Sequence record: NZ_KX443406.1
Direction: 5' to 3' (one strand)
From: a plasmid
DNA: 64,000 nucleotides
In this document: piece by piece, positions 1 to 64,000 of the stretch
Layout of the letters: every line of letters starts with the position of its first letter
Position numbering within the stretch: the first letter of the stretch is position 1
Position numbers and translations under genes: made by a program
Notes under the pieces: generated by a model
What the model was told of the DNA's origin: nothing
Databases searched by the model: none
The model's input: the letters and a program-made list of their open reading frames with translations, nothing else

Positions 1-705
1 GTGGTCTGCCATTCACGCAAGGGCGGCGTCGGCAAGTCGACGATCGCCTACGAACTCGCCTGGTTGCTCGATGCGCCGCTGGTCGACCTCGAGAACGACG
101 GTGGCGGCGTGACCCGAAAGTGGGGTTACCGGCCGGAGGAACGCACTCGATCCATCCTGCTGGACGCGCTGCGAACGGGCCGCACACCCAAGCCGCTCAA
201 GGGCCACATGAAGGCCCGCCTGGTGCCCGGACATCCCGACCTGGCGGACTTCCCTCCCAGCGAGAACGAGATGGCCGAGGCACTGCTCAAGTGGGGCGCG
301 GAATGGGATACCGACTGGATCGTCGTCGACACCCATCCTGGCGCAGGCCCCCATACTCACGGCGCGCTCTCAGTCGCCAACGTCGTCATCGCACCGTGCC
401 CGCTGCGCACGCTCGACCTCGACGCGACCGAGCAGCTCGTCCACGAGATGCCCGACTATCCGGTCGTGATCGTCCCGAACATGGTGCCCCGTATCCCCTC
501 GGCGGCTGAGATCAACCGACTCTCACGGATCGTTGAGGGAACTCCCGTGCAGGTCGGGCCCCTGATCCCTGAGGTGCGAGCAGTCGGAACCCGCAAGAAG
601 CGGGTGGCGATCACCGCCGAGCCCAAGCCCGCCAAGGCCCTTCAACCGGTCGCCGACGCGATGGAAGCCCTCGCCGAGTACGTGAAGGAGTACGTCAATG
701 ACTGA
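1..705 (+). CDS. parA: ParA/MinD-family partition ATPase (5'-partial at window edge)
   Basis: Deviant Walker A KGGVGKST near the N-terminus; the 3' end overlaps the next gene by ATGA. Confidence 0.8.
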   Translation: MVCHSRKGGVGKSTIAYELAWLLDAPLVDLENDGGGVTRKWGYRPEERTRSILLDALRTGRTPKPLKGHMKARLVPGHPDLADFPPSENEMAEALLKWGAEWDTDWIVVDTHPGAGPHTHGALSVANVVIAPCPLRTLDLDATEQLVHEMPDYPVVIVPNMVPRIPSAAEINRLSRIVEGTPVQVGPLIPEVRAVGTRKKRVAITAEPKPAKALQPVADAMEALAEYVKEYVND

Positions 706-1180
706 CGGACTTAGCCAGCTCAATAGCCGGCGACAGGCGGGACGGCGAGTGCCGCCGTCGCAGAACCCTGTCCGTGTGAACCCCGCCGCAGCGACCAACC
801 CCGACGCCGCCGCGACCGCTCCGGGTCCCACGCCACAGCCAGCGCCGACACCGCAGGCCGCCGCGGTGCCGCAGCCCGCCCCAGCACCTGTCCAGGCGAA
901 AAGGGCTGCTCCCAAGCCCTCTGCAACCACACCGGCTCCGCCGGCCGAAGATCCGCTCGTCTCCGCGACCGTCTACCTGTCGACTTCAAACGATGAGTTC
1001 CTCGAGGACGTCAAGCGAGCCGGCCGCCGCAATCAGCCCAAGATCGACGCGAACCGTTCCGCCGTAGTGCGCCTGGCGCTCACCCGCCTCGCGGAGCAGA
1101 TGTCGCCCGAGCAGGTCGCCCAGGAGCTCTCCGCACGAGCGGGCCGCCTTCCCGGTACGACCGGCCGCACACGGCTCTAG
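698..1180 (+). CDS. Small partition/RHH-type DNA-binding protein (ParG/CopG-like) with Pro/Ala-rich linker
   Basis: Translationally coupled to parA (ATGA overlap). C-terminal NRSAVVRLALTRLAEQMS is reminiscent of a ribbon-helix-helix; the centre is low-complexity Pro/Ala. Confidence 0.5.
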   Translation: MTDGLSQLNSRRQAGRRVPPSQNPVRVNPAAATNPDAAATAPGPTPQPAPTPQAAAVPQPAPAPVQAKRAAPKPSATTPAPPAEDPLVSATVYLSTSNDEFLEDVKRAGRRNQPKIDANRSAVVRLALTRLAEQMSPEQVAQELSARAGRLPGTTGRTRL

Positions 1181-1196
1181 CCCCACCCGCATAAGA

Positions 1197-1233
1197 GGCC
1201 CCGGAAGCAGCCCCACCGCTTCCGGGGCCTTTT
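1197..1233 (+). terminator. Rho-independent terminator after the partition operon
   Basis: 12-bp perfect stem GGCCCCGGAAGC/GCTTCCGGGGCC with a 9-nt loop, followed by TTTTGG. Confidence 0.65.
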
Positions 1234-1340
1234 GGCGTTTCCAGACCCCCACCTGGCCGTCTCGCTGGACGGCAGGCCGCTCGACGGCCAAGCCTGCACA
1301 ACCGCTGGCCGTTGTGCAGGCGGAAGTCCTTGCATTCTCG

Positions 1341-1495
1341 CCATTGCAACGGCAAGACGCCTTGCCTCCCTGCCGTTGCAACAGTTTGCCTTTCCAACGC
1401 GAAACGTTCTTACTGTTGCAATGTTTAACCGTTGTAGCGTTACAACATTTCAAGCGTTAGCATGTGAACCGTTACACGGTTTTGACGTTACGCAG
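1341..1495. repeat. Cluster of about 8 CGTTRYAACG-type short palindromic/iteron repeats (candidate centromere or iteron array)
   Basis: CATTGCAACGG, CCGTTGCAACAG, CTGTTGCAATG, CCGTTGTAGCGTTACAAC, CCGTTACACGG, GACGTTACG and CGGTTACGA lie within 155 bp in a non-coding stretch after parA/RHH. Confidence 0.5.
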
Positions 1496-1822
1496 TCTCG
1501 GCGGCCTCTCGGTTACGATCACCGAGAACCATCGCAGGCCTCGAAGCTTCACGGCGCGAGGACCGTGACGGCGAGTTGCAGCAGATGTGCGACAGCAGGA
1601 CGCCTCGAAACGGGCCACCACCAGCGTCTTCTCGCAAGAGGGGCCGCGAAAACGGTGGGACGACTCGATCGACCCCATGCGACCGCGCACCGATGCAGGC
1701 GGACTCCAGGGCAGCCAGCACGAACGGCCCAGGATTCTTGCTCGCCTCTCACATGCGAAGCGTCACCTGAGAATTCGCAACGCCTCCACGACGACGAGAC
1801 ACCACGACAGCGAGGATTCCCG

Positions 1823-2803
1823 ATGCTCCGAAAAGGACCACGATCCGATTCGCATCAGCCCACACGCAACGCGAAAGCCGCGAACCCGGACCAGAAGCAA
1901 AGCCCCGCATTCTGGGCCGCCCTGACGCTGACGTCGATGATCTGCCTCGCATCGTTCATCCTGTCGTTCGTGGCTCTGGCCGACTTGCTGCACATGACAG
2001 GCCAGCCGCGAGAGCTGTCCTACCTGTTCCCCGTCATCATCGACGGCACAATCCTGCAGGCCACCATCTCGATCCTGTGGCTCGCCGGGAACGACGATCG
2101 CGGGAAGGAGCGGAGGTTCTTCTGGACCGTCCTGGCCGTCGCCGCCGGCGTCAGCATCGCAGGCAACGCCCTCCATGCATGGGTCTCTCACGCGCCCGAT
2201 TTCGACCCACTGCTCGCCGCGGCGATCTCGACCATTCCGCCGATCTCGCTGCTCGCAGCCAGCCACGGCCTGACCATCCTGGCTCGAACGCCGAAGAGGG
2301 CGCCAGCGGGGGAGGGGAGTAGTGGCACCTCTTCGCCCCTTACGACCATCTCTGACGAATCCGTTCGTGACGCCCCCGAGGCTGAGCTCGTAGTCGCAGG
2401 AATGGATCCCAAGCCCCAGCGTCTCGCCACCCCCGCGGTTATGGCGGACGCACAGGACCAGGCCGCTGCACCGCGCATCGAAAAGGCGAGCGCCAGTGAA
2501 GGGCACGGCGTAGAGACCGTCGGCATGGAAGACGAAGCAGGTTTCTTCGCGAGTCGTCCCGACGCACACCCACTGCCGCAAGAGATCCCGACAGTCACGT
2601 CCACCACCCCGCCCCGCGACCCTGTCGCAGTCGACCTCAGCACAGCGACAACCGATCAGCTACGCGACTACGCACTCCGCAGGAAGGCGCTGGGTATCAA
2701 ACCCAAGGAGATCGCGGTCGAAGTCAACCGGAACATCAGCACCGTCTACCGGTGGATCGACGACGCCGCGAAGTCCGCCGGCGACCCGCAACTCGTCCGG
2801 TAG
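1823..2803 (+). CDS. DUF2637-like integral membrane protein with C-terminal helix-turn-helix
   Basis: ATG 1823 with a GAGGA RBS; four predicted TM helices (FWAALTLTSMICLASFILSF...). The C-terminal LRDYALRRKALGIKPKEIAVEVNRNISTVYRWI is HTH-like. The 1232-1822 extension of the track ORF is rejected because it overlaps the iteron cluster. Confidence 0.5.
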   Translation: MLRKGPRSDSHQPTRNAKAANPDQKQSPAFWAALTLTSMICLASFILSFVALADLLHMTGQPRELSYLFPVIIDGTILQATISILWLAGNDDRGKERRFFWTVLAVAAGVSIAGNALHAWVSHAPDFDPLLAAAISTIPPISLLAASHGLTILARTPKRAPAGEGSSGTSSPLTTISDESVRDAPEAELVVAGMDPKPQRLATPAVMADAQDQAAAPRIEKASASEGHGVETVGMEDEAGFFASRPDAHPLPQEIPTVTSTTPPRDPVAVDLSTATTDQLRDYALRRKALGIKPKEIAVEVNRNISTVYRWIDDAAKSAGDPQLVR

Positions 2804-2917
2804 AAAACTCGAGGACTCGAGCGACACGCCCGGCGGCCACCGAATGTCAGACACTCAGTATCGCTGGCCGTAAGGTCGTCCCGGAACAAGGACCGAACCT
2901 GGTCGGAAGGGAGTGGA

Positions 2918-3127
2918 ATGACCTCGGCAACGCGCGAAGAGCGACCGTACCGTCGACTTAATCCCCACAGCAACGCGCCTACCTCTCCCCGGCGGACAGT
3001 CCGGTTCCCGGACGTCATCGACCAGGAACTCGAGGCGCTCTCGGACGAGACGGGCCGCTCCGTCTCCAAACTGATCCGCGAGGCCGTGACCTCGTTCATC
3101 GCAGACGCGAAGAAGGAAGCGAGCTAA
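2918..3127 (+). CDS. Ribbon-helix-helix (CopG/ParD-like) DNA-binding protein
   Basis: RTVRFPDVIDQELEALSDETGRSVSKLIREAV is a canonical RHH beta-strand plus helix; RBS GGAAGGGAG. Confidence 0.6.
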   Translation: MTSATREERPYRRLNPHSNAPTSPRRTVRFPDVIDQELEALSDETGRSVSKLIREAVTSFIADAKKEAS

Positions 3128-3337
3128 CAAGCCCCAGAAATGCCAAACCCCCCGGCTGCCACCGAGGGGTCCGACAATTGAAGATCAGATACACGCTCGA
3201 GCAGGCGACCCACCAAGCGGCATCCAGATTGTCCATCGCCGATATTACAGGGTCGCCGGTAGCTCGACTAGTCATACGTGCCTGCCAGCATCGGCGTGTC
3301 TCCGGTCTTCTTCTCACAACGAGAGGAATTACCCACC

Positions 3338-4255
3338 GTGGTGACGACCCACAGCTCCAATGAGCCGATCCTGACCTGGCTATCCGCTGTACGCAGCAAG
3401 GCCAGCGACCTCCCGCACAGCGCACGGTCCGTCGCGCTCGCAATCCTCACGCACGTCCACCCTGAAACGGGAATGACACCGCCGCTCAGCTACGCGGCCC
3501 TGCAGCAGGAGGCCGGTTGCTCTCGCGGCACCCTGGTCGCCGCCCTGCGCCGCCTCGACGACGCCGGGATGATCCGTCGATTCGGCGCCCACCAGCAACT
3601 GAACGTCTACTCGTTGGCTGTGGATAACTCGCTGGCCAGCGCTGTCGAACCCGGTACAGAATTCGCACCGACCCCGGTACAGCCGCTGACCGCTGCGGAC
3701 CACGTCGGCAGCGATTCCGCACCGACCCCGGTCCAAATTTTGCACCACGAGAAAGAGCTTTTCTCTTCCTCTTCTCCTTCTCTCTCCTCGGTTGACCCCG
3801 ATGCCCTGGGGACCGCTGCCCCGATCCCGCTGCCGCGGGACTGGGCACCGAATCCCCAGCATCTGCGCCGCGTCGCCGCACGAGGCCTCGACCTCGCGGC
3901 CGTGGTCGAAGCGTTCCGCCAGTACGCGGACGGGAAGACTCGCACGGGCGTCGACAAGTGGGACAAGGCGTTCGGCTGGTGGCTCAAGCCCGGCGAGGGC
4001 TGGGACAAGCACGTCGCCACACGGGCCGCAGCCGCCACTGCGCCATCGGAGCAGGCCTCTGCCAGCGAGGAGACGCCCGTCAAGCGCACGAACCACCGTG
4101 GGATCAGCACCGTAATGCGCACACTGCAAGCCCAGGGCATCTCTGGCGCACGTGTTAGGGATCGGGTGGTCGAACTCCTCGACCAGGGCACCCCGGTCTA
4201 CGAGATCGCGGGCATGATCGAGAACGAACTCTTCGCGCTACCTGTGGGGGCCTAA
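3338..4255 (+). CDS. Winged-helix DNA-binding protein, possible plasmid/phage replication initiator
   Basis: GTG 3338 after a GAGAGG RBS. N-terminal wHTH (SARSVALAILTHVHPETGMTPPLSYAALQQEAGCSRGTLVAALRRLDDAGMI); internal 20-bp direct repeat encoding F/SAPTPVQ twice. Confidence 0.45.
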   Translation: MVTTHSSNEPILTWLSAVRSKASDLPHSARSVALAILTHVHPETGMTPPLSYAALQQEAGCSRGTLVAALRRLDDAGMIRRFGAHQQLNVYSLAVDNSLASAVEPGTEFAPTPVQPLTAADHVGSDSAPTPVQILHHEKELFSSSSPSLSSVDPDALGTAAPIPLPRDWAPNPQHLRRVAARGLDLAAVVEAFRQYADGKTRTGVDKWDKAFGWWLKPGEGWDKHVATRAAAATAPSEQASASEETPVKRTNHRGISTVMRTLQAQGISGARVRDRVVELLDQGTPVYEIAGMIENELFALPVGA

Positions 4256-4313
4256 CACCCGCGACGAAGGAGGGGGCTCGCGTGAGGTACTCGGCGATCG
4301 ACGCCGCCAGAGT

Positions 4314-4781
4314 GTGGGTGGGGGAGCAGCTGCGTTACCCGCAGCGGATCCCGCGGACGACCACGGTCCTCATTGGAGTGCGATTCCGTGGACGCTGCAA
4401 CGGCGTCTCGAGGACGTCGCCCGCGCCAGTGGGACCATCGACTTCGGGTCATTGCCCCGGCGGCGATGGTTCTCGACCCGGTCGGCGCTGTCCGCGAGTG
4501 ACCACACGACAGTCGCCAGCGCGAGCACGATGCTCCATTGGCCGACGCACGCCGATACCGACGAGACCCGGATCGTCACTCTCGCCGAAGGTGTCGTGGA
4601 CCGAACCGCATCTCACCCCGCATGGACGATCCCCGCGGTGGGTGGCCGCCGATCGGTGATCGGGCTCCACATGGAGCTGCACGCGATCGCAGCCGCCGCG
4701 AACGAGTTGCTGACCCTTCGCAGCTCGACCCCGGATCTGCCGACTGCGGCCGGCGTTGCGACGCAGTCCCGAGAGGAATAG
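4314..4781 (+). CDS. Hypothetical protein (ends at an in-frame TAG followed by an open coiled-coil-encoding frame)
   Basis: ORF track; see finding on 4314-5080. Confidence 0.3.
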   Translation: MGGGAAALPAADPADDHGPHWSAIPWTLQRRLEDVARASGTIDFGSLPRRRWFSTRSALSASDHTTVASASTMLHWPTHADTDETRIVTLAEGVVDRTASHPAWTIPAVGGRRSVIGLHMELHAIAAAANELLTLRSSTPDLPTAAGVATQSREE

Positions 4782-5384
4782 AACCGTCGTCAGGTCCTCT
4801 TCGCGCAGAGCCGTTCGGCACTCAGCGATCGCGTCGCAGCACTCCGTGTCGTCGAGGACGCCCTCGACCGCGTCCACTCCGTTGCCGAGGAGCTGAGAAC
4901 TGTCCAGCGCCTCTCCGCCGACACACACCTCGCCGAACAGCTCCACCAGCAGATGGCAGGCGCGGAGCTCGCGGCCGCCGATGCGCGCACCGCCGGCGAA
5001 CAGCTCGAAGAGGTCGAACAGAACCTTCGAGCGCAGGTGGACTACCTCGACACCCTCGTCTCGCGAACGCCGCGCCCCTGAGACCCGTAGAACGGCAAGA
5101 AGAAAGCCCCAGCCAGGGGGGATCGGCTGAGGCTTTCGTGCGAGTCCGCAGGACTCACTGGCTGAATCGGGGGGGATTCAAACTGCCGCCCGCAGTCTAC
5201 CGTCACCACCCGACAAGACCGAGGCGCGTGACCAAGATCGCCAACCCGATGCCACGCGTTCGAACGACAGTGCTGCCGCGGCACCGCTACGCGCCGCCTT
5301 GCCATCTATCACTCCCTGGTCACCAGAGCGCGGAGGCCGCGACGGCGCAGTGCCGGCGGGTAGAGTCACCTCGATCAATCCGCT

Positions 5385-5425
5385 GGGGCAGCCAGGCCCA
5401 AGCACGAACCCGGAAGGGAACTTTC
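5385..5425 (+). promoter_or_regulatory. Conserved leader copy 1 (GGGCagccagGCCC hairpin + CCCGGAAGGGAAC RBS block)
   Basis: Diverged copy of the motif found at 5893, 9137 and 14500; directly precedes ATG 5426. Confidence 0.5.
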
Positions 5426-5797
5426 ATGGCCGACACGGACCGCCGCTCCGGCGCAGAACTGCGCGCTCGACGGGAGCTGCTCGGCCTCAACGCGCAGGAG
5501 ACCGCCGCACTACTCGGTGTCGACGAACGCGTGATCCGAAGATGGGAACAAGGCAAGCCCATCCCCGAAGGAGTCGTCGCCGAACTCGCGCAACTCGAAC
5601 AGGTCCAGGACGACGTGATCCGGGAACTCGAAGACGCCGGCAAAGACAGTGGCGTCATCACCACCTACAAGGGCGACGGCGTCGTACCCGACCGCCCCGA
5701 ACTGCCTGCCCGCTGGCACCGCGTCGCGGCCGCAACCGCGGTCCGCAACCTCGCAGCCGAGGGAGTCGACACCCGAATCATCTACGCCGAAAGCTGA
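5426..5797 (+). CDS. XRE-family (Cro/CI-type) HTH transcriptional regulator
   Basis: LRARRELLGLNAQETAALLGVDERVIRRWEQGK is a classic HTH_XRE; RBS GGAAGGGAA. Confidence 0.7.
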   Translation: MADTDRRSGAELRARRELLGLNAQETAALLGVDERVIRRWEQGKPIPEGVVAELAQLEQVQDDVIRELEDAGKDSGVITTYKGDGVVPDRPELPARWHRVAAATAVRNLAAEGVDTRIIYAES

Positions 5798-5841
5798 CTA
5801 CCAGGCGATACGTGCGGATCCGGTCCGTTCTGGCATTGTGC

Positions 5842-5881
5842 CGTTACAACGATTGAACGGCTAAACGTTGTAACGTAGAAT
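5842..5881 (+). promoter_or_regulatory. Promoter (-35 TTGAAC 5853-5858, 17-bp spacer, -10 TAGAAT 5876-5881) flanked by inverted operator half-sites CGTTACAACG / CGTTGTAACG
   Basis: Near-consensus hexamers; perfect 10-bp inverted repeat straddling the -35. Confidence 0.55.
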
Positions 5882-5892
5882 GGTTGTAGCGA

Positions 5893-5938
5893 GCAGGGCA
5901 TCAGGCCCAGCTCACGATCCCCGGGAAGGGGACTCCTC
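5893..5938 (+). promoter_or_regulatory. Conserved leader copy 2 (GGGCATCAGGCCC hairpin at 5896-5908 + CCCGGGAAGGGGACTCC RBS block)
   Basis: Sequence identity with copies 3 and 4. Confidence 0.55.
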
Positions 5939-6130
5939 ATGCACGACTATGTCGTGGCGATCAGCCATCGCGACGGTGACCACGTCGGCTCCGTCAAAGT
6001 CTCAGCAGCGTCAGCGCCCGATGCGGCGGACGCCGGAATCTTGACCATGCTCGACGGGCGGCCGTTGCCGTCGAGCGACTACCGGGCGATCGCCGTTCCG
6101 CTGCGCCAGCTCGCACCGGCCTCCCACTGA
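5939..6130 (+). CDS. Small hypothetical protein (63 aa)
   Basis: ORF immediately after leader copy 2 and its promoter. Confidence 0.45.
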   Translation: MHDYVVAISHRDGDHVGSVKVSAASAPDAADAGILTMLDGRPLPSSDYRAIAVPLRQLAPASH

Positions 6131-6207
6131 CCTTCGGATCGGCGGGGCGCCCGACGGCAAGCCCCGCCGATCCCTCTCCTTGACCAGCCCTGGAAAGGGA
6201 CACGGCA

Positions 6208-7206
6208 ATGAATCTTGCAATCGAATCATCCGGCACCCCAACGGACGAGCTGTTCAACAACCTCTCGAACATCCTCAGCACCGTCGCGTGGGCCGGCATG
6301 GCTCTCGGGGTCATCATCATGGTCGTCAGCATGGGTCGGTTGGCTTTCGCCTACGACTCCTACGCCTGGTCCAGTGCCCTTCGCGGAATCATCGGGGGAG
6401 TGGGAGCCATCGTCGGCTTCGGACTCGCCGCACTACTCGGTGCGGCCGGCTCCGCCTCCGACGCTCCCGCCGAGCCAGCAGAATCAGAACCGTCCCCGGC
6501 TCCGCAGCCGGTTCCGATCCCGACCCCGGCCCCTGATCCGACCCCGACTGACGTCGGCGACTCCACCCCCGCTGGTTTCGACATCAATCCCATGATCCTG
6601 CTCGCTGCCTTCGGCGCGATCGGGTTCGTCGTCGTCACCTGGTTCGCCGTGTCCAACTTGCGAGCCCGCCGCGCCGAGCGCCGCGAGGAGCGAGAAGCCC
6701 GCGAGCGCGACTGGGCGACCGGTCAGGCCGTGTACAAGGGCGTCCTCGACGACTACAGCGCCTATCTGCTCGATCCCTTCGCGTGGCTCCAACGGCCCAT
6801 CCTCGAAGACGTCGACGAGCCGCTGACGGCCGCGTTCCTCGAAGCGCTCGCCCACGCCCAGGCGCTCGACCTCGACGTCGTCCCCGCCGACCAGAACCGA
6901 ATCGACCAGTTCCGCACCGCGGCCCACGAACTCCGGGCAGCCTGGGACAAGGCCGACGAGAACGCCCGCCGCATCGGCACCAGCATCTACGAGCGGTCCA
7001 GCCGCAACAAGCTCCGCAAGGCCGCCTACGCGCTCCGCACCGCACTCGACACCTCCGCCACCGCAGCAGAGCGTCAAGCCGCCACCGAGACCGTCAAGCG
7101 ACTGACAGACGGCCTGGTCAAAGCGCCCGAACGCGTCCTCAGTGCCGTCACCGCGGCCATCGACACAGCACGTCGCAAGGAACTCCCTGTCGGACTCAAC
7201 CAGTAG
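6208..7206 (+). CDS. Membrane protein with Pro-rich linker and C-terminal coiled-coil region (hypothetical)
   Basis: RBS GGAAAGGGA; two or three TM segments; PAPQPVPIPTPAPDPTPT linker. Confidence 0.55.
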   Translation: MNLAIESSGTPTDELFNNLSNILSTVAWAGMALGVIIMVVSMGRLAFAYDSYAWSSALRGIIGGVGAIVGFGLAALLGAAGSASDAPAEPAESEPSPAPQPVPIPTPAPDPTPTDVGDSTPAGFDINPMILLAAFGAIGFVVVTWFAVSNLRARRAERREEREARERDWATGQAVYKGVLDDYSAYLLDPFAWLQRPILEDVDEPLTAAFLEALAHAQALDLDVVPADQNRIDQFRTAAHELRAAWDKADENARRIGTSIYERSSRNKLRKAAYALRTALDTSATAAERQAATETVKRLTDGLVKAPERVLSAVTAAIDTARRKELPVGLNQ

Positions 7207-7245
7207 CTTGTAGACCGAGCCCCCACCAGACGCAGAACGGACTCC

Positions 7246-7557
7246 ATGGATCAGATGAACGCATTCACATGGATCGGCCTCGCCCTCCTCATCGTCGGCG
7301 GCGGCATCGTGATCTGGGTGTCGCCGATGGTGCTCGCCCTACAAGCCAAGGGGCTTCCCGGAGGGAAGTACCGCACCCGGCACGGCATCGGGCTCGGGCT
7401 CGCCGCATTTGGCGCCATCCTGATGAACATCGGCACGCTGAGCTCGAGCGCCGGCGTCGCGATGAAGATCGCCGCCCTCGCGGCCGCAGTGATCCTGCTG
7501 GGAACACTGGTATGGGCCACTGTGCGGATGCGCGACCAGAGCGGAGCAGCTGAGTAA
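7246..7557 (+). CDS. Small integral membrane protein (103 aa, about 3 TM)
   Basis: Hydrophobic profile; followed by a terminator. Confidence 0.5.
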   Translation: MDQMNAFTWIGLALLIVGGGIVIWVSPMVLALQAKGLPGGKYRTRHGIGLGLAAFGAILMNIGTLSSSAGVAMKIAALAAAVILLGTLVWATVRMRDQSGAAE

Positions 7558-7573
7558 CCACCGGGACCGACAA

Positions 7574-7604
7574 GAAGGCGGGGCACATGCCCCGCCTTCT
7601 TTGT
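7574..7604. terminator. Bidirectional intrinsic terminator
   Basis: GAAGGCGGGGC-ACAT-GCCCCGCCTTC (11-bp stem) then TTTGTGTC; sits between convergent genes. Confidence 0.65.
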
Positions 7605-7622
7605 GTCTATATGGCTCCCGAT

Positions 7623-8198
7623 CTACTCCGGTGCGGGCGGCGGGGGCCCGATCACGGGGGGAGGGGGAGCCTTCGGCAGCGGCGGCAGCGGTTTGCCTCC
7701 CAGATATTCCAGGGCGTTTCGAACCAGTCCGGGTTCGGCCTCTGCGACGACGCGGCGGCGCTCCTTGATTCGCCGCCAGGTGCGTATGCGTCCGATCCTT
7801 GGGTGCCAGACCACGCTTTGAAGGTCCCACGCGGCCTCGCGCGATAACCGGGTTAGCTCCGGACCAATTTTGCCTGCGTCGTAGTCGAGAGGTTGATCTT
7901 CCGCATCTTGCAGGCTCTTCCACCACGCTACATATGCGAGCAGTTTGTAGTGCTCGACAACGTTTCTCGGGGTTGCGGCAACGATCGCCGCCTTCTCCAA
8001 CTCAGCGATCGCCTGCTGAAAGGGCGGGGCGTCCGGGAGGTCGCTGGGGCCGGCCCACCGAGCGGCCTCGCAGTCGGCCAATCGACGCAGGACCTCGCTG
8101 CGCACCTGCCGTCGCCCTTGGGCGCCGATCAAATACTGACCGACGAATGACCCGATACCGAGCGCGCCAAGGATGGATGCGAAAGCGGAGAGGTCCAC
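7623..8198 (-). CDS. Hypothetical protein with N-terminal TM helix and Pro-rich C-terminus
   Basis: ORF track; divergent from the 8243 gene. Confidence 0.45.
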   Translation of the reverse strand: MDLSAFASILGALGIGSFVGQYLIGAQGRRQVRSEVLRRLADCEAARWAGPSDLPDAPPFQQAIAELEKAAIVAATPRNVVEHYKLLAYVAWWKSLQDAEDQPLDYDAGKIGPELTRLSREAAWDLQSVVWHPRIGRIRTWRRIKERRRVVAEAEPGLVRNALEYLGGKPLPPLPKAPPPPVIGPPPPAPE

Positions 8199-8242
8199 CA
8201 GCGCAGACTAGCCCGCGCCGCGGCACAACTAGTGTCCTCGAG

Positions 8243-8893
8243 ATGACGACAGGTCGAGATGAAGGATCACGCTCGAAGTGGACGCGCGGTACTCGAATGT
8301 GGGGGGCCGCGACTGTCTTCGCGGTACTCGTCCTTTGGGGAGGCACGCAGCTGGCCATTGCACGGGGGCAAGATGTGGCCTGGTACACGGGATTCGGCCA
8401 GTGGCTCGGTGCGCTGGGTAGCCTGATCGCAGCCGCCGTAGCGTTGGGAATCGCCACCACGGACCGGCGCCAGGCCGCGAAGCTGCGGACGGCTGAGCAA
8501 GACGACCGCGACGCAGACCTAGCCCGCGAAGCAGGGCTGGTACGGATTCAAATCGAACACGTGCAGGATGGTGTTCCGCCGATGCCCGTGAAGGCCATCA
8601 CCGTGAGGAACTGGAGGCAGTCCCGACTGTTCGAAGTGGAACTGGTGAGGATCGCGGTGACCAGCGCGCAAACGAAGGCTGAGATCGGAAGTGTCCGGAT
8701 GCACTTCCCCAACGGTCGGAGCTGGGGGGTAAACAAGCATGACGTGAAGCTGACACCGATCGACCACGGGATGACTTTGTGGGTCTTCCCAATGAACGGT
8801 GCTGTGCCGAAATACGGGGCGCTCCAATACACCGATGAAGCCGGGCGGCGGTGGGAGGTCGACACCAAGGGGATCATCGCGCGGAAGCTGTAG
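8243..8893 (+). CDS. Hypothetical membrane-anchored protein
   Basis: ATG 8243 in frame with track ORF 7799-8893; hydrophobic N-terminal segment AATVFAVLVLWGG... The long upstream part of the track ORF is Arg/Pro low-complexity and overlaps the divergent gene. Confidence 0.45.
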   Translation: MTTGRDEGSRSKWTRGTRMWGAATVFAVLVLWGGTQLAIARGQDVAWYTGFGQWLGALGSLIAAAVALGIATTDRRQAAKLRTAEQDDRDADLAREAGLVRIQIEHVQDGVPPMPVKAITVRNWRQSRLFEVELVRIAVTSAQTKAEIGSVRMHFPNGRSWGVNKHDVKLTPIDHGMTLWVFPMNGAVPKYGALQYTDEAGRRWEVDTKGIIARKL

Positions 8894-9099
8894 GGACTGA
8901 GGTTCCTGCCCCGCCGGGTCGTCATTATCGCGGCGGCTCGTCGCTGCGTACCCCTGGCCCGCTCCGCTCTACCAGGGGCAATGCCTACCTGCGGCAGGTA
9001 CTGCACTCCTCGTCCACCGCACCATTCGTCTCTTGCCGGCGGGGCCGGGGAACGGTTGAAACAACACCGAAAAACAGGCCGCCATCAGGCATTACGTAT

Positions 9100-9127
9100 T
9101 GCAAACAGCTATATTGTTGGATAGAAT
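9100..9127 (+). promoter_or_regulatory. Promoter (-35 TTGCAA 9100-9105, 16-bp spacer, -10 TAGAAT 9122-9127)
   Basis: Near-consensus hexamers upstream of leader copy 3. Confidence 0.55.
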
Positions 9128-9136
9128 GAGAGGGCG

Positions 9137-9179
9137 GTAGGGCATCAGGCCCAGCCGCCGACACCCGGGAGGGAAACTC
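9137..9179 (+). promoter_or_regulatory. Conserved leader copy 3 (GGGCATCAGGCCC 9140-9152 + CCCGGGAGGGAAACTC)
   Basis: Sequence identity with copies 2 and 4. Confidence 0.55.
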
Positions 9180-9473
9180 ATGGACACCGATCTGATCGAG
9201 CAGACCGTCATCGTCACCGCAACCATCGCCCAGGAGGCGGACGGCCACACCAACACGGTCGACCTCGAGGCGCACCTGGACGGCGCAGGCTGCGTCCTCC
9301 CGCCCGTCTGGGCGCAGAGTCTCGTTGCCGCGCAGGCCGACCCGGGGGAGTGGAGCACTGACATCGCCGACCGGGTCCTCGCGGGCCACGGATACCGCCG
9401 CACCGACGAGTGGCTCGATGACGACAGCGGATGCTGGACCGCGACCGTCGAGCACATCGCCAGCGCATCCTGA
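9180..9473 (+). CDS. Small acidic hypothetical protein (97 aa)
   Basis: ORF directly after leader copy 3. Confidence 0.45.
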   Translation: MDTDLIEQTVIVTATIAQEADGHTNTVDLEAHLDGAGCVLPPVWAQSLVAAQADPGEWSTDIADRVLAGHGYRRTDEWLDDDSGCWTATVEHIASAS

Positions 9474-9546
9474 CACCATCGGATACCGGCAGCAGTTGGG
9501 CCGGGCCACTGGGTTCCGGCCCAACGCATACGAGGGGGAGAGCCAC

Positions 9547-10116
9547 ATGCAGGACGTCGAGCACGACGAGACGAACGCGTTCGTCGACGAGCCGACCGAC
9601 GACCCGGGCAGCGAGTACACCGAGCCCGAACTCGACCCCAAGGCTCACATGCTCTGCGCCGCCGTGTGGACCCGAGACGACACCACCTTGAGGTTCGTCG
9701 TCGAGCGGATGACCGAGGCCGACTTCGCGAACCCCTTCCACCGCCCTGTTTTCGCGGCGATCCGGGATGCGGTGCTGGCCGGCCACCCGCACGACCCGGC
9801 TAGCGTCAGCATGGCGCTCGGTCGCGCAGGCAGCCAGGCCGTACCGGCCGCCGTCCACAACCACTTCCGCGCGGCGCTCACCCTGGGGTCGTCCGCGGGC
9901 GCGCTGCGCTACTACGCCGCTGACGTCGTCGCTGTTGCGTACCGACGGAGCTTCCATGAGCTGGCGGCCACGATGGCGCACGCGGCAGCCGGGGCCGCGG
10001 AAGATCAACTGTTCCCGATCCTGGTCGACCTGGGCACCCGGCAGCGCAGCGAGATGAATCGACTCCGGTCCCTCCGCGACGACCCACTGCCCACGACGGC
10101 GACCGACCAGGCGTGA
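9547..10116 (+). CDS. Stand-alone DnaB-helicase N-terminal-domain protein
   Basis: RBS GAGGGGGAG; AHMLCAAVWTRDDTTLRFVVERMTEADFANPFHRPVFAAIRDAVLAGHPHDPASVSMAL matches the DnaB N-terminal domain consensus pattern. Confidence 0.5.
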   Translation: MQDVEHDETNAFVDEPTDDPGSEYTEPELDPKAHMLCAAVWTRDDTTLRFVVERMTEADFANPFHRPVFAAIRDAVLAGHPHDPASVSMALGRAGSQAVPAAVHNHFRAALTLGSSAGALRYYAADVVAVAYRRSFHELAATMAHAAAGAAEDQLFPILVDLGTRQRSEMNRLRSLRDDPLPTTATDQA

Positions 10117-10162
10117 CGCGGGGTCCAGGCTGCAATATTCCCGTTCGCAATAGGATGGGCGC

Positions 10163-10747
10163 ATGATGATCGGATACGCGCGGGCCGAGGAAGGCCACGA
10201 CGAGGACCAGCAACGCTCGTCGCTCGTCGCGCTGGGAGTCCAGCCCGATCACATCCATATCGACCGCGGTCTACGCGGGACCAGGAACGACCTGCCCGCC
10301 CGCACGGCCATGCTCGCACGCCTCACCGCCGGCGACGTCATCGCGGTCACCGGACTCGAGCGACTGGCCCGCTCCGCTGCCGAGCTGGGCGAAGTCGCTG
10401 GCGTGATCGAGCAGCGCGGCGCATCACTTCGCGTCGGATCGACCGTTTACGACCCGGACACCGAGACCGGCCGCACCGCGTTCGCCATGCTCACCCAGAC
10501 CTTCCCCGACTTCCAAGCCGGAATCTTCCAACTTCGGCTGTCCGGGCCGCGCGCGAAAGCCAAAGCTGCAGGACGGTATCCGGGCGGCAAGGCGAAGCTC
10601 ACACCAGAGCAGAGCCGTGCAATGTTCGAGCAGTACCAGTCCGGCGAGAAGACAGTCGCCGACCTGCAGAAGGAACACGGGCTGAGCAAGTCCGGTGTGT
10701 ACGTGTACCTGCGGCAGGAACGCGACGCCCGCAACAACACTGCCTAG
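10163..10747 (+). CDS. Serine-recombinase (resolvase/invertase) homologue lacking the catalytic Ser; probable DNA-binding derivative
   Basis: MMIGYARAEEGHDEDQQ replaces the canonical GYARVSTxxQ. The remaining resolvase-fold blocks and a C-terminal HTH (GEKTVADLQKEHGLSKSGVYVYL) are retained. Confidence 0.55.
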   Translation: MMIGYARAEEGHDEDQQRSSLVALGVQPDHIHIDRGLRGTRNDLPARTAMLARLTAGDVIAVTGLERLARSAAELGEVAGVIEQRGASLRVGSTVYDPDTETGRTAFAMLTQTFPDFQAGIFQLRLSGPRAKAKAAGRYPGGKAKLTPEQSRAMFEQYQSGEKTVADLQKEHGLSKSGVYVYLRQERDARNNTA

Positions 10748-10930
10748 ACCACGCAATCGGAATTGCCCTCGCTCCTGCCGATACCTGTTCGGGCCGCACC
10801 TCGACTGAGCCGGAGATTGCCGCTGGGTATCAAAGGAGACGAACGTGCCCTACCCCCAGTGGGTGGTGGCGGACGATGGACTCGCCCCCGACGCAAACCC
10901 AGGCAGAGCACGCCCACTGAGGAGGCTGCG

Positions 10931-11014
10931 ATGTTCGATCTTCCGTTCTGGGGGCCGCTCACGCCCGTGGTGATCGCAGTGGCCAACGCGCTCGACTGGC
11001 TGGGGGTGTGGTGA
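10931..11014 (+). CDS. Tiny ORF 1 of 4 (27 aa, MFDLPFWGPLTPVVIAVANALDWLGVW)
   Basis: RBS GAGGAGG 7 nt upstream; stop overlaps the next start (TGATG). Confidence 0.25.
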   Translation: MFDLPFWGPLTPVVIAVANALDWLGVW

Positions 11015-11100
11015 TGGCACCGCTCGGCGGCGTCCTCGTCCCGGAGTGGCTGTACGACGTGCTCTACCAACTCTGGCTATGGGGCATTCCGCCGCACTAG
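11014..11100 (+). CDS. Tiny ORF 2 of 4 (28 aa, MAPLGGVLVPEWLYDVLYQLWLWGIPPH)
   Basis: Start overlaps the ORF1 stop; Trp/Tyr/Leu-rich. Confidence 0.25.
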   Translation: MAPLGGVLVPEWLYDVLYQLWLWGIPPH

Positions 11101-11114
11101 CAGGAGAGAAGCTC

Positions 11115-11219
11115 ATGGGTGACACGTTCTGGTTTCTGCCGTTGCCATTCGAGACGCTCCGATGGCTGGCTGCGACGTACCCATGCCTGGTCGACTTCCG
11201 CCAGGCGTGTGGGCGATAA
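11115..11219 (+). CDS. Tiny ORF 3 of 4 (34 aa, MGDTFWFLPLPFETLRWLAATYPCLVDFRQACGR)
   Basis: RBS AGGAGAGAAG. Confidence 0.25.
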   Translation: MGDTFWFLPLPFETLRWLAATYPCLVDFRQACGR

Positions 11220-11229
11220 GGAGACGGTC

Positions 11230-11337
11230 ATGCTCGACTACGGATTCTTCGGCCGCACCCTCGGCCCTCTCGGCGAGGCGATGGACATTGTCATCTACTG
11301 GATCGCCACAGGCGTGCGGCTGATGCCGCACGCATAG
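11230..11337 (+). CDS. Tiny ORF 4 of 4 (35 aa, MLDYGFFGRTLGPLGEAMDIVIYWIATGVRLMPHA)
   Basis: RBS AAGGAGACGG. Confidence 0.25.
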   Translation: MLDYGFFGRTLGPLGEAMDIVIYWIATGVRLMPHA

Positions 11338-11339
11338 CG

Positions 11340-11680
11340 CGCGAATCACCGAGGCCCTTCTCGACAATTTCCCCGGGGTGCGTTGCACCGTTGTGCGCCT
11401 GTGGCGCACCCCGAAACGAGCTCCGCTGCGCTCCGCCCCTGGAAAAGACTTCTTCCTTTTTCCCTTCTGGCTTCCGATTTTGACCGGCGGTGACCTCCGC
11501 GCAACCCCTTGGCGCTGCGCGGCCTGACGGCTCCGAAAATTCTCTCCCCCGCTGCGCTCCTCCAAGATTTTTCGACCCCAGGGGTTGCACTCCGGCCCCC
11601 TCATACCGGTCCAAATACTCCATGCCAGAAGGGCAAAAGAACGGGCGGGGGAGAGACCCGTCCCCGAGTGAGGAGGGCGT
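11340..11680. repeat. Repeat-dense, comparatively AT-rich non-coding region (candidate origin/oriT-like)
   Basis: GGGGTGCG...CGCACCCC palindrome; direct repeats CGCTGCGCTCC x2; GCAACCCC/GGGGTTGC inverted pair; T-runs. Confidence 0.3.
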
Positions 11681-11847
11681 CATGCGTCGCGTTGAGGCGG
11701 AAGTCGATTCGAAGGACGAGATCGCCGAGATCGTCGAGTTGCTCGACGGAAACCCCTGGAACTAGATCAGCGCCCGAGAAATGAGTGAGTCGGGACAGAA
11801 GGTAGCTGCCCCGACTCGCTCTCCCGAACTGTAGGAGAGAGGCCATC

Positions 11848-13398
11848 ATGACCGCAACGACCACCCCCGAACTGCTCACCGTCGATCCCGCCACCCTCGA
11901 GATCGGTGACAACGTCCGCGACGAGGTCGACCTCGACGCGACACCCGAGTTCGTCGAGTCCATCGCAGAACACGGTGTGCTGCACCCGATCCTGGCAGAG
12001 CGCCGGAATGACGGCACCATCTTGGTCACCGATGGCCAGCGCCGACTTCTCGCCGCCCGCGTCGCGAACCGGACCAGCGTGCCCGTCATCATCCGGCCCC
12101 AGGGGAATGGAACCGACAACGCTCGCAAGGCCGCTCGCATCGGCCAGCAGATCGTCTCCAATGACCAGCGCGAAGCCCTCACCGATGGCCAGCGCGCCGC
12201 CGGCATCGCCGCCATGCTCGACCTGGTCCTGTCCCAGACCGCCGTCGCCAAGGCAGCCAGCGTCTCCCGCGACAGGGTCAAGACCCTCGCGACGGTCGGC
12301 GCATCGAAGGCCGCTCGCGCCAGCGTGGACGAGCATCAGTTCACCATCGAACAGGCCGCGACCATCGCCGAGTTCGAGGAAGCCGGCGACACCGAGGGCA
12401 TCAACCGCCTGCTCTCCTCTGGCAGCCACTACCAGTTCGACTACATGGCCGAGCGTCTGCGTTGTGACCGGGCGGAACGCATCGCACACGCCGAGGCAGC
12501 CGCGCCGTACGAGGCCAAGGGCTTCACCATCCTCGACGGCTACAACTACCACCCGGTCACGTTCGAGCACGTCCTCACCGAGACCGGCGAACCGATCACC
12601 CTCGAGACGGTCGAAGCTGACGCCTCCCGCTGGGGCGTCCGGCTGAGCTGGACCGAGGCGTGGTTCGACCGCCAGAGCGGGGCAGAGGTCGCCGAGGACG
12701 AAATCGACTGGGACACCCACGAGAACCCCGACCTCGAAGCCGAGGACGGCCTGATCCACATGAACAACATCGAGACCCGCCGCGTGTGGGACCGCGAGTT
12801 CCACCTGCTCGACCCCGGCAACCTCGAGGGCAGCGGCCTCCAGCTGAGCGATGTCGCCAAGGTCATGGTCGCGCGCAGGACCGGACGCGCTGCCGCAGTG
12901 CCGGCGACCGCCGAAGAAGCAGCCGCCCAGATCGAGGCGGAGCGCGAGGAACGCCGCCGCGTCCGAGAGCTGAATAAGCGCGCCGAGGCGGCGAACACCG
13001 TCCGACGCACCTTCCTGCGTACCCTGCTCGGACGCACCAAGCTCCCCGCGAACGCCTCCGTGTGGATCGCGGTCACCCTCGCGAGCGATCCTCACCTGCT
13101 GGCCGAGTACCACGCGAGCGACTGCTTCGGAGAGCTACTCGGGATCAAGGACTACCGACTCTCGAACAACGCCGTCCGGGACCTGGCCGTCGCAGCCAGC
13201 GACGCCCGCGCCCAGGTCATCACCTTCGCCCTGGTGATCGCCGCGATGGAGGCCCGCATGGTCAAGGACGCCTGGCGGACCCGGCCCCGAGGCGCAACCG
13301 CCTACCTCGAACTCCTCGCCGCGAACGGCTACGAACTGTCGGACGTCGAGAAGGCGATCGCCGCGCACATCAAGCCCGAGACCATCAGCCTCGACTAG
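11848..13398 (+). CDS. Large ParB/Sulfiredoxin-domain protein (ParB/KorB-like)
   Basis: N-terminal ParB fold (LLTVDPATLEIGDNVRDE...HGVLHPILAERRNDGTILVTDGQRRLLAAR); 516 aa; RBS GGAGAGAGG. Confidence 0.75.
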   Translation: MTATTTPELLTVDPATLEIGDNVRDEVDLDATPEFVESIAEHGVLHPILAERRNDGTILVTDGQRRLLAARVANRTSVPVIIRPQGNGTDNARKAARIGQQIVSNDQREALTDGQRAAGIAAMLDLVLSQTAVAKAASVSRDRVKTLATVGASKAARASVDEHQFTIEQAATIAEFEEAGDTEGINRLLSSGSHYQFDYMAERLRCDRAERIAHAEAAAPYEAKGFTILDGYNYHPVTFEHVLTETGEPITLETVEADASRWGVRLSWTEAWFDRQSGAEVAEDEIDWDTHENPDLEAEDGLIHMNNIETRRVWDREFHLLDPGNLEGSGLQLSDVAKVMVARRTGRAAAVPATAEEAAAQIEAEREERRRVRELNKRAEAANTVRRTFLRTLLGRTKLPANASVWIAVTLASDPHLLAEYHASDCFGELLGIKDYRLSNNAVRDLAVAASDARAQVITFALVIAAMEARMVKDAWRTRPRGATAYLELLAANGYELSDVEKAIAAHIKPETISLD

Positions 13399-13414
13399 AC
13401 CCGCACGCGAAGGA

Positions 13415-13438
13415 GGCCCGCACCGCACGGTGCGGGCC
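13415..13438 (+). terminator. Hairpin GGCCCGCACC-GCAC-GGTGCGGGCC after the ParB-like gene (weak T-tract)
   Basis: 10-bp perfect stem. Confidence 0.4.
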
Positions 13439-13477
13439 TTCGCCCCGTCTGCTGCACACTTGAACGAACGAGGAGGG

Positions 13478-13720
13478 GACATGACCGGCGAGCAGCACTT
13501 CGATCAGGATCCAGGCCCAGACGCCTGGGCCGACGACACGCTCGGCGCAGCCGAAGCGATGAGTGACGACGAGCTCGACGCAGCAATCGACGCCCTGGCC
13601 GCTCGCGAGCGACGGTGCCTCATCAGGGGGAACGTCGAGTACGCCAAGTCCCTCGCGCACGACAAGTGGGTCTGCATCACCGTTCGGACGAACAGAAACC
13701 GGCCGTGGCCTGGTAGTTGA
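13478..13720 (+). CDS. Hypothetical acidic protein (80 aa)
   Basis: RBS GAGGAGGGGA; ATG 13478. Confidence 0.45.
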   Translation, partial: DMTGEQHFDQDPGPDAWADDTLGAAEAMSDDELDAAIDALAARERRCLIRGNVEYAKSLAHDKWVCITVRTNRNRPWPGS

Positions 13721-13768
13721 CGTTCCGAACCGGCCTTCGCGCCAGCGCGGACCGCCCCACCGGAATCC

Positions 13769-13812
13769 CTATTTTGTAGTACACAAATAGCCAATTTTGT
13801 AGTACAGTATTA
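13769..13812 (+). promoter_or_regulatory. AT-rich operator with two direct repeats ATTTTGTAGTACA just upstream of the toxin gene
   Basis: The repeats at 13771-13783 and 13794-13806 are the only AT-rich patch in this region. Confidence 0.45.
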
Positions 13813-13814
13813 GC

Positions 13815-14081
13815 ATGGCAATCAAGTGGACCGGCAGCGCCGACAAGCATGGAATCGACCATGCCGACGCGACCCATGCAATCGCGCACGCGATGTACGT
13901 CGAGGAGGAGTTCGATGATCCTCGACCGCCGTCGACGATTCGGCCCACCCTGTTCATTGGTCCGCCGCGAAAGCTGGGCGGCCCCTTGCTCGAAGTGATG
14001 GTGGAGATCGGCCCTCGCGACATCACGGTCTTTCACGTGATGGAGGCCCGCCAGAAGCATCTCGACCGGATGGAGGACTGA
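13815..14081 (+). CDS. BrnT-like (DUF497) toxin
   Basis: IKWTGSADKHGIDHADATHAI fits the W-x4-KHGI-x-F/H-x-EA BrnT signature; 88 aa; stop overlaps the downstream start (TGATG). Confidence 0.5.
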   Translation: MAIKWTGSADKHGIDHADATHAIAHAMYVEEEFDDPRPPSTIRPTLFIGPPRKLGGPLLEVMVEIGPRDITVFHVMEARQKHLDRMED

Positions 14082-14446
14082 TGACGACCATGAAGACGGG
14101 GGTGGCGGCACAGATGGAGGAAGCCATGACCAGCAAGAAGAAGAGCTACGACGAGGCAGCCGACTGGGCCGAACACGAGATGACCCTGCCGGAGAACTCG
14201 AAGACGGCCCGCAGGGGAGCCGCCGCCGCCGAGGCGGGGCGAGCGCTCCTCGCGCGCGCCCATGCCGGGCGGCCGAGTCTGGATCCGCAGGCCAAGCCGG
14301 GGGAGGAATCTCCCCGGCGACAGGTGCGACTGCCCCTCGCGGTGAGCGAGCAGGTGGACGCGCTGGCGGCCGCCCAGGGTCGGCGCGCCGCCGAGGTCAT
14401 GCGCGACGCGATCACGATGTACGTCAACGAGCACGCAAGCCGCTGA
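14081..14446 (+). CDS. BrnA-like antitoxin with C-terminal RHH
   Basis: RQVRLPLAVSEQVDALAAAQGRRAAEVMRDAITMYV is an RHH block; toxin-first order typical of BrnTA. Confidence 0.5.
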   Translation: MTTMKTGVAAQMEEAMTSKKKSYDEAADWAEHEMTLPENSKTARRGAAAAEAGRALLARAHAGRPSLDPQAKPGEESPRRQVRLPLAVSEQVDALAAAQGRRAAEVMRDAITMYVNEHASR

Positions 14447-14499
14447 CGTGCCGTCCCGTCGGCGCGACGCCAGCGCCGGCGGGTAACGGAGCTTGAACA

Positions 14500-14545
14500 G
14501 GGCAGGGCATCAGGCCCAGCCCATCCGCCCAGGGAAGGGAACCTC
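14500..14545 (+). promoter_or_regulatory. Conserved leader copy 4 (GGGCATCAGGCCC 14505-14517 + CCAGGGAAGGGAACCTC)
   Basis: Sequence identity with copies 2 and 3. Confidence 0.5.
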
Positions 14546-15017
14546 ATGGAACCGATGAGCACCGCACTGCTGCCGGACTCTGCACGCGTGCCGGCGCCCG
14601 AATCGATCCGTGCCGCGCTGCAACGGCCGACTATGGCGGACGGTGTTGACCGCGGTGCTCACTTCGTAGGGCTGCAGATGCGGTTCGGGGATGGAGTTCA
14701 CCATCGCCTGCACTTCGTCGCGGTCGGTGATCGAGGGGTCGAGCCAGTGCTCCCAGAACGACGCGGGCAGGATGACAGGGGAGCGGTCATGGATGTGTCC
14801 GGTCGCGTCCGTCGCCTGTGTGGTGAGCACGGTGGTGGTCCACAGCCAGCCGACCCGGGTCGTCCTCGGTCTTGGACGGGTCCGGCCACAGCTCGTAGAG
14901 GCCGGCCATCGCGAGGACCGGGTCGTCGCCGTGGAGGAGGTACGGATTTCCTCCGTACCTTTTATCCATGGACCTGATTCCTGAGGCGTAGTCACTCCCG
15001 TCGCGCCCACCGCACAA
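14510..15017 (-). pseudogene. SOS-response-associated peptidase (SRAP/YedK, DUF159) remnant: N-terminally truncated and frameshifted
   Basis: NPYLLHGDDPVLAMAGLYELWPDP in one frame (14787-15017) and IHDRSPVILPASFWEHWLDP in another (below about 14818). The N-terminal Cys2 region is missing. Confidence 0.5.
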
Positions 15018-15510
15018 TCATCGGGATCCCCAATAACCCCGCGCCGATCTCGGCGACCGCGAGATTCGCAGCCGGTGAGGTGGAGGTTGCCGGTGTATGG
15101 GGTGGTATCCCACGCCGACGTGCGGCCCCGCCGCTGAAGGTCTTCCACGGGCCGCTCATCTACTCCGCGTATGCCCGCGTCTGGTGACGATCCAACAAAA
15201 CCAGAGCCGATCGCAATACGCTTCACAGGATGAAGTCCACTTGGCTTCTCAAGGAGAGCCGACACAGGCGGCGAACGGTGAGCCTACGGCCCTCCTACTG
15301 GCAGTTCGGGCCGTATCGGGCCCGTCCACTCATCAGACTTTTCAGGCGGGGATGGTCAGGCCATGCGAACTAAGGTATCCGTCTACCTATCTAAACTTCA
15401 ACTGAGGTCTTTGGCTTCATAACACTTGGCGCTCCTGCGTCGCATCGGTTGGAGTCAGCGCGTCGGGTTCCTGTATAAAGGGGAAAATGCTTACCCGAGG
15501 GAGGTGTAGA

Positions 15511-15870
15511 ATGGCAAGAAAAGTAGTCACACTCACAGAGTTCTTCGACGACTTCGATGGTGAGAAGATCGACGACGGCCTGTCCGAGACCATCGAGTTC
15601 ACCGTTCAAGGGACTAGTTATAGGATGGACCTCCGTCCGAAGAACGCCGAGAGGTTCCGCAAAGACCTTGAAAAGTGGATTGCAGCCGCAGTAAAGGTGG
15701 GCGGGCGTGCCAGTCGTTCTAAGCGGTCGGGGGTCGTGCCCGGGGGCTCTAGGAGATCCAAGGAAGGGCTAGCGGCGATTCGGAACTGGGCCGCCCGCAA
15801 CGGCTACCAAGTCTCCACCCGGGGGCGCATCGCCCGGGAAGTAGTTGAAGCCTACGACGCGGCACACTAG
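15511..15870 (+). CDS. lsr2: Lsr2 nucleoid-associated xenogeneic silencer
   Basis: MARKVVTLTEFFDDFDG...TIEFTVQGTSYRMDL...IRNWAARNGYQVSTRGRIAREVVEAYDAA matches Lsr2 end to end; RBS GAGGGAGG. Confidence 0.8.
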   Translation: MARKVVTLTEFFDDFDGEKIDDGLSETIEFTVQGTSYRMDLRPKNAERFRKDLEKWIAAAVKVGGRASRSKRSGVVPGGSRRSKEGLAAIRNWAARNGYQVSTRGRIAREVVEAYDAAH

Positions 15871-16551
15871 CCTCCATGTTCTTTCCTACCTCCGTGCACG
15901 CCCGGACTTCGGACCGCAGCTACCTCGCCAGCGGTTTCCCGGGCCTAATCCCACCGTGGCCCCTGGAAACTGGATGTGCGCGGAATGCTTACGAAAGAAG
16001 GATGACGTCTGCTGCAACAGAGGGAGGAGTCCGGCTATCTTTCAGTGAATCGATTGGCCTCACACCAAAAGGATCCTTCAGTGCCCGGTATTCCGGGCAA
16101 AGCACCTAGTCGACGATCGCCTCCGTCACATATTTCGAGTTTCTTACGCTTCAAAGAGGTGATCGGCTCCGGCGCAGAGGGGGCGCTAGTATCGATTCTG
16201 GTGCGGACGTACTCCGTACAATCCGCACTGGCTGGTCGGCAGCAGCCCCCGACCGCGCCGGCCAGCCCTTGTGGTGGGGAGGGGGTAGGAGGCGGCCCCC
16301 GGTGACGTGCTTGGTGCTGGGGGCCGTTTTAGTGCCGGGCGGAGTTCAATTGAGGCGGCGAGCATGAGTGACCAGCAGCCATACCTCGCAACCGGCGTTC
16401 TGGCTTCGATGTACAAAGATATTCCCGGCGCCGGGATGGGGGGCACTGGTACCCCTAGTGCGATGCGAGAACATCTCTTTCGGCTGGATCCCAATCGCGG
16501 ACAACCGGTAGGTCGCTGGAGCCTCATCTGGATGTGCCGGACATTCCTCTC

Positions 16552-17376
16552 CTACCCGTTAAGGCATGCGTCCGCAAGCGTGCTGATCGCGCAGGTAGCT
16601 CCGGCGGCGCTGCGCACCTCAGCGCCTGCCTGGAGGCCGTTTTGACTAGGAACAACGCTGAAGGTTTGTGGCATCGTCATCGGGGAAGTAAATCGATAAT
16701 CGAAGACCTTATCGACGATAGAAATGTCATTTCGGCGCATGTGCTCGCCCATCATGATGGCCAGCAGCGGACCATGGATTACAAGGCCGACGTAGCCCTC
16801 TCTATGACACCAATCGAGATCGTAGTGGATCCGATGGGCATTATATGTGAGGGCAGAAAACCGGAAAAGTAATCGTTCGTCAACAGCAACATCCAGGGTG
16901 GGGCCTTGTAGCGGCGTGGGTGATGTTGCGGGACGGGGAATCGGGTCTGAACCCGCGGCTCGATAGAGGATGTCTTGCTCTTCATGAATGATGAGGACGC
17001 GGTCCTGAAAAATATCCTGTTGGACCGTGGTAATGGTTAGCGGACCGGTTCGCCCCTCTTTGGTAACGGTCTTTTTGACGGACATGACCTTAGTCGCAGG
17101 CTTACCAATCTCAAGAAGTTGATGGGTTGTCACTCGACCGCCAGCGAACATGCGGCGTAGACCTGGCCCTGGTGGTACAGGTATACCGACAACTGGGTGG
17201 CCGTCTTCGCCCAGGTGTCGCTCTGGAGTACGTTCAAGGAGGTAGATCCAATGCCAGAGTGGCGGGACCCTGTCGCCCGGGGCGCAAGGTATTGTGAGGT
17301 CGAGCATTGCAGCGAGGGATTCAGCCGGCTCGCTAGCGATGATTTCGGTCCGTTCGATTTTGTCAGGCTGGGACAC
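16552..17376 (-). CDS. MaoC-like/double-hotdog (R)-hydratase family protein
   Basis: PLWHWIYLL...GHP...RRMFAGGRV block and a C-terminal hotdog region (GYVGLVIHGPLLA). Confidence 0.5.
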   Translation of the reverse strand: MSQPDKIERTEIIASEPAESLAAMLDLTIPCAPGDRVPPLWHWIYLLERTPERHLGEDGHPVVGIPVPPGPGLRRMFAGGRVTTHQLLEIGKPATKVMSVKKTVTKEGRTGPLTITTVQQDIFQDRVLIIHEEQDILYRAAGSDPIPRPATSPTPLQGPTLDVAVDERLLFRFSALTYNAHRIHYDLDWCHREGYVGLVIHGPLLAIMMGEHMRRNDISIVDKVFDYRFTSPMTMPQTFSVVPSQNGLQAGAEVRSAAGATCAISTLADACLNG

Positions 17377-17485
17377 GATTTCGTCTCCTCGCAGCTTGAG
17401 GTTCCTGTCTTGTTGAGGGCGGCTGCTCGGCGTCGTCGTGGTGGATAGAACTCAGTAGAAAGAAACGCGAGAAGAAGCCGACCAA

Positions 17486-18247
17486 TCAGAGCTGGCCGGG
17501 ACAAACCAGAAGATCGCTGCCTTCCGGTTGTGGAAGAGCATGGGGAGACTCGTCTGACTCACTGCGTGGTCTTCTGGCGATGAACTTGGCTACGGACCCT
17601 TCTACAACGACATTTACTCTCTCAAAGAAGGCCTCAAGGACGTCGACCAGACCATCCTTATCGTCCTTACTATTGTGAAAGCCACCCAATCGGCTGTTAA
17701 AGACGCCACGCAGGGTTCGTCCAAGGAGGTTGTGACGAACGCCGACTCCAAGGATGGTTGCTCCAAAGAACACCCCATTCTCTTTGAGAGCGTCGGAGAT
17801 GTAGCGGATTGCGAGGCTCTTCTCGGACCAGGTTCCGGGAATGCGGTGGAAAACAAGATTGGCTGCGATCGAATCAAAACAGCCCACCGACGGCGCGATG
17901 GGCGCCATCACGCTGCTGATATAGACCCGTGTAAGTAGACCCTGATCGGTTAGGCGCTTTTTGGCCGCAATTGTCTCCCGCGTCTTGGGGCCTAGTATGT
18001 ATGTTTCTGCCATGGTCGTCGGGGGATTCGCTTGTTCCAGAAACCAAGCTGACCGCGCGCCGACTTCGAGGTGACGAGTGCCAATGTTGTCGTCGTAGTA
18101 CTGAAGAAGACTAGCAGTGGGACACTTCCAAACTAGCGAGTTGCTCCACGCTGAAACACGGCTGTTGTACTTTGCAAGCATGTGCTGTCCGTAATTCAAG
18201 GCGCCGTCGGGCTCGGCGCAGATGGGGTCGTTATCTCTCATGCTCAT
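17486..18247 (-). CDS. Putative class-I SAM-dependent methyltransferase-like protein
   Basis: Weak motif-I-like HLEVGARSAWF; assignment tentative. Confidence 0.35.
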   Translation of the reverse strand: MSMRDNDPICAEPDGALNYGQHMLAKYNSRVSAWSNSLVWKCPTASLLQYYDDNIGTRHLEVGARSAWFLEQANPPTTMAETYILGPKTRETIAAKKRLTDQGLLTRVYISSVMAPIAPSVGCFDSIAANLVFHRIPGTWSEKSLAIRYISDALKENGVFFGATILGVGVRHNLLGRTLRGVFNSRLGGFHNSKDDKDGLVDVLEAFFERVNVVVEGSVAKFIARRPRSESDESPHALPQPEGSDLLVCPGQL

Positions 18248-18493
18248 CAGTAGTTAGTGCTCCTCTCCTGCTTCTGCGCAAAAGAGCGCAGAAGAACTAG
18301 GAGGCGACTGGTCTGGCGGCGGGGGGCGAGGAGGAGCCGGGGATGAACGCTTGCGTGCGAAATCCTGGTGCCTGGCAACGAGGTGCGCCCTAGGCTTCAG
18401 AGCTTTGGAATGTAACTGTCTTGATTGTTAGCATAGGTTGGTGTCGCGGTCAAGAGATTGCCTATCGCCGCTTCGTTCGAGATGCTTCCGTAG

Positions 18494-19381
18494 GTGAATG
18501 TTGACGAACTCCGCTGGTTTGTGGCGTTAGCGGAATCGGGGCACATGCGCGATGCGGCTGACGACCTACACATATCTCAACCGACCCTCTCGCGGGCGCT
18601 TGCTCGGATCGAACGTCAGGTTGGCGTACCCCTCTTCGACCGGGTGAACCACCGCCTGCAGCTCAACGACTACGGCCGTATCATGCTTGAGCATACTCGT
18701 CGGAGTCTGACTGAACTTCACTCAGCCAGTGAGCGGATTGCTGCGCTCCGTAACCCTGAGTCTGGCACTGTTCGGCTAGGCTTTCTTCACTCCCTTGCGA
18801 GTTGGTTTGTGCCCGAGATCATCCGGGTGTTCCGCGAGAGCGCGCCGCAGGTGAACTTCGCACTGGATCAGGCCCCGAGCGGGGACATCGAAGCCATGCT
18901 GGCTCGGGGGGAGATTGATGTCGCAGTGATTGGGCCACGACCCGCCGCAGACGAGTTCGACTGGTATGAGCTGTATGTAGAACGCCTTTGCCTTGCTGTT
19001 CCTGAATCTCACCCACTAGCGGGGCACGCGACTATCCGCGTAGCAGACGCCCTAGATGATGCATTCGTTATGCTACGAAAGCCCTTTGGGCTTCGCAGGT
19101 TGACCGATGAGCTGTTCGCGGCTGCTGGCGTCGTGCCCCGCATCGTCTTCGAGACGATTGAGATCCCCACCATCGAGGGCCTGGTGGCTGCGGGTTTCGG
19201 TGTCGCTGTGGTTCCTTCGCCCCGCCCCACTAAAGAAACCGAGGGTGTCAGGTACGTACCCCTGGACGATGTAGGAGCCTTTCGTCCGATTGGCCTGGCC
19301 TGGCCAGTAGGACGAGAACCCTCGCCAGTTGTCGCGCGATTCATCGCTTTCCTAGTAAGCCGCGGGCAAGGGGGCAATTAG
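18494..19381 (+). CDS. LysR-family transcriptional regulator
   Basis: N-terminal HTH LRWFVALAESGHMRDAADDLHISQPTLSRALARIE plus a substrate-binding domain. Confidence 0.8.
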   Translation: MNVDELRWFVALAESGHMRDAADDLHISQPTLSRALARIERQVGVPLFDRVNHRLQLNDYGRIMLEHTRRSLTELHSASERIAALRNPESGTVRLGFLHSLASWFVPEIIRVFRESAPQVNFALDQAPSGDIEAMLARGEIDVAVIGPRPAADEFDWYELYVERLCLAVPESHPLAGHATIRVADALDDAFVMLRKPFGLRRLTDELFAAAGVVPRIVFETIEIPTIEGLVAAGFGVAVVPSPRPTKETEGVRYVPLDDVGAFRPIGLAWPVGREPSPVVARFIAFLVSRGQGGN

Positions 19382-19522
19382 ACGTGCCGACCAAGGGTGT
19401 GACGACCACTACGGGCCCTCGCTCAGGAGTGGAACGCAAACAGGCTTGATGCGATCTGCGCATCACGGGGGCTGTGAAGCGAATTGGACACTAGGCCCTA
19501 ATCCCTCCTAGCGTCGGACACC

Positions 19523-20824
19523 GTGGATGATCGGTCGAAAAATCAAGCGCGCCGGGAGCATTCGCTGAACGCAGACACGCGATCTGTGATGAGGCGCACG
19601 TCTGCGGCGCTCTTCCTGGTCGGAGTTGCGACCTTCGCTCCGCTCAATGCACCACAGCCAATACTGTGCCTGATTGGGCAGGACTTAGGTATTAACCCGG
19701 CGAGGGCGGCGCTTGTCACCACTGCATCGACCGCGGGACTCGCTGTAGGCGTATTGCCCTGGATCTACACATCCGACCGGGTGGACCGCTACTGGGCGCT
19801 TATCTCGTCTGCGACGTTATCTGCTGCGACGGGCATGGTTGTTCGCGCGCTTCCCACGTTCGAGGCCATCTTGGTGGGACGAGTTGCAGAGGGGATGATG
19901 CTCGCAGGCGTACCCGTAACGGCTATCACTTACGCCAGTGAACGGTTACCGGGGAAGTGTACGGCTAAGCCTGCAGGGTTCTTCGTCGGGGGCGCAACCG
20001 TCGGAGGGCTGGCGGGACGTCTCATCTCCAGTACAACCGCTGACCTATCTGGCTGGCGCGCAGGCCTATTCGCATCATCAGCCTTCTCGACCGCTGTGGT
20101 TATTCTGTTCCTTTTCGTCGCACCCCGTAGGGCGTACGGAACGCATCCCCCGCGCGCGAGCGATCGGGGGAGGTGGAAGCCTCTCGCAACGCCACGGCAG
20201 GCGGCAATGTATGCGCAGGGGTTTTTACTTACGGGAGCGTTCTTTGCGTTATATAATTATATCGGATTCAGGTTGGGCCGTGACCCATTCAATCTGTCCC
20301 AGCAGCAGATCGGACTGACATATGGTGCCTATCTGGCAGGAACATGCGCGGCCCTGGCTGCCGGTTCCATTGTGGGTGTCGTCGGTCGTCGTCCAGTACT
20401 GCTAGTCGGGACAGGAGCGATATTTCTAGGCGGGGCGGCGACGCTCGCTAGCAGCCTATGGATTTTCGTCTGCGGCTTAGCGCTCGCAACCGCCGGTTTC
20501 TTCGGTGCACATTCAGTTGTAGCGGGATGGGTCGGATCTGAAGTGTCCGCTGGCACACGGGCGTCATCTCTTTACACGCTTGCGTACTATGGGGGCGCGA
20601 GCCTATTCGGCTGGCTCGGCGGGGAGGCGTACCAATCCTATAGTTGGCCGGGCCTCGTGGGTGGCATCATGCTCCTAACAATCATCGCAGCAATACTTTC
20701 CCTCATCCTGCTGCCAGGAGGGGGGCAGCAAGCGGACATTGTCCGAAAGCCGGAGAGGACCCTTGACGCCGGCACATCGGCTCCACGGGAGGAGAGAGGC
20801 GAGAATAAATCTATGACGAACTGA
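19523..20824 (+). CDS. MFS transporter
   Basis: 12-TM profile and MFS loop motifs; the true start may be the internal Met near 19583. Confidence 0.75.
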   Translation: MDDRSKNQARREHSLNADTRSVMRRTSAALFLVGVATFAPLNAPQPILCLIGQDLGINPARAALVTTASTAGLAVGVLPWIYTSDRVDRYWALISSATLSAATGMVVRALPTFEAILVGRVAEGMMLAGVPVTAITYASERLPGKCTAKPAGFFVGGATVGGLAGRLISSTTADLSGWRAGLFASSAFSTAVVILFLFVAPRRAYGTHPPRASDRGRWKPLATPRQAAMYAQGFLLTGAFFALYNYIGFRLGRDPFNLSQQQIGLTYGAYLAGTCAALAAGSIVGVVGRRPVLLVGTGAIFLGGAATLASSLWIFVCGLALATAGFFGAHSVVAGWVGSEVSAGTRASSLYTLAYYGGASLFGWLGGEAYQSYSWPGLVGGIMLLTIIAAILSLILLPGGGQQADIVRKPERTLDAGTSAPREERGENKSMTN

Positions 20825-20884
20825 CAAACATGACGAACTGACAAACGTGTTGTGCGGATCGAATAAGCCGAGCCGACGAGAGGA

Positions 20885-21442
20885 ATGCAAATGAATCTGG
20901 CGCACGTAACTCGAAAGTTCCTGGTAAGTACAGCTGTTCCTGTCACCCTCGTAATAGCCTTCGCTGCCCCATTCCAGTTTTCCGCACCGCTCGCGAGCGC
21001 GGCCACAAGCGATCTGTCTATTCGGCGCGACGGCTCGGCACATTATAGCGACAGTACGCTATCTTTGCGTGCTTCTTCTGATTCTCCTGAGCCCACGACT
21101 CATGGTGCGCAGCAGCAGTGGGCAGTGCACGGCGTGTTGGCGAGCGCGCTCGTGTACCAACTGCTCACGCTCACGGTTGATGGAGGCGAGCAATTTCAGG
21201 GCTATGCCGGCGGTGTTTCCTTTCCAGGTGGAGCAGCGGTCTGGGGCACGCTTTTCACAGACGACATACAGCGGTTATACGACCAGACCGCATCGTTCCA
21301 GTTCAACGCGGTCGGGCCATATCTCAACGTCAACTTCTTCGACCGCCACGGCACATTACTCGGCCACGCACAATTAGGCGGAGTGAGCTCGGTAATCGGT
21401 ATTGGAGGGGGCTCGGGGACTTGGACCGGCGACGTCGCGTAG
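20885..21442 (+). CDS. Secreted paralogue P1 (signal peptide + conserved C-terminal domain family)
   Basis: Signal peptide ...PLASAATS; C-terminal blocks VYQ..TV, GG.S.PG, WGTLFT, RLYD.T.SFQFNAVGPYLNVNFFD, LLGH and GIGGGSGTW shared with five other ORFs. Confidence 0.6.
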   Translation: MQMNLAHVTRKFLVSTAVPVTLVIAFAAPFQFSAPLASAATSDLSIRRDGSAHYSDSTLSLRASSDSPEPTTHGAQQQWAVHGVLASALVYQLLTLTVDGGEQFQGYAGGVSFPGGAAVWGTLFTDDIQRLYDQTASFQFNAVGPYLNVNFFDRHGTLLGHAQLGGVSSVIGIGGGSGTWTGDVA

Positions 21443-21619
21443 TCCAAAAAATCAACTCAGAACGTTCGGACAGTAAACGATTCAGTGAGGTTTAGCGTGC
21501 ACTCCCTGAAAACTATCGGACTTCCTCTGGACCTGCTTTCGAATCCCAATCAAATCCAACATAGCCCAGCCTTCCCTCCAGAACACCGTGTCGAGCTGAC
21601 GCTAGTGGGAATAATCGAC

Positions 21620-21925
21620 TCAAGGCGACGCAAGACGACTCAGGTGATACCGATCTCTGACGAATTGCGCATAAATCCAGCCCACCCCGGTGCGCCTGCC
21701 GTAGCACTTGAAGTCGGGGCAGTTCTCGGCGATTGCTTTGTGTTTCTCGTCCCAGTCGTGTGGGACTCGGCCGAAAATCAGTGGAAGAAGGTTGCAGATC
21801 ACGTCGTCGCAGGCGGGAAGTTCGCGGCAGGGGGGCCGAAGTTTGAAGACCTCGTAGAAGAGCTTACGGGCTCCTGCTTTTACGGCGCGGTTGCCGTCCA
21901 CGACAGAATTTCCCCCTTTGCGCAT
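21620..21925 (-). CDS. Hypothetical Cys-rich small protein
   Basis: Third-position GC bias favours the minus frame over the overlapping plus ORF. Confidence 0.25.
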   Translation of the reverse strand: MRKGGNSVVDGNRAVKAGARKLFYEVFKLRPPCRELPACDDVICNLLPLIFGRVPHDWDEKHKAIAENCPDFKCYGRRTGVGWIYAQFVRDRYHLSRLASP

Positions 21926-22003
21926 GAAGCGCCGGGACTATTCAGGAAATAGAAATGTCAGTATTGCTTGAACTGGGCAGGGTGTAAGTTAGGTGGGTTT
22001 AGC

Positions 22004-22762
22004 ATGGAGTCAATTCGCGGTGTTTCTGTCCTTCTAGCCGACCATGATCCAGCGCTACGAACCGCGACTCGACGCGCCTTTGAACAACTAGGAATAGTCG
22101 TTAATGAGGCTGGAAATGGTGATGAAGTGCTCAGCTTGGCGCGTGTTCGAAAATTTGACCTGATCGTTCTGGATGTCGATCTACCGGGGATGAGTGGGGA
22201 TGAAATCTGTCAATATCGTGACGAACAGAGATTCCCCGATATTCCCATTGTATTACTATCGTCCAGGAACGGCGAGCGGGAGCGGATTGCCGGCCTTGAG
22301 TCGGGCGCTGACGACTATATACTTAAGCCAGTCAACCCGCGTGAGTTAGCATTGCGCATCGGCCGCATACTCGACCGCTTGAGGATTAGGGACGGGGGGG
22401 ATCGAATGCCTCAGCGCCTTCCGCTATCTGACGAGATAATTCAATTATACCCGGCGGCGCGCTGCATCTACGTAAACGGATCGATGGTTACTCTCACTTC
22501 TCGGGAGTTTGACCTACTAGCTTATTTCATGAAAAATCCTTTCGTCATTCACTCGCGCCAGGATCTTCTGGAGCGTGTATGGAAATGGTCATACGGTGAT
22601 CTGTCCACGGTGACCGTGCACGTCAGAAGGTTGCGCAAAAGGCTGGGGCACTACTCCAGAATCGAAACGGTCTGGGGGCGCGGATATCGCTGGATCCCCC
22701 GACCGCCAGTCCAGCATTTCAGTACCTCTGGCGACGAGCGTCTGGCTGGGCCTGGTCGATAA
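22004..22762 (+). CDS. OmpR/PhoB-family response regulator (orphan; atypical DHD acidic pocket)
   Basis: Receiver domain (VLLADHDPALR...LIVLDVDLPGMSGDE...YILKP) plus winged helix (TSREFDLLAYFMKNP...TVHVRRLRKRL); no histidine kinase nearby. Confidence 0.8.
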   Translation: MESIRGVSVLLADHDPALRTATRRAFEQLGIVVNEAGNGDEVLSLARVRKFDLIVLDVDLPGMSGDEICQYRDEQRFPDIPIVLLSSRNGERERIAGLESGADDYILKPVNPRELALRIGRILDRLRIRDGGDRMPQRLPLSDEIIQLYPAARCIYVNGSMVTLTSREFDLLAYFMKNPFVIHSRQDLLERVWKWSYGDLSTVTVHVRRLRKRLGHYSRIETVWGRGYRWIPRPPVQHFSTSGDERLAGPGR

Positions 22763-23030
22763 CTGCTTATATTGCGCACCCGGAAACTCCGGGCAGCGAT
22801 CAGGTGGAAGCATTCTTCTTGGCTGAGCCTGTATCCTCCCGCCCTGCTCGCGGAGGGTCGGGAAGGTTGGGCGAGGGAGCATCTGTTTTACTGCGTCTCC
22901 AGGACGTCACAAAACGGTCATAATTTGTCACGATTAGGGGAAGGTTGAAGAGTTAGTATGAATCTGCCCGCGTTGCTCGCTCGAAGCAGCGAGCGCTTTT
23001 ATTAGGGCTCCAAAATACCCCGGAAGGAGA

Positions 23031-23645
23031 ATGGTAATGGGGAACGCGCGCAGGTCCTGGGTGAAGGCCGCCGCGGCGGCGACTCTGACAGCGGCCGCAG
23101 TCATGGTTCCTGCCGGCTTGGCGAACGCTCAACCGCTGGACGTTGGGGGTAGCAGCACGGTCGTAGCGAATGACGCTTTCGGCTCTGTCTCGCTGGGGGG
23201 CCACGGCAGCAGCGATTACGGCAGCAGCAGCGATTACGGCAGCAGCAGCGATTACGACGGTAGCGGCTCAGGGTTCGGAACTGCGCCAGATGTGCGGAGT
23301 CAGGTGGCGGCGTCGCTCGACGAGGAACAGCAGTACGACGTCAAGGGCGATGTCTGGAGCGCGCTGGTTTACCAGCAGTTCCACGTGGAAGGACCGCAGG
23401 GCAAGGTATTTGATGGTCAGGCGGGCGGGTTGACGATCCCAGGCGCAGGAGCGTTCTGGGGGACCCTGTTCACGAGTGACTTGAACCGCCTCTACGCCGA
23501 CACTAGCTCGTTTCAGTACAACGCAGTGGGCCCGTACCTGAACATCAATTTCTTTGATGGGAACGGCGTACTGCTTGGTCACATCCAGGCCGGCGCAGTA
23601 AGCACTGTTACTGGCGTTGGTGGCGGAACCGGCAGCTGGTCATAA
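23031..23645 (+). CDS. Secreted paralogue P2 (contains the (GSSSDY)x3 tandem repeat)
   Basis: Signal peptide ...GLANAQPLD; same conserved C-terminal domain; RBS GGAAGGAGAA. Confidence 0.65.
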   Translation: MVMGNARRSWVKAAAAATLTAAAVMVPAGLANAQPLDVGGSSTVVANDAFGSVSLGGHGSSDYGSSSDYGSSSDYDGSGSGFGTAPDVRSQVAASLDEEQQYDVKGDVWSALVYQQFHVEGPQGKVFDGQAGGLTIPGAGAFWGTLFTSDLNRLYADTSSFQYNAVGPYLNINFFDGNGVLLGHIQAGAVSTVTGVGGGTGSWS

Positions 23646-23695
23646 GCTGTTCGAGGGCGAACATAACGTTCGCGAGACCCGGCAAAAGGTGGGAC

Positions 23696-23740
23696 CAGTT
23701 GTGGTGCGGGGCAGATAGCGGCTGCCCCGCACCACAACTG
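23696..23740 (+). terminator. 19-bp-stem hairpin CAGTTGTGGTGCGGGGCAG-ATAGCGG-CTGCCCCGCACCACAACTG (no T-tract)
   Basis: Perfect inverted repeat; the repeat boundary coincides with its 3' end. Confidence 0.5.
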
Positions 23741-23789
23741 TGGGTCGCGCTGAGTCTGGCTTAGAAATTATAGCTGCTTAACGAGCGAG

Positions 23790-24060
23790 ACTGTTTAAAG
23801 AAAGTGCGTTGGGAATGGGGGACGGCGACTTGCCCGCCTGTTTGCTGCGGGCAAGTCGCCGAGGATGGCGCATTGGCCGCGGGGTTCCTGCACCATCGCA
23901 CGCAACCGACATTCTGCCGTCTGTCAGCTGCTTGGAGTGAGTGACTGCGGGGAAGGGACCGCTCACTCCCGTATTCGAGATTACTGGATACCAAAAGGTG
24001 CCGCGCGGAATTGGAAGCCCGTAATAGACATGTAAGCAAGGGGAGTAACGGATACGATCT
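23790..24060. repeat. Conserved hairpin-rich intergenic element, copy A
   Basis: Homologous to 27868-28140; contains GGCGACTTGCCCGC-N9-GCGGGCAAGTCGCC and GGAGTGAG...CTCACTCC hairpins. Confidence 0.5.
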
Positions 24061-25196
24061 GCCGTGCCGGAGATACGCGCGGTCTCTGTGCGCCAGCTCG
24101 CTAGGGATTGACGCGGCGCCTGGGAAGTCTAGAGATTATAGGGAGGCGAGGGTTCAGATAAGTAACGATGCGAATTCCTAACCTAGTTCGGTGTTTCTTC
24201 GGTACCTCAACCTCGGTTCGGTTCTTGGGGCAGTGCCCTGCCGTAGCTTTATCCCGCTGTGTGGCCGGCATGTTCATTCGCCGAATGCCAGTGCGATAGC
24301 TTAAGATATTCGTAGGGTCGCGCCCTGGTTTCATGTCACAAGGATGATCCGGCAATATGAAGTTACTAAACTCATGTACCTGCACCATCACCGTGTCCAA
24401 TCTGATCGGTATGTGTTGCCGATCAGCGCGAGCGTTTTGGGCGCGTCATCATCTCACACCTGAGGAGCGCGCCAATCTGAGCGCCGGATACACGCCGCCA
24501 GCGGTAATCTCCGCGTCGCTGGGCGGAGGAACACACTTCCTCTAGATCTTATCTGAGAGAGCAACTCTTAGAGTTTCCCGCGGTGCTCGCTGCTGAAAGG
24601 GATTCCGGCCCGGGGTGGTGGCGCCGCGGATGCATGAGGTTCTCAAGGCGGACGAAAATGCCCGGAACGTCAGAAGTTCTGCGATACCTTTCGCCAATTC
24701 GGCTTCGGCTCCGGTGTCGTAGCTTCCGAAGATCGACTGAGAGCCCAGGATGATGACGGGCGACACGTCGGGATCGGCGCCGCCGACCGTTGTCATGGAA
24801 GACCCGCTCCTGTTGAACCAGGTAGCGGGTTATCAGCGGGCTGGGGCAGACGTGCAAGCGGATCGTGGCGAGGATGCGCCGCGCCTTGTCCGCGCTCGAC
24901 CTCGGTACGTGCATGGTCGGTCGGCACCCGGGAGCAGGATGGTGAGAAGATCGACGACGGCCCTGCTCCGGAGTTCTTCGGGCATTCACTCATCCGCTGG
25001 AATCGAAAGACGTCGGCGGTGCCCCTTTGAGCACCGCCGACGTCAGACGCACGCACGCGTTAACGGAAGCGTTACCGGAAGGTCCTATCACCTCCTTCCT
25101 GTCTTTTTACTTTACGCCCCGAGGTGGGTACTTGGGCCCCGAGGCGAGTCTCTATTACCAGAACTATTTCTGGCATGAACTAGCTCATCTGCGCCG

Positions 25197-25844
25197 CTAG
25201 CGCCACCCGCCGGTTCCGCCACCGATTCCGGTGAGTGTGCCGATGGACCCGGACTGCACATGACCAAGGAGAGTGCTATGGCTGTCAAAGAAGTTGATGT
25301 TCATGTACGGGCCTACGGCGTTGTACTGAAAAGAGACGGTGTCGTTATACAGGCGCTGTAAATCTTCGGTGAAGAGCGTCCCTTTAAGTACTGCAACCCC
25401 GGGAACTGAAATCCCGCCAGAATCACCTGTAAAAGTCTTCCCGTCGTCTTCGACGGTCAGTGAAAAGTGCTGGTATACGGCGAGGCTGGTGACAAGACCG
25501 TGGACTGAATAGGTGTACCCTTGTTCTGCGGTTGCCTCAGTAGCGAAAGATAGCTGCCCGTTCGTCTCTGCGGAGCTGTGGTCATTTTCAGAAAGATTCG
25601 AGTCACATGTTTTTGCGACACGATGGACAGTCGAAGTTGCCGCGTTGGATGCCATTGATGTTTCCGCGTTCACGACTCCAGTAGCCCCCAGGATTGATAT
25701 CCCAGCAACTAAGGCGGCTGCAAAAATGGCCCGAACATAGGGGCGATATGAAGACTGGGGGCGCAAAGCCGATGCAATAGTGGCCGTGGCTAGCGTCGGG
25801 CAAAAGCCTTTAAGGGCGTGGTCATTATCTAATGATCCGCGCAT
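25197..25844 (-). CDS. Secreted paralogue P3
   Basis: Start ATG 25844 with a GGAGG RBS on the minus strand; signal peptide ...GVVNAETS; conserved C-terminal domain. Confidence 0.6.
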   Translation of the reverse strand: MRGSLDNDHALKGFCPTLATATIASALRPQSSYRPYVRAIFAAALVAGISILGATGVVNAETSMASNAATSTVHRVAKTCDSNLSENDHSSAETNGQLSFATEATAEQGYTYSVHGLVTSLAVYQHFSLTVEDDGKTFTGDSGGISVPGVAVLKGTLFTEDLQRLYNDTVSFQYNAVGPYMNINFFDSHSTLLGHVQSGSIGTLTGIGGGTGGWR

Positions 25845-26350
25845 GATAACAGCCTCCGAGAGGGGGTGGCGCCAATTTGTTTGAAATGGCAGGGCTTGCA
25901 TTCCGTTGCGGTGAAGGTGGTGGGTGTTCTATGAGCATCCTCCGTAGATCATCACGACAAGGTGAGGCGCTCCCTGAGCTATTCGACGGGAGCAGCGATT
26001 CATAAGGCCCTTCCTTACTCTGTGTACTGGCAGGCGTCGGGCCGAGTCGCCGCGCTTACGCGCCTTAAATCCGATATCTCACAATAGTCCATGAGAAGGC
26101 GTGCGCGCGTGAAAAAGTCTTACGGAAGGATGACCTAGTAGAAGGCCTCCACTGGTAACTCCCGGCAGCCATCGGGGGTGTGAACACTTGTATGAGTGCG
26201 ATCTGTTTTACTGCGTCTCCAGGACGTCACAAAACGGTCATAATTTGTCACGATTAGGGGAAGGTTGAAGAGTTAGTATGAATCTGCCCGCGTTGCTCGC
26301 TCGAAGCAGCGAGCGCTTTTATTAGGGCTCCAAAATACCCCGGAAGGAGA

Positions 26351-26965
26351 ATGGTAATGGGGAACGCGCGCAGGTCCTGGGTGAAGGCCGCCGCGGCGGC
26401 GACTCTGACAGCGGCCGCAGTCATGGTTCCTGCCGGCTTGGCGAACGCTCAACCGCTGGACGTTGGGGGTAGCAGCACGGTCGTAGCGAATGACGCTTTC
26501 GGCTCTGTCTCGCTGGGGGGCCACGGCAGCAGCGATTACGGCAGCAGCAGCGATTACGGCAGCAGCAGCGATTACGACGGTAGCGGCTCAGGGTTCGGAA
26601 CTGCGCCAGATGTGCGGAGTCAGGTGGCGGCGTCGCTCGACGAGGAACAGCAGTACGACGTCAAGGGCGATGTCTGGAGCGCGCTGGTTTACCAGCAGTT
26701 CCACGTGGAAGGACCGCAGGGCAAGGTATTTGATGGTCAGGCGGGCGGGTTGACGATCCCAGGCGCAGGAGCGTTCTGGGGGACCCTGTTCACGAGTGAC
26801 TTGAACCGCCTCTACGCCGACACTAGCTCGTTTCAGTACAACGCAGTGGGCCCGTACCTGAACATCAATTTCTTTGATGGGAACGGCGTACTGCTTGGTC
26901 ACATCCAGGCCGGCGCAGTAAGCACTGTTACTGGCGTTGGTGGCGGAACCGGCAGCTGGTCATAA
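26351..26965 (+). CDS. Secreted paralogue P2' (identical duplicate of P2)
   Basis: 100% identical protein inside repeat copy 2. Confidence 0.65.
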   Translation: MVMGNARRSWVKAAAAATLTAAAVMVPAGLANAQPLDVGGSSTVVANDAFGSVSLGGHGSSDYGSSSDYGSSSDYDGSGSGFGTAPDVRSQVAASLDEEQQYDVKGDVWSALVYQQFHVEGPQGKVFDGQAGGLTIPGAGAFWGTLFTSDLNRLYADTSSFQYNAVGPYLNINFFDGNGVLLGHIQAGAVSTVTGVGGGTGSWS

Positions 26966-27015
26966 GCTGTTCGAGGGCGAACATAACGTTCGCGAGACCC
27001 GGCAAAAGGTGGGAC

Positions 27016-27060
27016 CAGTTGTGGTGCGGGGCAGATAGCGGCTGCCCCGCACCACAACTG
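27016..27060 (+). terminator. Second copy of the 19-bp-stem hairpin
   Basis: Identical to 23696-23740. Confidence 0.5.
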
Positions 27061-27118
27061 TAGTACGTCACAGGCTCGATTAGCGGGTGAGCGGCTGAAG
27101 CTGCTGAGGGGCATATCT

Positions 27119-27727
27119 ATGCATGCTGCTCAGCGGCTGTCCCATTTTCCACCTCATTTTGTTACATCTGTCTATGAGGAAGGACGGGAAGGGGTGATTC
27201 GTACCGTAGTGGGGCGGGGGGCTTTCGTGTTAGCGTTTTCAATCTTGGCTACAGGTGCTGCTTACGCACATGCTCAAGAGCTCGAGCCCGGGGGATCGTT
27301 CAGTGAAGGTATCTTGCAAAGAAACTTTCCTTTAGAGGGGGAGTTTGCATCTGTGTCGGAACCCGGATCCGGGAATGTCTCAGCTTCGAAAGTGGGCGAA
27401 GAGTCGAATTTCGCGGTGCGTGGCGTGGTCGTCAGTGCACTGTTCTATCAGCACCTGGAGATTACGGTTTCCGGGGGCGAGACTTTTGATGGCGATGGGG
27501 GAGGTTTGTCCGTTCCAGGCGGAGGAGCGCTGTGGGGAACATTGTTCACTCGGGACTTGCAAAGGCTATATGATGAAACCGTCTCTTTTGAATTTAATGC
27601 GGCGGGACTGTTCGTGAACGTCAACTTCTTCGATAAGGATGGTATCTTACTAGGTCACGTGGAGAGCGGCGCAGTGAGCACGGCGGTAGGCATTGGCGGC
27701 GGTACTGGAAGATGGCACATCGTATAG
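27119..27727 (+). CDS. Secreted paralogue P4
   Basis: Alternative GTG start near 27197 with a GGGAAGGGG RBS; signal peptide ...AAYAHAQE; conserved C-terminal domain. Confidence 0.6.
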   Translation: MHAAQRLSHFPPHFVTSVYEEGREGVIRTVVGRGAFVLAFSILATGAAYAHAQELEPGGSFSEGILQRNFPLEGEFASVSEPGSGNVSASKVGEESNFAVRGVVVSALFYQHLEITVSGGETFDGDGGGLSVPGGGALWGTLFTRDLQRLYDETVSFEFNAAGLFVNVNFFDKDGILLGHVESGAVSTAVGIGGGTGRWHIV

Positions 27728-27867
27728 GAAATCTCCGTCGTGATGCCGTCGACGCCGTCGCTGCTATGGCCCATGAGTGTCTTGGGCGTTGGACTGCTTA
27801 CTAGAAAATAATCCCTTCCAAATGCGGCGGATCGGTTTGGAAGGGACCCGATTTTCCGCCGTTTAGA

Positions 27868-36951: not shown

Positions 36952-38177
36952 GACCGGTCCTCCGGTGGCCGATCCACCCGCCGCCACGGCACGGGGAGAG
37001 CCTGTCGTCGTGGCTGTACCGGATCGCCGCTGTCTACCAGCTCACCGTGGGTGAGCTGCTCGAACACGACCTCGGCCACCCACCGGTCGATGCAGATGTG
37101 CTCGACCTGGAGCCAGCCGCGGGCCTGCTTGCCGACCTTTCTCGCCGCAGCGGCTTTGACCATGACCGGCTGCATCGGATGAGCGTATCCGGGCACGTTC
37201 CGTGGTTGCTGGACTCACTCGACCCGAACGCCAACGACTTCGACACCTACATACGACAGTTGTCGATCCTGATGCCAACACATCGTCGCGGCCGCGGCGG
37301 CCGGCGACGTCCCGGGCCCGGGTGGCGGCCCTGGCTGCCTACCGAGTCCGGCGTGCGGCGAGCCTGTCCACAGTGTGCTGACGACTCCCATCATCAGCGC
37401 TGGATACTCGCGGCCCGTCTACCACTGCAAGTCAGCTGCCCTACACACCGCTGCCTCTTCGAACCCTGTTTCGGGTACCCAGATCATCTTTACTGGGATA
37501 CCGACGAGCCGCTGCCCCGACCTGTCCCCCCTGCGGTGGTCACCCTCGACCGCTACACCGACCAAGCGTTGACGTCCGGCGTGGTGGCGTTACCCCGCCG
37601 AACCATCCACAGCGGGATGTGGTTTCGGCTGCTCCGCACGCTGATCGACGAGTTGTGCGCACCGATTCACCGCGCGGGCCCGGCGGTCCAGCAGGTGTGG
37701 GCTCGCCGCGGCGGGCGGCCACCGCAGCTGATCTGTCGGCCCTTCGAAGCACTGCCCTGGCCCGCACAGTCCGAACTCCTCACCGTCGCCGCAGACACCA
37801 TCGCCCTGCTGGGGGCGGGCGAGATCATCCCGGACGGGGGCGACGGACACCTGTTTACCCCCGATCGCGTCGGCGATGACTTCCCGTCCGGACGGGCCCG
37901 CCGGAACCAGCACCCCGATCCGAACCACGCTCTGGCACGTCGCATCGACGTCGACCGCGATCGACGTCGAACCGCCCGCGCGCGGATGGACTCCGCGCTC
38001 GGCGACGCGATCGACGAAGCCCGCCGCGACCCGCAGGCTGCCCGCTCCCTGTTCTCCCTCATGCGGCACGGCTGCCGCACCGACCGGGAGATCGAACGAC
38101 TGCTGGCCGTTTTCGACGAACTCGAAATCCCCACCAGCGGTTTTCGAGACGACCTGCCACCCGATCCCTATCTCTGA
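36948..38177 (+). CDS. tniQ: TniQ/TnsD-like target-selection protein
   Basis: N-terminal TniQ block (RWPIHPPPRHGESLSSWLYRIAAVYQL) and Cys4 zinc motif CPQCADDS...CPTHRC; GTG start overlaps the tniB stop. Confidence 0.75.
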   Translation: MRPVLRWPIHPPPRHGESLSSWLYRIAAVYQLTVGELLEHDLGHPPVDADVLDLEPAAGLLADLSRRSGFDHDRLHRMSVSGHVPWLLDSLDPNANDFDTYIRQLSILMPTHRRGRGGRRRPGPGWRPWLPTESGVRRACPQCADDSHHQRWILAARLPLQVSCPTHRCLFEPCFGYPDHLYWDTDEPLPRPVPPAVVTLDRYTDQALTSGVVALPRRTIHSGMWFRLLRTLIDELCAPIHRAGPAVQQVWARRGGRPPQLICRPFEALPWPAQSELLTVAADTIALLGAGEIIPDGGDGHLFTPDRVGDDFPSGRARRNQHPDPNHALARRIDVDRDRRRTARARMDSALGDAIDEARRDPQAARSLFSLMRHGCRTDREIERLLAVFDELEIPTSGFRDDLPPDPYL

Positions 38178-38470
38178 CCGGCGGCTACGACCTAGCCTGC
38201 ATCGGCTTTGACGAGACCCGCACTGGCCGCCGCGGACCAGCGCACACTGAGTTCGCGAGCCGGAACTCGGGACGCGGTACCAGTCACTCGTAGGTTTGTG
38301 TGGGTGCGCGTCGATAAGTGTAGTTATCGCACCGAGTGGCAACAATTTGCCTGCTCCAGGCGTCTTCTGATGAATCTCGGTTCGTCCAGGTCTCCCTTGG
38401 CAGCTACGCATGAACCGGCGGGTGACCTTGCCCCGAATCTGCAGCCCGCACTGTCCCGAATGAGCACCGT

Positions 38471-38746
38471 TCACGGATCGATGGACACTGCGCCGTGCAG
38501 TTTCTCGAGTACGACGTCGAGTGCATCGGAGAGCCACTCACTTTCGGCCCTGGCCAGTAACTCGTCCCCGCCTGAAGTACGCGCGCGAAGCTGCACCGAC
38601 CATCCGCCCGCGGCATCGGGGTCTTCGTGGCGGACTTTCGAAACCTGCGTTGCTAGAAGGTATCGATTGCACTCGAACTCCACACAGATTGCCGACGAGT
38701 CACCCCAATCGACAACGTTCGCCGGATGATGCGTTGCTGCGGTCAA
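38471..38746 (-). CDS. Hypothetical protein (91 aa)
   Basis: ORF track only. Confidence 0.25.
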   Translation of the reverse strand: MTAATHHPANVVDWGDSSAICVEFECNRYLLATQVSKVRHEDPDAAGGWSVQLRARTSGGDELLARAESEWLSDALDVVLEKLHGAVSIDP

Positions 38747-38993
38747 GCCCCTGGTAGTGGTGTAACTGTTTTGTGATCCTTCGTTGGTGGTCAGGCGGGT
38801 AGTTGCATCAGGTCATCGGTGCTCACCTCCGTCGCCTGGCTCGGGTCGGTGTCGGTGGTCAGGGTGAGTCGGCAGCGGCCCAGGACTTCCAGGCCGAGGT
38901 ATCGGCGGCCTTGAAGCCCATTCGTCGCTCTGCTCGGCCAGCACGGCGCCGATCAGGCGCACGATGGCGTCCCGGTTGGGGAAGATCCCGACG
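38741..38993 (-). mobile_element. Truncated IS256-family copy (terminal about 250 bp: IR + 3' end of tnp)
   Basis: Identical to 44944-45196 of the complete copy, then diverges. Confidence 0.8.
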
Positions 38994-39478
38994 ACAGAAC
39001 TGCGCCGCCGGGCATCTCGCTACGGGGCATAGCGGATTGCTTGTCCTGGGGGCCGGACCATTCGTTCTGGAAAGAGAACATGATCTCCAAGTATTCTTTG
39101 CCGCTATAACTGGAAAGGATCATCTCTTCGGTCCAATCTCCTCGGTGAGAGATCCGGCGGTAATGTCAATTCTCAGAGATTAAATGTGCTCGATAATTTG
39201 ATCTAGTAAACGAATTCAGAATAACTATTGCTCGCCCCTTCCCTGAGTGGCTGCGGCCGTGCTACCTTCCTGTGGCCGGCGACAACGGCGCATGTCACGG
39301 GTATGGAGATGTAGGTGGGGGCAGAAAGTGAAGCTATTCAATAAGCACAGTTCGGGCAATGTCAGGATCGGCACGAATGTGCCTCCGGGGGAATGCGCTA
39401 ACGGGACGTGGATAAAAGCAGATGATGCTACTCGGGGCCCGAGGGTGACTCTGATTGGCCCCAGAAAGGCGGCCTGAA

Positions 39479-40282
39479 ATGACCACCAACTTTGACATCA
39501 CCTGTGACGCGGATAACGTGGCTGACAAGCTCGAGTCGTCGGCAGCACTGCTGGAATGGCTCAGCGGGGAGCTCGGACGGCGATCGCGCGCCTGCCGCTC
39601 CAGTGGGTCGGCCGAAGGTGGTCCTCGTGACCAGGCTGTGTGGGCAGAAGCGGCCCGGAGGCGCGGGCGGATCGCTGGCCAGGTGGCGCAGGTGGCAGGA
39701 CTGGTAGGCCTGGCTATCCGGCAGGTCAACGTGCACGGAGACCTCGGCATCGCATGGATCCTGCTCGAGCAGTCGCGGCAACAGCTGGGGCACGCCTGGG
39801 TCACGGCCGGAGCTTCCGGAGAAACCATTGCGGGTGACGACCCCGATGTTGACCCAGAAGTGCAGTCGCACGCTCTGCTGACGTTCTTCTTGCAGCGCGA
39901 TCTGATGCCGTGGCCCGGAGATGCTCCTCAGGTGGTCGACTTCGGGGTCGGGAACGGTGTCATTCCGGACTTCCGCCCCGACGCCCCGGTGGAGATGGTG
40001 TCTCTTCAGCTACTCGCCGACGCGGCGATGACCTTCCGTGCCGGACACGTTGTCGATGACATCTCGGACCGCGTGATGTCGATGGCTTTCGGGGAACACG
40101 TGTGGGCCATCCTGGACCTGGCTATGGACCTGCTCGAGTTCACCGCGGACGACGACGACGATGCCTGCCGGCCAGATGCGCTCGTCGACACAGGGCGGGA
40201 AGCGGCGCACCTGACGAGTGGGGCTTTTCGGCCGGCATGGCGGGTGTTCACCGGGCCCGCCGGCTTCCCGGACGCTGCCTGA
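39479..40282 (+). CDS. Hypothetical acidic protein
   Basis: ORF track; start at MTTNF with an AAAGG RBS; an AT-rich promoter-like region lies upstream (39180-39250). Confidence 0.4.
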   Translation: MTTNFDITCDADNVADKLESSAALLEWLSGELGRRSRACRSSGSAEGGPRDQAVWAEAARRRGRIAGQVAQVAGLVGLAIRQVNVHGDLGIAWILLEQSRQQLGHAWVTAGASGETIAGDDPDVDPEVQSHALLTFFLQRDLMPWPGDAPQVVDFGVGNGVIPDFRPDAPVEMVSLQLLADAAMTFRAGHVVDDISDRVMSMAFGEHVWAILDLAMDLLEFTADDDDDACRPDALVDTGREAAHLTSGAFRPAWRVFTGPAGFPDAA

Positions 40283-40432
40283 GTCGCTTCTTGTGGGCCG
40301 ATGAACGCAGCAAGGACTCCTGGGGTCCGGCAGCGTCCTCGGCGTCCCGGACCCGCTTTCACCACGGTATCCGGTCGTCGTCCGACATCTGGGCGCATGG
40401 CCCGCGGCCGTCGCCGGTGGAGCCGAGGCGGC

Positions 40433-41146
40433 TCAGGCTGCCGGCCCCACGGATCGAACACTGGATATTTCGGGCAGGGGCAGCCGGCAGAGGCGATGGG
40501 CTTCCTCCGCCGGAACGCCGAACGCGCGGAGGACGTCCTCGGCCATCCCGTCGGTCGCCTCCGCGTCGTCACGTTCGGGTTGATCGTGCAGTAGCTGGCC
40601 GAGACCGATCGTCGCTCCGGCGGCGAGCGCGAGGGCGACCTGCGGGTCACGGATGGTGAAACGTCCTGAGGCGGCGGCCGCTTCGATGTCCCGCAGCGCA
40701 CGCGGCGCCAGTCCACGGTCCGCCATGACCAGCGATGATCTGTGGGCGAGTAGGACACGGCAGAGTTCGGGCTCGATCCGGTGCAATCTGCCCGTGACCC
40801 GGAACGAGAACGCGAAGACCTCGGCAGGATCTTCAATGGCCCCGGTGAGCTCATCGAGCAGGTTGCCATGGGCTTCCAACGCGTCGTCGACCGCTGCTCG
40901 GAACAGTTGTTCCTTGCTGTCGAAATGGTTGTAGAAGGACCCCATCCCCACGTCCGCAGCCTGGGTGATCTCGAGGACGGGGACGTTCAGCTTGCCTTGG
41001 GCGATCAGTGACTGGGCCGCACGGATCAGCGCCGCGCGTGTACGCGCCTTGCGCAGTTCGAGACGACTCGCTTTGTCTCCGTCGCTGCTGGTCACCACAC
41101 GTCTCCGTCCTCCGTCACGCAACCTCCTCAACGTAGCACTCGCCAC
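40433..41146 (-). CDS. TetR/AcrR-family transcriptional regulator
   Basis: RAALIRAAQSLIAQGKLNVPVLEITQAADVGMGSFYNHFDSKEQL is a canonical TetR HTH. It is divergent from the catabolic operon, and the intergenic region has TTCTGACG...CGTCAGAA inverted repeats. Confidence 0.8.
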   Translation of the reverse strand: MASATLRRLRDGGRRRVVTSSDGDKASRLELRKARTRAALIRAAQSLIAQGKLNVPVLEITQAADVGMGSFYNHFDSKEQLFRAAVDDALEAHGNLLDELTGAIEDPAEVFAFSFRVTGRLHRIEPELCRVLLAHRSSLVMADRGLAPRALRDIEAAAASGRFTIRDPQVALALAAGATIGLGQLLHDQPERDDAEATDGMAEDVLRAFGVPAEEAHRLCRLPLPEISSVRSVGPAA

Positions 41147-41230
41147 TCAGTTCTGACGATTTCGTCAAAACACTTGACTGACGAACCGTTCGCAAGTGAC
41201 GATAACGTCAGAACGTGAGGAGTAGCACAG

Positions 41231-42364
41231 ATGAGTGAAGGCGCCGGCACGCATGCCGGATTGCACAGCGAGCAGGGCGGTCTCCGAGGCGAACACCCTG
41301 GACGTGCGACAAATCCGGTCATCAAGGTCCGCGATCTCGCCTGGCTGGAATTCGAGAAGCCCGATCTCGTCGCCGCCGAGGCGTTCTCCGCGGCATTCGG
41401 TTTCTCGACCGCTGTCCGCACAGAAGACGAGCTGTACCTGCGCGGCACCGATGGCGGGGCGCCGTGTGTGATCATCAGAAAAGGGACGCGGTCGGCCTTT
41501 GTCGGTGCCGCGCTTCTCGCTGCCGATACCGCGGACGTACTCCGCCTGGCGGAGGCGACGGGACGCGCGATCCGGCCGCTGCCGGACGTCGTGGGCGGCG
41601 TCGGGGTTGATCTCACCGACCCGAGCGGCACATCAGTGCGAGTCGTCGCGGATATGCACACGCTGCCGGAACTGGAAGGCCAACAACCACACTCGTTCAA
41701 CTTCGGGCACACCGTCGAGCGCGTCAACCGCACACAGCGACCACCCCGGGGGCCAGCCCGGGTCCAACGCCTCGGTCATCTGGTTCTGCAGAGCACCAAG
41801 TACCTCGAGACGCTGAACTGGTACCTCCGGCATCTGGGACTGATCGTCAGCGACTTTCTGTACTACCCCGGCCAGCGTGATCGCGGCCCCGTCATGAGCT
41901 TCATGCGCTGCGACCGCGGCGCAGAACCGACCGACCACCACACTCTCGCCCTGGTGCTCGGCCCCTCCGATCGATACGTGCATTCCGCGTACCAGGTCAG
42001 CGACCTCGACGCCTTGGCCGCAGGTGGTGAGCACCTCCTCGATCTCGGATACCGCCGATCCTGGGGGATCGGCCGACACATCCAGGGCAGCCAGATCTTC
42101 GACTACTGGCGCGACCCCGACGGCTTCCTCGTCGAACATTTCAGTGACGGTGACCTGTTCGACAGCACACTCGAACCGGGCTGGGCCCCGATGAGCGCGT
42201 CAGGGCTCGTCCAGTGGGGCCCGCCGGCGACGAGGGATTTCCTCGGCGTCGCTCCCGGTCGGGATTCGCTCCACGAGCTCCGCGCGATGATCCACGCGCT
42301 CCGCACCGACAACGAATTCGACGCCCACCGCCTTCGCGGCCTACTGAAAGTCCCGACCACATGA
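41231..42364 (+). CDS. VOC-family (glyoxalase-fold) two-domain protein, extradiol-dioxygenase-like
   Basis: Two beta-alpha-beta-beta-beta modules (GHLVLQSTKYLETLNWYLRHLGL..., HHTLALV..., GIGRHIQGSQIFDYWRDPDGFLVEHF). Confidence 0.5.
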   Translation: MSEGAGTHAGLHSEQGGLRGEHPGRATNPVIKVRDLAWLEFEKPDLVAAEAFSAAFGFSTAVRTEDELYLRGTDGGAPCVIIRKGTRSAFVGAALLAADTADVLRLAEATGRAIRPLPDVVGGVGVDLTDPSGTSVRVVADMHTLPELEGQQPHSFNFGHTVERVNRTQRPPRGPARVQRLGHLVLQSTKYLETLNWYLRHLGLIVSDFLYYPGQRDRGPVMSFMRCDRGAEPTDHHTLALVLGPSDRYVHSAYQVSDLDALAAGGEHLLDLGYRRSWGIGRHIQGSQIFDYWRDPDGFLVEHFSDGDLFDSTLEPGWAPMSASGLVQWGPPATRDFLGVAPGRDSLHELRAMIHALRTDNEFDAHRLRGLLKVPTT

Positions 42365-43299
42365 GCATCTCCGTCCTCCGCACCGCCGACAACTGGTGGG
42401 TCAAGACCCCCTCCGGTGCCGCCAGAGTGGACACCGCGGCCACCACCACTGCCGAACTCGTCCGTGACCGTGCCGCGATCGACGCCGCGGCCAGCACCGG
42501 TGAGGTCGTTCCGGTCGAGAGTCTCGACCTGGTCGCCCCCGTGACCGCTCCCTGCCGGGTGGTTGCGCAGATGACGAACTTCGCATCCCATGTGAAGGAC
42601 TCGGGACTGAACCCCGAGACCATCCCACTCACGTTCTTCCGGAAGGCCTCCGGGTCCATCAACGGGCCGTTCGACGACGTGGTCAAACCCGCACACGTCA
42701 GACTTCTCGACTACGAGATCGAGATCGGACTCGTCCTCGGCGAGACGGTGCCGGTCGGCACGGTCATCACTGACGAGAACGTCGCCGACGTCGTCGCCGG
42801 GCTGGTCATCGTCAACGATGTCTCCGCGCGTGACGTACAACTGCCGAAAACCCAGTTCTACGAGGCCAAGTCCTATCCCACATTCACCCCCGTGGGCCCT
42901 GAGCTCGTCCTGCTCGACGAGGGAGACTTCGCACGTTTCACCGACCTTCGCCTGGTCCTGCGGGTCAACGGCGAGGTCCGCCAGGACATGACGATCGGGT
43001 CGGACATGATCTACCGTCCCGCGAAGGCACTGCAGGCCTTGTCGACGTTCCAGCGACTCGACGCCGGCGACCTGGTCTTGACCGGCACCCCCGGCGGTAC
43101 CGCACTGACCGCCCCGCCCAAGCCCATCGAGATGATCGGCTCTCTGCTGCCGCCCGCGCTGAAGTGGAAGAGCTTCTTCAGAGCCCAGGCCAGGAATCCG
43201 AAGTACTTGAACGACGGCGACCTTCTCGAGTTGTCGGCCGCCACCGGGGACGGGACGCTCGACCTCGGGATCCAGCGCACGAAAGTGCGGTATTCCTGA
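42361..43299 (+). CDS. Fumarylacetoacetate-hydrolase (FAH) family protein
   Basis: KSYPTFTPVGPELV...LVLRVNGEVRQDMTIGSDMIYRPA...GDLVLTGTPGG FAH blocks; ATGA coupling to the upstream gene. Confidence 0.7.
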   Translation: MSISVLRTADNWWVKTPSGAARVDTAATTTAELVRDRAAIDAAASTGEVVPVESLDLVAPVTAPCRVVAQMTNFASHVKDSGLNPETIPLTFFRKASGSINGPFDDVVKPAHVRLLDYEIEIGLVLGETVPVGTVITDENVADVVAGLVIVNDVSARDVQLPKTQFYEAKSYPTFTPVGPELVLLDEGDFARFTDLRLVLRVNGEVRQDMTIGSDMIYRPAKALQALSTFQRLDAGDLVLTGTPGGTALTAPPKPIEMIGSLLPPALKWKSFFRAQARNPKYLNDGDLLELSAATGDGTLDLGIQRTKVRYS

Positions 43300-43329
43300 T
43301 GGCCACCGCAGCGCGATGCCGGTGATCGC

Positions 43330-44865
43330 ATGACCCGGACGCACTACCCGGTCGTCGTCGTGGGAGCCGGCCCGACAGGCATGACCGTGGGAACCCTGCT
43401 GGCCCGCTACGGGATCGACACCCTGATCCTCGACCGGTGGGACGGCATCTACCCGCTGCCACGCGCGGTCCACCTCGACGACGAGGTGTACCGGATCATC
43501 GCCCGCCTCGGTCTGGCTGACGAGTTCGCCGGAATCGCGCGCCCGGCGTCGGGCCTGCGCCTGGTCAACCGCGACCTGACGACGCTGCGGGAGTTCCGGC
43601 GCGAAGCCGCGAACAGTCCGCACGGGTTCCCCCAGGCCAACTTGTTCGACCAACCGGAATTCGAGCACATACTCCGTACGGGCCTGGCACGGCACGAGTC
43701 CGTCACGATCGCAGGCGGCAGGCAGGTGACGGGCGTCGCGCACACCCGCGGCGGCGCCCGGGTCGACTACATCGACCGCGTCTCCGGCACGCGAGGATTC
43801 GTCCATGCCGACTACGTCCTGGGGTGCGACGGCGCGAACAGCATCATCCGGTCCGCCATCGGCTCACAGATGCAGGACCTGGGATTCGAGCAACGGTGGC
43901 TCGTGGTCGACATCGCCACCGACAGGGAACTCGGGCACTGGGAAGGAGTGCACCAGGTCTGCGATCCGGTTCGGGCCGCGACGTACATGAGGATCGGTGA
44001 CAGCCGCCACCGCTGGGAGTTCCGACTGCACGACGGCGAGACCGCCGGCAGTTTCCCCACGCTCGAGAGCCTGCACTCGCTGCTGTCGCCGTGGATCGAG
44101 AACGTCGACACAGGGGATCTCGAGCTCATCCGTGTCGCCGACTACACGTTCCGCGCCCAGATCGCCGACCGGTGGCGAGACCGGCGGGTGTTTCTCCTCG
44201 GCGATGCCGCCCACTTGACGCCACCGTTCATCGGCCAGGGAATGGGCGCCGGAATCCGGGACGGCGCGAATCTGGCCTGGAAACTGGCCGGCGTTCTCGA
44301 TGGCACCCTGCCTGAATCGAGCCTGGACAGCTACCAGCTCGAGCGAAAGCCCCACGCTGCATTCATGGTCCGACTCGCCCTGGCACTCGGATGGGCCATG
44401 ACCGCCGGCGGCGAACTCGGCCATATGGCGCGGCGGCAACTCGTCCCCCTGGCGGTGAAGGTCCCCTCGATCGGCGCGAAGATCACCACAGGTGTCACCC
44501 CGGCCCTGCGGAGCTCACCCTTCGTCCACCGCCGCGCACTGCGCCGGGGGCTTTCCGGGACCCTGTGCCCTAACCCGGTTCTCGCCGACGGGCTGAGCGT
44601 GGACGACATCGCGCCCGATCGATTCCTGGTCGTGACATCCGTCGACCCCACCGACGACCAACGCTTCGAGATCGAGCGCCGCGGAGCATGTGTCGTGCAC
44701 GCGCCGCCCGGATCGGCCCTCGGCCACTGGCTCGACCGTGGGCACGCCACCGCCGCGATCGTCCGCCCCGACCGCACGGTCATGGCCGCCACCCGCTCGT
44801 TGGCGGGCCTGTACACAGCGCTACCGACGTTCACCCCCGATGCACTGCCAGGAGGCACCAGATGA
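43330..44865 (+). CDS. FAD-dependent aromatic-ring hydroxylase (MhpA/PheA-family monooxygenase)
   Basis: VVVVGAGPTGMTVGTLLARYG Rossmann GxGxxG; GCDGANSIIR; LLGDAAHLTPPFIGQGMGAGIRDGANLAWKL. Confidence 0.75.
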   Translation: MTRTHYPVVVVGAGPTGMTVGTLLARYGIDTLILDRWDGIYPLPRAVHLDDEVYRIIARLGLADEFAGIARPASGLRLVNRDLTTLREFRREAANSPHGFPQANLFDQPEFEHILRTGLARHESVTIAGGRQVTGVAHTRGGARVDYIDRVSGTRGFVHADYVLGCDGANSIIRSAIGSQMQDLGFEQRWLVVDIATDRELGHWEGVHQVCDPVRAATYMRIGDSRHRWEFRLHDGETAGSFPTLESLHSLLSPWIENVDTGDLELIRVADYTFRAQIADRWRDRRVFLLGDAAHLTPPFIGQGMGAGIRDGANLAWKLAGVLDGTLPESSLDSYQLERKPHAAFMVRLALALGWAMTAGGELGHMARRQLVPLAVKVPSIGAKITTGVTPALRSSPFVHRRALRRGLSGTLCPNPVLADGLSVDDIAPDRFLVVTSVDPTDDQRFEIERRGACVVHAPPGSALGHWLDRGHATAAIVRPDRTVMAATRSLAGLYTALPTFTPDALPGGTR

Positions 44866-44947
44866 CGCGCTCGACACCGGCCCGCTCGCCCCGCTACCTC
44901 GTCCTCGGTCTCGGTCTCGCTGCAGCGCTACCGATATCCCTCGCCCC

Positions 44948-46393
44948 GGCCGCCGGTCAAGCCCCTGGTAGTGGTGTAACTGTTTTGTGATCCTTCGTTG
45001 GTGGTCAGGCGGGTAGTTGCATCAGGTCATCGGTGCTCACCTCCGTCGCCTGGCTCGGGTCGGTGTCGGTGGTCAGGGTGAGTCGGCAGCGGCCCAGGAC
45101 TTCCAGGCCGAGGTATCGGCGGCCTTGAAGCCCATTCGTCGCTCTGCTCGGCCAGCACGGCGCCGATCAGGCGCACGATGGCGTCCCGGTTGGGGAAGAT
45201 CCCGACGACATCGGTGCGGCGGCGGATCTCGCGGTTGAGCCGTTCGGTGGGGTTGTTAGACCAGATCTGGCGCCACACGTCGTCGGGGAAGACGGTGAAC
45301 GCCAGCAGGTCCTCGCGGGCGTCGCCGAGGTGATCGGCCACGTCGGGCAGCCGGCCTTCGGTGTACTCCAGCAGCCGGTCGAACTGAGCATTGACGGCTT
45401 CCGCGGTGGGCTGGTCGTAGACGCTGTGCAGCATCGCCTTCACGGCCGGCCACATGGACTTGGGACACACTGCCATCAGGTTCGCCGAGTAGTGGGTGCG
45501 GCAGCGCTGCCACGCCGCTCCCGGCAGGTTCGCCGCGATCGCCTCCACCAGGCCGGCGTGGGCATCGGAGGTCACCAGCCTCACCCCACCGAGGCCGCGG
45601 GCGACCAGGTCGGCGAAGACGGTGTTCCACGAGGCCTTGGTCTCGCTGGTGGCCCCCTGCATCCCCAGCACCTCGCGGTGGCCGTCTCCGTTGACGCCGG
45701 TGGCCAGCAGCACCGAGGCCTTGACGACCTGCTTGTTCTCCCGGACCTTGATCGTCAACGCATCGGCGGTGACGAAGGTGAACGGGCCGGCCTCATCCAG
45801 GCGGCGATGGCGGAAGGCGGCGACCTGCTCGTCGAGGTCTTGGGTCATGCGGGAGACCTGCGACTTGGACAGCGAGTCGATGCCCAGGGTCTTGACGAGC
45901 TTGTCCATGCGGCGGGTGGAGACCCCGGCGAGGTAGCAGTCGGCCACGACGGTGATCAGGGCCGACTCGGCCCGCTTGCGGCGCTCCAGAAGCCACTCCG
46001 GGAAATAAGAACCCGAGCGCAGCTTCGGGATCGCGACGTCGACGGTGCCCACGCGGGTGTCCAGCGGTCGGTGGCGGTAGCCGTTGCGGTAGTTAGTGCG
46101 CTCAGCCGAGCGGGCGTTCCACTCGGCCCCGCACACGGCGTCGGCGTCCGCGGACAGCAGGGCGTTGATCATGGTCTGCAGCAGCTCGCGCATCAAATCC
46201 GGAGATGCATCAGCCAGGGCTTGGCCAAGTAGGCCTGCAGGGTCGACAATATGGGGTGCGGTCATCGTGATGACTCCTCGAGGATTCTTTAGACGGTTGA
46301 CTCGAAGGATCACACGGTGGCCGCTCTACATCCGTCCCGACACGGTTGACGGGCACGATCTCGGCCACCGAGTTACACCACTCTATGGGGCAC
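44948..46393 (-). mobile_element. IS256-family insertion sequence (complete, about 1.45 kb)
   Basis: Terminal inverted repeats GCCCCTGGTAGTGGTGTAACTG / CAGTTACACCACTCTATGGGGC; single transposase gene. Confidence 0.8.
45027..46265 (-). CDS. IS256/IS1081-like mutator-family transposase; C-terminal frameshift near 45125
   Basis: Start ATG 46265 with a GAGGAG RBS; the conserved ...AEQSDEW then [11 protein letters not shown] continues in the +1 frame. Probably a pseudogene or needs a frameshift. Confidence 0.8.
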   Translation of the reverse strand: MTAPHIVDPAGLLGQALADASPDLMRELLQTMINALLSADADAVCGAEWNARSAERTNYRNGYRHRPLDTRVGTVDVAIPKLRSGSYFPEWLLERRKRAESALITVVADCYLAGVSTRRMDKLVKTLGIDSLSKSQVSRMTQDLDEQVAAFRHRRLDEAGPFTFVTADALTIKVRENKQVVKASVLLATGVNGDGHREVLGMQGATSETKASWNTVFADLVARGLGGVRLVTSDAHAGLVEAIAANLPGAAWQRCRTHYSANLMAVCPKSMWPAVKAMLHSVYDQPTAEAVNAQFDRLLEYTEGRLPDVADHLGDAREDLLAFTVFPDDVWRQIWSNNPTERLNREIRRRTDVVGIFPNRDAIVRLIGAVLAEQSDEWASRPPIPRPGSPGPLPTHPDHRHRPEPGDGGEHR

Positions 46394-47293
46394 TACTGTT
46401 GCTGCCGCCATTGCAACCAGCGCATCTCGCCAAGCGGGCGCTACACGCGAATGGGGTATGGACAAGTGTGTGCCTACTTCCGACTCGTATGCTTCGAAGA
46501 TCGCATTCAGAGGCCGCTGAGGAACGTATCTCCCACGACTTCCTTCCACTATTCCCCGTTGCACCCTGAGTTGATGTGCTCGATCGAGTGACCCGTCTGT
46601 TAGACGCTCGAAGGGCGCCTATCCGGTCACTGATGTGACATAGGTCACCCTCGAAGGGGTTGGGATCACTTCACGGTGTCCCTACTCGAGTCAGCCGACT
46701 CGGTGCCTGCCGGAGTGCCTAATCCGCAGGGTGGTAGCTATCGCACCGCGGCGTCTACATCGGACGTCTATCGATCCTCTGAGATCTGTCGTTGTGGGCA
46801 CTGACTGCTACCTGGGTCTCGGCGCTAGTGAAATATGCCGGGTCGTCTATTGCCGTCATTGCGGCGGTGAGGGCGGCGGGTTGGAACGAGGCGCTGACCG
46901 TATGGGTCTGGGCAGGGTCGATTGGCGACCGTGTACGTCGAGTTCGAGAATCTGGTCTGGTTCCACCAGTTCGAAGTAGCGAGGATCAGGGTTGGTCCGT
47001 GCTGCGACAATGTCGCCGTAGCCGATCCGCCGAGTCGGGTTGCCGAGGTGGACTCGTTCGTGCGTGCCGATGAATCGGAAATGAGGCATGGCGCTTATCC
47101 CTGTCTACGTTCCTGATGCCGTGACCAAGATCGGCCACCCTGCGACATGCCTCCCGATCCCGCCACGGTTTCCGTGATGCCTACTTAAGAAGATTAGCAA
47201 TCATGGACGATGGATGGAACCGGCAGCGCCGTTCGACGTAGCATCAGTTCGATCTCGACTCAAGCATCGATGCCGGCCCAGTCAGCTAACGCG

Positions 47294-47656
47294 TCAGGAC
47301 TTCTTGACGACACTCGATTTCAGCTGCATGGCGCCGATGCCGTCGATCTTGCAGTCGATGTCATGGTCACCGATGCCAGCGACGAGGCGGATGTTGCGGA
47401 CTTTCGTGCCGGCCTTGATTCCTGTGGGGAGGCCCTTGACCTTCAGACTCTTGATGACGGTGACGGTGTCTCCATCGGTGAGGACGTTACCGACGGCGTC
47501 CTTGATCACCTCGGAGGGTGCACTGGTCGCGGCCTCGGAGATCGGCGCCCATTCGTGCGCGCATTCCGGGCACACCACCAGGGCGCCTATCTCGTAGGTG
47601 TACACATATGAGCACTGCGGGCATGGGGGAGGTGGCTGGTCCATTCGCGCCATCAT
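47294..47656 (-). CDS. phnA: PhnA-family zinc-ribbon protein
   Basis: CPQCSYVYTYE...CPECAHEW zinc ribbon plus C-terminal VKGLPTGIKAGTKVRNIRLVAGIGDHDIDCKIDGIGAMQLKSSVVKK. Confidence 0.7.
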   Translation of the reverse strand: MMARMDQPPPPCPQCSYVYTYEIGALVVCPECAHEWAPISEAATSAPSEVIKDAVGNVLTDGDTVTVIKSLKVKGLPTGIKAGTKVRNIRLVAGIGDHDIDCKIDGIGAMQLKSSVVKKS

Positions 47657-47830
47657 ATTCGAGGCGGTAGCCGGGCCGGACGTCCGTCATGCGCCACCCT
47701 GGCCGCAGCCAGGGTGGCGGAGCGAAGTCGGCACCTCGTCCTCTCCCACAGTCGTGGCGCGACAAGGGTTCTTGTGCTGCGCACCGACCGAGTTGTGCGT
47801 TCCACCTGGGGGATCGTCAATCCTTGGGTA

Positions 47831-48988
47831 TCAGCTGAGACGCTCGATGATGGTCACGTTCGCCGTGCCCCCGCCTTCGCAGATGGTTTGCAGGCCGTAG
47901 CGGCCGCCGGTGCGTTCGAGTTCATTGAGGAGGGTGGCGAACAGCTTTGTGCCGGTCGCGCCGAGGGGGTGGCCGAGTGCGATGGCGCCACCGTTGACGT
48001 TCACCTTCGCGGGATCAGCGCCAGTCTCCTTGATCCAAGACAGCACGACGGGGGCGAATGCCTCGTTGATCTCGACCACGTCGATGTCGTCGATGGTCAA
48101 CCCGGCCTTCGCCAGGGCGTACTTGGTGGCGGGGATAGGCGCGCCGAGCATGAAGATCGGGTCGGCTCCGCGGGCGCTGACATGGTGAATTCGTGCACGA
48201 GGGGTCAGACCATACTGCTGCACAGCCGATGCGGAGGCGAGCAGTGTTGCACTGGCGCCATCACAGATCTGGCTCGCCAGGGCAGCTGTCAGCCGGCCCC
48301 CCTCGACAAGGGTGCCGAGTGCGGACATCTTCTCCAGGCTGGTGTTGCGGGGGCACTCATCGACCGTGAACCGGGCGACGGGGACGATCTCGTTACCGAA
48401 ACGGCCTTCGGCGATGGCCCTGAGAGCACGTTCGTGGCTTTGTAGTGCCCATCGCTCCATGTCCTCGCGGGTGATATCCCACTTCTCGGCAATCATCTCG
48501 GCGCCGCGGAACTGCGAGACCTCCTGGTTGCCGTATCTGCGTTCCCAGCCGACGGCCCCCGCGAACGGAGTGTCGAACCCGAACTGCGCGCCGACGGCCA
48601 TCGCCGACGCGATCGGGATCATGCTCATGTTCTGAACGCCGCCGGCCACAACCAGATCCGCGGTGCCACTCATGATCGCCTGAGCTGCAAAGTGGACGGC
48701 CTGCTGGCTCGACCCACACTGACGGTCCACGGTGACCCCGGGGACTGCGTCGTCGAAGCCCGCGGTAAGCCAGGAGGTACGGGCGATGTTGCCGGCTTGC
48801 GGCCCGATCGCGTCGACGCACCCGAAGACGACGTCGTCGATCGACGACGGATCCAGAGGGGTGCGCACGAATAGTTGTTCGAGCACGGTAGCCCCGAGAT
48901 CGGCAGGATGAATCCCGGACAGGGCGCCCCCCTTTCGTCCCACTGGGGTTCGGATGGCATCAACTACATAGGCTTCGGGCATGAACAC
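47831..48988 (-). CDS. Acetyl-CoA C-acyltransferase (thiolase)
   Basis: Full-length thiolase with the active-site Cys block VDRQCGSSQQA and C-terminal [17 protein letters not shown] ... CEGGG. Confidence 0.85.
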   Translation of the reverse strand: MFMPEAYVVDAIRTPVGRKGGALSGIHPADLGATVLEQLFVRTPLDPSSIDDVVFGCVDAIGPQAGNIARTSWLTAGFDDAVPGVTVDRQCGSSQQAVHFAAQAIMSGTADLVVAGGVQNMSMIPIASAMAVGAQFGFDTPFAGAVGWERRYGNQEVSQFRGAEMIAEKWDITREDMERWALQSHERALRAIAEGRFGNEIVPVARFTVDECPRNTSLEKMSALGTLVEGGRLTAALASQICDGASATLLASASAVQQYGLTPRARIHHVSARGADPIFMLGAPIPATKYALAKAGLTIDDIDVVEINEAFAPVVLSWIKETGADPAKVNVNGGAIALGHPLGATGTKLFATLLNELERTGGRYGLQTICEGGGTANVTIIERLS

Positions 48989-49214
48989 TCCTCATCGATG
49001 TGGCACCACCGTCCGCGGCCGTGGATCTCGGTAGGAGGACTGAGCGAGGCCGTGTCTGGCGCAGAAAACAAGCAAGCGCTTGGTTTGATCACCATACTCC
49101 TTCAGGGCCCGTCCGCTGCCAGGCAGGACTCCAAGCGTTGGCGGAGACGTCTGTTTCCCATAGAGTTTTCGGCATCGGCGTGGGGTTCGCGGGCCCTAAC
49201 GCCCCCCGGAGGAG

Positions 49215-49850
49215 TTGACGATGAGCCCAGCGACCACGGCTGATCTGCAGGACCGGCGTGTCATGGAGACGGGCATTGCTGCGTTCGTGGGATTCGTCGA
49301 TGCGCTCGGCTTCGTGGTGCTCGGCGGTTTCTTCGTCTCTTCCGTCGATGCCACCACCACCCAGACCGGCGTCGCGTTGGGTGGCGGCATCCACTGGCCA
49401 CTCGGCCTGTTGGCGGCCATTCTCGGGAGCTTTCTGATCGGCGTCATGGCAGCAACATATGTGGGCCGGTGCTGGCCGAGGCGGCGCGTTACTGGGGCTT
49501 TCATGGTGGCGACAGCCGCGTTGGTGGCCAGTGGATTGATCGGGCAGATATCCGATTCTCGGGTGATGATCGGGTTCACTCTGGCCCTGGCCATGGGGTC
49601 GGCAAACACTCTCGTCGAACCTGCTGGTCTGCTCGTGGATATGGCGCGGGCCCTCTCCGAGCGCCTGCAGTCCACCCGCTCCCGAGTATGGGCACGGCAT
49701 CTACTGCTGTGGGTAGCCATGACACTCGGCGCCGCGGTCGGTGCAGTATTGGGGAGCCATCTAGGAACGAGCACCGCCTGGATCGCCGCAGCAATAGCCC
49801 TCCTCGTCGCGATACGCGCGGCCGTAACACCGAACGGGACACCGTCGTAG
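49215..49850 (+). CDS. DUF1275/YoaK-like membrane protein
   Basis: 6-TM profile, Gly-rich helices. Confidence 0.5.
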   Translation: MTMSPATTADLQDRRVMETGIAAFVGFVDALGFVVLGGFFVSSVDATTTQTGVALGGGIHWPLGLLAAILGSFLIGVMAATYVGRCWPRRRVTGAFMVATAALVASGLIGQISDSRVMIGFTLALAMGSANTLVEPAGLLVDMARALSERLQSTRSRVWARHLLLWVAMTLGAAVGAVLGSHLGTSTAWIAAAIALLVAIRAAVTPNGTPS

Positions 49851-49947
49851 GGGTCCACACGCGAGAAGCTCAGAGGGGTTGAGTCCTCAGCCGTCTGCCG
49901 TGGTGTCGGCCGTCGGGGAAATGTCTCGACGGCCGACACCACGATGG

Positions 49948-50667
<720 letters not shown>

Positions 50668-50839
50668 CTACAACCTCCACTGTGAGAACTAAAACACGTT
50701 CTTATTAACACACAGAACGTCAAGTTGCTAAGATTCGCAATTAGTGTGGGAGGATGGGTTGAACGCACGCATAGTCGAGAAGGTGCACGCGACTGCTCGA
50801 GGTGGGCACGCGGATGCTAAGAGTAGGACGGGAGGCGTC

Positions 50840-51205
50840 ATGGTTGCGAGTTCGCGCCAACCGCTGTACCAGATGAAGGCGGACTTCTTCAAGACGCTGG
50901 GGCACCCCGCCCGCATTCGCGTTCTGGAATTGCTCAGCGAACGCGATCATGCCGTCTCGGAGATGTTGCCTGAGGTCGGAATCGAGCCGGCGAACCTGTC
51001 GCAACAACTGTCGATACTCCGTAGAGCGGGCCTGGTCACAGGCAAGCGTGAAGGCTTGTCCGTTTCATACGCCCTGACGTCGCCACACATTGCCGACCTC
51101 CTGGCGATCGCCCGGGAAATCTTGACCGGCGTCGTCGCCGGCCAAGCCGAGTTACTCGAAGACCTCCCGCAGTCCGCCGCGTTGGTCGGCGAGTCCACCG
51201 GCTGA
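50840..51205 (+). CDS. ArsR/SmtB-family HTH regulator
   Basis: FKTLGHPARIRVLELLSERDHAVSEMLPEVGIEPANLSQQLSILRRAGLV. Confidence 0.7.
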   Translation: MVASSRQPLYQMKADFFKTLGHPARIRVLELLSERDHAVSEMLPEVGIEPANLSQQLSILRRAGLVTGKREGLSVSYALTSPHIADLLAIAREILTGVVAGQAELLEDLPQSAALVGESTG

Positions 51206-51269
51206 CGGATCCGCTCGGGCAGGTGAACAGCGCGCAACTACTGATTGCAAATGTTCTTACATAGGCATC

Positions 51270-52163
51270 TTGCAGGAACGGATCACGAGGGTGGCTGACG
51301 AAGACAACGACACAGGCATCGTCGACGGTGAGGATCTGAGGCTGCCCTCGATCGACGCCGCCGTTGTGACCGTAGGGGCGGCGGCTCACGGGGGCCGTAC
51401 TCGGATATCCCCGCAGGTCTCGCCGTGGACAGTGATGGAACAGTATGCGGATCTGATCTGCACCCGAACGCCACTGCGGGTATTGCGTCTGCCCATGACC
51501 ACGGGGGATGTTCAGCTCGTCGCATCGCGCATAGTCACCACGGCACCGCGTGTGTCGTTGGCGTTCGTGACGGGCGTCGGAGCCGGGGAGTCCGCCCGAG
51601 TCAAGAGTGAGGTCGCCTCTCAGGGCGGCCCACTGGTCCTCACCGAACTTGACGTGATCACCGCAGCACTAGCCGGAACCACGATCTCTATTCTTCGTCG
51701 TAGTGGTGCTGCGCCAGGTTTCGGGCGGATCGTGATCAATGGGCCCGAGCGTGCACCCCTACTCGGCCCGACCTTGATGAAGTCCGGGATCGCGGAGATC
51801 ACCAACTGGCACAGCAGTGACGCTCACGCCTTTCCGCTCCGGCGATTGATGGAGCACCACGACGTTCTGATCGATCTCGCCGGCACTGCGGCTGACACCG
51901 ACGCTCCCGGCCGCACGGTGCGCTACCCAGCCGAGCCGTTCCGGCTCGGACAGTTGATCGTGCCCGGTCTGATCGGCGCTCTTTGTGGGCACGAGATCGG
52001 GGAAGTCACCGCGGAGATTCTTGCCGCTGCCGCGAGGGCTCTGGCGTTGATCACACCGGTAGGGCAGGCCTTGCCTGATCCGGGTGACAGCCTCGTCACG
52101 CCCGCGATCGCACGCCAGGTCGGTCGTGTCGTCATCCACCTGACCGACCGTGGGACGCACTAG
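51270..52163 (+). CDS. Hypothetical protein, possibly malic-enzyme-like NAD(P)-binding domain
   Basis: TTG start; weak resemblance only ([42 protein letters not shown]). Confidence 0.3.
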
Positions 52164-52216
52164 ATGGAGCCCGGCCGCACCGACCGAAACCCGACGACCT
52201 CTGTGAGGAGAACACC

Positions 52217-54109
52217 GTGACCACCACACCCCCCGTGACGGGTATCGGGGCAGCACCGACCACACACAAAGATATCGAGTCCTGGGTCGCCGGCGTCGCC
52301 GATCTCACCGCTCCGGACGCGGTCGTGTGGTGCGATGGCTCCGGCGGCGAATGGGACCGCCTGACGACCCAATTGGTCGACAAGGGCACGTTCGTTCGCC
52401 TGGAGGGCAAGCCGAACTCGTTCTGGTGTGCCTCGGATCCCGAGGACGTCGCTCGGGTGGAGGATCGCACGTTCATATGCTCGGCATCGCCGTCCGATGC
52501 CGGTCCGACGAACAACTGGATGGATCCTGTCGACATGAAGACAGTGATGACCGAGCACTATCGCGGCGCGATGGTCGGCCGCACGATGTACGTCATCGCC
52601 TTCTGCATGGGTCCCATCGATGCCGCCGAGCCCAAGTTCGGAGTCCAGATCACCGACTCGGAATACGTCGCCGTCTCGATGCAGATCATGACCCGATCCG
52701 GGACACAGGTGTGGGAAAAGCTCGCTACTGGAGTGGACTTCGTCAAGTGCCTCCACTCGGTCGGGTCCCCGCTGTACCCGGGCCAGGTCGACTCCACGTG
52801 GCCGTGCGATCACACCAAGTACATCTCCCACTTCCCGGAGGAGCGGATGATCTGGAGCTACGGCTCCGGCTACGGTGGCAACGCACTCCTCGGTAAGAAG
52901 TGCTACTCGCTGCGCATCGCGTCGAAGATGGCCAAGGACGAGGGCTGGCTCGCCGAGCACATGCTCATCCTCAAGCTCACCTCTCCCGAGAAGAAGACCC
53001 ACTACATCGCGGCGGCCTTCCCGTCCTCGTGCGGTAAGACGAACCTCGCGATGCTCGAACCCACGCTCGATGGGTGGACCGCGGAGACCATCGGCGACGA
53101 CATCGCTTGGATGCGCTTCGGCGCAGACGGACGCCTCTACGCCGTCAACCCGGAAGCCGGCTTCTTCGGCGTCGCACCGGGCACCGGGGTGCACACCAAC
53201 CCCCACGCGATGGCGACCATCGAACGGGGAAACTCGATCTTCACCAACGTCGCCCTCACCGACGACGGCGACGTCTGGTGGGAAGGCATGACCGATCAGC
53301 CGCCCGCGCATCTGACGGACTGGCGCCGCCAGAGCTGGACTCCCAATGCGGAAAGACCTGCCGCGCACCCGAACTCGCGCTACTGCACACCGATCGCTCA
53401 GTGTCCGACCGTCGCCCCGGAGTGGAACGACCCCGCCGGCGTACCGATCTCGGCGATCTTCTTCGGCGGTCGCCGCGCCACCACGATCCCCCTCGTCACC
53501 GAGGCCTCGAGTTGGCAACACGGGGTGTTCCTCGCCTCCACCCTGTCGTCGGAAACCACCGCCGCGGCCACCGGCAAGGTCGGTGTGGTGCGCCGCGACC
53601 CCATGGCCATGCTTCCGTTCCTCGGCTACCACGTCGGCGACTACTTCGCGCACTGGCTCGACATTGGTACCAAGTCGGATCCGGAGAAGCTCCCGAGGAT
53701 CTTCTACGTCAACTGGTTCCGGCGTAGCGACGGCGGTGAGTTCTTGTGGCCGGGCTTCGGGGAGAACTCCCGGATTCTCAAGTGGGCGCTGCAACGCATC
53801 GACGGCTCTGCCGGAGCCGACGTCACCCCGATCGGGAATGTCCCCACTGTCGACGATCTCGACCTGACCGGTCTACAGATCGACCAAACTGCGGTAGCGG
53901 CCGCACTGAAAGTTGATCCGAGCGAATGGATCTCCGAGATCCGCCTGATCGACGAGTGGTTCGCCACCATCGGCGGTAACACCCTCCCCGATGCCCTACG
54001 CGAGGAACTCGCCGACCTCAAGCTGCGATTGAACGGCCAGGAGCTCGACGGCTACTCGATGCCGGTCCGCGACCAGGCTTTCCGTCGGGTTCGCCGAGCC
54101 GACCGCTGA
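52217..54109 (+). CDS. pckG: Phosphoenolpyruvate carboxykinase (GTP)
   Basis: Conserved GTP-PEPCK blocks: [58 protein letters not shown]. Confidence 0.9.
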
Positions 54110-54254
54110 GACGGCCACCGCCGCAGAGACGCCACACCCCCGATACGAGGCGTGGAGCGTGACACGTCGATCCCCCACGCTCTGCGTCTTCGTGGTCGGC
54201 CTGAGCCGAACCGATCTCGGCTCGGGCCGACCGCGTCCCTCCGTCAGCCGTGAC

Positions 54255-54449
54255 CTACCTTCCCCCTCGGTGAGCGCGGCTGGCGGAGCGGAAGGGATCG
54301 CCAGTGGCGGCCACTACCATCGCCCCTTCGCCGCAGCGCGGGCAGGAACCGTCACCTACCCGCAGCGCGGACGGCCGACACAACAATCCACAGTCCGTGC
54401 ATCGCAGTATCTGCCCACGAAGTCGGCTGAACGGTGTAACACGCATCAT
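54255..54449 (-). CDS. Small zinc-ribbon protein (65 aa)
   Basis: CTDCGLLC...CPRCGEG Cys4 motif. Confidence 0.3.
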   Translation of the reverse strand: MMRVTPFSRLRGQILRCTDCGLLCRPSALRVGDGSCPRCGEGAMVVAATGDPFRSASRAHRGGR

Positions 54450-54529
54450 CTAACCCTCCATCGCCATTAGTTGCTAACATTAGCAATTAGTGAGTTCGAG
54501 AGACTATCGGCATACTGAGGAATCTGCAT

Positions 54530-56275
54530 ATGGCTGAACTGGGAAACCCGAACGGGGCGGCGAACGCGACAACACCCACCCGTGGCCGACGCGGCGGCAC
54601 CATCCGGTCAGTCACCGAGCTCCTGCCCCGGTGGAGCGATTGGAAGCCTGCGCTCCGGGCTCCAGGCGCTGACTTGCTTGCCGGCCTCATCGTCGCGCTG
54701 GTCGCGCTGCCACTGGCGTTGGGCTTCGGTGTCAGCACTGGTCTCGGCGCCGCGGCCGGCTTGACAACGGCTGTCATCGCCGGCGCGGTCGCGGCGGTGT
54801 TCGGCGGGTCCCGCTTCCAGGTGTCGGGCCCTACCGGGGCGATGACGGTGGTCCTGGTCCCCATCGTGGCGCAGTACGGGCCGTCGGGGGTATTGGCGGT
54901 CGGCTTGATCGCTGGGATCGTGCTCGTCGTGTTGGCGTTCGCCGGTGTCGGACGGGCGGTGCGGTACATGCCAGCTCCGGTGATCGAGGGGTTCACCGCG
55001 GGTATCGCCGTTGTCATCGCACTCCAGCAGGTCCCGGCCGCCCTGGGTATTTCGGGGGCCGAAGGCGAGAAGGTATGGCAGAGCGCGTTCGACGCGGCCC
55101 GCAGATTCGTGGAAAGCCCGTCGATTCTGACCCCAGCGATCGCCCTCGTGGTGGCCGCGACGATTCTTGTCGGTGGCCGTTTTTTCCCGAGGGTCCCTTT
55201 TTCCCTCGTGGCGGTGGCTGCTGCGACCGGAGCCGCGCAATTGTTCAACCTGAACATTGTGCGTATTGGTGCCATTCCGTCCGGTTTTTCCGCGCCGACG
55301 CTGAGCTTTCTACATCTGGGTGATCTCACGTCGTTGATCGGACCAGCTCTGGCCGTCGCCGCGTTGGCTGCACTCGAATCGCTGCTGTCGGCGACCGCCG
55401 CCGATTCGATGGCCGTCGGTACCAGACACAACCCTGACCGGGAGCTGTTCGGTCAGGGTTTGGCGAACATCGCCGCACCTCTGTTCGGTGGGGTCCCTGC
55501 CACCGGCGCCATCGCGAGGACCGCGGTCAACGTCCGCTCCGGAGCCCGTACCCGACTCGCCGCCCTGACCCATGCGCTCATCCTCGCGGTGATCGTGTAC
55601 CTGGCCGCCGGACTCGTGGCAGAGATCCCGTTGGCTGCTCTCGCTGGTGTCCTACTGGCCACCACCGTCCGGATGGTCGAAACCGCGTCTATTCTTGCGA
55701 TCGCCCGCGCCACCCGAGCAGACACCGTCGTGATGATCGCAACATTCCTCGTCACCGTCGTCTTCGATCTGGTGACAGCGGTCGCGGTCGGTGTCGGATT
55801 CGCCGCGGTCCTTGCGCTCCGTGCCGTCGCCAAGTCGGCGCGAATCGAGCAGGTTCCGCTCGAAACCGACGACCACATAGTCGAGGAGCACGAACTTCTC
55901 CGCGAACATATCGTCGCCTACCGCATCGACGGTGCCCTGTTTTTCGCCGCCGCGCACCGCTTCCTTCTGGAACTTGCCGAGGTCTCAGACGTGAAGGTCG
56001 TGATCTTGCGAATGTCTCGGATCACAGCCCTCGACGCCACGGGCGCCATCGTCCTCAAGGATGCCATCAGCAAACTCGAACACCGCCACATCACGGTACT
56101 GATCTCGGGCATCAAACCCGAGCACTTGCGTCCACTCGAAGCGCTCGGAGTGTTCACCACCACCGACAGCGAGAAGCGACACATCTTCGCCACGACACCG
56201 CGCGCGATCAGCTACGCCCGAATGCTTGTCCTCCCCGACGGCCACTACGCCGCCTCCACGAGTGATCAGGACTAA
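54530..56275 (+). CDS. SulP-family anion transporter with C-terminal STAS domain
   Basis: SulP signature region (AGLIVALVALPLALGFGVSTGLGAAAGL...FGGSRFQVSGPTGAM) and a STAS-like C-terminus. Confidence 0.85.
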   Translation: MAELGNPNGAANATTPTRGRRGGTIRSVTELLPRWSDWKPALRAPGADLLAGLIVALVALPLALGFGVSTGLGAAAGLTTAVIAGAVAAVFGGSRFQVSGPTGAMTVVLVPIVAQYGPSGVLAVGLIAGIVLVVLAFAGVGRAVRYMPAPVIEGFTAGIAVVIALQQVPAALGISGAEGEKVWQSAFDAARRFVESPSILTPAIALVVAATILVGGRFFPRVPFSLVAVAAATGAAQLFNLNIVRIGAIPSGFSAPTLSFLHLGDLTSLIGPALAVAALAALESLLSATAADSMAVGTRHNPDRELFGQGLANIAAPLFGGVPATGAIARTAVNVRSGARTRLAALTHALILAVIVYLAAGLVAEIPLAALAGVLLATTVRMVETASILAIARATRADTVVMIATFLVTVVFDLVTAVAVGVGFAAVLALRAVAKSARIEQVPLETDDHIVEEHELLREHIVAYRIDGALFFAAAHRFLLELAEVSDVKVVILRMSRITALDATGAIVLKDAISKLEHRHITVLISGIKPEHLRPLEALGVFTTTDSEKRHIFATTPRAISYARMLVLPDGHYAASTSDQD

Positions 56276-56278
56276 CCG

Positions 56279-56671
56279 ATGCAATCCAGCACACCCACCC
56301 GAACACCGACAGCGCGCCAGCGCTTCGCTTACCTCGCCGGCCGACCCCTCCCGCCAGACCTCCACGAGTGGGTGATCGCCGACGTCACCGGCCCAGGAGC
56401 CACCCGCCGCTACGCGGTCCGTTGTCTGATCCCGCTCGCCCCGATCCTGGCGACCCTGCTGTTCATACCCGGACCGTGGCTCATCCGAATCAGCATGGTT
56501 CTCCTGCTCTTTCTACCGTTCGTGTATTTCCTGATTGCGCTGAAGAACATCTATCTACGTCACCGCCTCGTCAGCCACGGCCTCGATCCCAAGTTCCTCG
56601 ACAAGCGCAAGCAGTCGCGCCTCGACAAGGAACGCGGTGACTACGAGACCCGATACCGGCATACCCGCTAG
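56279..56671 (+). CDS. DUF5313-like small membrane protein (commonly linked to SulP)
   Basis: Two TM segments; position 4 bp after the SulP stop. Confidence 0.45.
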   Translation: MQSSTPTRTPTARQRFAYLAGRPLPPDLHEWVIADVTGPGATRRYAVRCLIPLAPILATLLFIPGPWLIRISMVLLLFLPFVYFLIALKNIYLRHRLVSHGLDPKFLDKRKQSRLDKERGDYETRYRHTR

Positions 56672-56909
56672 AGCGCGCACCGTCGGTGAAGAACCGAACA
56701 TCAACTGTTTTGTTTCGGCGCGCCGATGCGCCTACAGCCTCCACAGCGGCGCTCCTGCCCTGTCTCGGATACGGACGACCTCGTGATCATGAACACGGAC
56801 CATGTTGCGCGGATCCGGCAGCACCATCCCGAGGCGGCCCGCGCATCGTCCGGTAGCGACGAAACCGGTCACGCGCCCGCCTGATTTGAACGACGAAAGG
56901 ACCTTACGC

Positions 56910-57737
56910 ATGCCCCTTGCCACCCTCAACGGCGTTCGGCTCAATTACACCGTCACCGGCACAGGTCCGCTGGTCGTACTTGTGATGGGGAGCGGCAGCC
57001 CCGGGCGCGTCTGGAACTCGTACCAGGTTCCCGCCCTCGTGAAGGCCGGATTCCGCGTCGTCACATTCGACAACCGCGGGATCGCGCCCTCAGATGAGGG
57101 CAACGACACTATGAGCATCGATGATCTTGCAGCCGACACAGCTGCCCTCATCGAGCATCTCGACGGCGCACCGGCTCACGTCGTCGGCACCTCCCTGGGT
57201 GCCCGCATTGTCCAGGAACGCGCTCTCGCTCGCCCTGGGGTCGTAGCCAAAGCGGTGCTGATGGCGACCACCGGACGACCGAACCCGGTCGAGGACACCT
57301 TCAACCGAGCACGACAAGCCCTCTACGACCAGAGTGTCGACTTGCCACCGCAATATTCGGCAGCAGTGAACGCGCTCACTTGTTTGTCGCCTCGAACACT
57401 CGAGAACCCTGACAAGGCACAAGAATGGTTGGACATCTTCGAGTTCTCCGCAACACCACGGATCACCGCGGGTGCGCGAGCTCAGCTCGCCATGGACCGA
57501 TCCCGTAATCGACTCGACGCCTATTCCCGCATCACCGCGCCGACATTGGTCATCGGATTCGCCGACGATCGGATGACACCACCGTCGTACGGCCGCGAAG
57601 TAGCTCACGCAATTCCGGGCGCTCGCTACGAAGAAATCGCTGACTGCGGCCACTACGGATACCTCGAGCGGCCCGACGAGACCAATCGACTGTTGATCGG
57701 GTTCTTGACCGATACCGGACGCCATCGCAAGGAATGA
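56910..57737 (+). CDS. Alpha/beta-fold hydrolase
   Basis: RBS GAAAGGA; nucleophile elbow GTSLG; HG oxyanion region VVLVMGSGSPG. Confidence 0.7.
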   Translation: MPLATLNGVRLNYTVTGTGPLVVLVMGSGSPGRVWNSYQVPALVKAGFRVVTFDNRGIAPSDEGNDTMSIDDLAADTAALIEHLDGAPAHVVGTSLGARIVQERALARPGVVAKAVLMATTGRPNPVEDTFNRARQALYDQSVDLPPQYSAAVNALTCLSPRTLENPDKAQEWLDIFEFSATPRITAGARAQLAMDRSRNRLDAYSRITAPTLVIGFADDRMTPPSYGREVAHAIPGARYEEIADCGHYGYLERPDETNRLLIGFLTDTGRHRKE

Positions 57738-58789
57738 AGAGTCGTATCGCCCGAACCCTCTCCCCTGACCGGCACACGCGCCGGGCACTCGGTTGGGTAG
57801 GGGCACACGCTGCTAGCGCCCCGTTCGTGCACGCTGCGAAAGACAACACACGCGGAGAGACCGCCAGCCCTGACCCGCCTAGTGCAGAAGCGAAGATGAG
57901 CGCCCACCCGAAATGGCGTTCTGACAGTCAGTCGTCGTCTCCCTGAAAAGGCAGGTAGTCAACCACGTACTTCTCACGTAGTGCTCGTCCTACCCCGGGG
58001 GGGACTCTTGAAGAGTCAAACGGCTTGGTCTAGGAGCGTGATGCAGTGTTTCGCGGTCGTCGCAGGTTCAGTGCAATCCTCCCTGCGGATTCTCTCGATG
58101 GACAGTAGGGTCAGTCGTCGCTTGCCGTCCCATACAACAAGGACTTCACGCTCGAACGCCGGCCCCCCGAAGAATGATGGCAATCATCGCGCTCGACAAC
58201 GGACCGTGGTGCTTTGCATGGCTCGTCGGGCGTGGACGTCCCGCCTCGGGGGTGCGAGCCCAGTTCCTCAGACGCGAGGCCGGTGAGACGTACCCGACTT
58301 TTACGCTCGCTACAGGAGCGTCGTAGATGATGCACGCGCAGGTAGGACGGTATCGCCGACCGCCAGTCGAAGTTGCTCGGAGAGTCGGCGCCGCTGACAG
58401 CGGATCAGCAGTTAGGCTTCCCACCGTGGTGTTGGTCTGGAGGGGAATCCGGAGAACACCCACCCGAACGCCCTGACTCTAGCGGGGCGTTCGGCGTCTG
58501 TGCTCGGGGTCGTGGACCTTCCCGCTACATGAGATTCCGGCACGGCCTTATCCAGCAAAGATCCTCGCTAGGACATCGATCGGTTTGCTATCGGTTGTGT
58601 GTGGCCTCTCATCAGATGGCAGTGACCGAGTGAGCTGAATTCGGAGACACACAGGCCGTAGTCGGGTCCTGCGCTTGCTGTCGAGAAGCCCCTGTCCTCC
58701 ACGGGACGATGCCTCGAACGTTTCGGCAGCATTCCGAATGCCACCTGCAGGACGTGAATTCTCAAGCTGTCGGTAGTGCTCTCTAGCTT

Positions 58790-59965
58790 GTGATCGTGAA
58801 CTTGCAAAGTACGCACGGGAAGACTGTCACCACACCACGTACTCTCGTGACCACTACGTTGTCGGCGAACATGTTGAGTGCCGCATCGGCAGCACTCGTC
58901 GGCAACGCGGTGACGGCGTCGAAGTCGGAGAACACCCGCCGGGCGTACGTGTCGGATTGGCGCCGTTTCGAACGCTGGTGCGCAGCACAGGGACATGGGG
59001 TGTTGCCGGCGGATCCGTTGGTGGTCGCCGCGTATCTCGCCGAGGCCGCGGAACTCCGGGACGAGGCCGGTGGGCGGGTGTATGCGCCGGCAACGTTGAC
59101 GCGGTGGGTCGCGGCGATCGGGCACCGCCACCGCGCCGCCGGGCATACCGCGCCCGGGTCGGCGGAGGTGGTCGCGGCGACACTGTCGGGGATCCGCCGC
59201 ACCTACGCCGCAGCCGGGGACCGTCCCCCGAAGCGGGTGGCCCCGTTGCTGGCCGAGGATGTCGTCGCGATCGTCACCGCCGCCCGCCAGACCGCGAACG
59301 GGTGGGCCGGCCAGGTCTACGAGCGGCGGGACAGCGCCGTGTTGTTGATGGGGTTCGCGGGCGCATTCCGCCGCTCGGAGCTCGCCGGATTTCAGATCGG
59401 CGATATCACTCGGCACCGGCACGACGGCCTGCATGTGCGGCTGCGGAAGTCGAAGACCGACCAGGACGGTGCCGGCACCGTCCGAGCCCTGCCGTACACC
59501 GACTCGCACCGCTCCTGCCCGCCGTGTGCGTATCTGCGGTGGCTGCACGTCGTTGCCGCCTTCGACACCGGCGGCCGCACGGCGGTGATCCGCCTCCTGC
59601 GCAGTGCCCCCGACGGCGACGGGCACGTGTGCCGGGGCGCCTGGCCCCAGGCGCCGGACAGGCTCGCGCCGGTGTTCAGGTCGGTGCGCCGCAACGGAAT
59701 CCTGTCGACCACCGGATTGTCGGGGGCGGCGATCCACAAACGGATCCGCCAACGGGCCGCCGCCGCCGGATATGACCCGGTGCTGGTCGATCAGCTCGGT
59801 GGGCATTCGCTGCGGGCCGGGTTCGTCACCCAGGCCTTCCGCAACGGCGCCGATGCGCACGCGATCATGCGGCAGACCGGGCACGCGAGCCCGGTCATGC
59901 TCGAGGTCTACGCCCGCGAGCACTCCCCCCTGGTCGGCAACGCCGTCACCACCATCGGCCTGTGA
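58790..59965 (+). CDS. Tyrosine-type site-specific recombinase/integrase
   Basis: N-terminal SAM-like core-binding domain; C-terminal R...HSLRAGFVT...MRQTGHAS...Y catalytic signature. Confidence 0.75.
   Translation: MIVNLQSTHGKTVTTPRTLVTTTLSANMLSAASAALVGNAVTASKSENTRRAYVSDWRRFERWCAAQGHGVLPADPLVVAAYLAEAAELRDEAGGRVYAPATLTRWVAAIGHRHRAAGHTAPGSAEVVAATLSGIRRTYAAAGDRPPKRVAPLLAEDVVAIVTAARQTANGWAGQVYERRDSAVLLMGFAGAFRRSELAGFQIGDITRHRHDGLHVRLRKSKTDQDGAGTVRALPYTDSHRSCPPCAYLRWLHVVAAFDTGGRTAVIRLLRSAPDGDGHVCRGAWPQAPDRLAPVFRSVRRNGILSTTGLSGAAIHKRIRQRAAAAGYDPVLVDQLGGHSLRAGFVTQAFRNGADAHAIMRQTGHASPVMLEVYAREHSPLVGNAVTTIGL

Positions 59966-64000: not shown

Follow-up and report, generated by a model that had tools for sequence, protein, structure and literature searches.

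The Prescottella (Rhodococcus) equi virulence plasmid pVAPB1593 carries four copies of a structured leader that, by analogy with a phage system, is most likely the RNA to which an Aca2/YdiL-family helix-turn-helix (HTH) protein encoded by the plasmid itself would bind, namely the product of the XRE gene (5426–5797, + strand). The homology and fold that this protein shares with Aca2, the published two-hairpin mechanism of the latter, and the recurrent co-occurrence of the leader with Aca2-like genes make a translational, and probably also transcriptional, Aca2-type regulon of plasmid backbone genes the best explanation, with a probability of about 0.6. The original prediction of a regulon-wide structured leader, serving either as a stabilising stem-loop or as a regulator site, is supported by covariation and by the promoter-proximal position of the element. 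It had overlooked that the second hairpin sequesters the Shine–Dalgarno sequence, and that the XRE gene behind the first copy is itself likely to encode a regulator of the Aca2/YdiL family.

Within the window, i.e. the whole 64-kb stretch of plasmid DNA that was analysed, all four copies expected upstream of unrelated genes were found, each on the + strand and each running up to an ATG at its 3′ end. A search of the whole window using the covariance model R2 with filters off detected only these copies (c1–c4), with the best remaining match at 14 bits, and the 16-mer GGGCATCAGGCCCAGC occurs exactly three times in the window, compared with no occurrence in 100 shuffles. Leader c1 (5382–5428; 30.6 bits, E = 2.8e-5) precedes the Aca2-like XRE gene, which comes first behind it (ATG at 5426); c2 (5891–5941; 59.7 bits) precedes a 63-aa ORF (ATG at 5939), followed by genes for 332-aa and 103-aa products; and c3 (9133–9182; 48.4 bits) precedes an acidic 97-aa ORF (ATG at 9180), a DnaB-N-like gene and a resolvase gene. 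The ORFs driven by leaders (63, 97, 332 and 103 aa) matched no Pfam or PHROG family of known function. Possible terminator hairpins were seen between genes, e.g. at 6139–6170. The fourth copy, c4 (14500–14548; 52.6 bits), is positioned where pVAPA/pVAPB backbone homology ends, at the boundary between the backbone and the pathogenicity island. Both this leader and its ATG (14546) are present as predicted, but the gene assigned to that start is doubtful: the ORF has a GC3 of 0.58, compared with 0.76–0.89 in neighbouring genes, and no RefSeq annotation, and the pVAPA counterpart of c4 is decayed, with its ATG changed to ATC. We regard c4 as an orphan leader.

The whole leader is a 5′ untranslated element of ~50 nt comprising two hairpins, HP1 and HP2. 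HP1 consists of a lower stem of 3–6 bp, a 1×1 purine–purine mismatch, a 4-bp GGGC/GCCC upper stem and a loop of the AUCAG type, which follows the pattern A-N-C-A-G or, more broadly, A-N-C/U-A/C-G. The GGGC/GCCC hairpin initially described is therefore real but was drawn too short, since the covarying lower stem and the mismatch, conserved as A·A (or G·A), lie below it. HP1 reads GCU-G-GGGC-AGCCAG-GCCC-A-AGC in c1 (5382–5403), GAGC-A-GGGC-AUCAG-GCCC-A-GCUC in c2 (5891–5913), GGCGGU-A-GGGC-AUCAG-GCCC-A-GCCGCC in c3 (9133–9159) and GGGC-A-GGGC-AUCAG-GCCC-A-GCCC in c4 (14500–14522). MFE folding of 11 copies returned HP1 with its internal mismatch in every one. In HP2, a CCC run is paired with the GGG of the Shine–Dalgarno sequence through a stem of 3–5 bp (just 3 bp in c1, c3 and c4), as CCC-GGAA-GGG in c1 (5409–5418), UCCCC-GGGAA-GGGGA in c2 (5918–5932), CCC-GGGA-GGG in c3 (9164–9173) and CCC-AGGGAA-GGG in c4 (14528–14539). 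What had been quoted as a 16-nt "RBS block" matches no copy exactly, and the block is itself this small hairpin (CCC-GGAA-GGG). A search of Rfam 15 with the leader matched no family, in agreement with the claim that it belongs to no known riboswitch class.

In all copies, a GGAAGGG-type Shine–Dalgarno sequence occupies the loop and the 3′ arm of HP2, 5–8 nt 5′ of the ATG, and this fixed distance to the start codon indicates a role at the level of translation. It also renders highly improbable the proposal that the two hairpins constitute a promoter-proximal antitermination signal of the lambda nut/boxB or HK022 put RNA type, which would allow polymerase to read through the operons. Small hairpins right behind early-type promoters of mobile-element operons would suit such a signal, as would the possible terminator hairpins between genes (e.g. 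6139–6170), but neither an N-like nor a Q-like gene was seen.

In 39 copies from Rhodococcus and mycobacterial plasmids, the stems are conserved and covary, in line with the anticipated selection on structure. Across this set, pairing amounts to 95.1% in helix 1, where six of eight pairs are changed on both sides, and to 82.1% in helix 2, where three of five are; the covariation score was 0.358 compared with 0.157 in shuffles (0 of 500 as high), and slid controls reached at most 0.123. In alignment A6, helix 2 is 79% paired even though it lay outside the model fit. That the copies now lack a function and were left behind when cassette junctions were duplicated or recombined, as the orphan c4 at the backbone/pathogenicity-island boundary and its decay in pVAPA would allow, is barely credible given the compensatory changes that preserve both helices across genera, and given that c2 is 100% identical across 26 plasmid records while the adjoining DNA is 93–99% identical.

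G·U pairs are frequent in the leader helices (five GU at one pair and more elsewhere), and the orientation of the leader is that of the gene in every case, which together argue that it acts as RNA and not as a DNA palindrome. We thus consider it very unlikely that HP1 is a double-stranded DNA operator, GGGC-N5-GCCC, at which a repressor dimer, perhaps of the XRE protein, would act as a downstream roadblock. This role would fit the location of HP1 immediately 3′ of promoters, and inverted-repeat DNA is bound by Aca2 proteins (PMC6765145). However, the G·U pairs would break DNA symmetry, the A..A on the flanks does not form a palindrome, and paired positions vary in a compensatory manner between copies of one plasmid, where half-site reading would constrain them; moreover, strand and ATG distance are fixed, and the ZF40 5′ UTR repeat IR2 was unbound as DNA in vitro (PMC6765145).

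Only two sigma-70-like sites were found on the + strand between 5200 and 14700, namely those 5′ of c2 and c3. The promoter-like c2 site, TTGAAC-17-TAGAAT, is present at 5853–5881 as predicted, and the c3 site, TTGCAA-17-TAGAAT (9099–9127; hexamers at 9099–9104 and 9122–9127), is likewise present but had been placed off by one, with a start at 9100 and a spacer of 16. Both copies do follow predicted promoters, with gaps from the −10 to the HP1 base of 9 nt (c2) and 5 nt (c3) instead of the ~7 nt originally given. In ~30 copies, the −10 hexamer begins 13–17 nt 5′ of the HP1 base, and HP1 is predicted from these sequences to begin 2–4 nt past the transcription start site (TSS); in c2, c3 and ~30 other copies, the predicted −10 ends 5–10 nt 5′ of HP1. 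This position just behind predicted promoters is conserved across copies, as expected if the leader lies at or near the mRNA +1. For the XRE gene, the upstream contexts of c1 and of leaders L003 and L007 suggest a candidate −10, TAGAGT (5361–5366, + strand), ~15 nt 5′ of HP1, whose context CCGGCGG(G)TAGAGT is kept in R. marinonascens; c1 and further XRE-type leaders are ~12 nt or more from the predicted TSS. For c4, there was no −10 hexamer upstream and no promoter in the + strand scan of 5200–14700. A perfect 9-bp inverted repeat with no strand assigned, GTTACAACG-N14-CGTTGTAAC (5843–5874), flanks the c2 −35 and is a candidate DNA operator by analogy with Aca2 IR1, and the AT-rich element AACAGCTATATTGTT (9105–9119) within the c3 promoter spacer is a candidate repeat.

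A leader acting exclusively in cis is possible but unlikely: HP1 would be a 5′-terminal stem-loop that shields the mRNA from 5′-end-dependent RNases (RNase E or J) and HP2 would tune ribosome access, without a dedicated protein and with the copies alike through duplication of a promoter–leader cassette. Stabilising hairpins reportedly need to be at the extreme 5′ end, a rule ascribed to Emory, Bouvet and Belasco in 1992, and the predicted 2–4 nt between TSS and HP1 in ~30 copies agrees with it; likewise, the leader varies in sequence while its structure is kept. This reading is opposed by the conserved loop motif and purine–purine mismatch, of which the latter weakens a hairpin that would need stability alone, by the TSS distance of c1 and the other XRE-type leaders and the missing promoter of c4, and by the recurrent link to Aca2-like genes in four settings, which it leaves unexplained. 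A stabilising role in cis could be compatible with protein binding.

The proposed trans-acting regulator is a 123-aa HTH protein (WP_012532592.1), named DUF1870 family protein in RefSeq. It matches Pfam PF08965 (Aca2_YdiL) with 24.3 bits, just above the cut-off of 23.8, as do 19 of 38 relatives (best E = 8.6e-9), and a search of the PDB with the family profile placed Aca2 chains in the top four positions, over the full length and with E values of 8e-13 to 3e-10. The AF2 model (pLDDT 88.9) comprises an N-terminal HTH domain and a C-terminal alpha/beta dimerisation domain, and Foldseek aligned it over the full length with Aca2 (7vjp, 7ezy and 7b5j; TM 0.60–0.68), SO3848 (TMq 0.78) and YdiL. An alignment over both Aca2 domains has been reported for Aca2, SO3848 and YdiL and for no other structure (PMC8434428). 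By profile and predicted fold, the XRE protein belongs to the Aca2/YdiL family.

Leaders and Aca2-like genes also occur together in other elements. Rhodococcus plasmids carry the leader alongside an Aca2-family gene, and these examples count as a single evolutionary instance because all are on related plasmids. Every mycobacterial plasmid that was found by the leader alone encodes a tandem double Aca2-like protein, the gene of which is preceded by a leader, and more distant plasmids, found via this tandem protein, have leaders at gene starts too; ~18 promoter–leader cassettes are present on pMYCSM03 of Mycobacterium sp. JS623. Prophage-like operons of small ORFs in the acr-aca style end in an Aca2-like gene (34–39% identity) and have a matching layout of inverted-repeat promoter, HP1 and HP2. 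R2 matched the prophage-type leader of L024 with an E value of 0.006 and did not detect the distant prophage-type leaders in L016, L018, L019 and L022, whose likeness was judged by inspection. Mycobacteriophages Bipper and Typha carry an Aca2-like gene plus at least 4–6 leaders, and viral contig L059 has a leader-type motif alongside an Aca2-family gene. In a viral pattern scan, Aca2-like ORFs were found only in stretches positive with the covariance model, namely in at least three of six contigs, compared with none of 55 negative stretches.

For the Aca2-type regulon, we infer binding, translational repression, a function of the promoter repeats as operators and a biological timing as follows. 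By analogy with Aca2 of phage ZF40, a dimer of the XRE protein would clamp HP1 and HP2 and block ribosome access, and the XRE gene would be autoregulated via its own leader c1. A second, transcriptional layer may come from the AT-rich inverted repeats of the strong promoters, and HP1 near the 5′ end probably also stabilises the transcript. While the plasmid is new or its copy number high, a few backbone operons would be expressed in a burst, until autoregulation shuts them off. The weak points of this regulon include c1, which is farther from its putative −10, c4, which lacks both a promoter and a credible gene, the short HP2 stems of c1, c3 and c4, and the missing Rfam match. If the regulon is real, one regulator and four RNA sites are added to pVAPA and pVAPB, the virulence plasmids of R. 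equi, where annotation of this region is nearly all hypothetical, and RNA binding by an HTH protein, the Aca2 mechanism, is no longer confined to the anti-CRISPR operons of phages but extends to Rhodococcus and Mycobacterium conjugative plasmids. The leader also flags downstream small ORFs, e.g. the one for the very acidic protein of 97 aa, as candidates for establishment or anti-defence functions, and R2 provides a search tool for leader-driven genes in related plasmids and phages. Tentatively, and at somewhat less than even odds, Aca2-family proteins, including the tandem fused "single-chain dimer", may run plasmid-wide post-transcriptional regulons on conjugative plasmids of Mycobacteriales, from four leaders (R. 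equi) to ~18 (pMYCSM03), which would time, after transfer, the expression of establishment and anti-defence genes (DpdA, PAPS reductase, ArdC-like peptidase, giant methyltransferase and small acidic proteins); on this view, some mycobacteriophages would have the same system in their repeated SAS-like start-site motifs.

Among known systems, the CUP (conserved upstream) repeat regulon in the leading region of the IncN plasmid pKM101, reportedly described by Delver and Belogurov in 1997 as controlled by ArdK and ArdR, resembles the present one in that copies of a promoter-containing cassette stand before unrelated genes for early or establishment functions on a conjugative plasmid and are shut off by plasmid-encoded repressors. 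CUP elements differ in spanning several hundred bp, acting at the DNA level and belonging to Proteobacteria; they are not known to have an RNA hairpin or RBS component. The 5′-terminal stabilising stem-loops, such as that of the E. coli ompA leader, likewise place a hairpin a few nt from the mRNA 5′ end, but are not known to need a conserved mismatch or loop sequence, to form multi-gene families or to have a dedicated regulator.

The SAS and extended SAS elements of Cluster K mycobacteriophages are, like the leader, short asymmetric conserved sequences with a Shine–Dalgarno sequence that abut start codons of unrelated genes in one orientation, and an imperfect inverted repeat lies upstream of about half of the SAS (PMC3203893). 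Both are found in mobile elements of Mycobacteriales, and Bipper and Typha contain the present motif in multiple copies in the same manner; in sequence, however, the leader differs from the consensus of the SAS, GGGATAGGAGCCC, and from the 17-bp repeats (PMC3203893).

The closest counterpart is the acr-aca2 operon of phage ZF40 (Birkholz 2019 NAR, PMC6765145). In PMC6765145 and PMC13551039, its Aca2 is described as binding the inverted-repeat DNA of the promoter as well as a conserved pair of hairpins in the 5′ UTR, with the RBS blocked, and the RNA motifs as located directly after the TSS, before several neighbouring operons and also between genes. The carrier there is a phage and here a conjugative virulence plasmid; aca2 is last in its small-ORF operon, whereas the XRE gene is first behind its leader; and the promoter repeats of pVAPB1593 are unrelated to the hairpin in sequence, unlike in ZF40, which counts against the likeness. 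No known anti-CRISPR gene lies downstream on pVAPB1593, and none is known in the window upstream of the Aca2-like gene in a shared operon, so the locus, with its Aca2-like gene first and its other leader ORFs lacking known function, was considered as an acr-aca operon and not classed as one. Both systems have a regulator of one family and fold, and a strong promoter of the sigma-70 type that contains an inverted repeat. In both, an RNA motif right behind the TSS (predicted for pVAPB1593) forms two hairpins with the second at the RBS, the regulator gene sits behind its own motif, and further copies occur before neighbouring operons and inside operons. This arrangement of regulator and leader is the published mechanism of Aca2 acting on 5′ UTR hairpins, so the element does not constitute a new class; the leader may be identical with the "actino-motif", an Aca2 RNA class published by Birkholz (2024 Nature, as summarised in PMC13551039).

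Four leader copies lie in the window, all on the + strand and each ending at an ATG (c1, 5382–5428; c2, 5891–5941; c3, 9133–9182; c4, 14500–14548), and they are placed in the replication/partition backbone of pVAPB1593, upstream of the low-GC vap island. Over 10.5 kb around the leaders the sequence matches this porcine-type virulence plasmid of Prescottella (Rhodococcus) equi (NC_011150.1) at 100% identity. The original claim of four copies was borne out, as a covariance model trained on plasmid leader copies, applied to the full 64 kb with its filters disabled, returned the same four as its sole finds (59.7, 52.6, 48.4 and 30.6 bits), the strongest non-leader match scoring 14 bits. The core 16-mer GGGCATCAGGCCCAGC occurs exactly three times, against none in 100 shuffles. 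Rfam yielded nothing relevant, either in a gathering-threshold scan of the whole window or in an E-value scan of 5300–6000, in agreement with the original view that the element is not a known riboswitch class. A riboswitch of any kind was rejected because the element is too small and has no conserved ligand pocket. An intrinsic terminator was ruled out by the missing U tract and the always abutting start codon, an integron attC-like site by the spacing of ribosome-binding site (RBS) and start codon, and a general RBS style of the plasmid by the lack of enrichment of the RBS block outside the four copies.

Folding resolved a first hairpin (HP1) composed of a lower stem, a 1×1 purine mismatch, a GGGC/GCCC upper stem and a loop. 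The lower stem is paired in all copies (GCU/AGC in c1, GAGC/GCUC in c2, GGCGGU/GCCGCC in c3 and GGGC/GCCC in c4), the mismatch is G·A in c1 and A·A in c2–c4, and the loop reads AGCCAG in c1 and AUCAG in c2–c4. A second hairpin (HP2) begins 4–10 nt after HP1, in which a CCC(C) run pairs with the Shine-Dalgarno GGG(G), the loop is of GGAA type, and the ATG lies a further 5–8 nt downstream. The hairpin and RBS block of the original prediction are hence present, with the RBS block itself structured and the anatomy richer than first described. An HP2-type Shine-Dalgarno hairpin without HP1, CCCU-GGAA-AGGG, was also observed at 6190–6210, upstream of the 332-aa gene at 6208, where the covariance model gave a weak match only (E about 1); a strong GC-rich hairpin is found at ~6139–6170, after the 63-aa ORF.

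Between 5200 and 14700, the only sigma-70-like sites on the + strand are those of c2 and c3. Both had been proposed beforehand, with the coordinates for c3 one base off; this promoter comprises TTGCAA (9099–9104), a 17-nt spacer and TAGAAT (9122–9127) on the + strand. The distance from the end of the −10 box to the base of HP1 is 9 nt in c2 and 5 nt in c3, and a transcript starting ~7 nt past the −10 would have its 5′ end at HP1 or immediately upstream of it. TAGAGT is found ~15 nt upstream of c1, and no −10 was detected upstream of c4. The c2 promoter carries a perfect 9-bp inverted repeat, GTTACAACG...CGTTGTAAC (5843–5851 and 5866–5874), that brackets the −35 box, and the c3 promoter (at 9105–9119) and its orthologues carry an AT-rich, partly palindromic element. 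Half-sites of the 9-bp repeat may be operators of a DNA-binding protein. Near-identical half-sites were observed ~4.4 kb upstream of the c2 repeat, at 1374–1382 and, as an abutting pair, at 1430–1447.

Copy c4 precedes an ORF of 143 aa (14546–14977) that is unannotated in RefSeq and has a GC3 of 0.58, compared with 0.76–0.89 in its neighbours. Homology between the pVAPB and pVAPA backbones stops at ~14555, and the counterpart in pVAPA1037 (comparison record L028, 10230–10290) is decayed, with GCCC changed to GCTC, ATG changed to ATC, a shorter spacer and no ORF downstream. The most fitting interpretation of c4 is an orphan leader that stayed behind at the pathogenicity-island junction. The GC content of ~16000–30000 is 0.57–0.61, compared with 0.64–0.69 elsewhere, with the drop beginning just past an Lsr2-family gene (15511–15870), consistent with a horizontally acquired vap pathogenicity island.

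Outside the pVAP family, the only plasmids matched in BLASTN searches with the leaders were one of 431 kb from P. equi and three from mycobacteria, and the 10-kb region had no phage matches at the DNA level. The 431-kb plasmid has a diverged homologue of the locus, in which the leader before the 97-aa homologue reads GGC-A-GGAC-GCCAG-GUCC-A-GCC, with a compensatory change of G-C to A-U. Further copies, on an R. marinonascens contig and a metagenomic plasmid, were reached via homologues of the XRE protein. The proposed covariance-model check of the four copies and related plasmids was run, and covariation was found in both helices across 39 distinct copies. In HP1, 95.1% of cells are paired and six of eight pairs have changed on both sides, one of them occurring as CG 22, GC 9, UA 4, UG 2 and AU 1 times; in HP2, 82.1% of cells are paired and three of five pairs have changed on both sides. 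An earlier alignment (A6), with HP2 unfitted to any structure, had HP2 79% paired. The covariation score was 0.358, compared with 0.157 ± 0.012 for shuffles (0/500 reached 0.358) and at most 0.123 for slid-partner controls. Selection on structure, as first argued, is upheld by HP1 stems that vary between copies yet stay paired, and by pairs that covary; the same covariation excludes functionless relics, the least probable of the readings weighed. Since G·U pairs are frequent among the copies and the orientation of the leader is always that of the gene, the structure is one of RNA, or at any rate of a single strand, rather than a palindrome of duplex DNA. The G·U pairs and the unconstrained compensatory changes count against an operator acting as duplex DNA, which is quite unlikely, and the constant link to the start codon counts against an antitermination signal, which is slightly more so.

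The XRE protein encoded behind c1 (5426–5797; WP_012532592.1) belongs to the Aca2/YdiL family by both sequence and fold. It matches HTH_31 and, just above the cut-off, the Pfam family Aca2_YdiL (formerly DUF1870), and RefSeq names it a DUF1870 family protein. Its AlphaFold model (pLDDT 88.9) aligns over its full length with Aca2 from phage ZF40 (7vjp, 7vjo and 7b5j), another Aca2 (7ezy), SO3848 (2ox6) and YdiL (1s4k), the last two being the only structures reported to match both Aca2 domains (PMC8434428). The family extends to 1603 representative proteins at E < 1e-3, and a profile of 38 full-length members searched against the PDB placed Aca2 sequences in the top four positions, aligned end-to-end (E 8e-13 to 3e-10). 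Four relatives from R. equi and R. marinonascens assemblies (P0008, P0009, P0010 and P0013) are truncated or frameshifted, which may reflect assembly errors or a regulator inactivated in some strains.

Four lines of evidence show that this type of leader travels with Aca2-like genes. On pMYCSM03 from Mycobacterium sp. JS623, the covariance model found ~18 copies at 118.9–144.7 kb of the record (~11700–37400 of comparison record L009), on both strands and each ending at an annotated gene start, and none in positions 1–100 kb; the conjugation/ESX half has no promoter–leader cassette. In mycobacterial plasmids the cassette is conserved whole, as TTGTCGGTGG, 7–8 nt, GGTAGnnT, 10 nt, HP1, HP2 and ATG, and because of this spacing HP1 is predicted to lie 2–4 nt from the transcript 5′ end; conservation of the motif in the −35 region suggests that another DNA-binding factor is involved. 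Such cassettes also occur on comparison records L008, L010, L026 and L027. The genes that follow them include DpdA, PAPS reductase, an MPTase-PolyVal peptidase, a 1576-aa methyltransferase-domain protein, DUF4192, DUF4262 and AAA+VWA genes and many small ORFs, and the cassette-rich region of pMYCSM03 looks like an establishment or anti-defence island. A tblastn search of plasmids with the XRE protein gave no mycobacterial homologue, and a Pfam scan of the small JS623 ORFs gave no HTH. The former result at first counted against the Aca2 link, but a profile search then found a 281-aa protein with two complete Aca2-like modules in tandem (L009, 11771–12616; pMYCSM03 record, 119052–119897), each aligned to profile positions 8–115 and the gene itself preceded by a leader copy. 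This protein may correspond to an Aca2 dimer in one chain. It occurs in all three plasmids where leaders had been found and in nine more (12 mycobacterial plasmids, 41–100% identity), and two of the more distant plasmids encoding it also have leaders at gene starts.

Remote XRE relatives (34–39% identity) are encoded at the end of small-ORF operons that adjoin integrase and lysin genes, an arrangement typical of acr-aca loci. Of seven distinct loci, five have, ahead of the first gene, a sigma-70-like promoter that contains an AT-rich repeat and then an HP1 and an HP2 built in the same way, e.g. an HP1 of GGGG-AA-GCC-AUCCAG-GGC-AAG-CCUC, or GGUC-A-GGGA-AACGG-UCCC-A-GACC followed by CCAC-CAGGA-GUGG. 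The plasmid-trained model matched the latter leader (E 0.006) and missed the other remote prophage-type leaders, whose similarity therefore rests on inspection. Mycobacteriophage Bipper (NC_031253.1, 33965–39324) has, besides an Aca2-like gene 48, at least four leaders whose form is almost that of the window copies, e.g. GGGC-A-GGC-AUUAG-GCC-A-GCCC. Bipper and Typha each carry at least 4–6 copies before unrelated genes, a pattern that recalls the start-associated sequences of Cluster K phages. They also have the promoter element GTCTAGTGAGCTATAA in common, and in both an Aca2-like gene lies close to the integrase. Scanning viral contigs by pattern gave 65 stretches, 10 of which, from six contigs, were confirmed as leaders by the model; Aca2-like ORFs were found in at least three of these six contigs and in none of the 55 unconfirmed stretches.

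We consider it probable, at roughly 60%, that the leader RNA is what the plasmid's Aca2-like protein targets; binding, repression and timing are all inferred. The protein would bind across HP1 and HP2, hiding the Shine-Dalgarno and repressing translation, including that of the regulator itself, and the promoter repeats may contribute transcriptional repression. The main competing explanation, a purely cis-acting stabiliser and RBS tuner, accounts for the position of the leader and leaves unexplained the conserved mismatch and loop, as well as the association with Aca2-like genes; we hold it unlikely. Stabilisation of the transcript by the 5′-proximal hairpin is compatible with targeting by the Aca2-like protein and would likely accompany it. 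More broadly, Aca2-type RNA regulons, including one with a tandem single-chain regulator, may govern plasmid establishment/anti-defence islands in Mycobacteriales. The 97-aa protein driven by c3 (9180–9473) is very acidic (18 D/E and 3 K/R), and Pfam and PHROG gave no family match for it. On mobile elements, small proteins of acidic character frequently act as DNA mimics or in anti-defence, and one might speculate that it does either.

Phage ZF40 encodes a dimeric HTH autorepressor, Aca2, whose binding site is an inverted repeat overlying a strong promoter, and a second repeat in the 5′ UTR could form a hairpin (PMC6765145). A later summary has Aca2 binding two conserved 5′ UTR hairpins and blocking the RBS; it divides the RNA motifs into two classes, the proteo-motif and the actino-motif, that begin directly after the transcription start site and also occur between genes within operons, and a single Aca2 is predicted to serve several neighbouring operons (PMC13551039). 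Rfam contains no family for these motifs. The leader RNA of the window has the two-hairpin architecture of an Aca2 5′ UTR motif. Strictly speaking, the locus is not an acr-aca operon, since downstream of it there is no known or detectable anti-CRISPR gene. In the literature searched, nothing linked DUF1870 or Aca2 with plasmids of Rhodococcus or mycobacteria. The leader phenomenon resembles the CUP regulon of IncN plasmids. A similar phenomenon is also seen in the start-associated sequences of Cluster K mycobacteriophages (PMC3203893).
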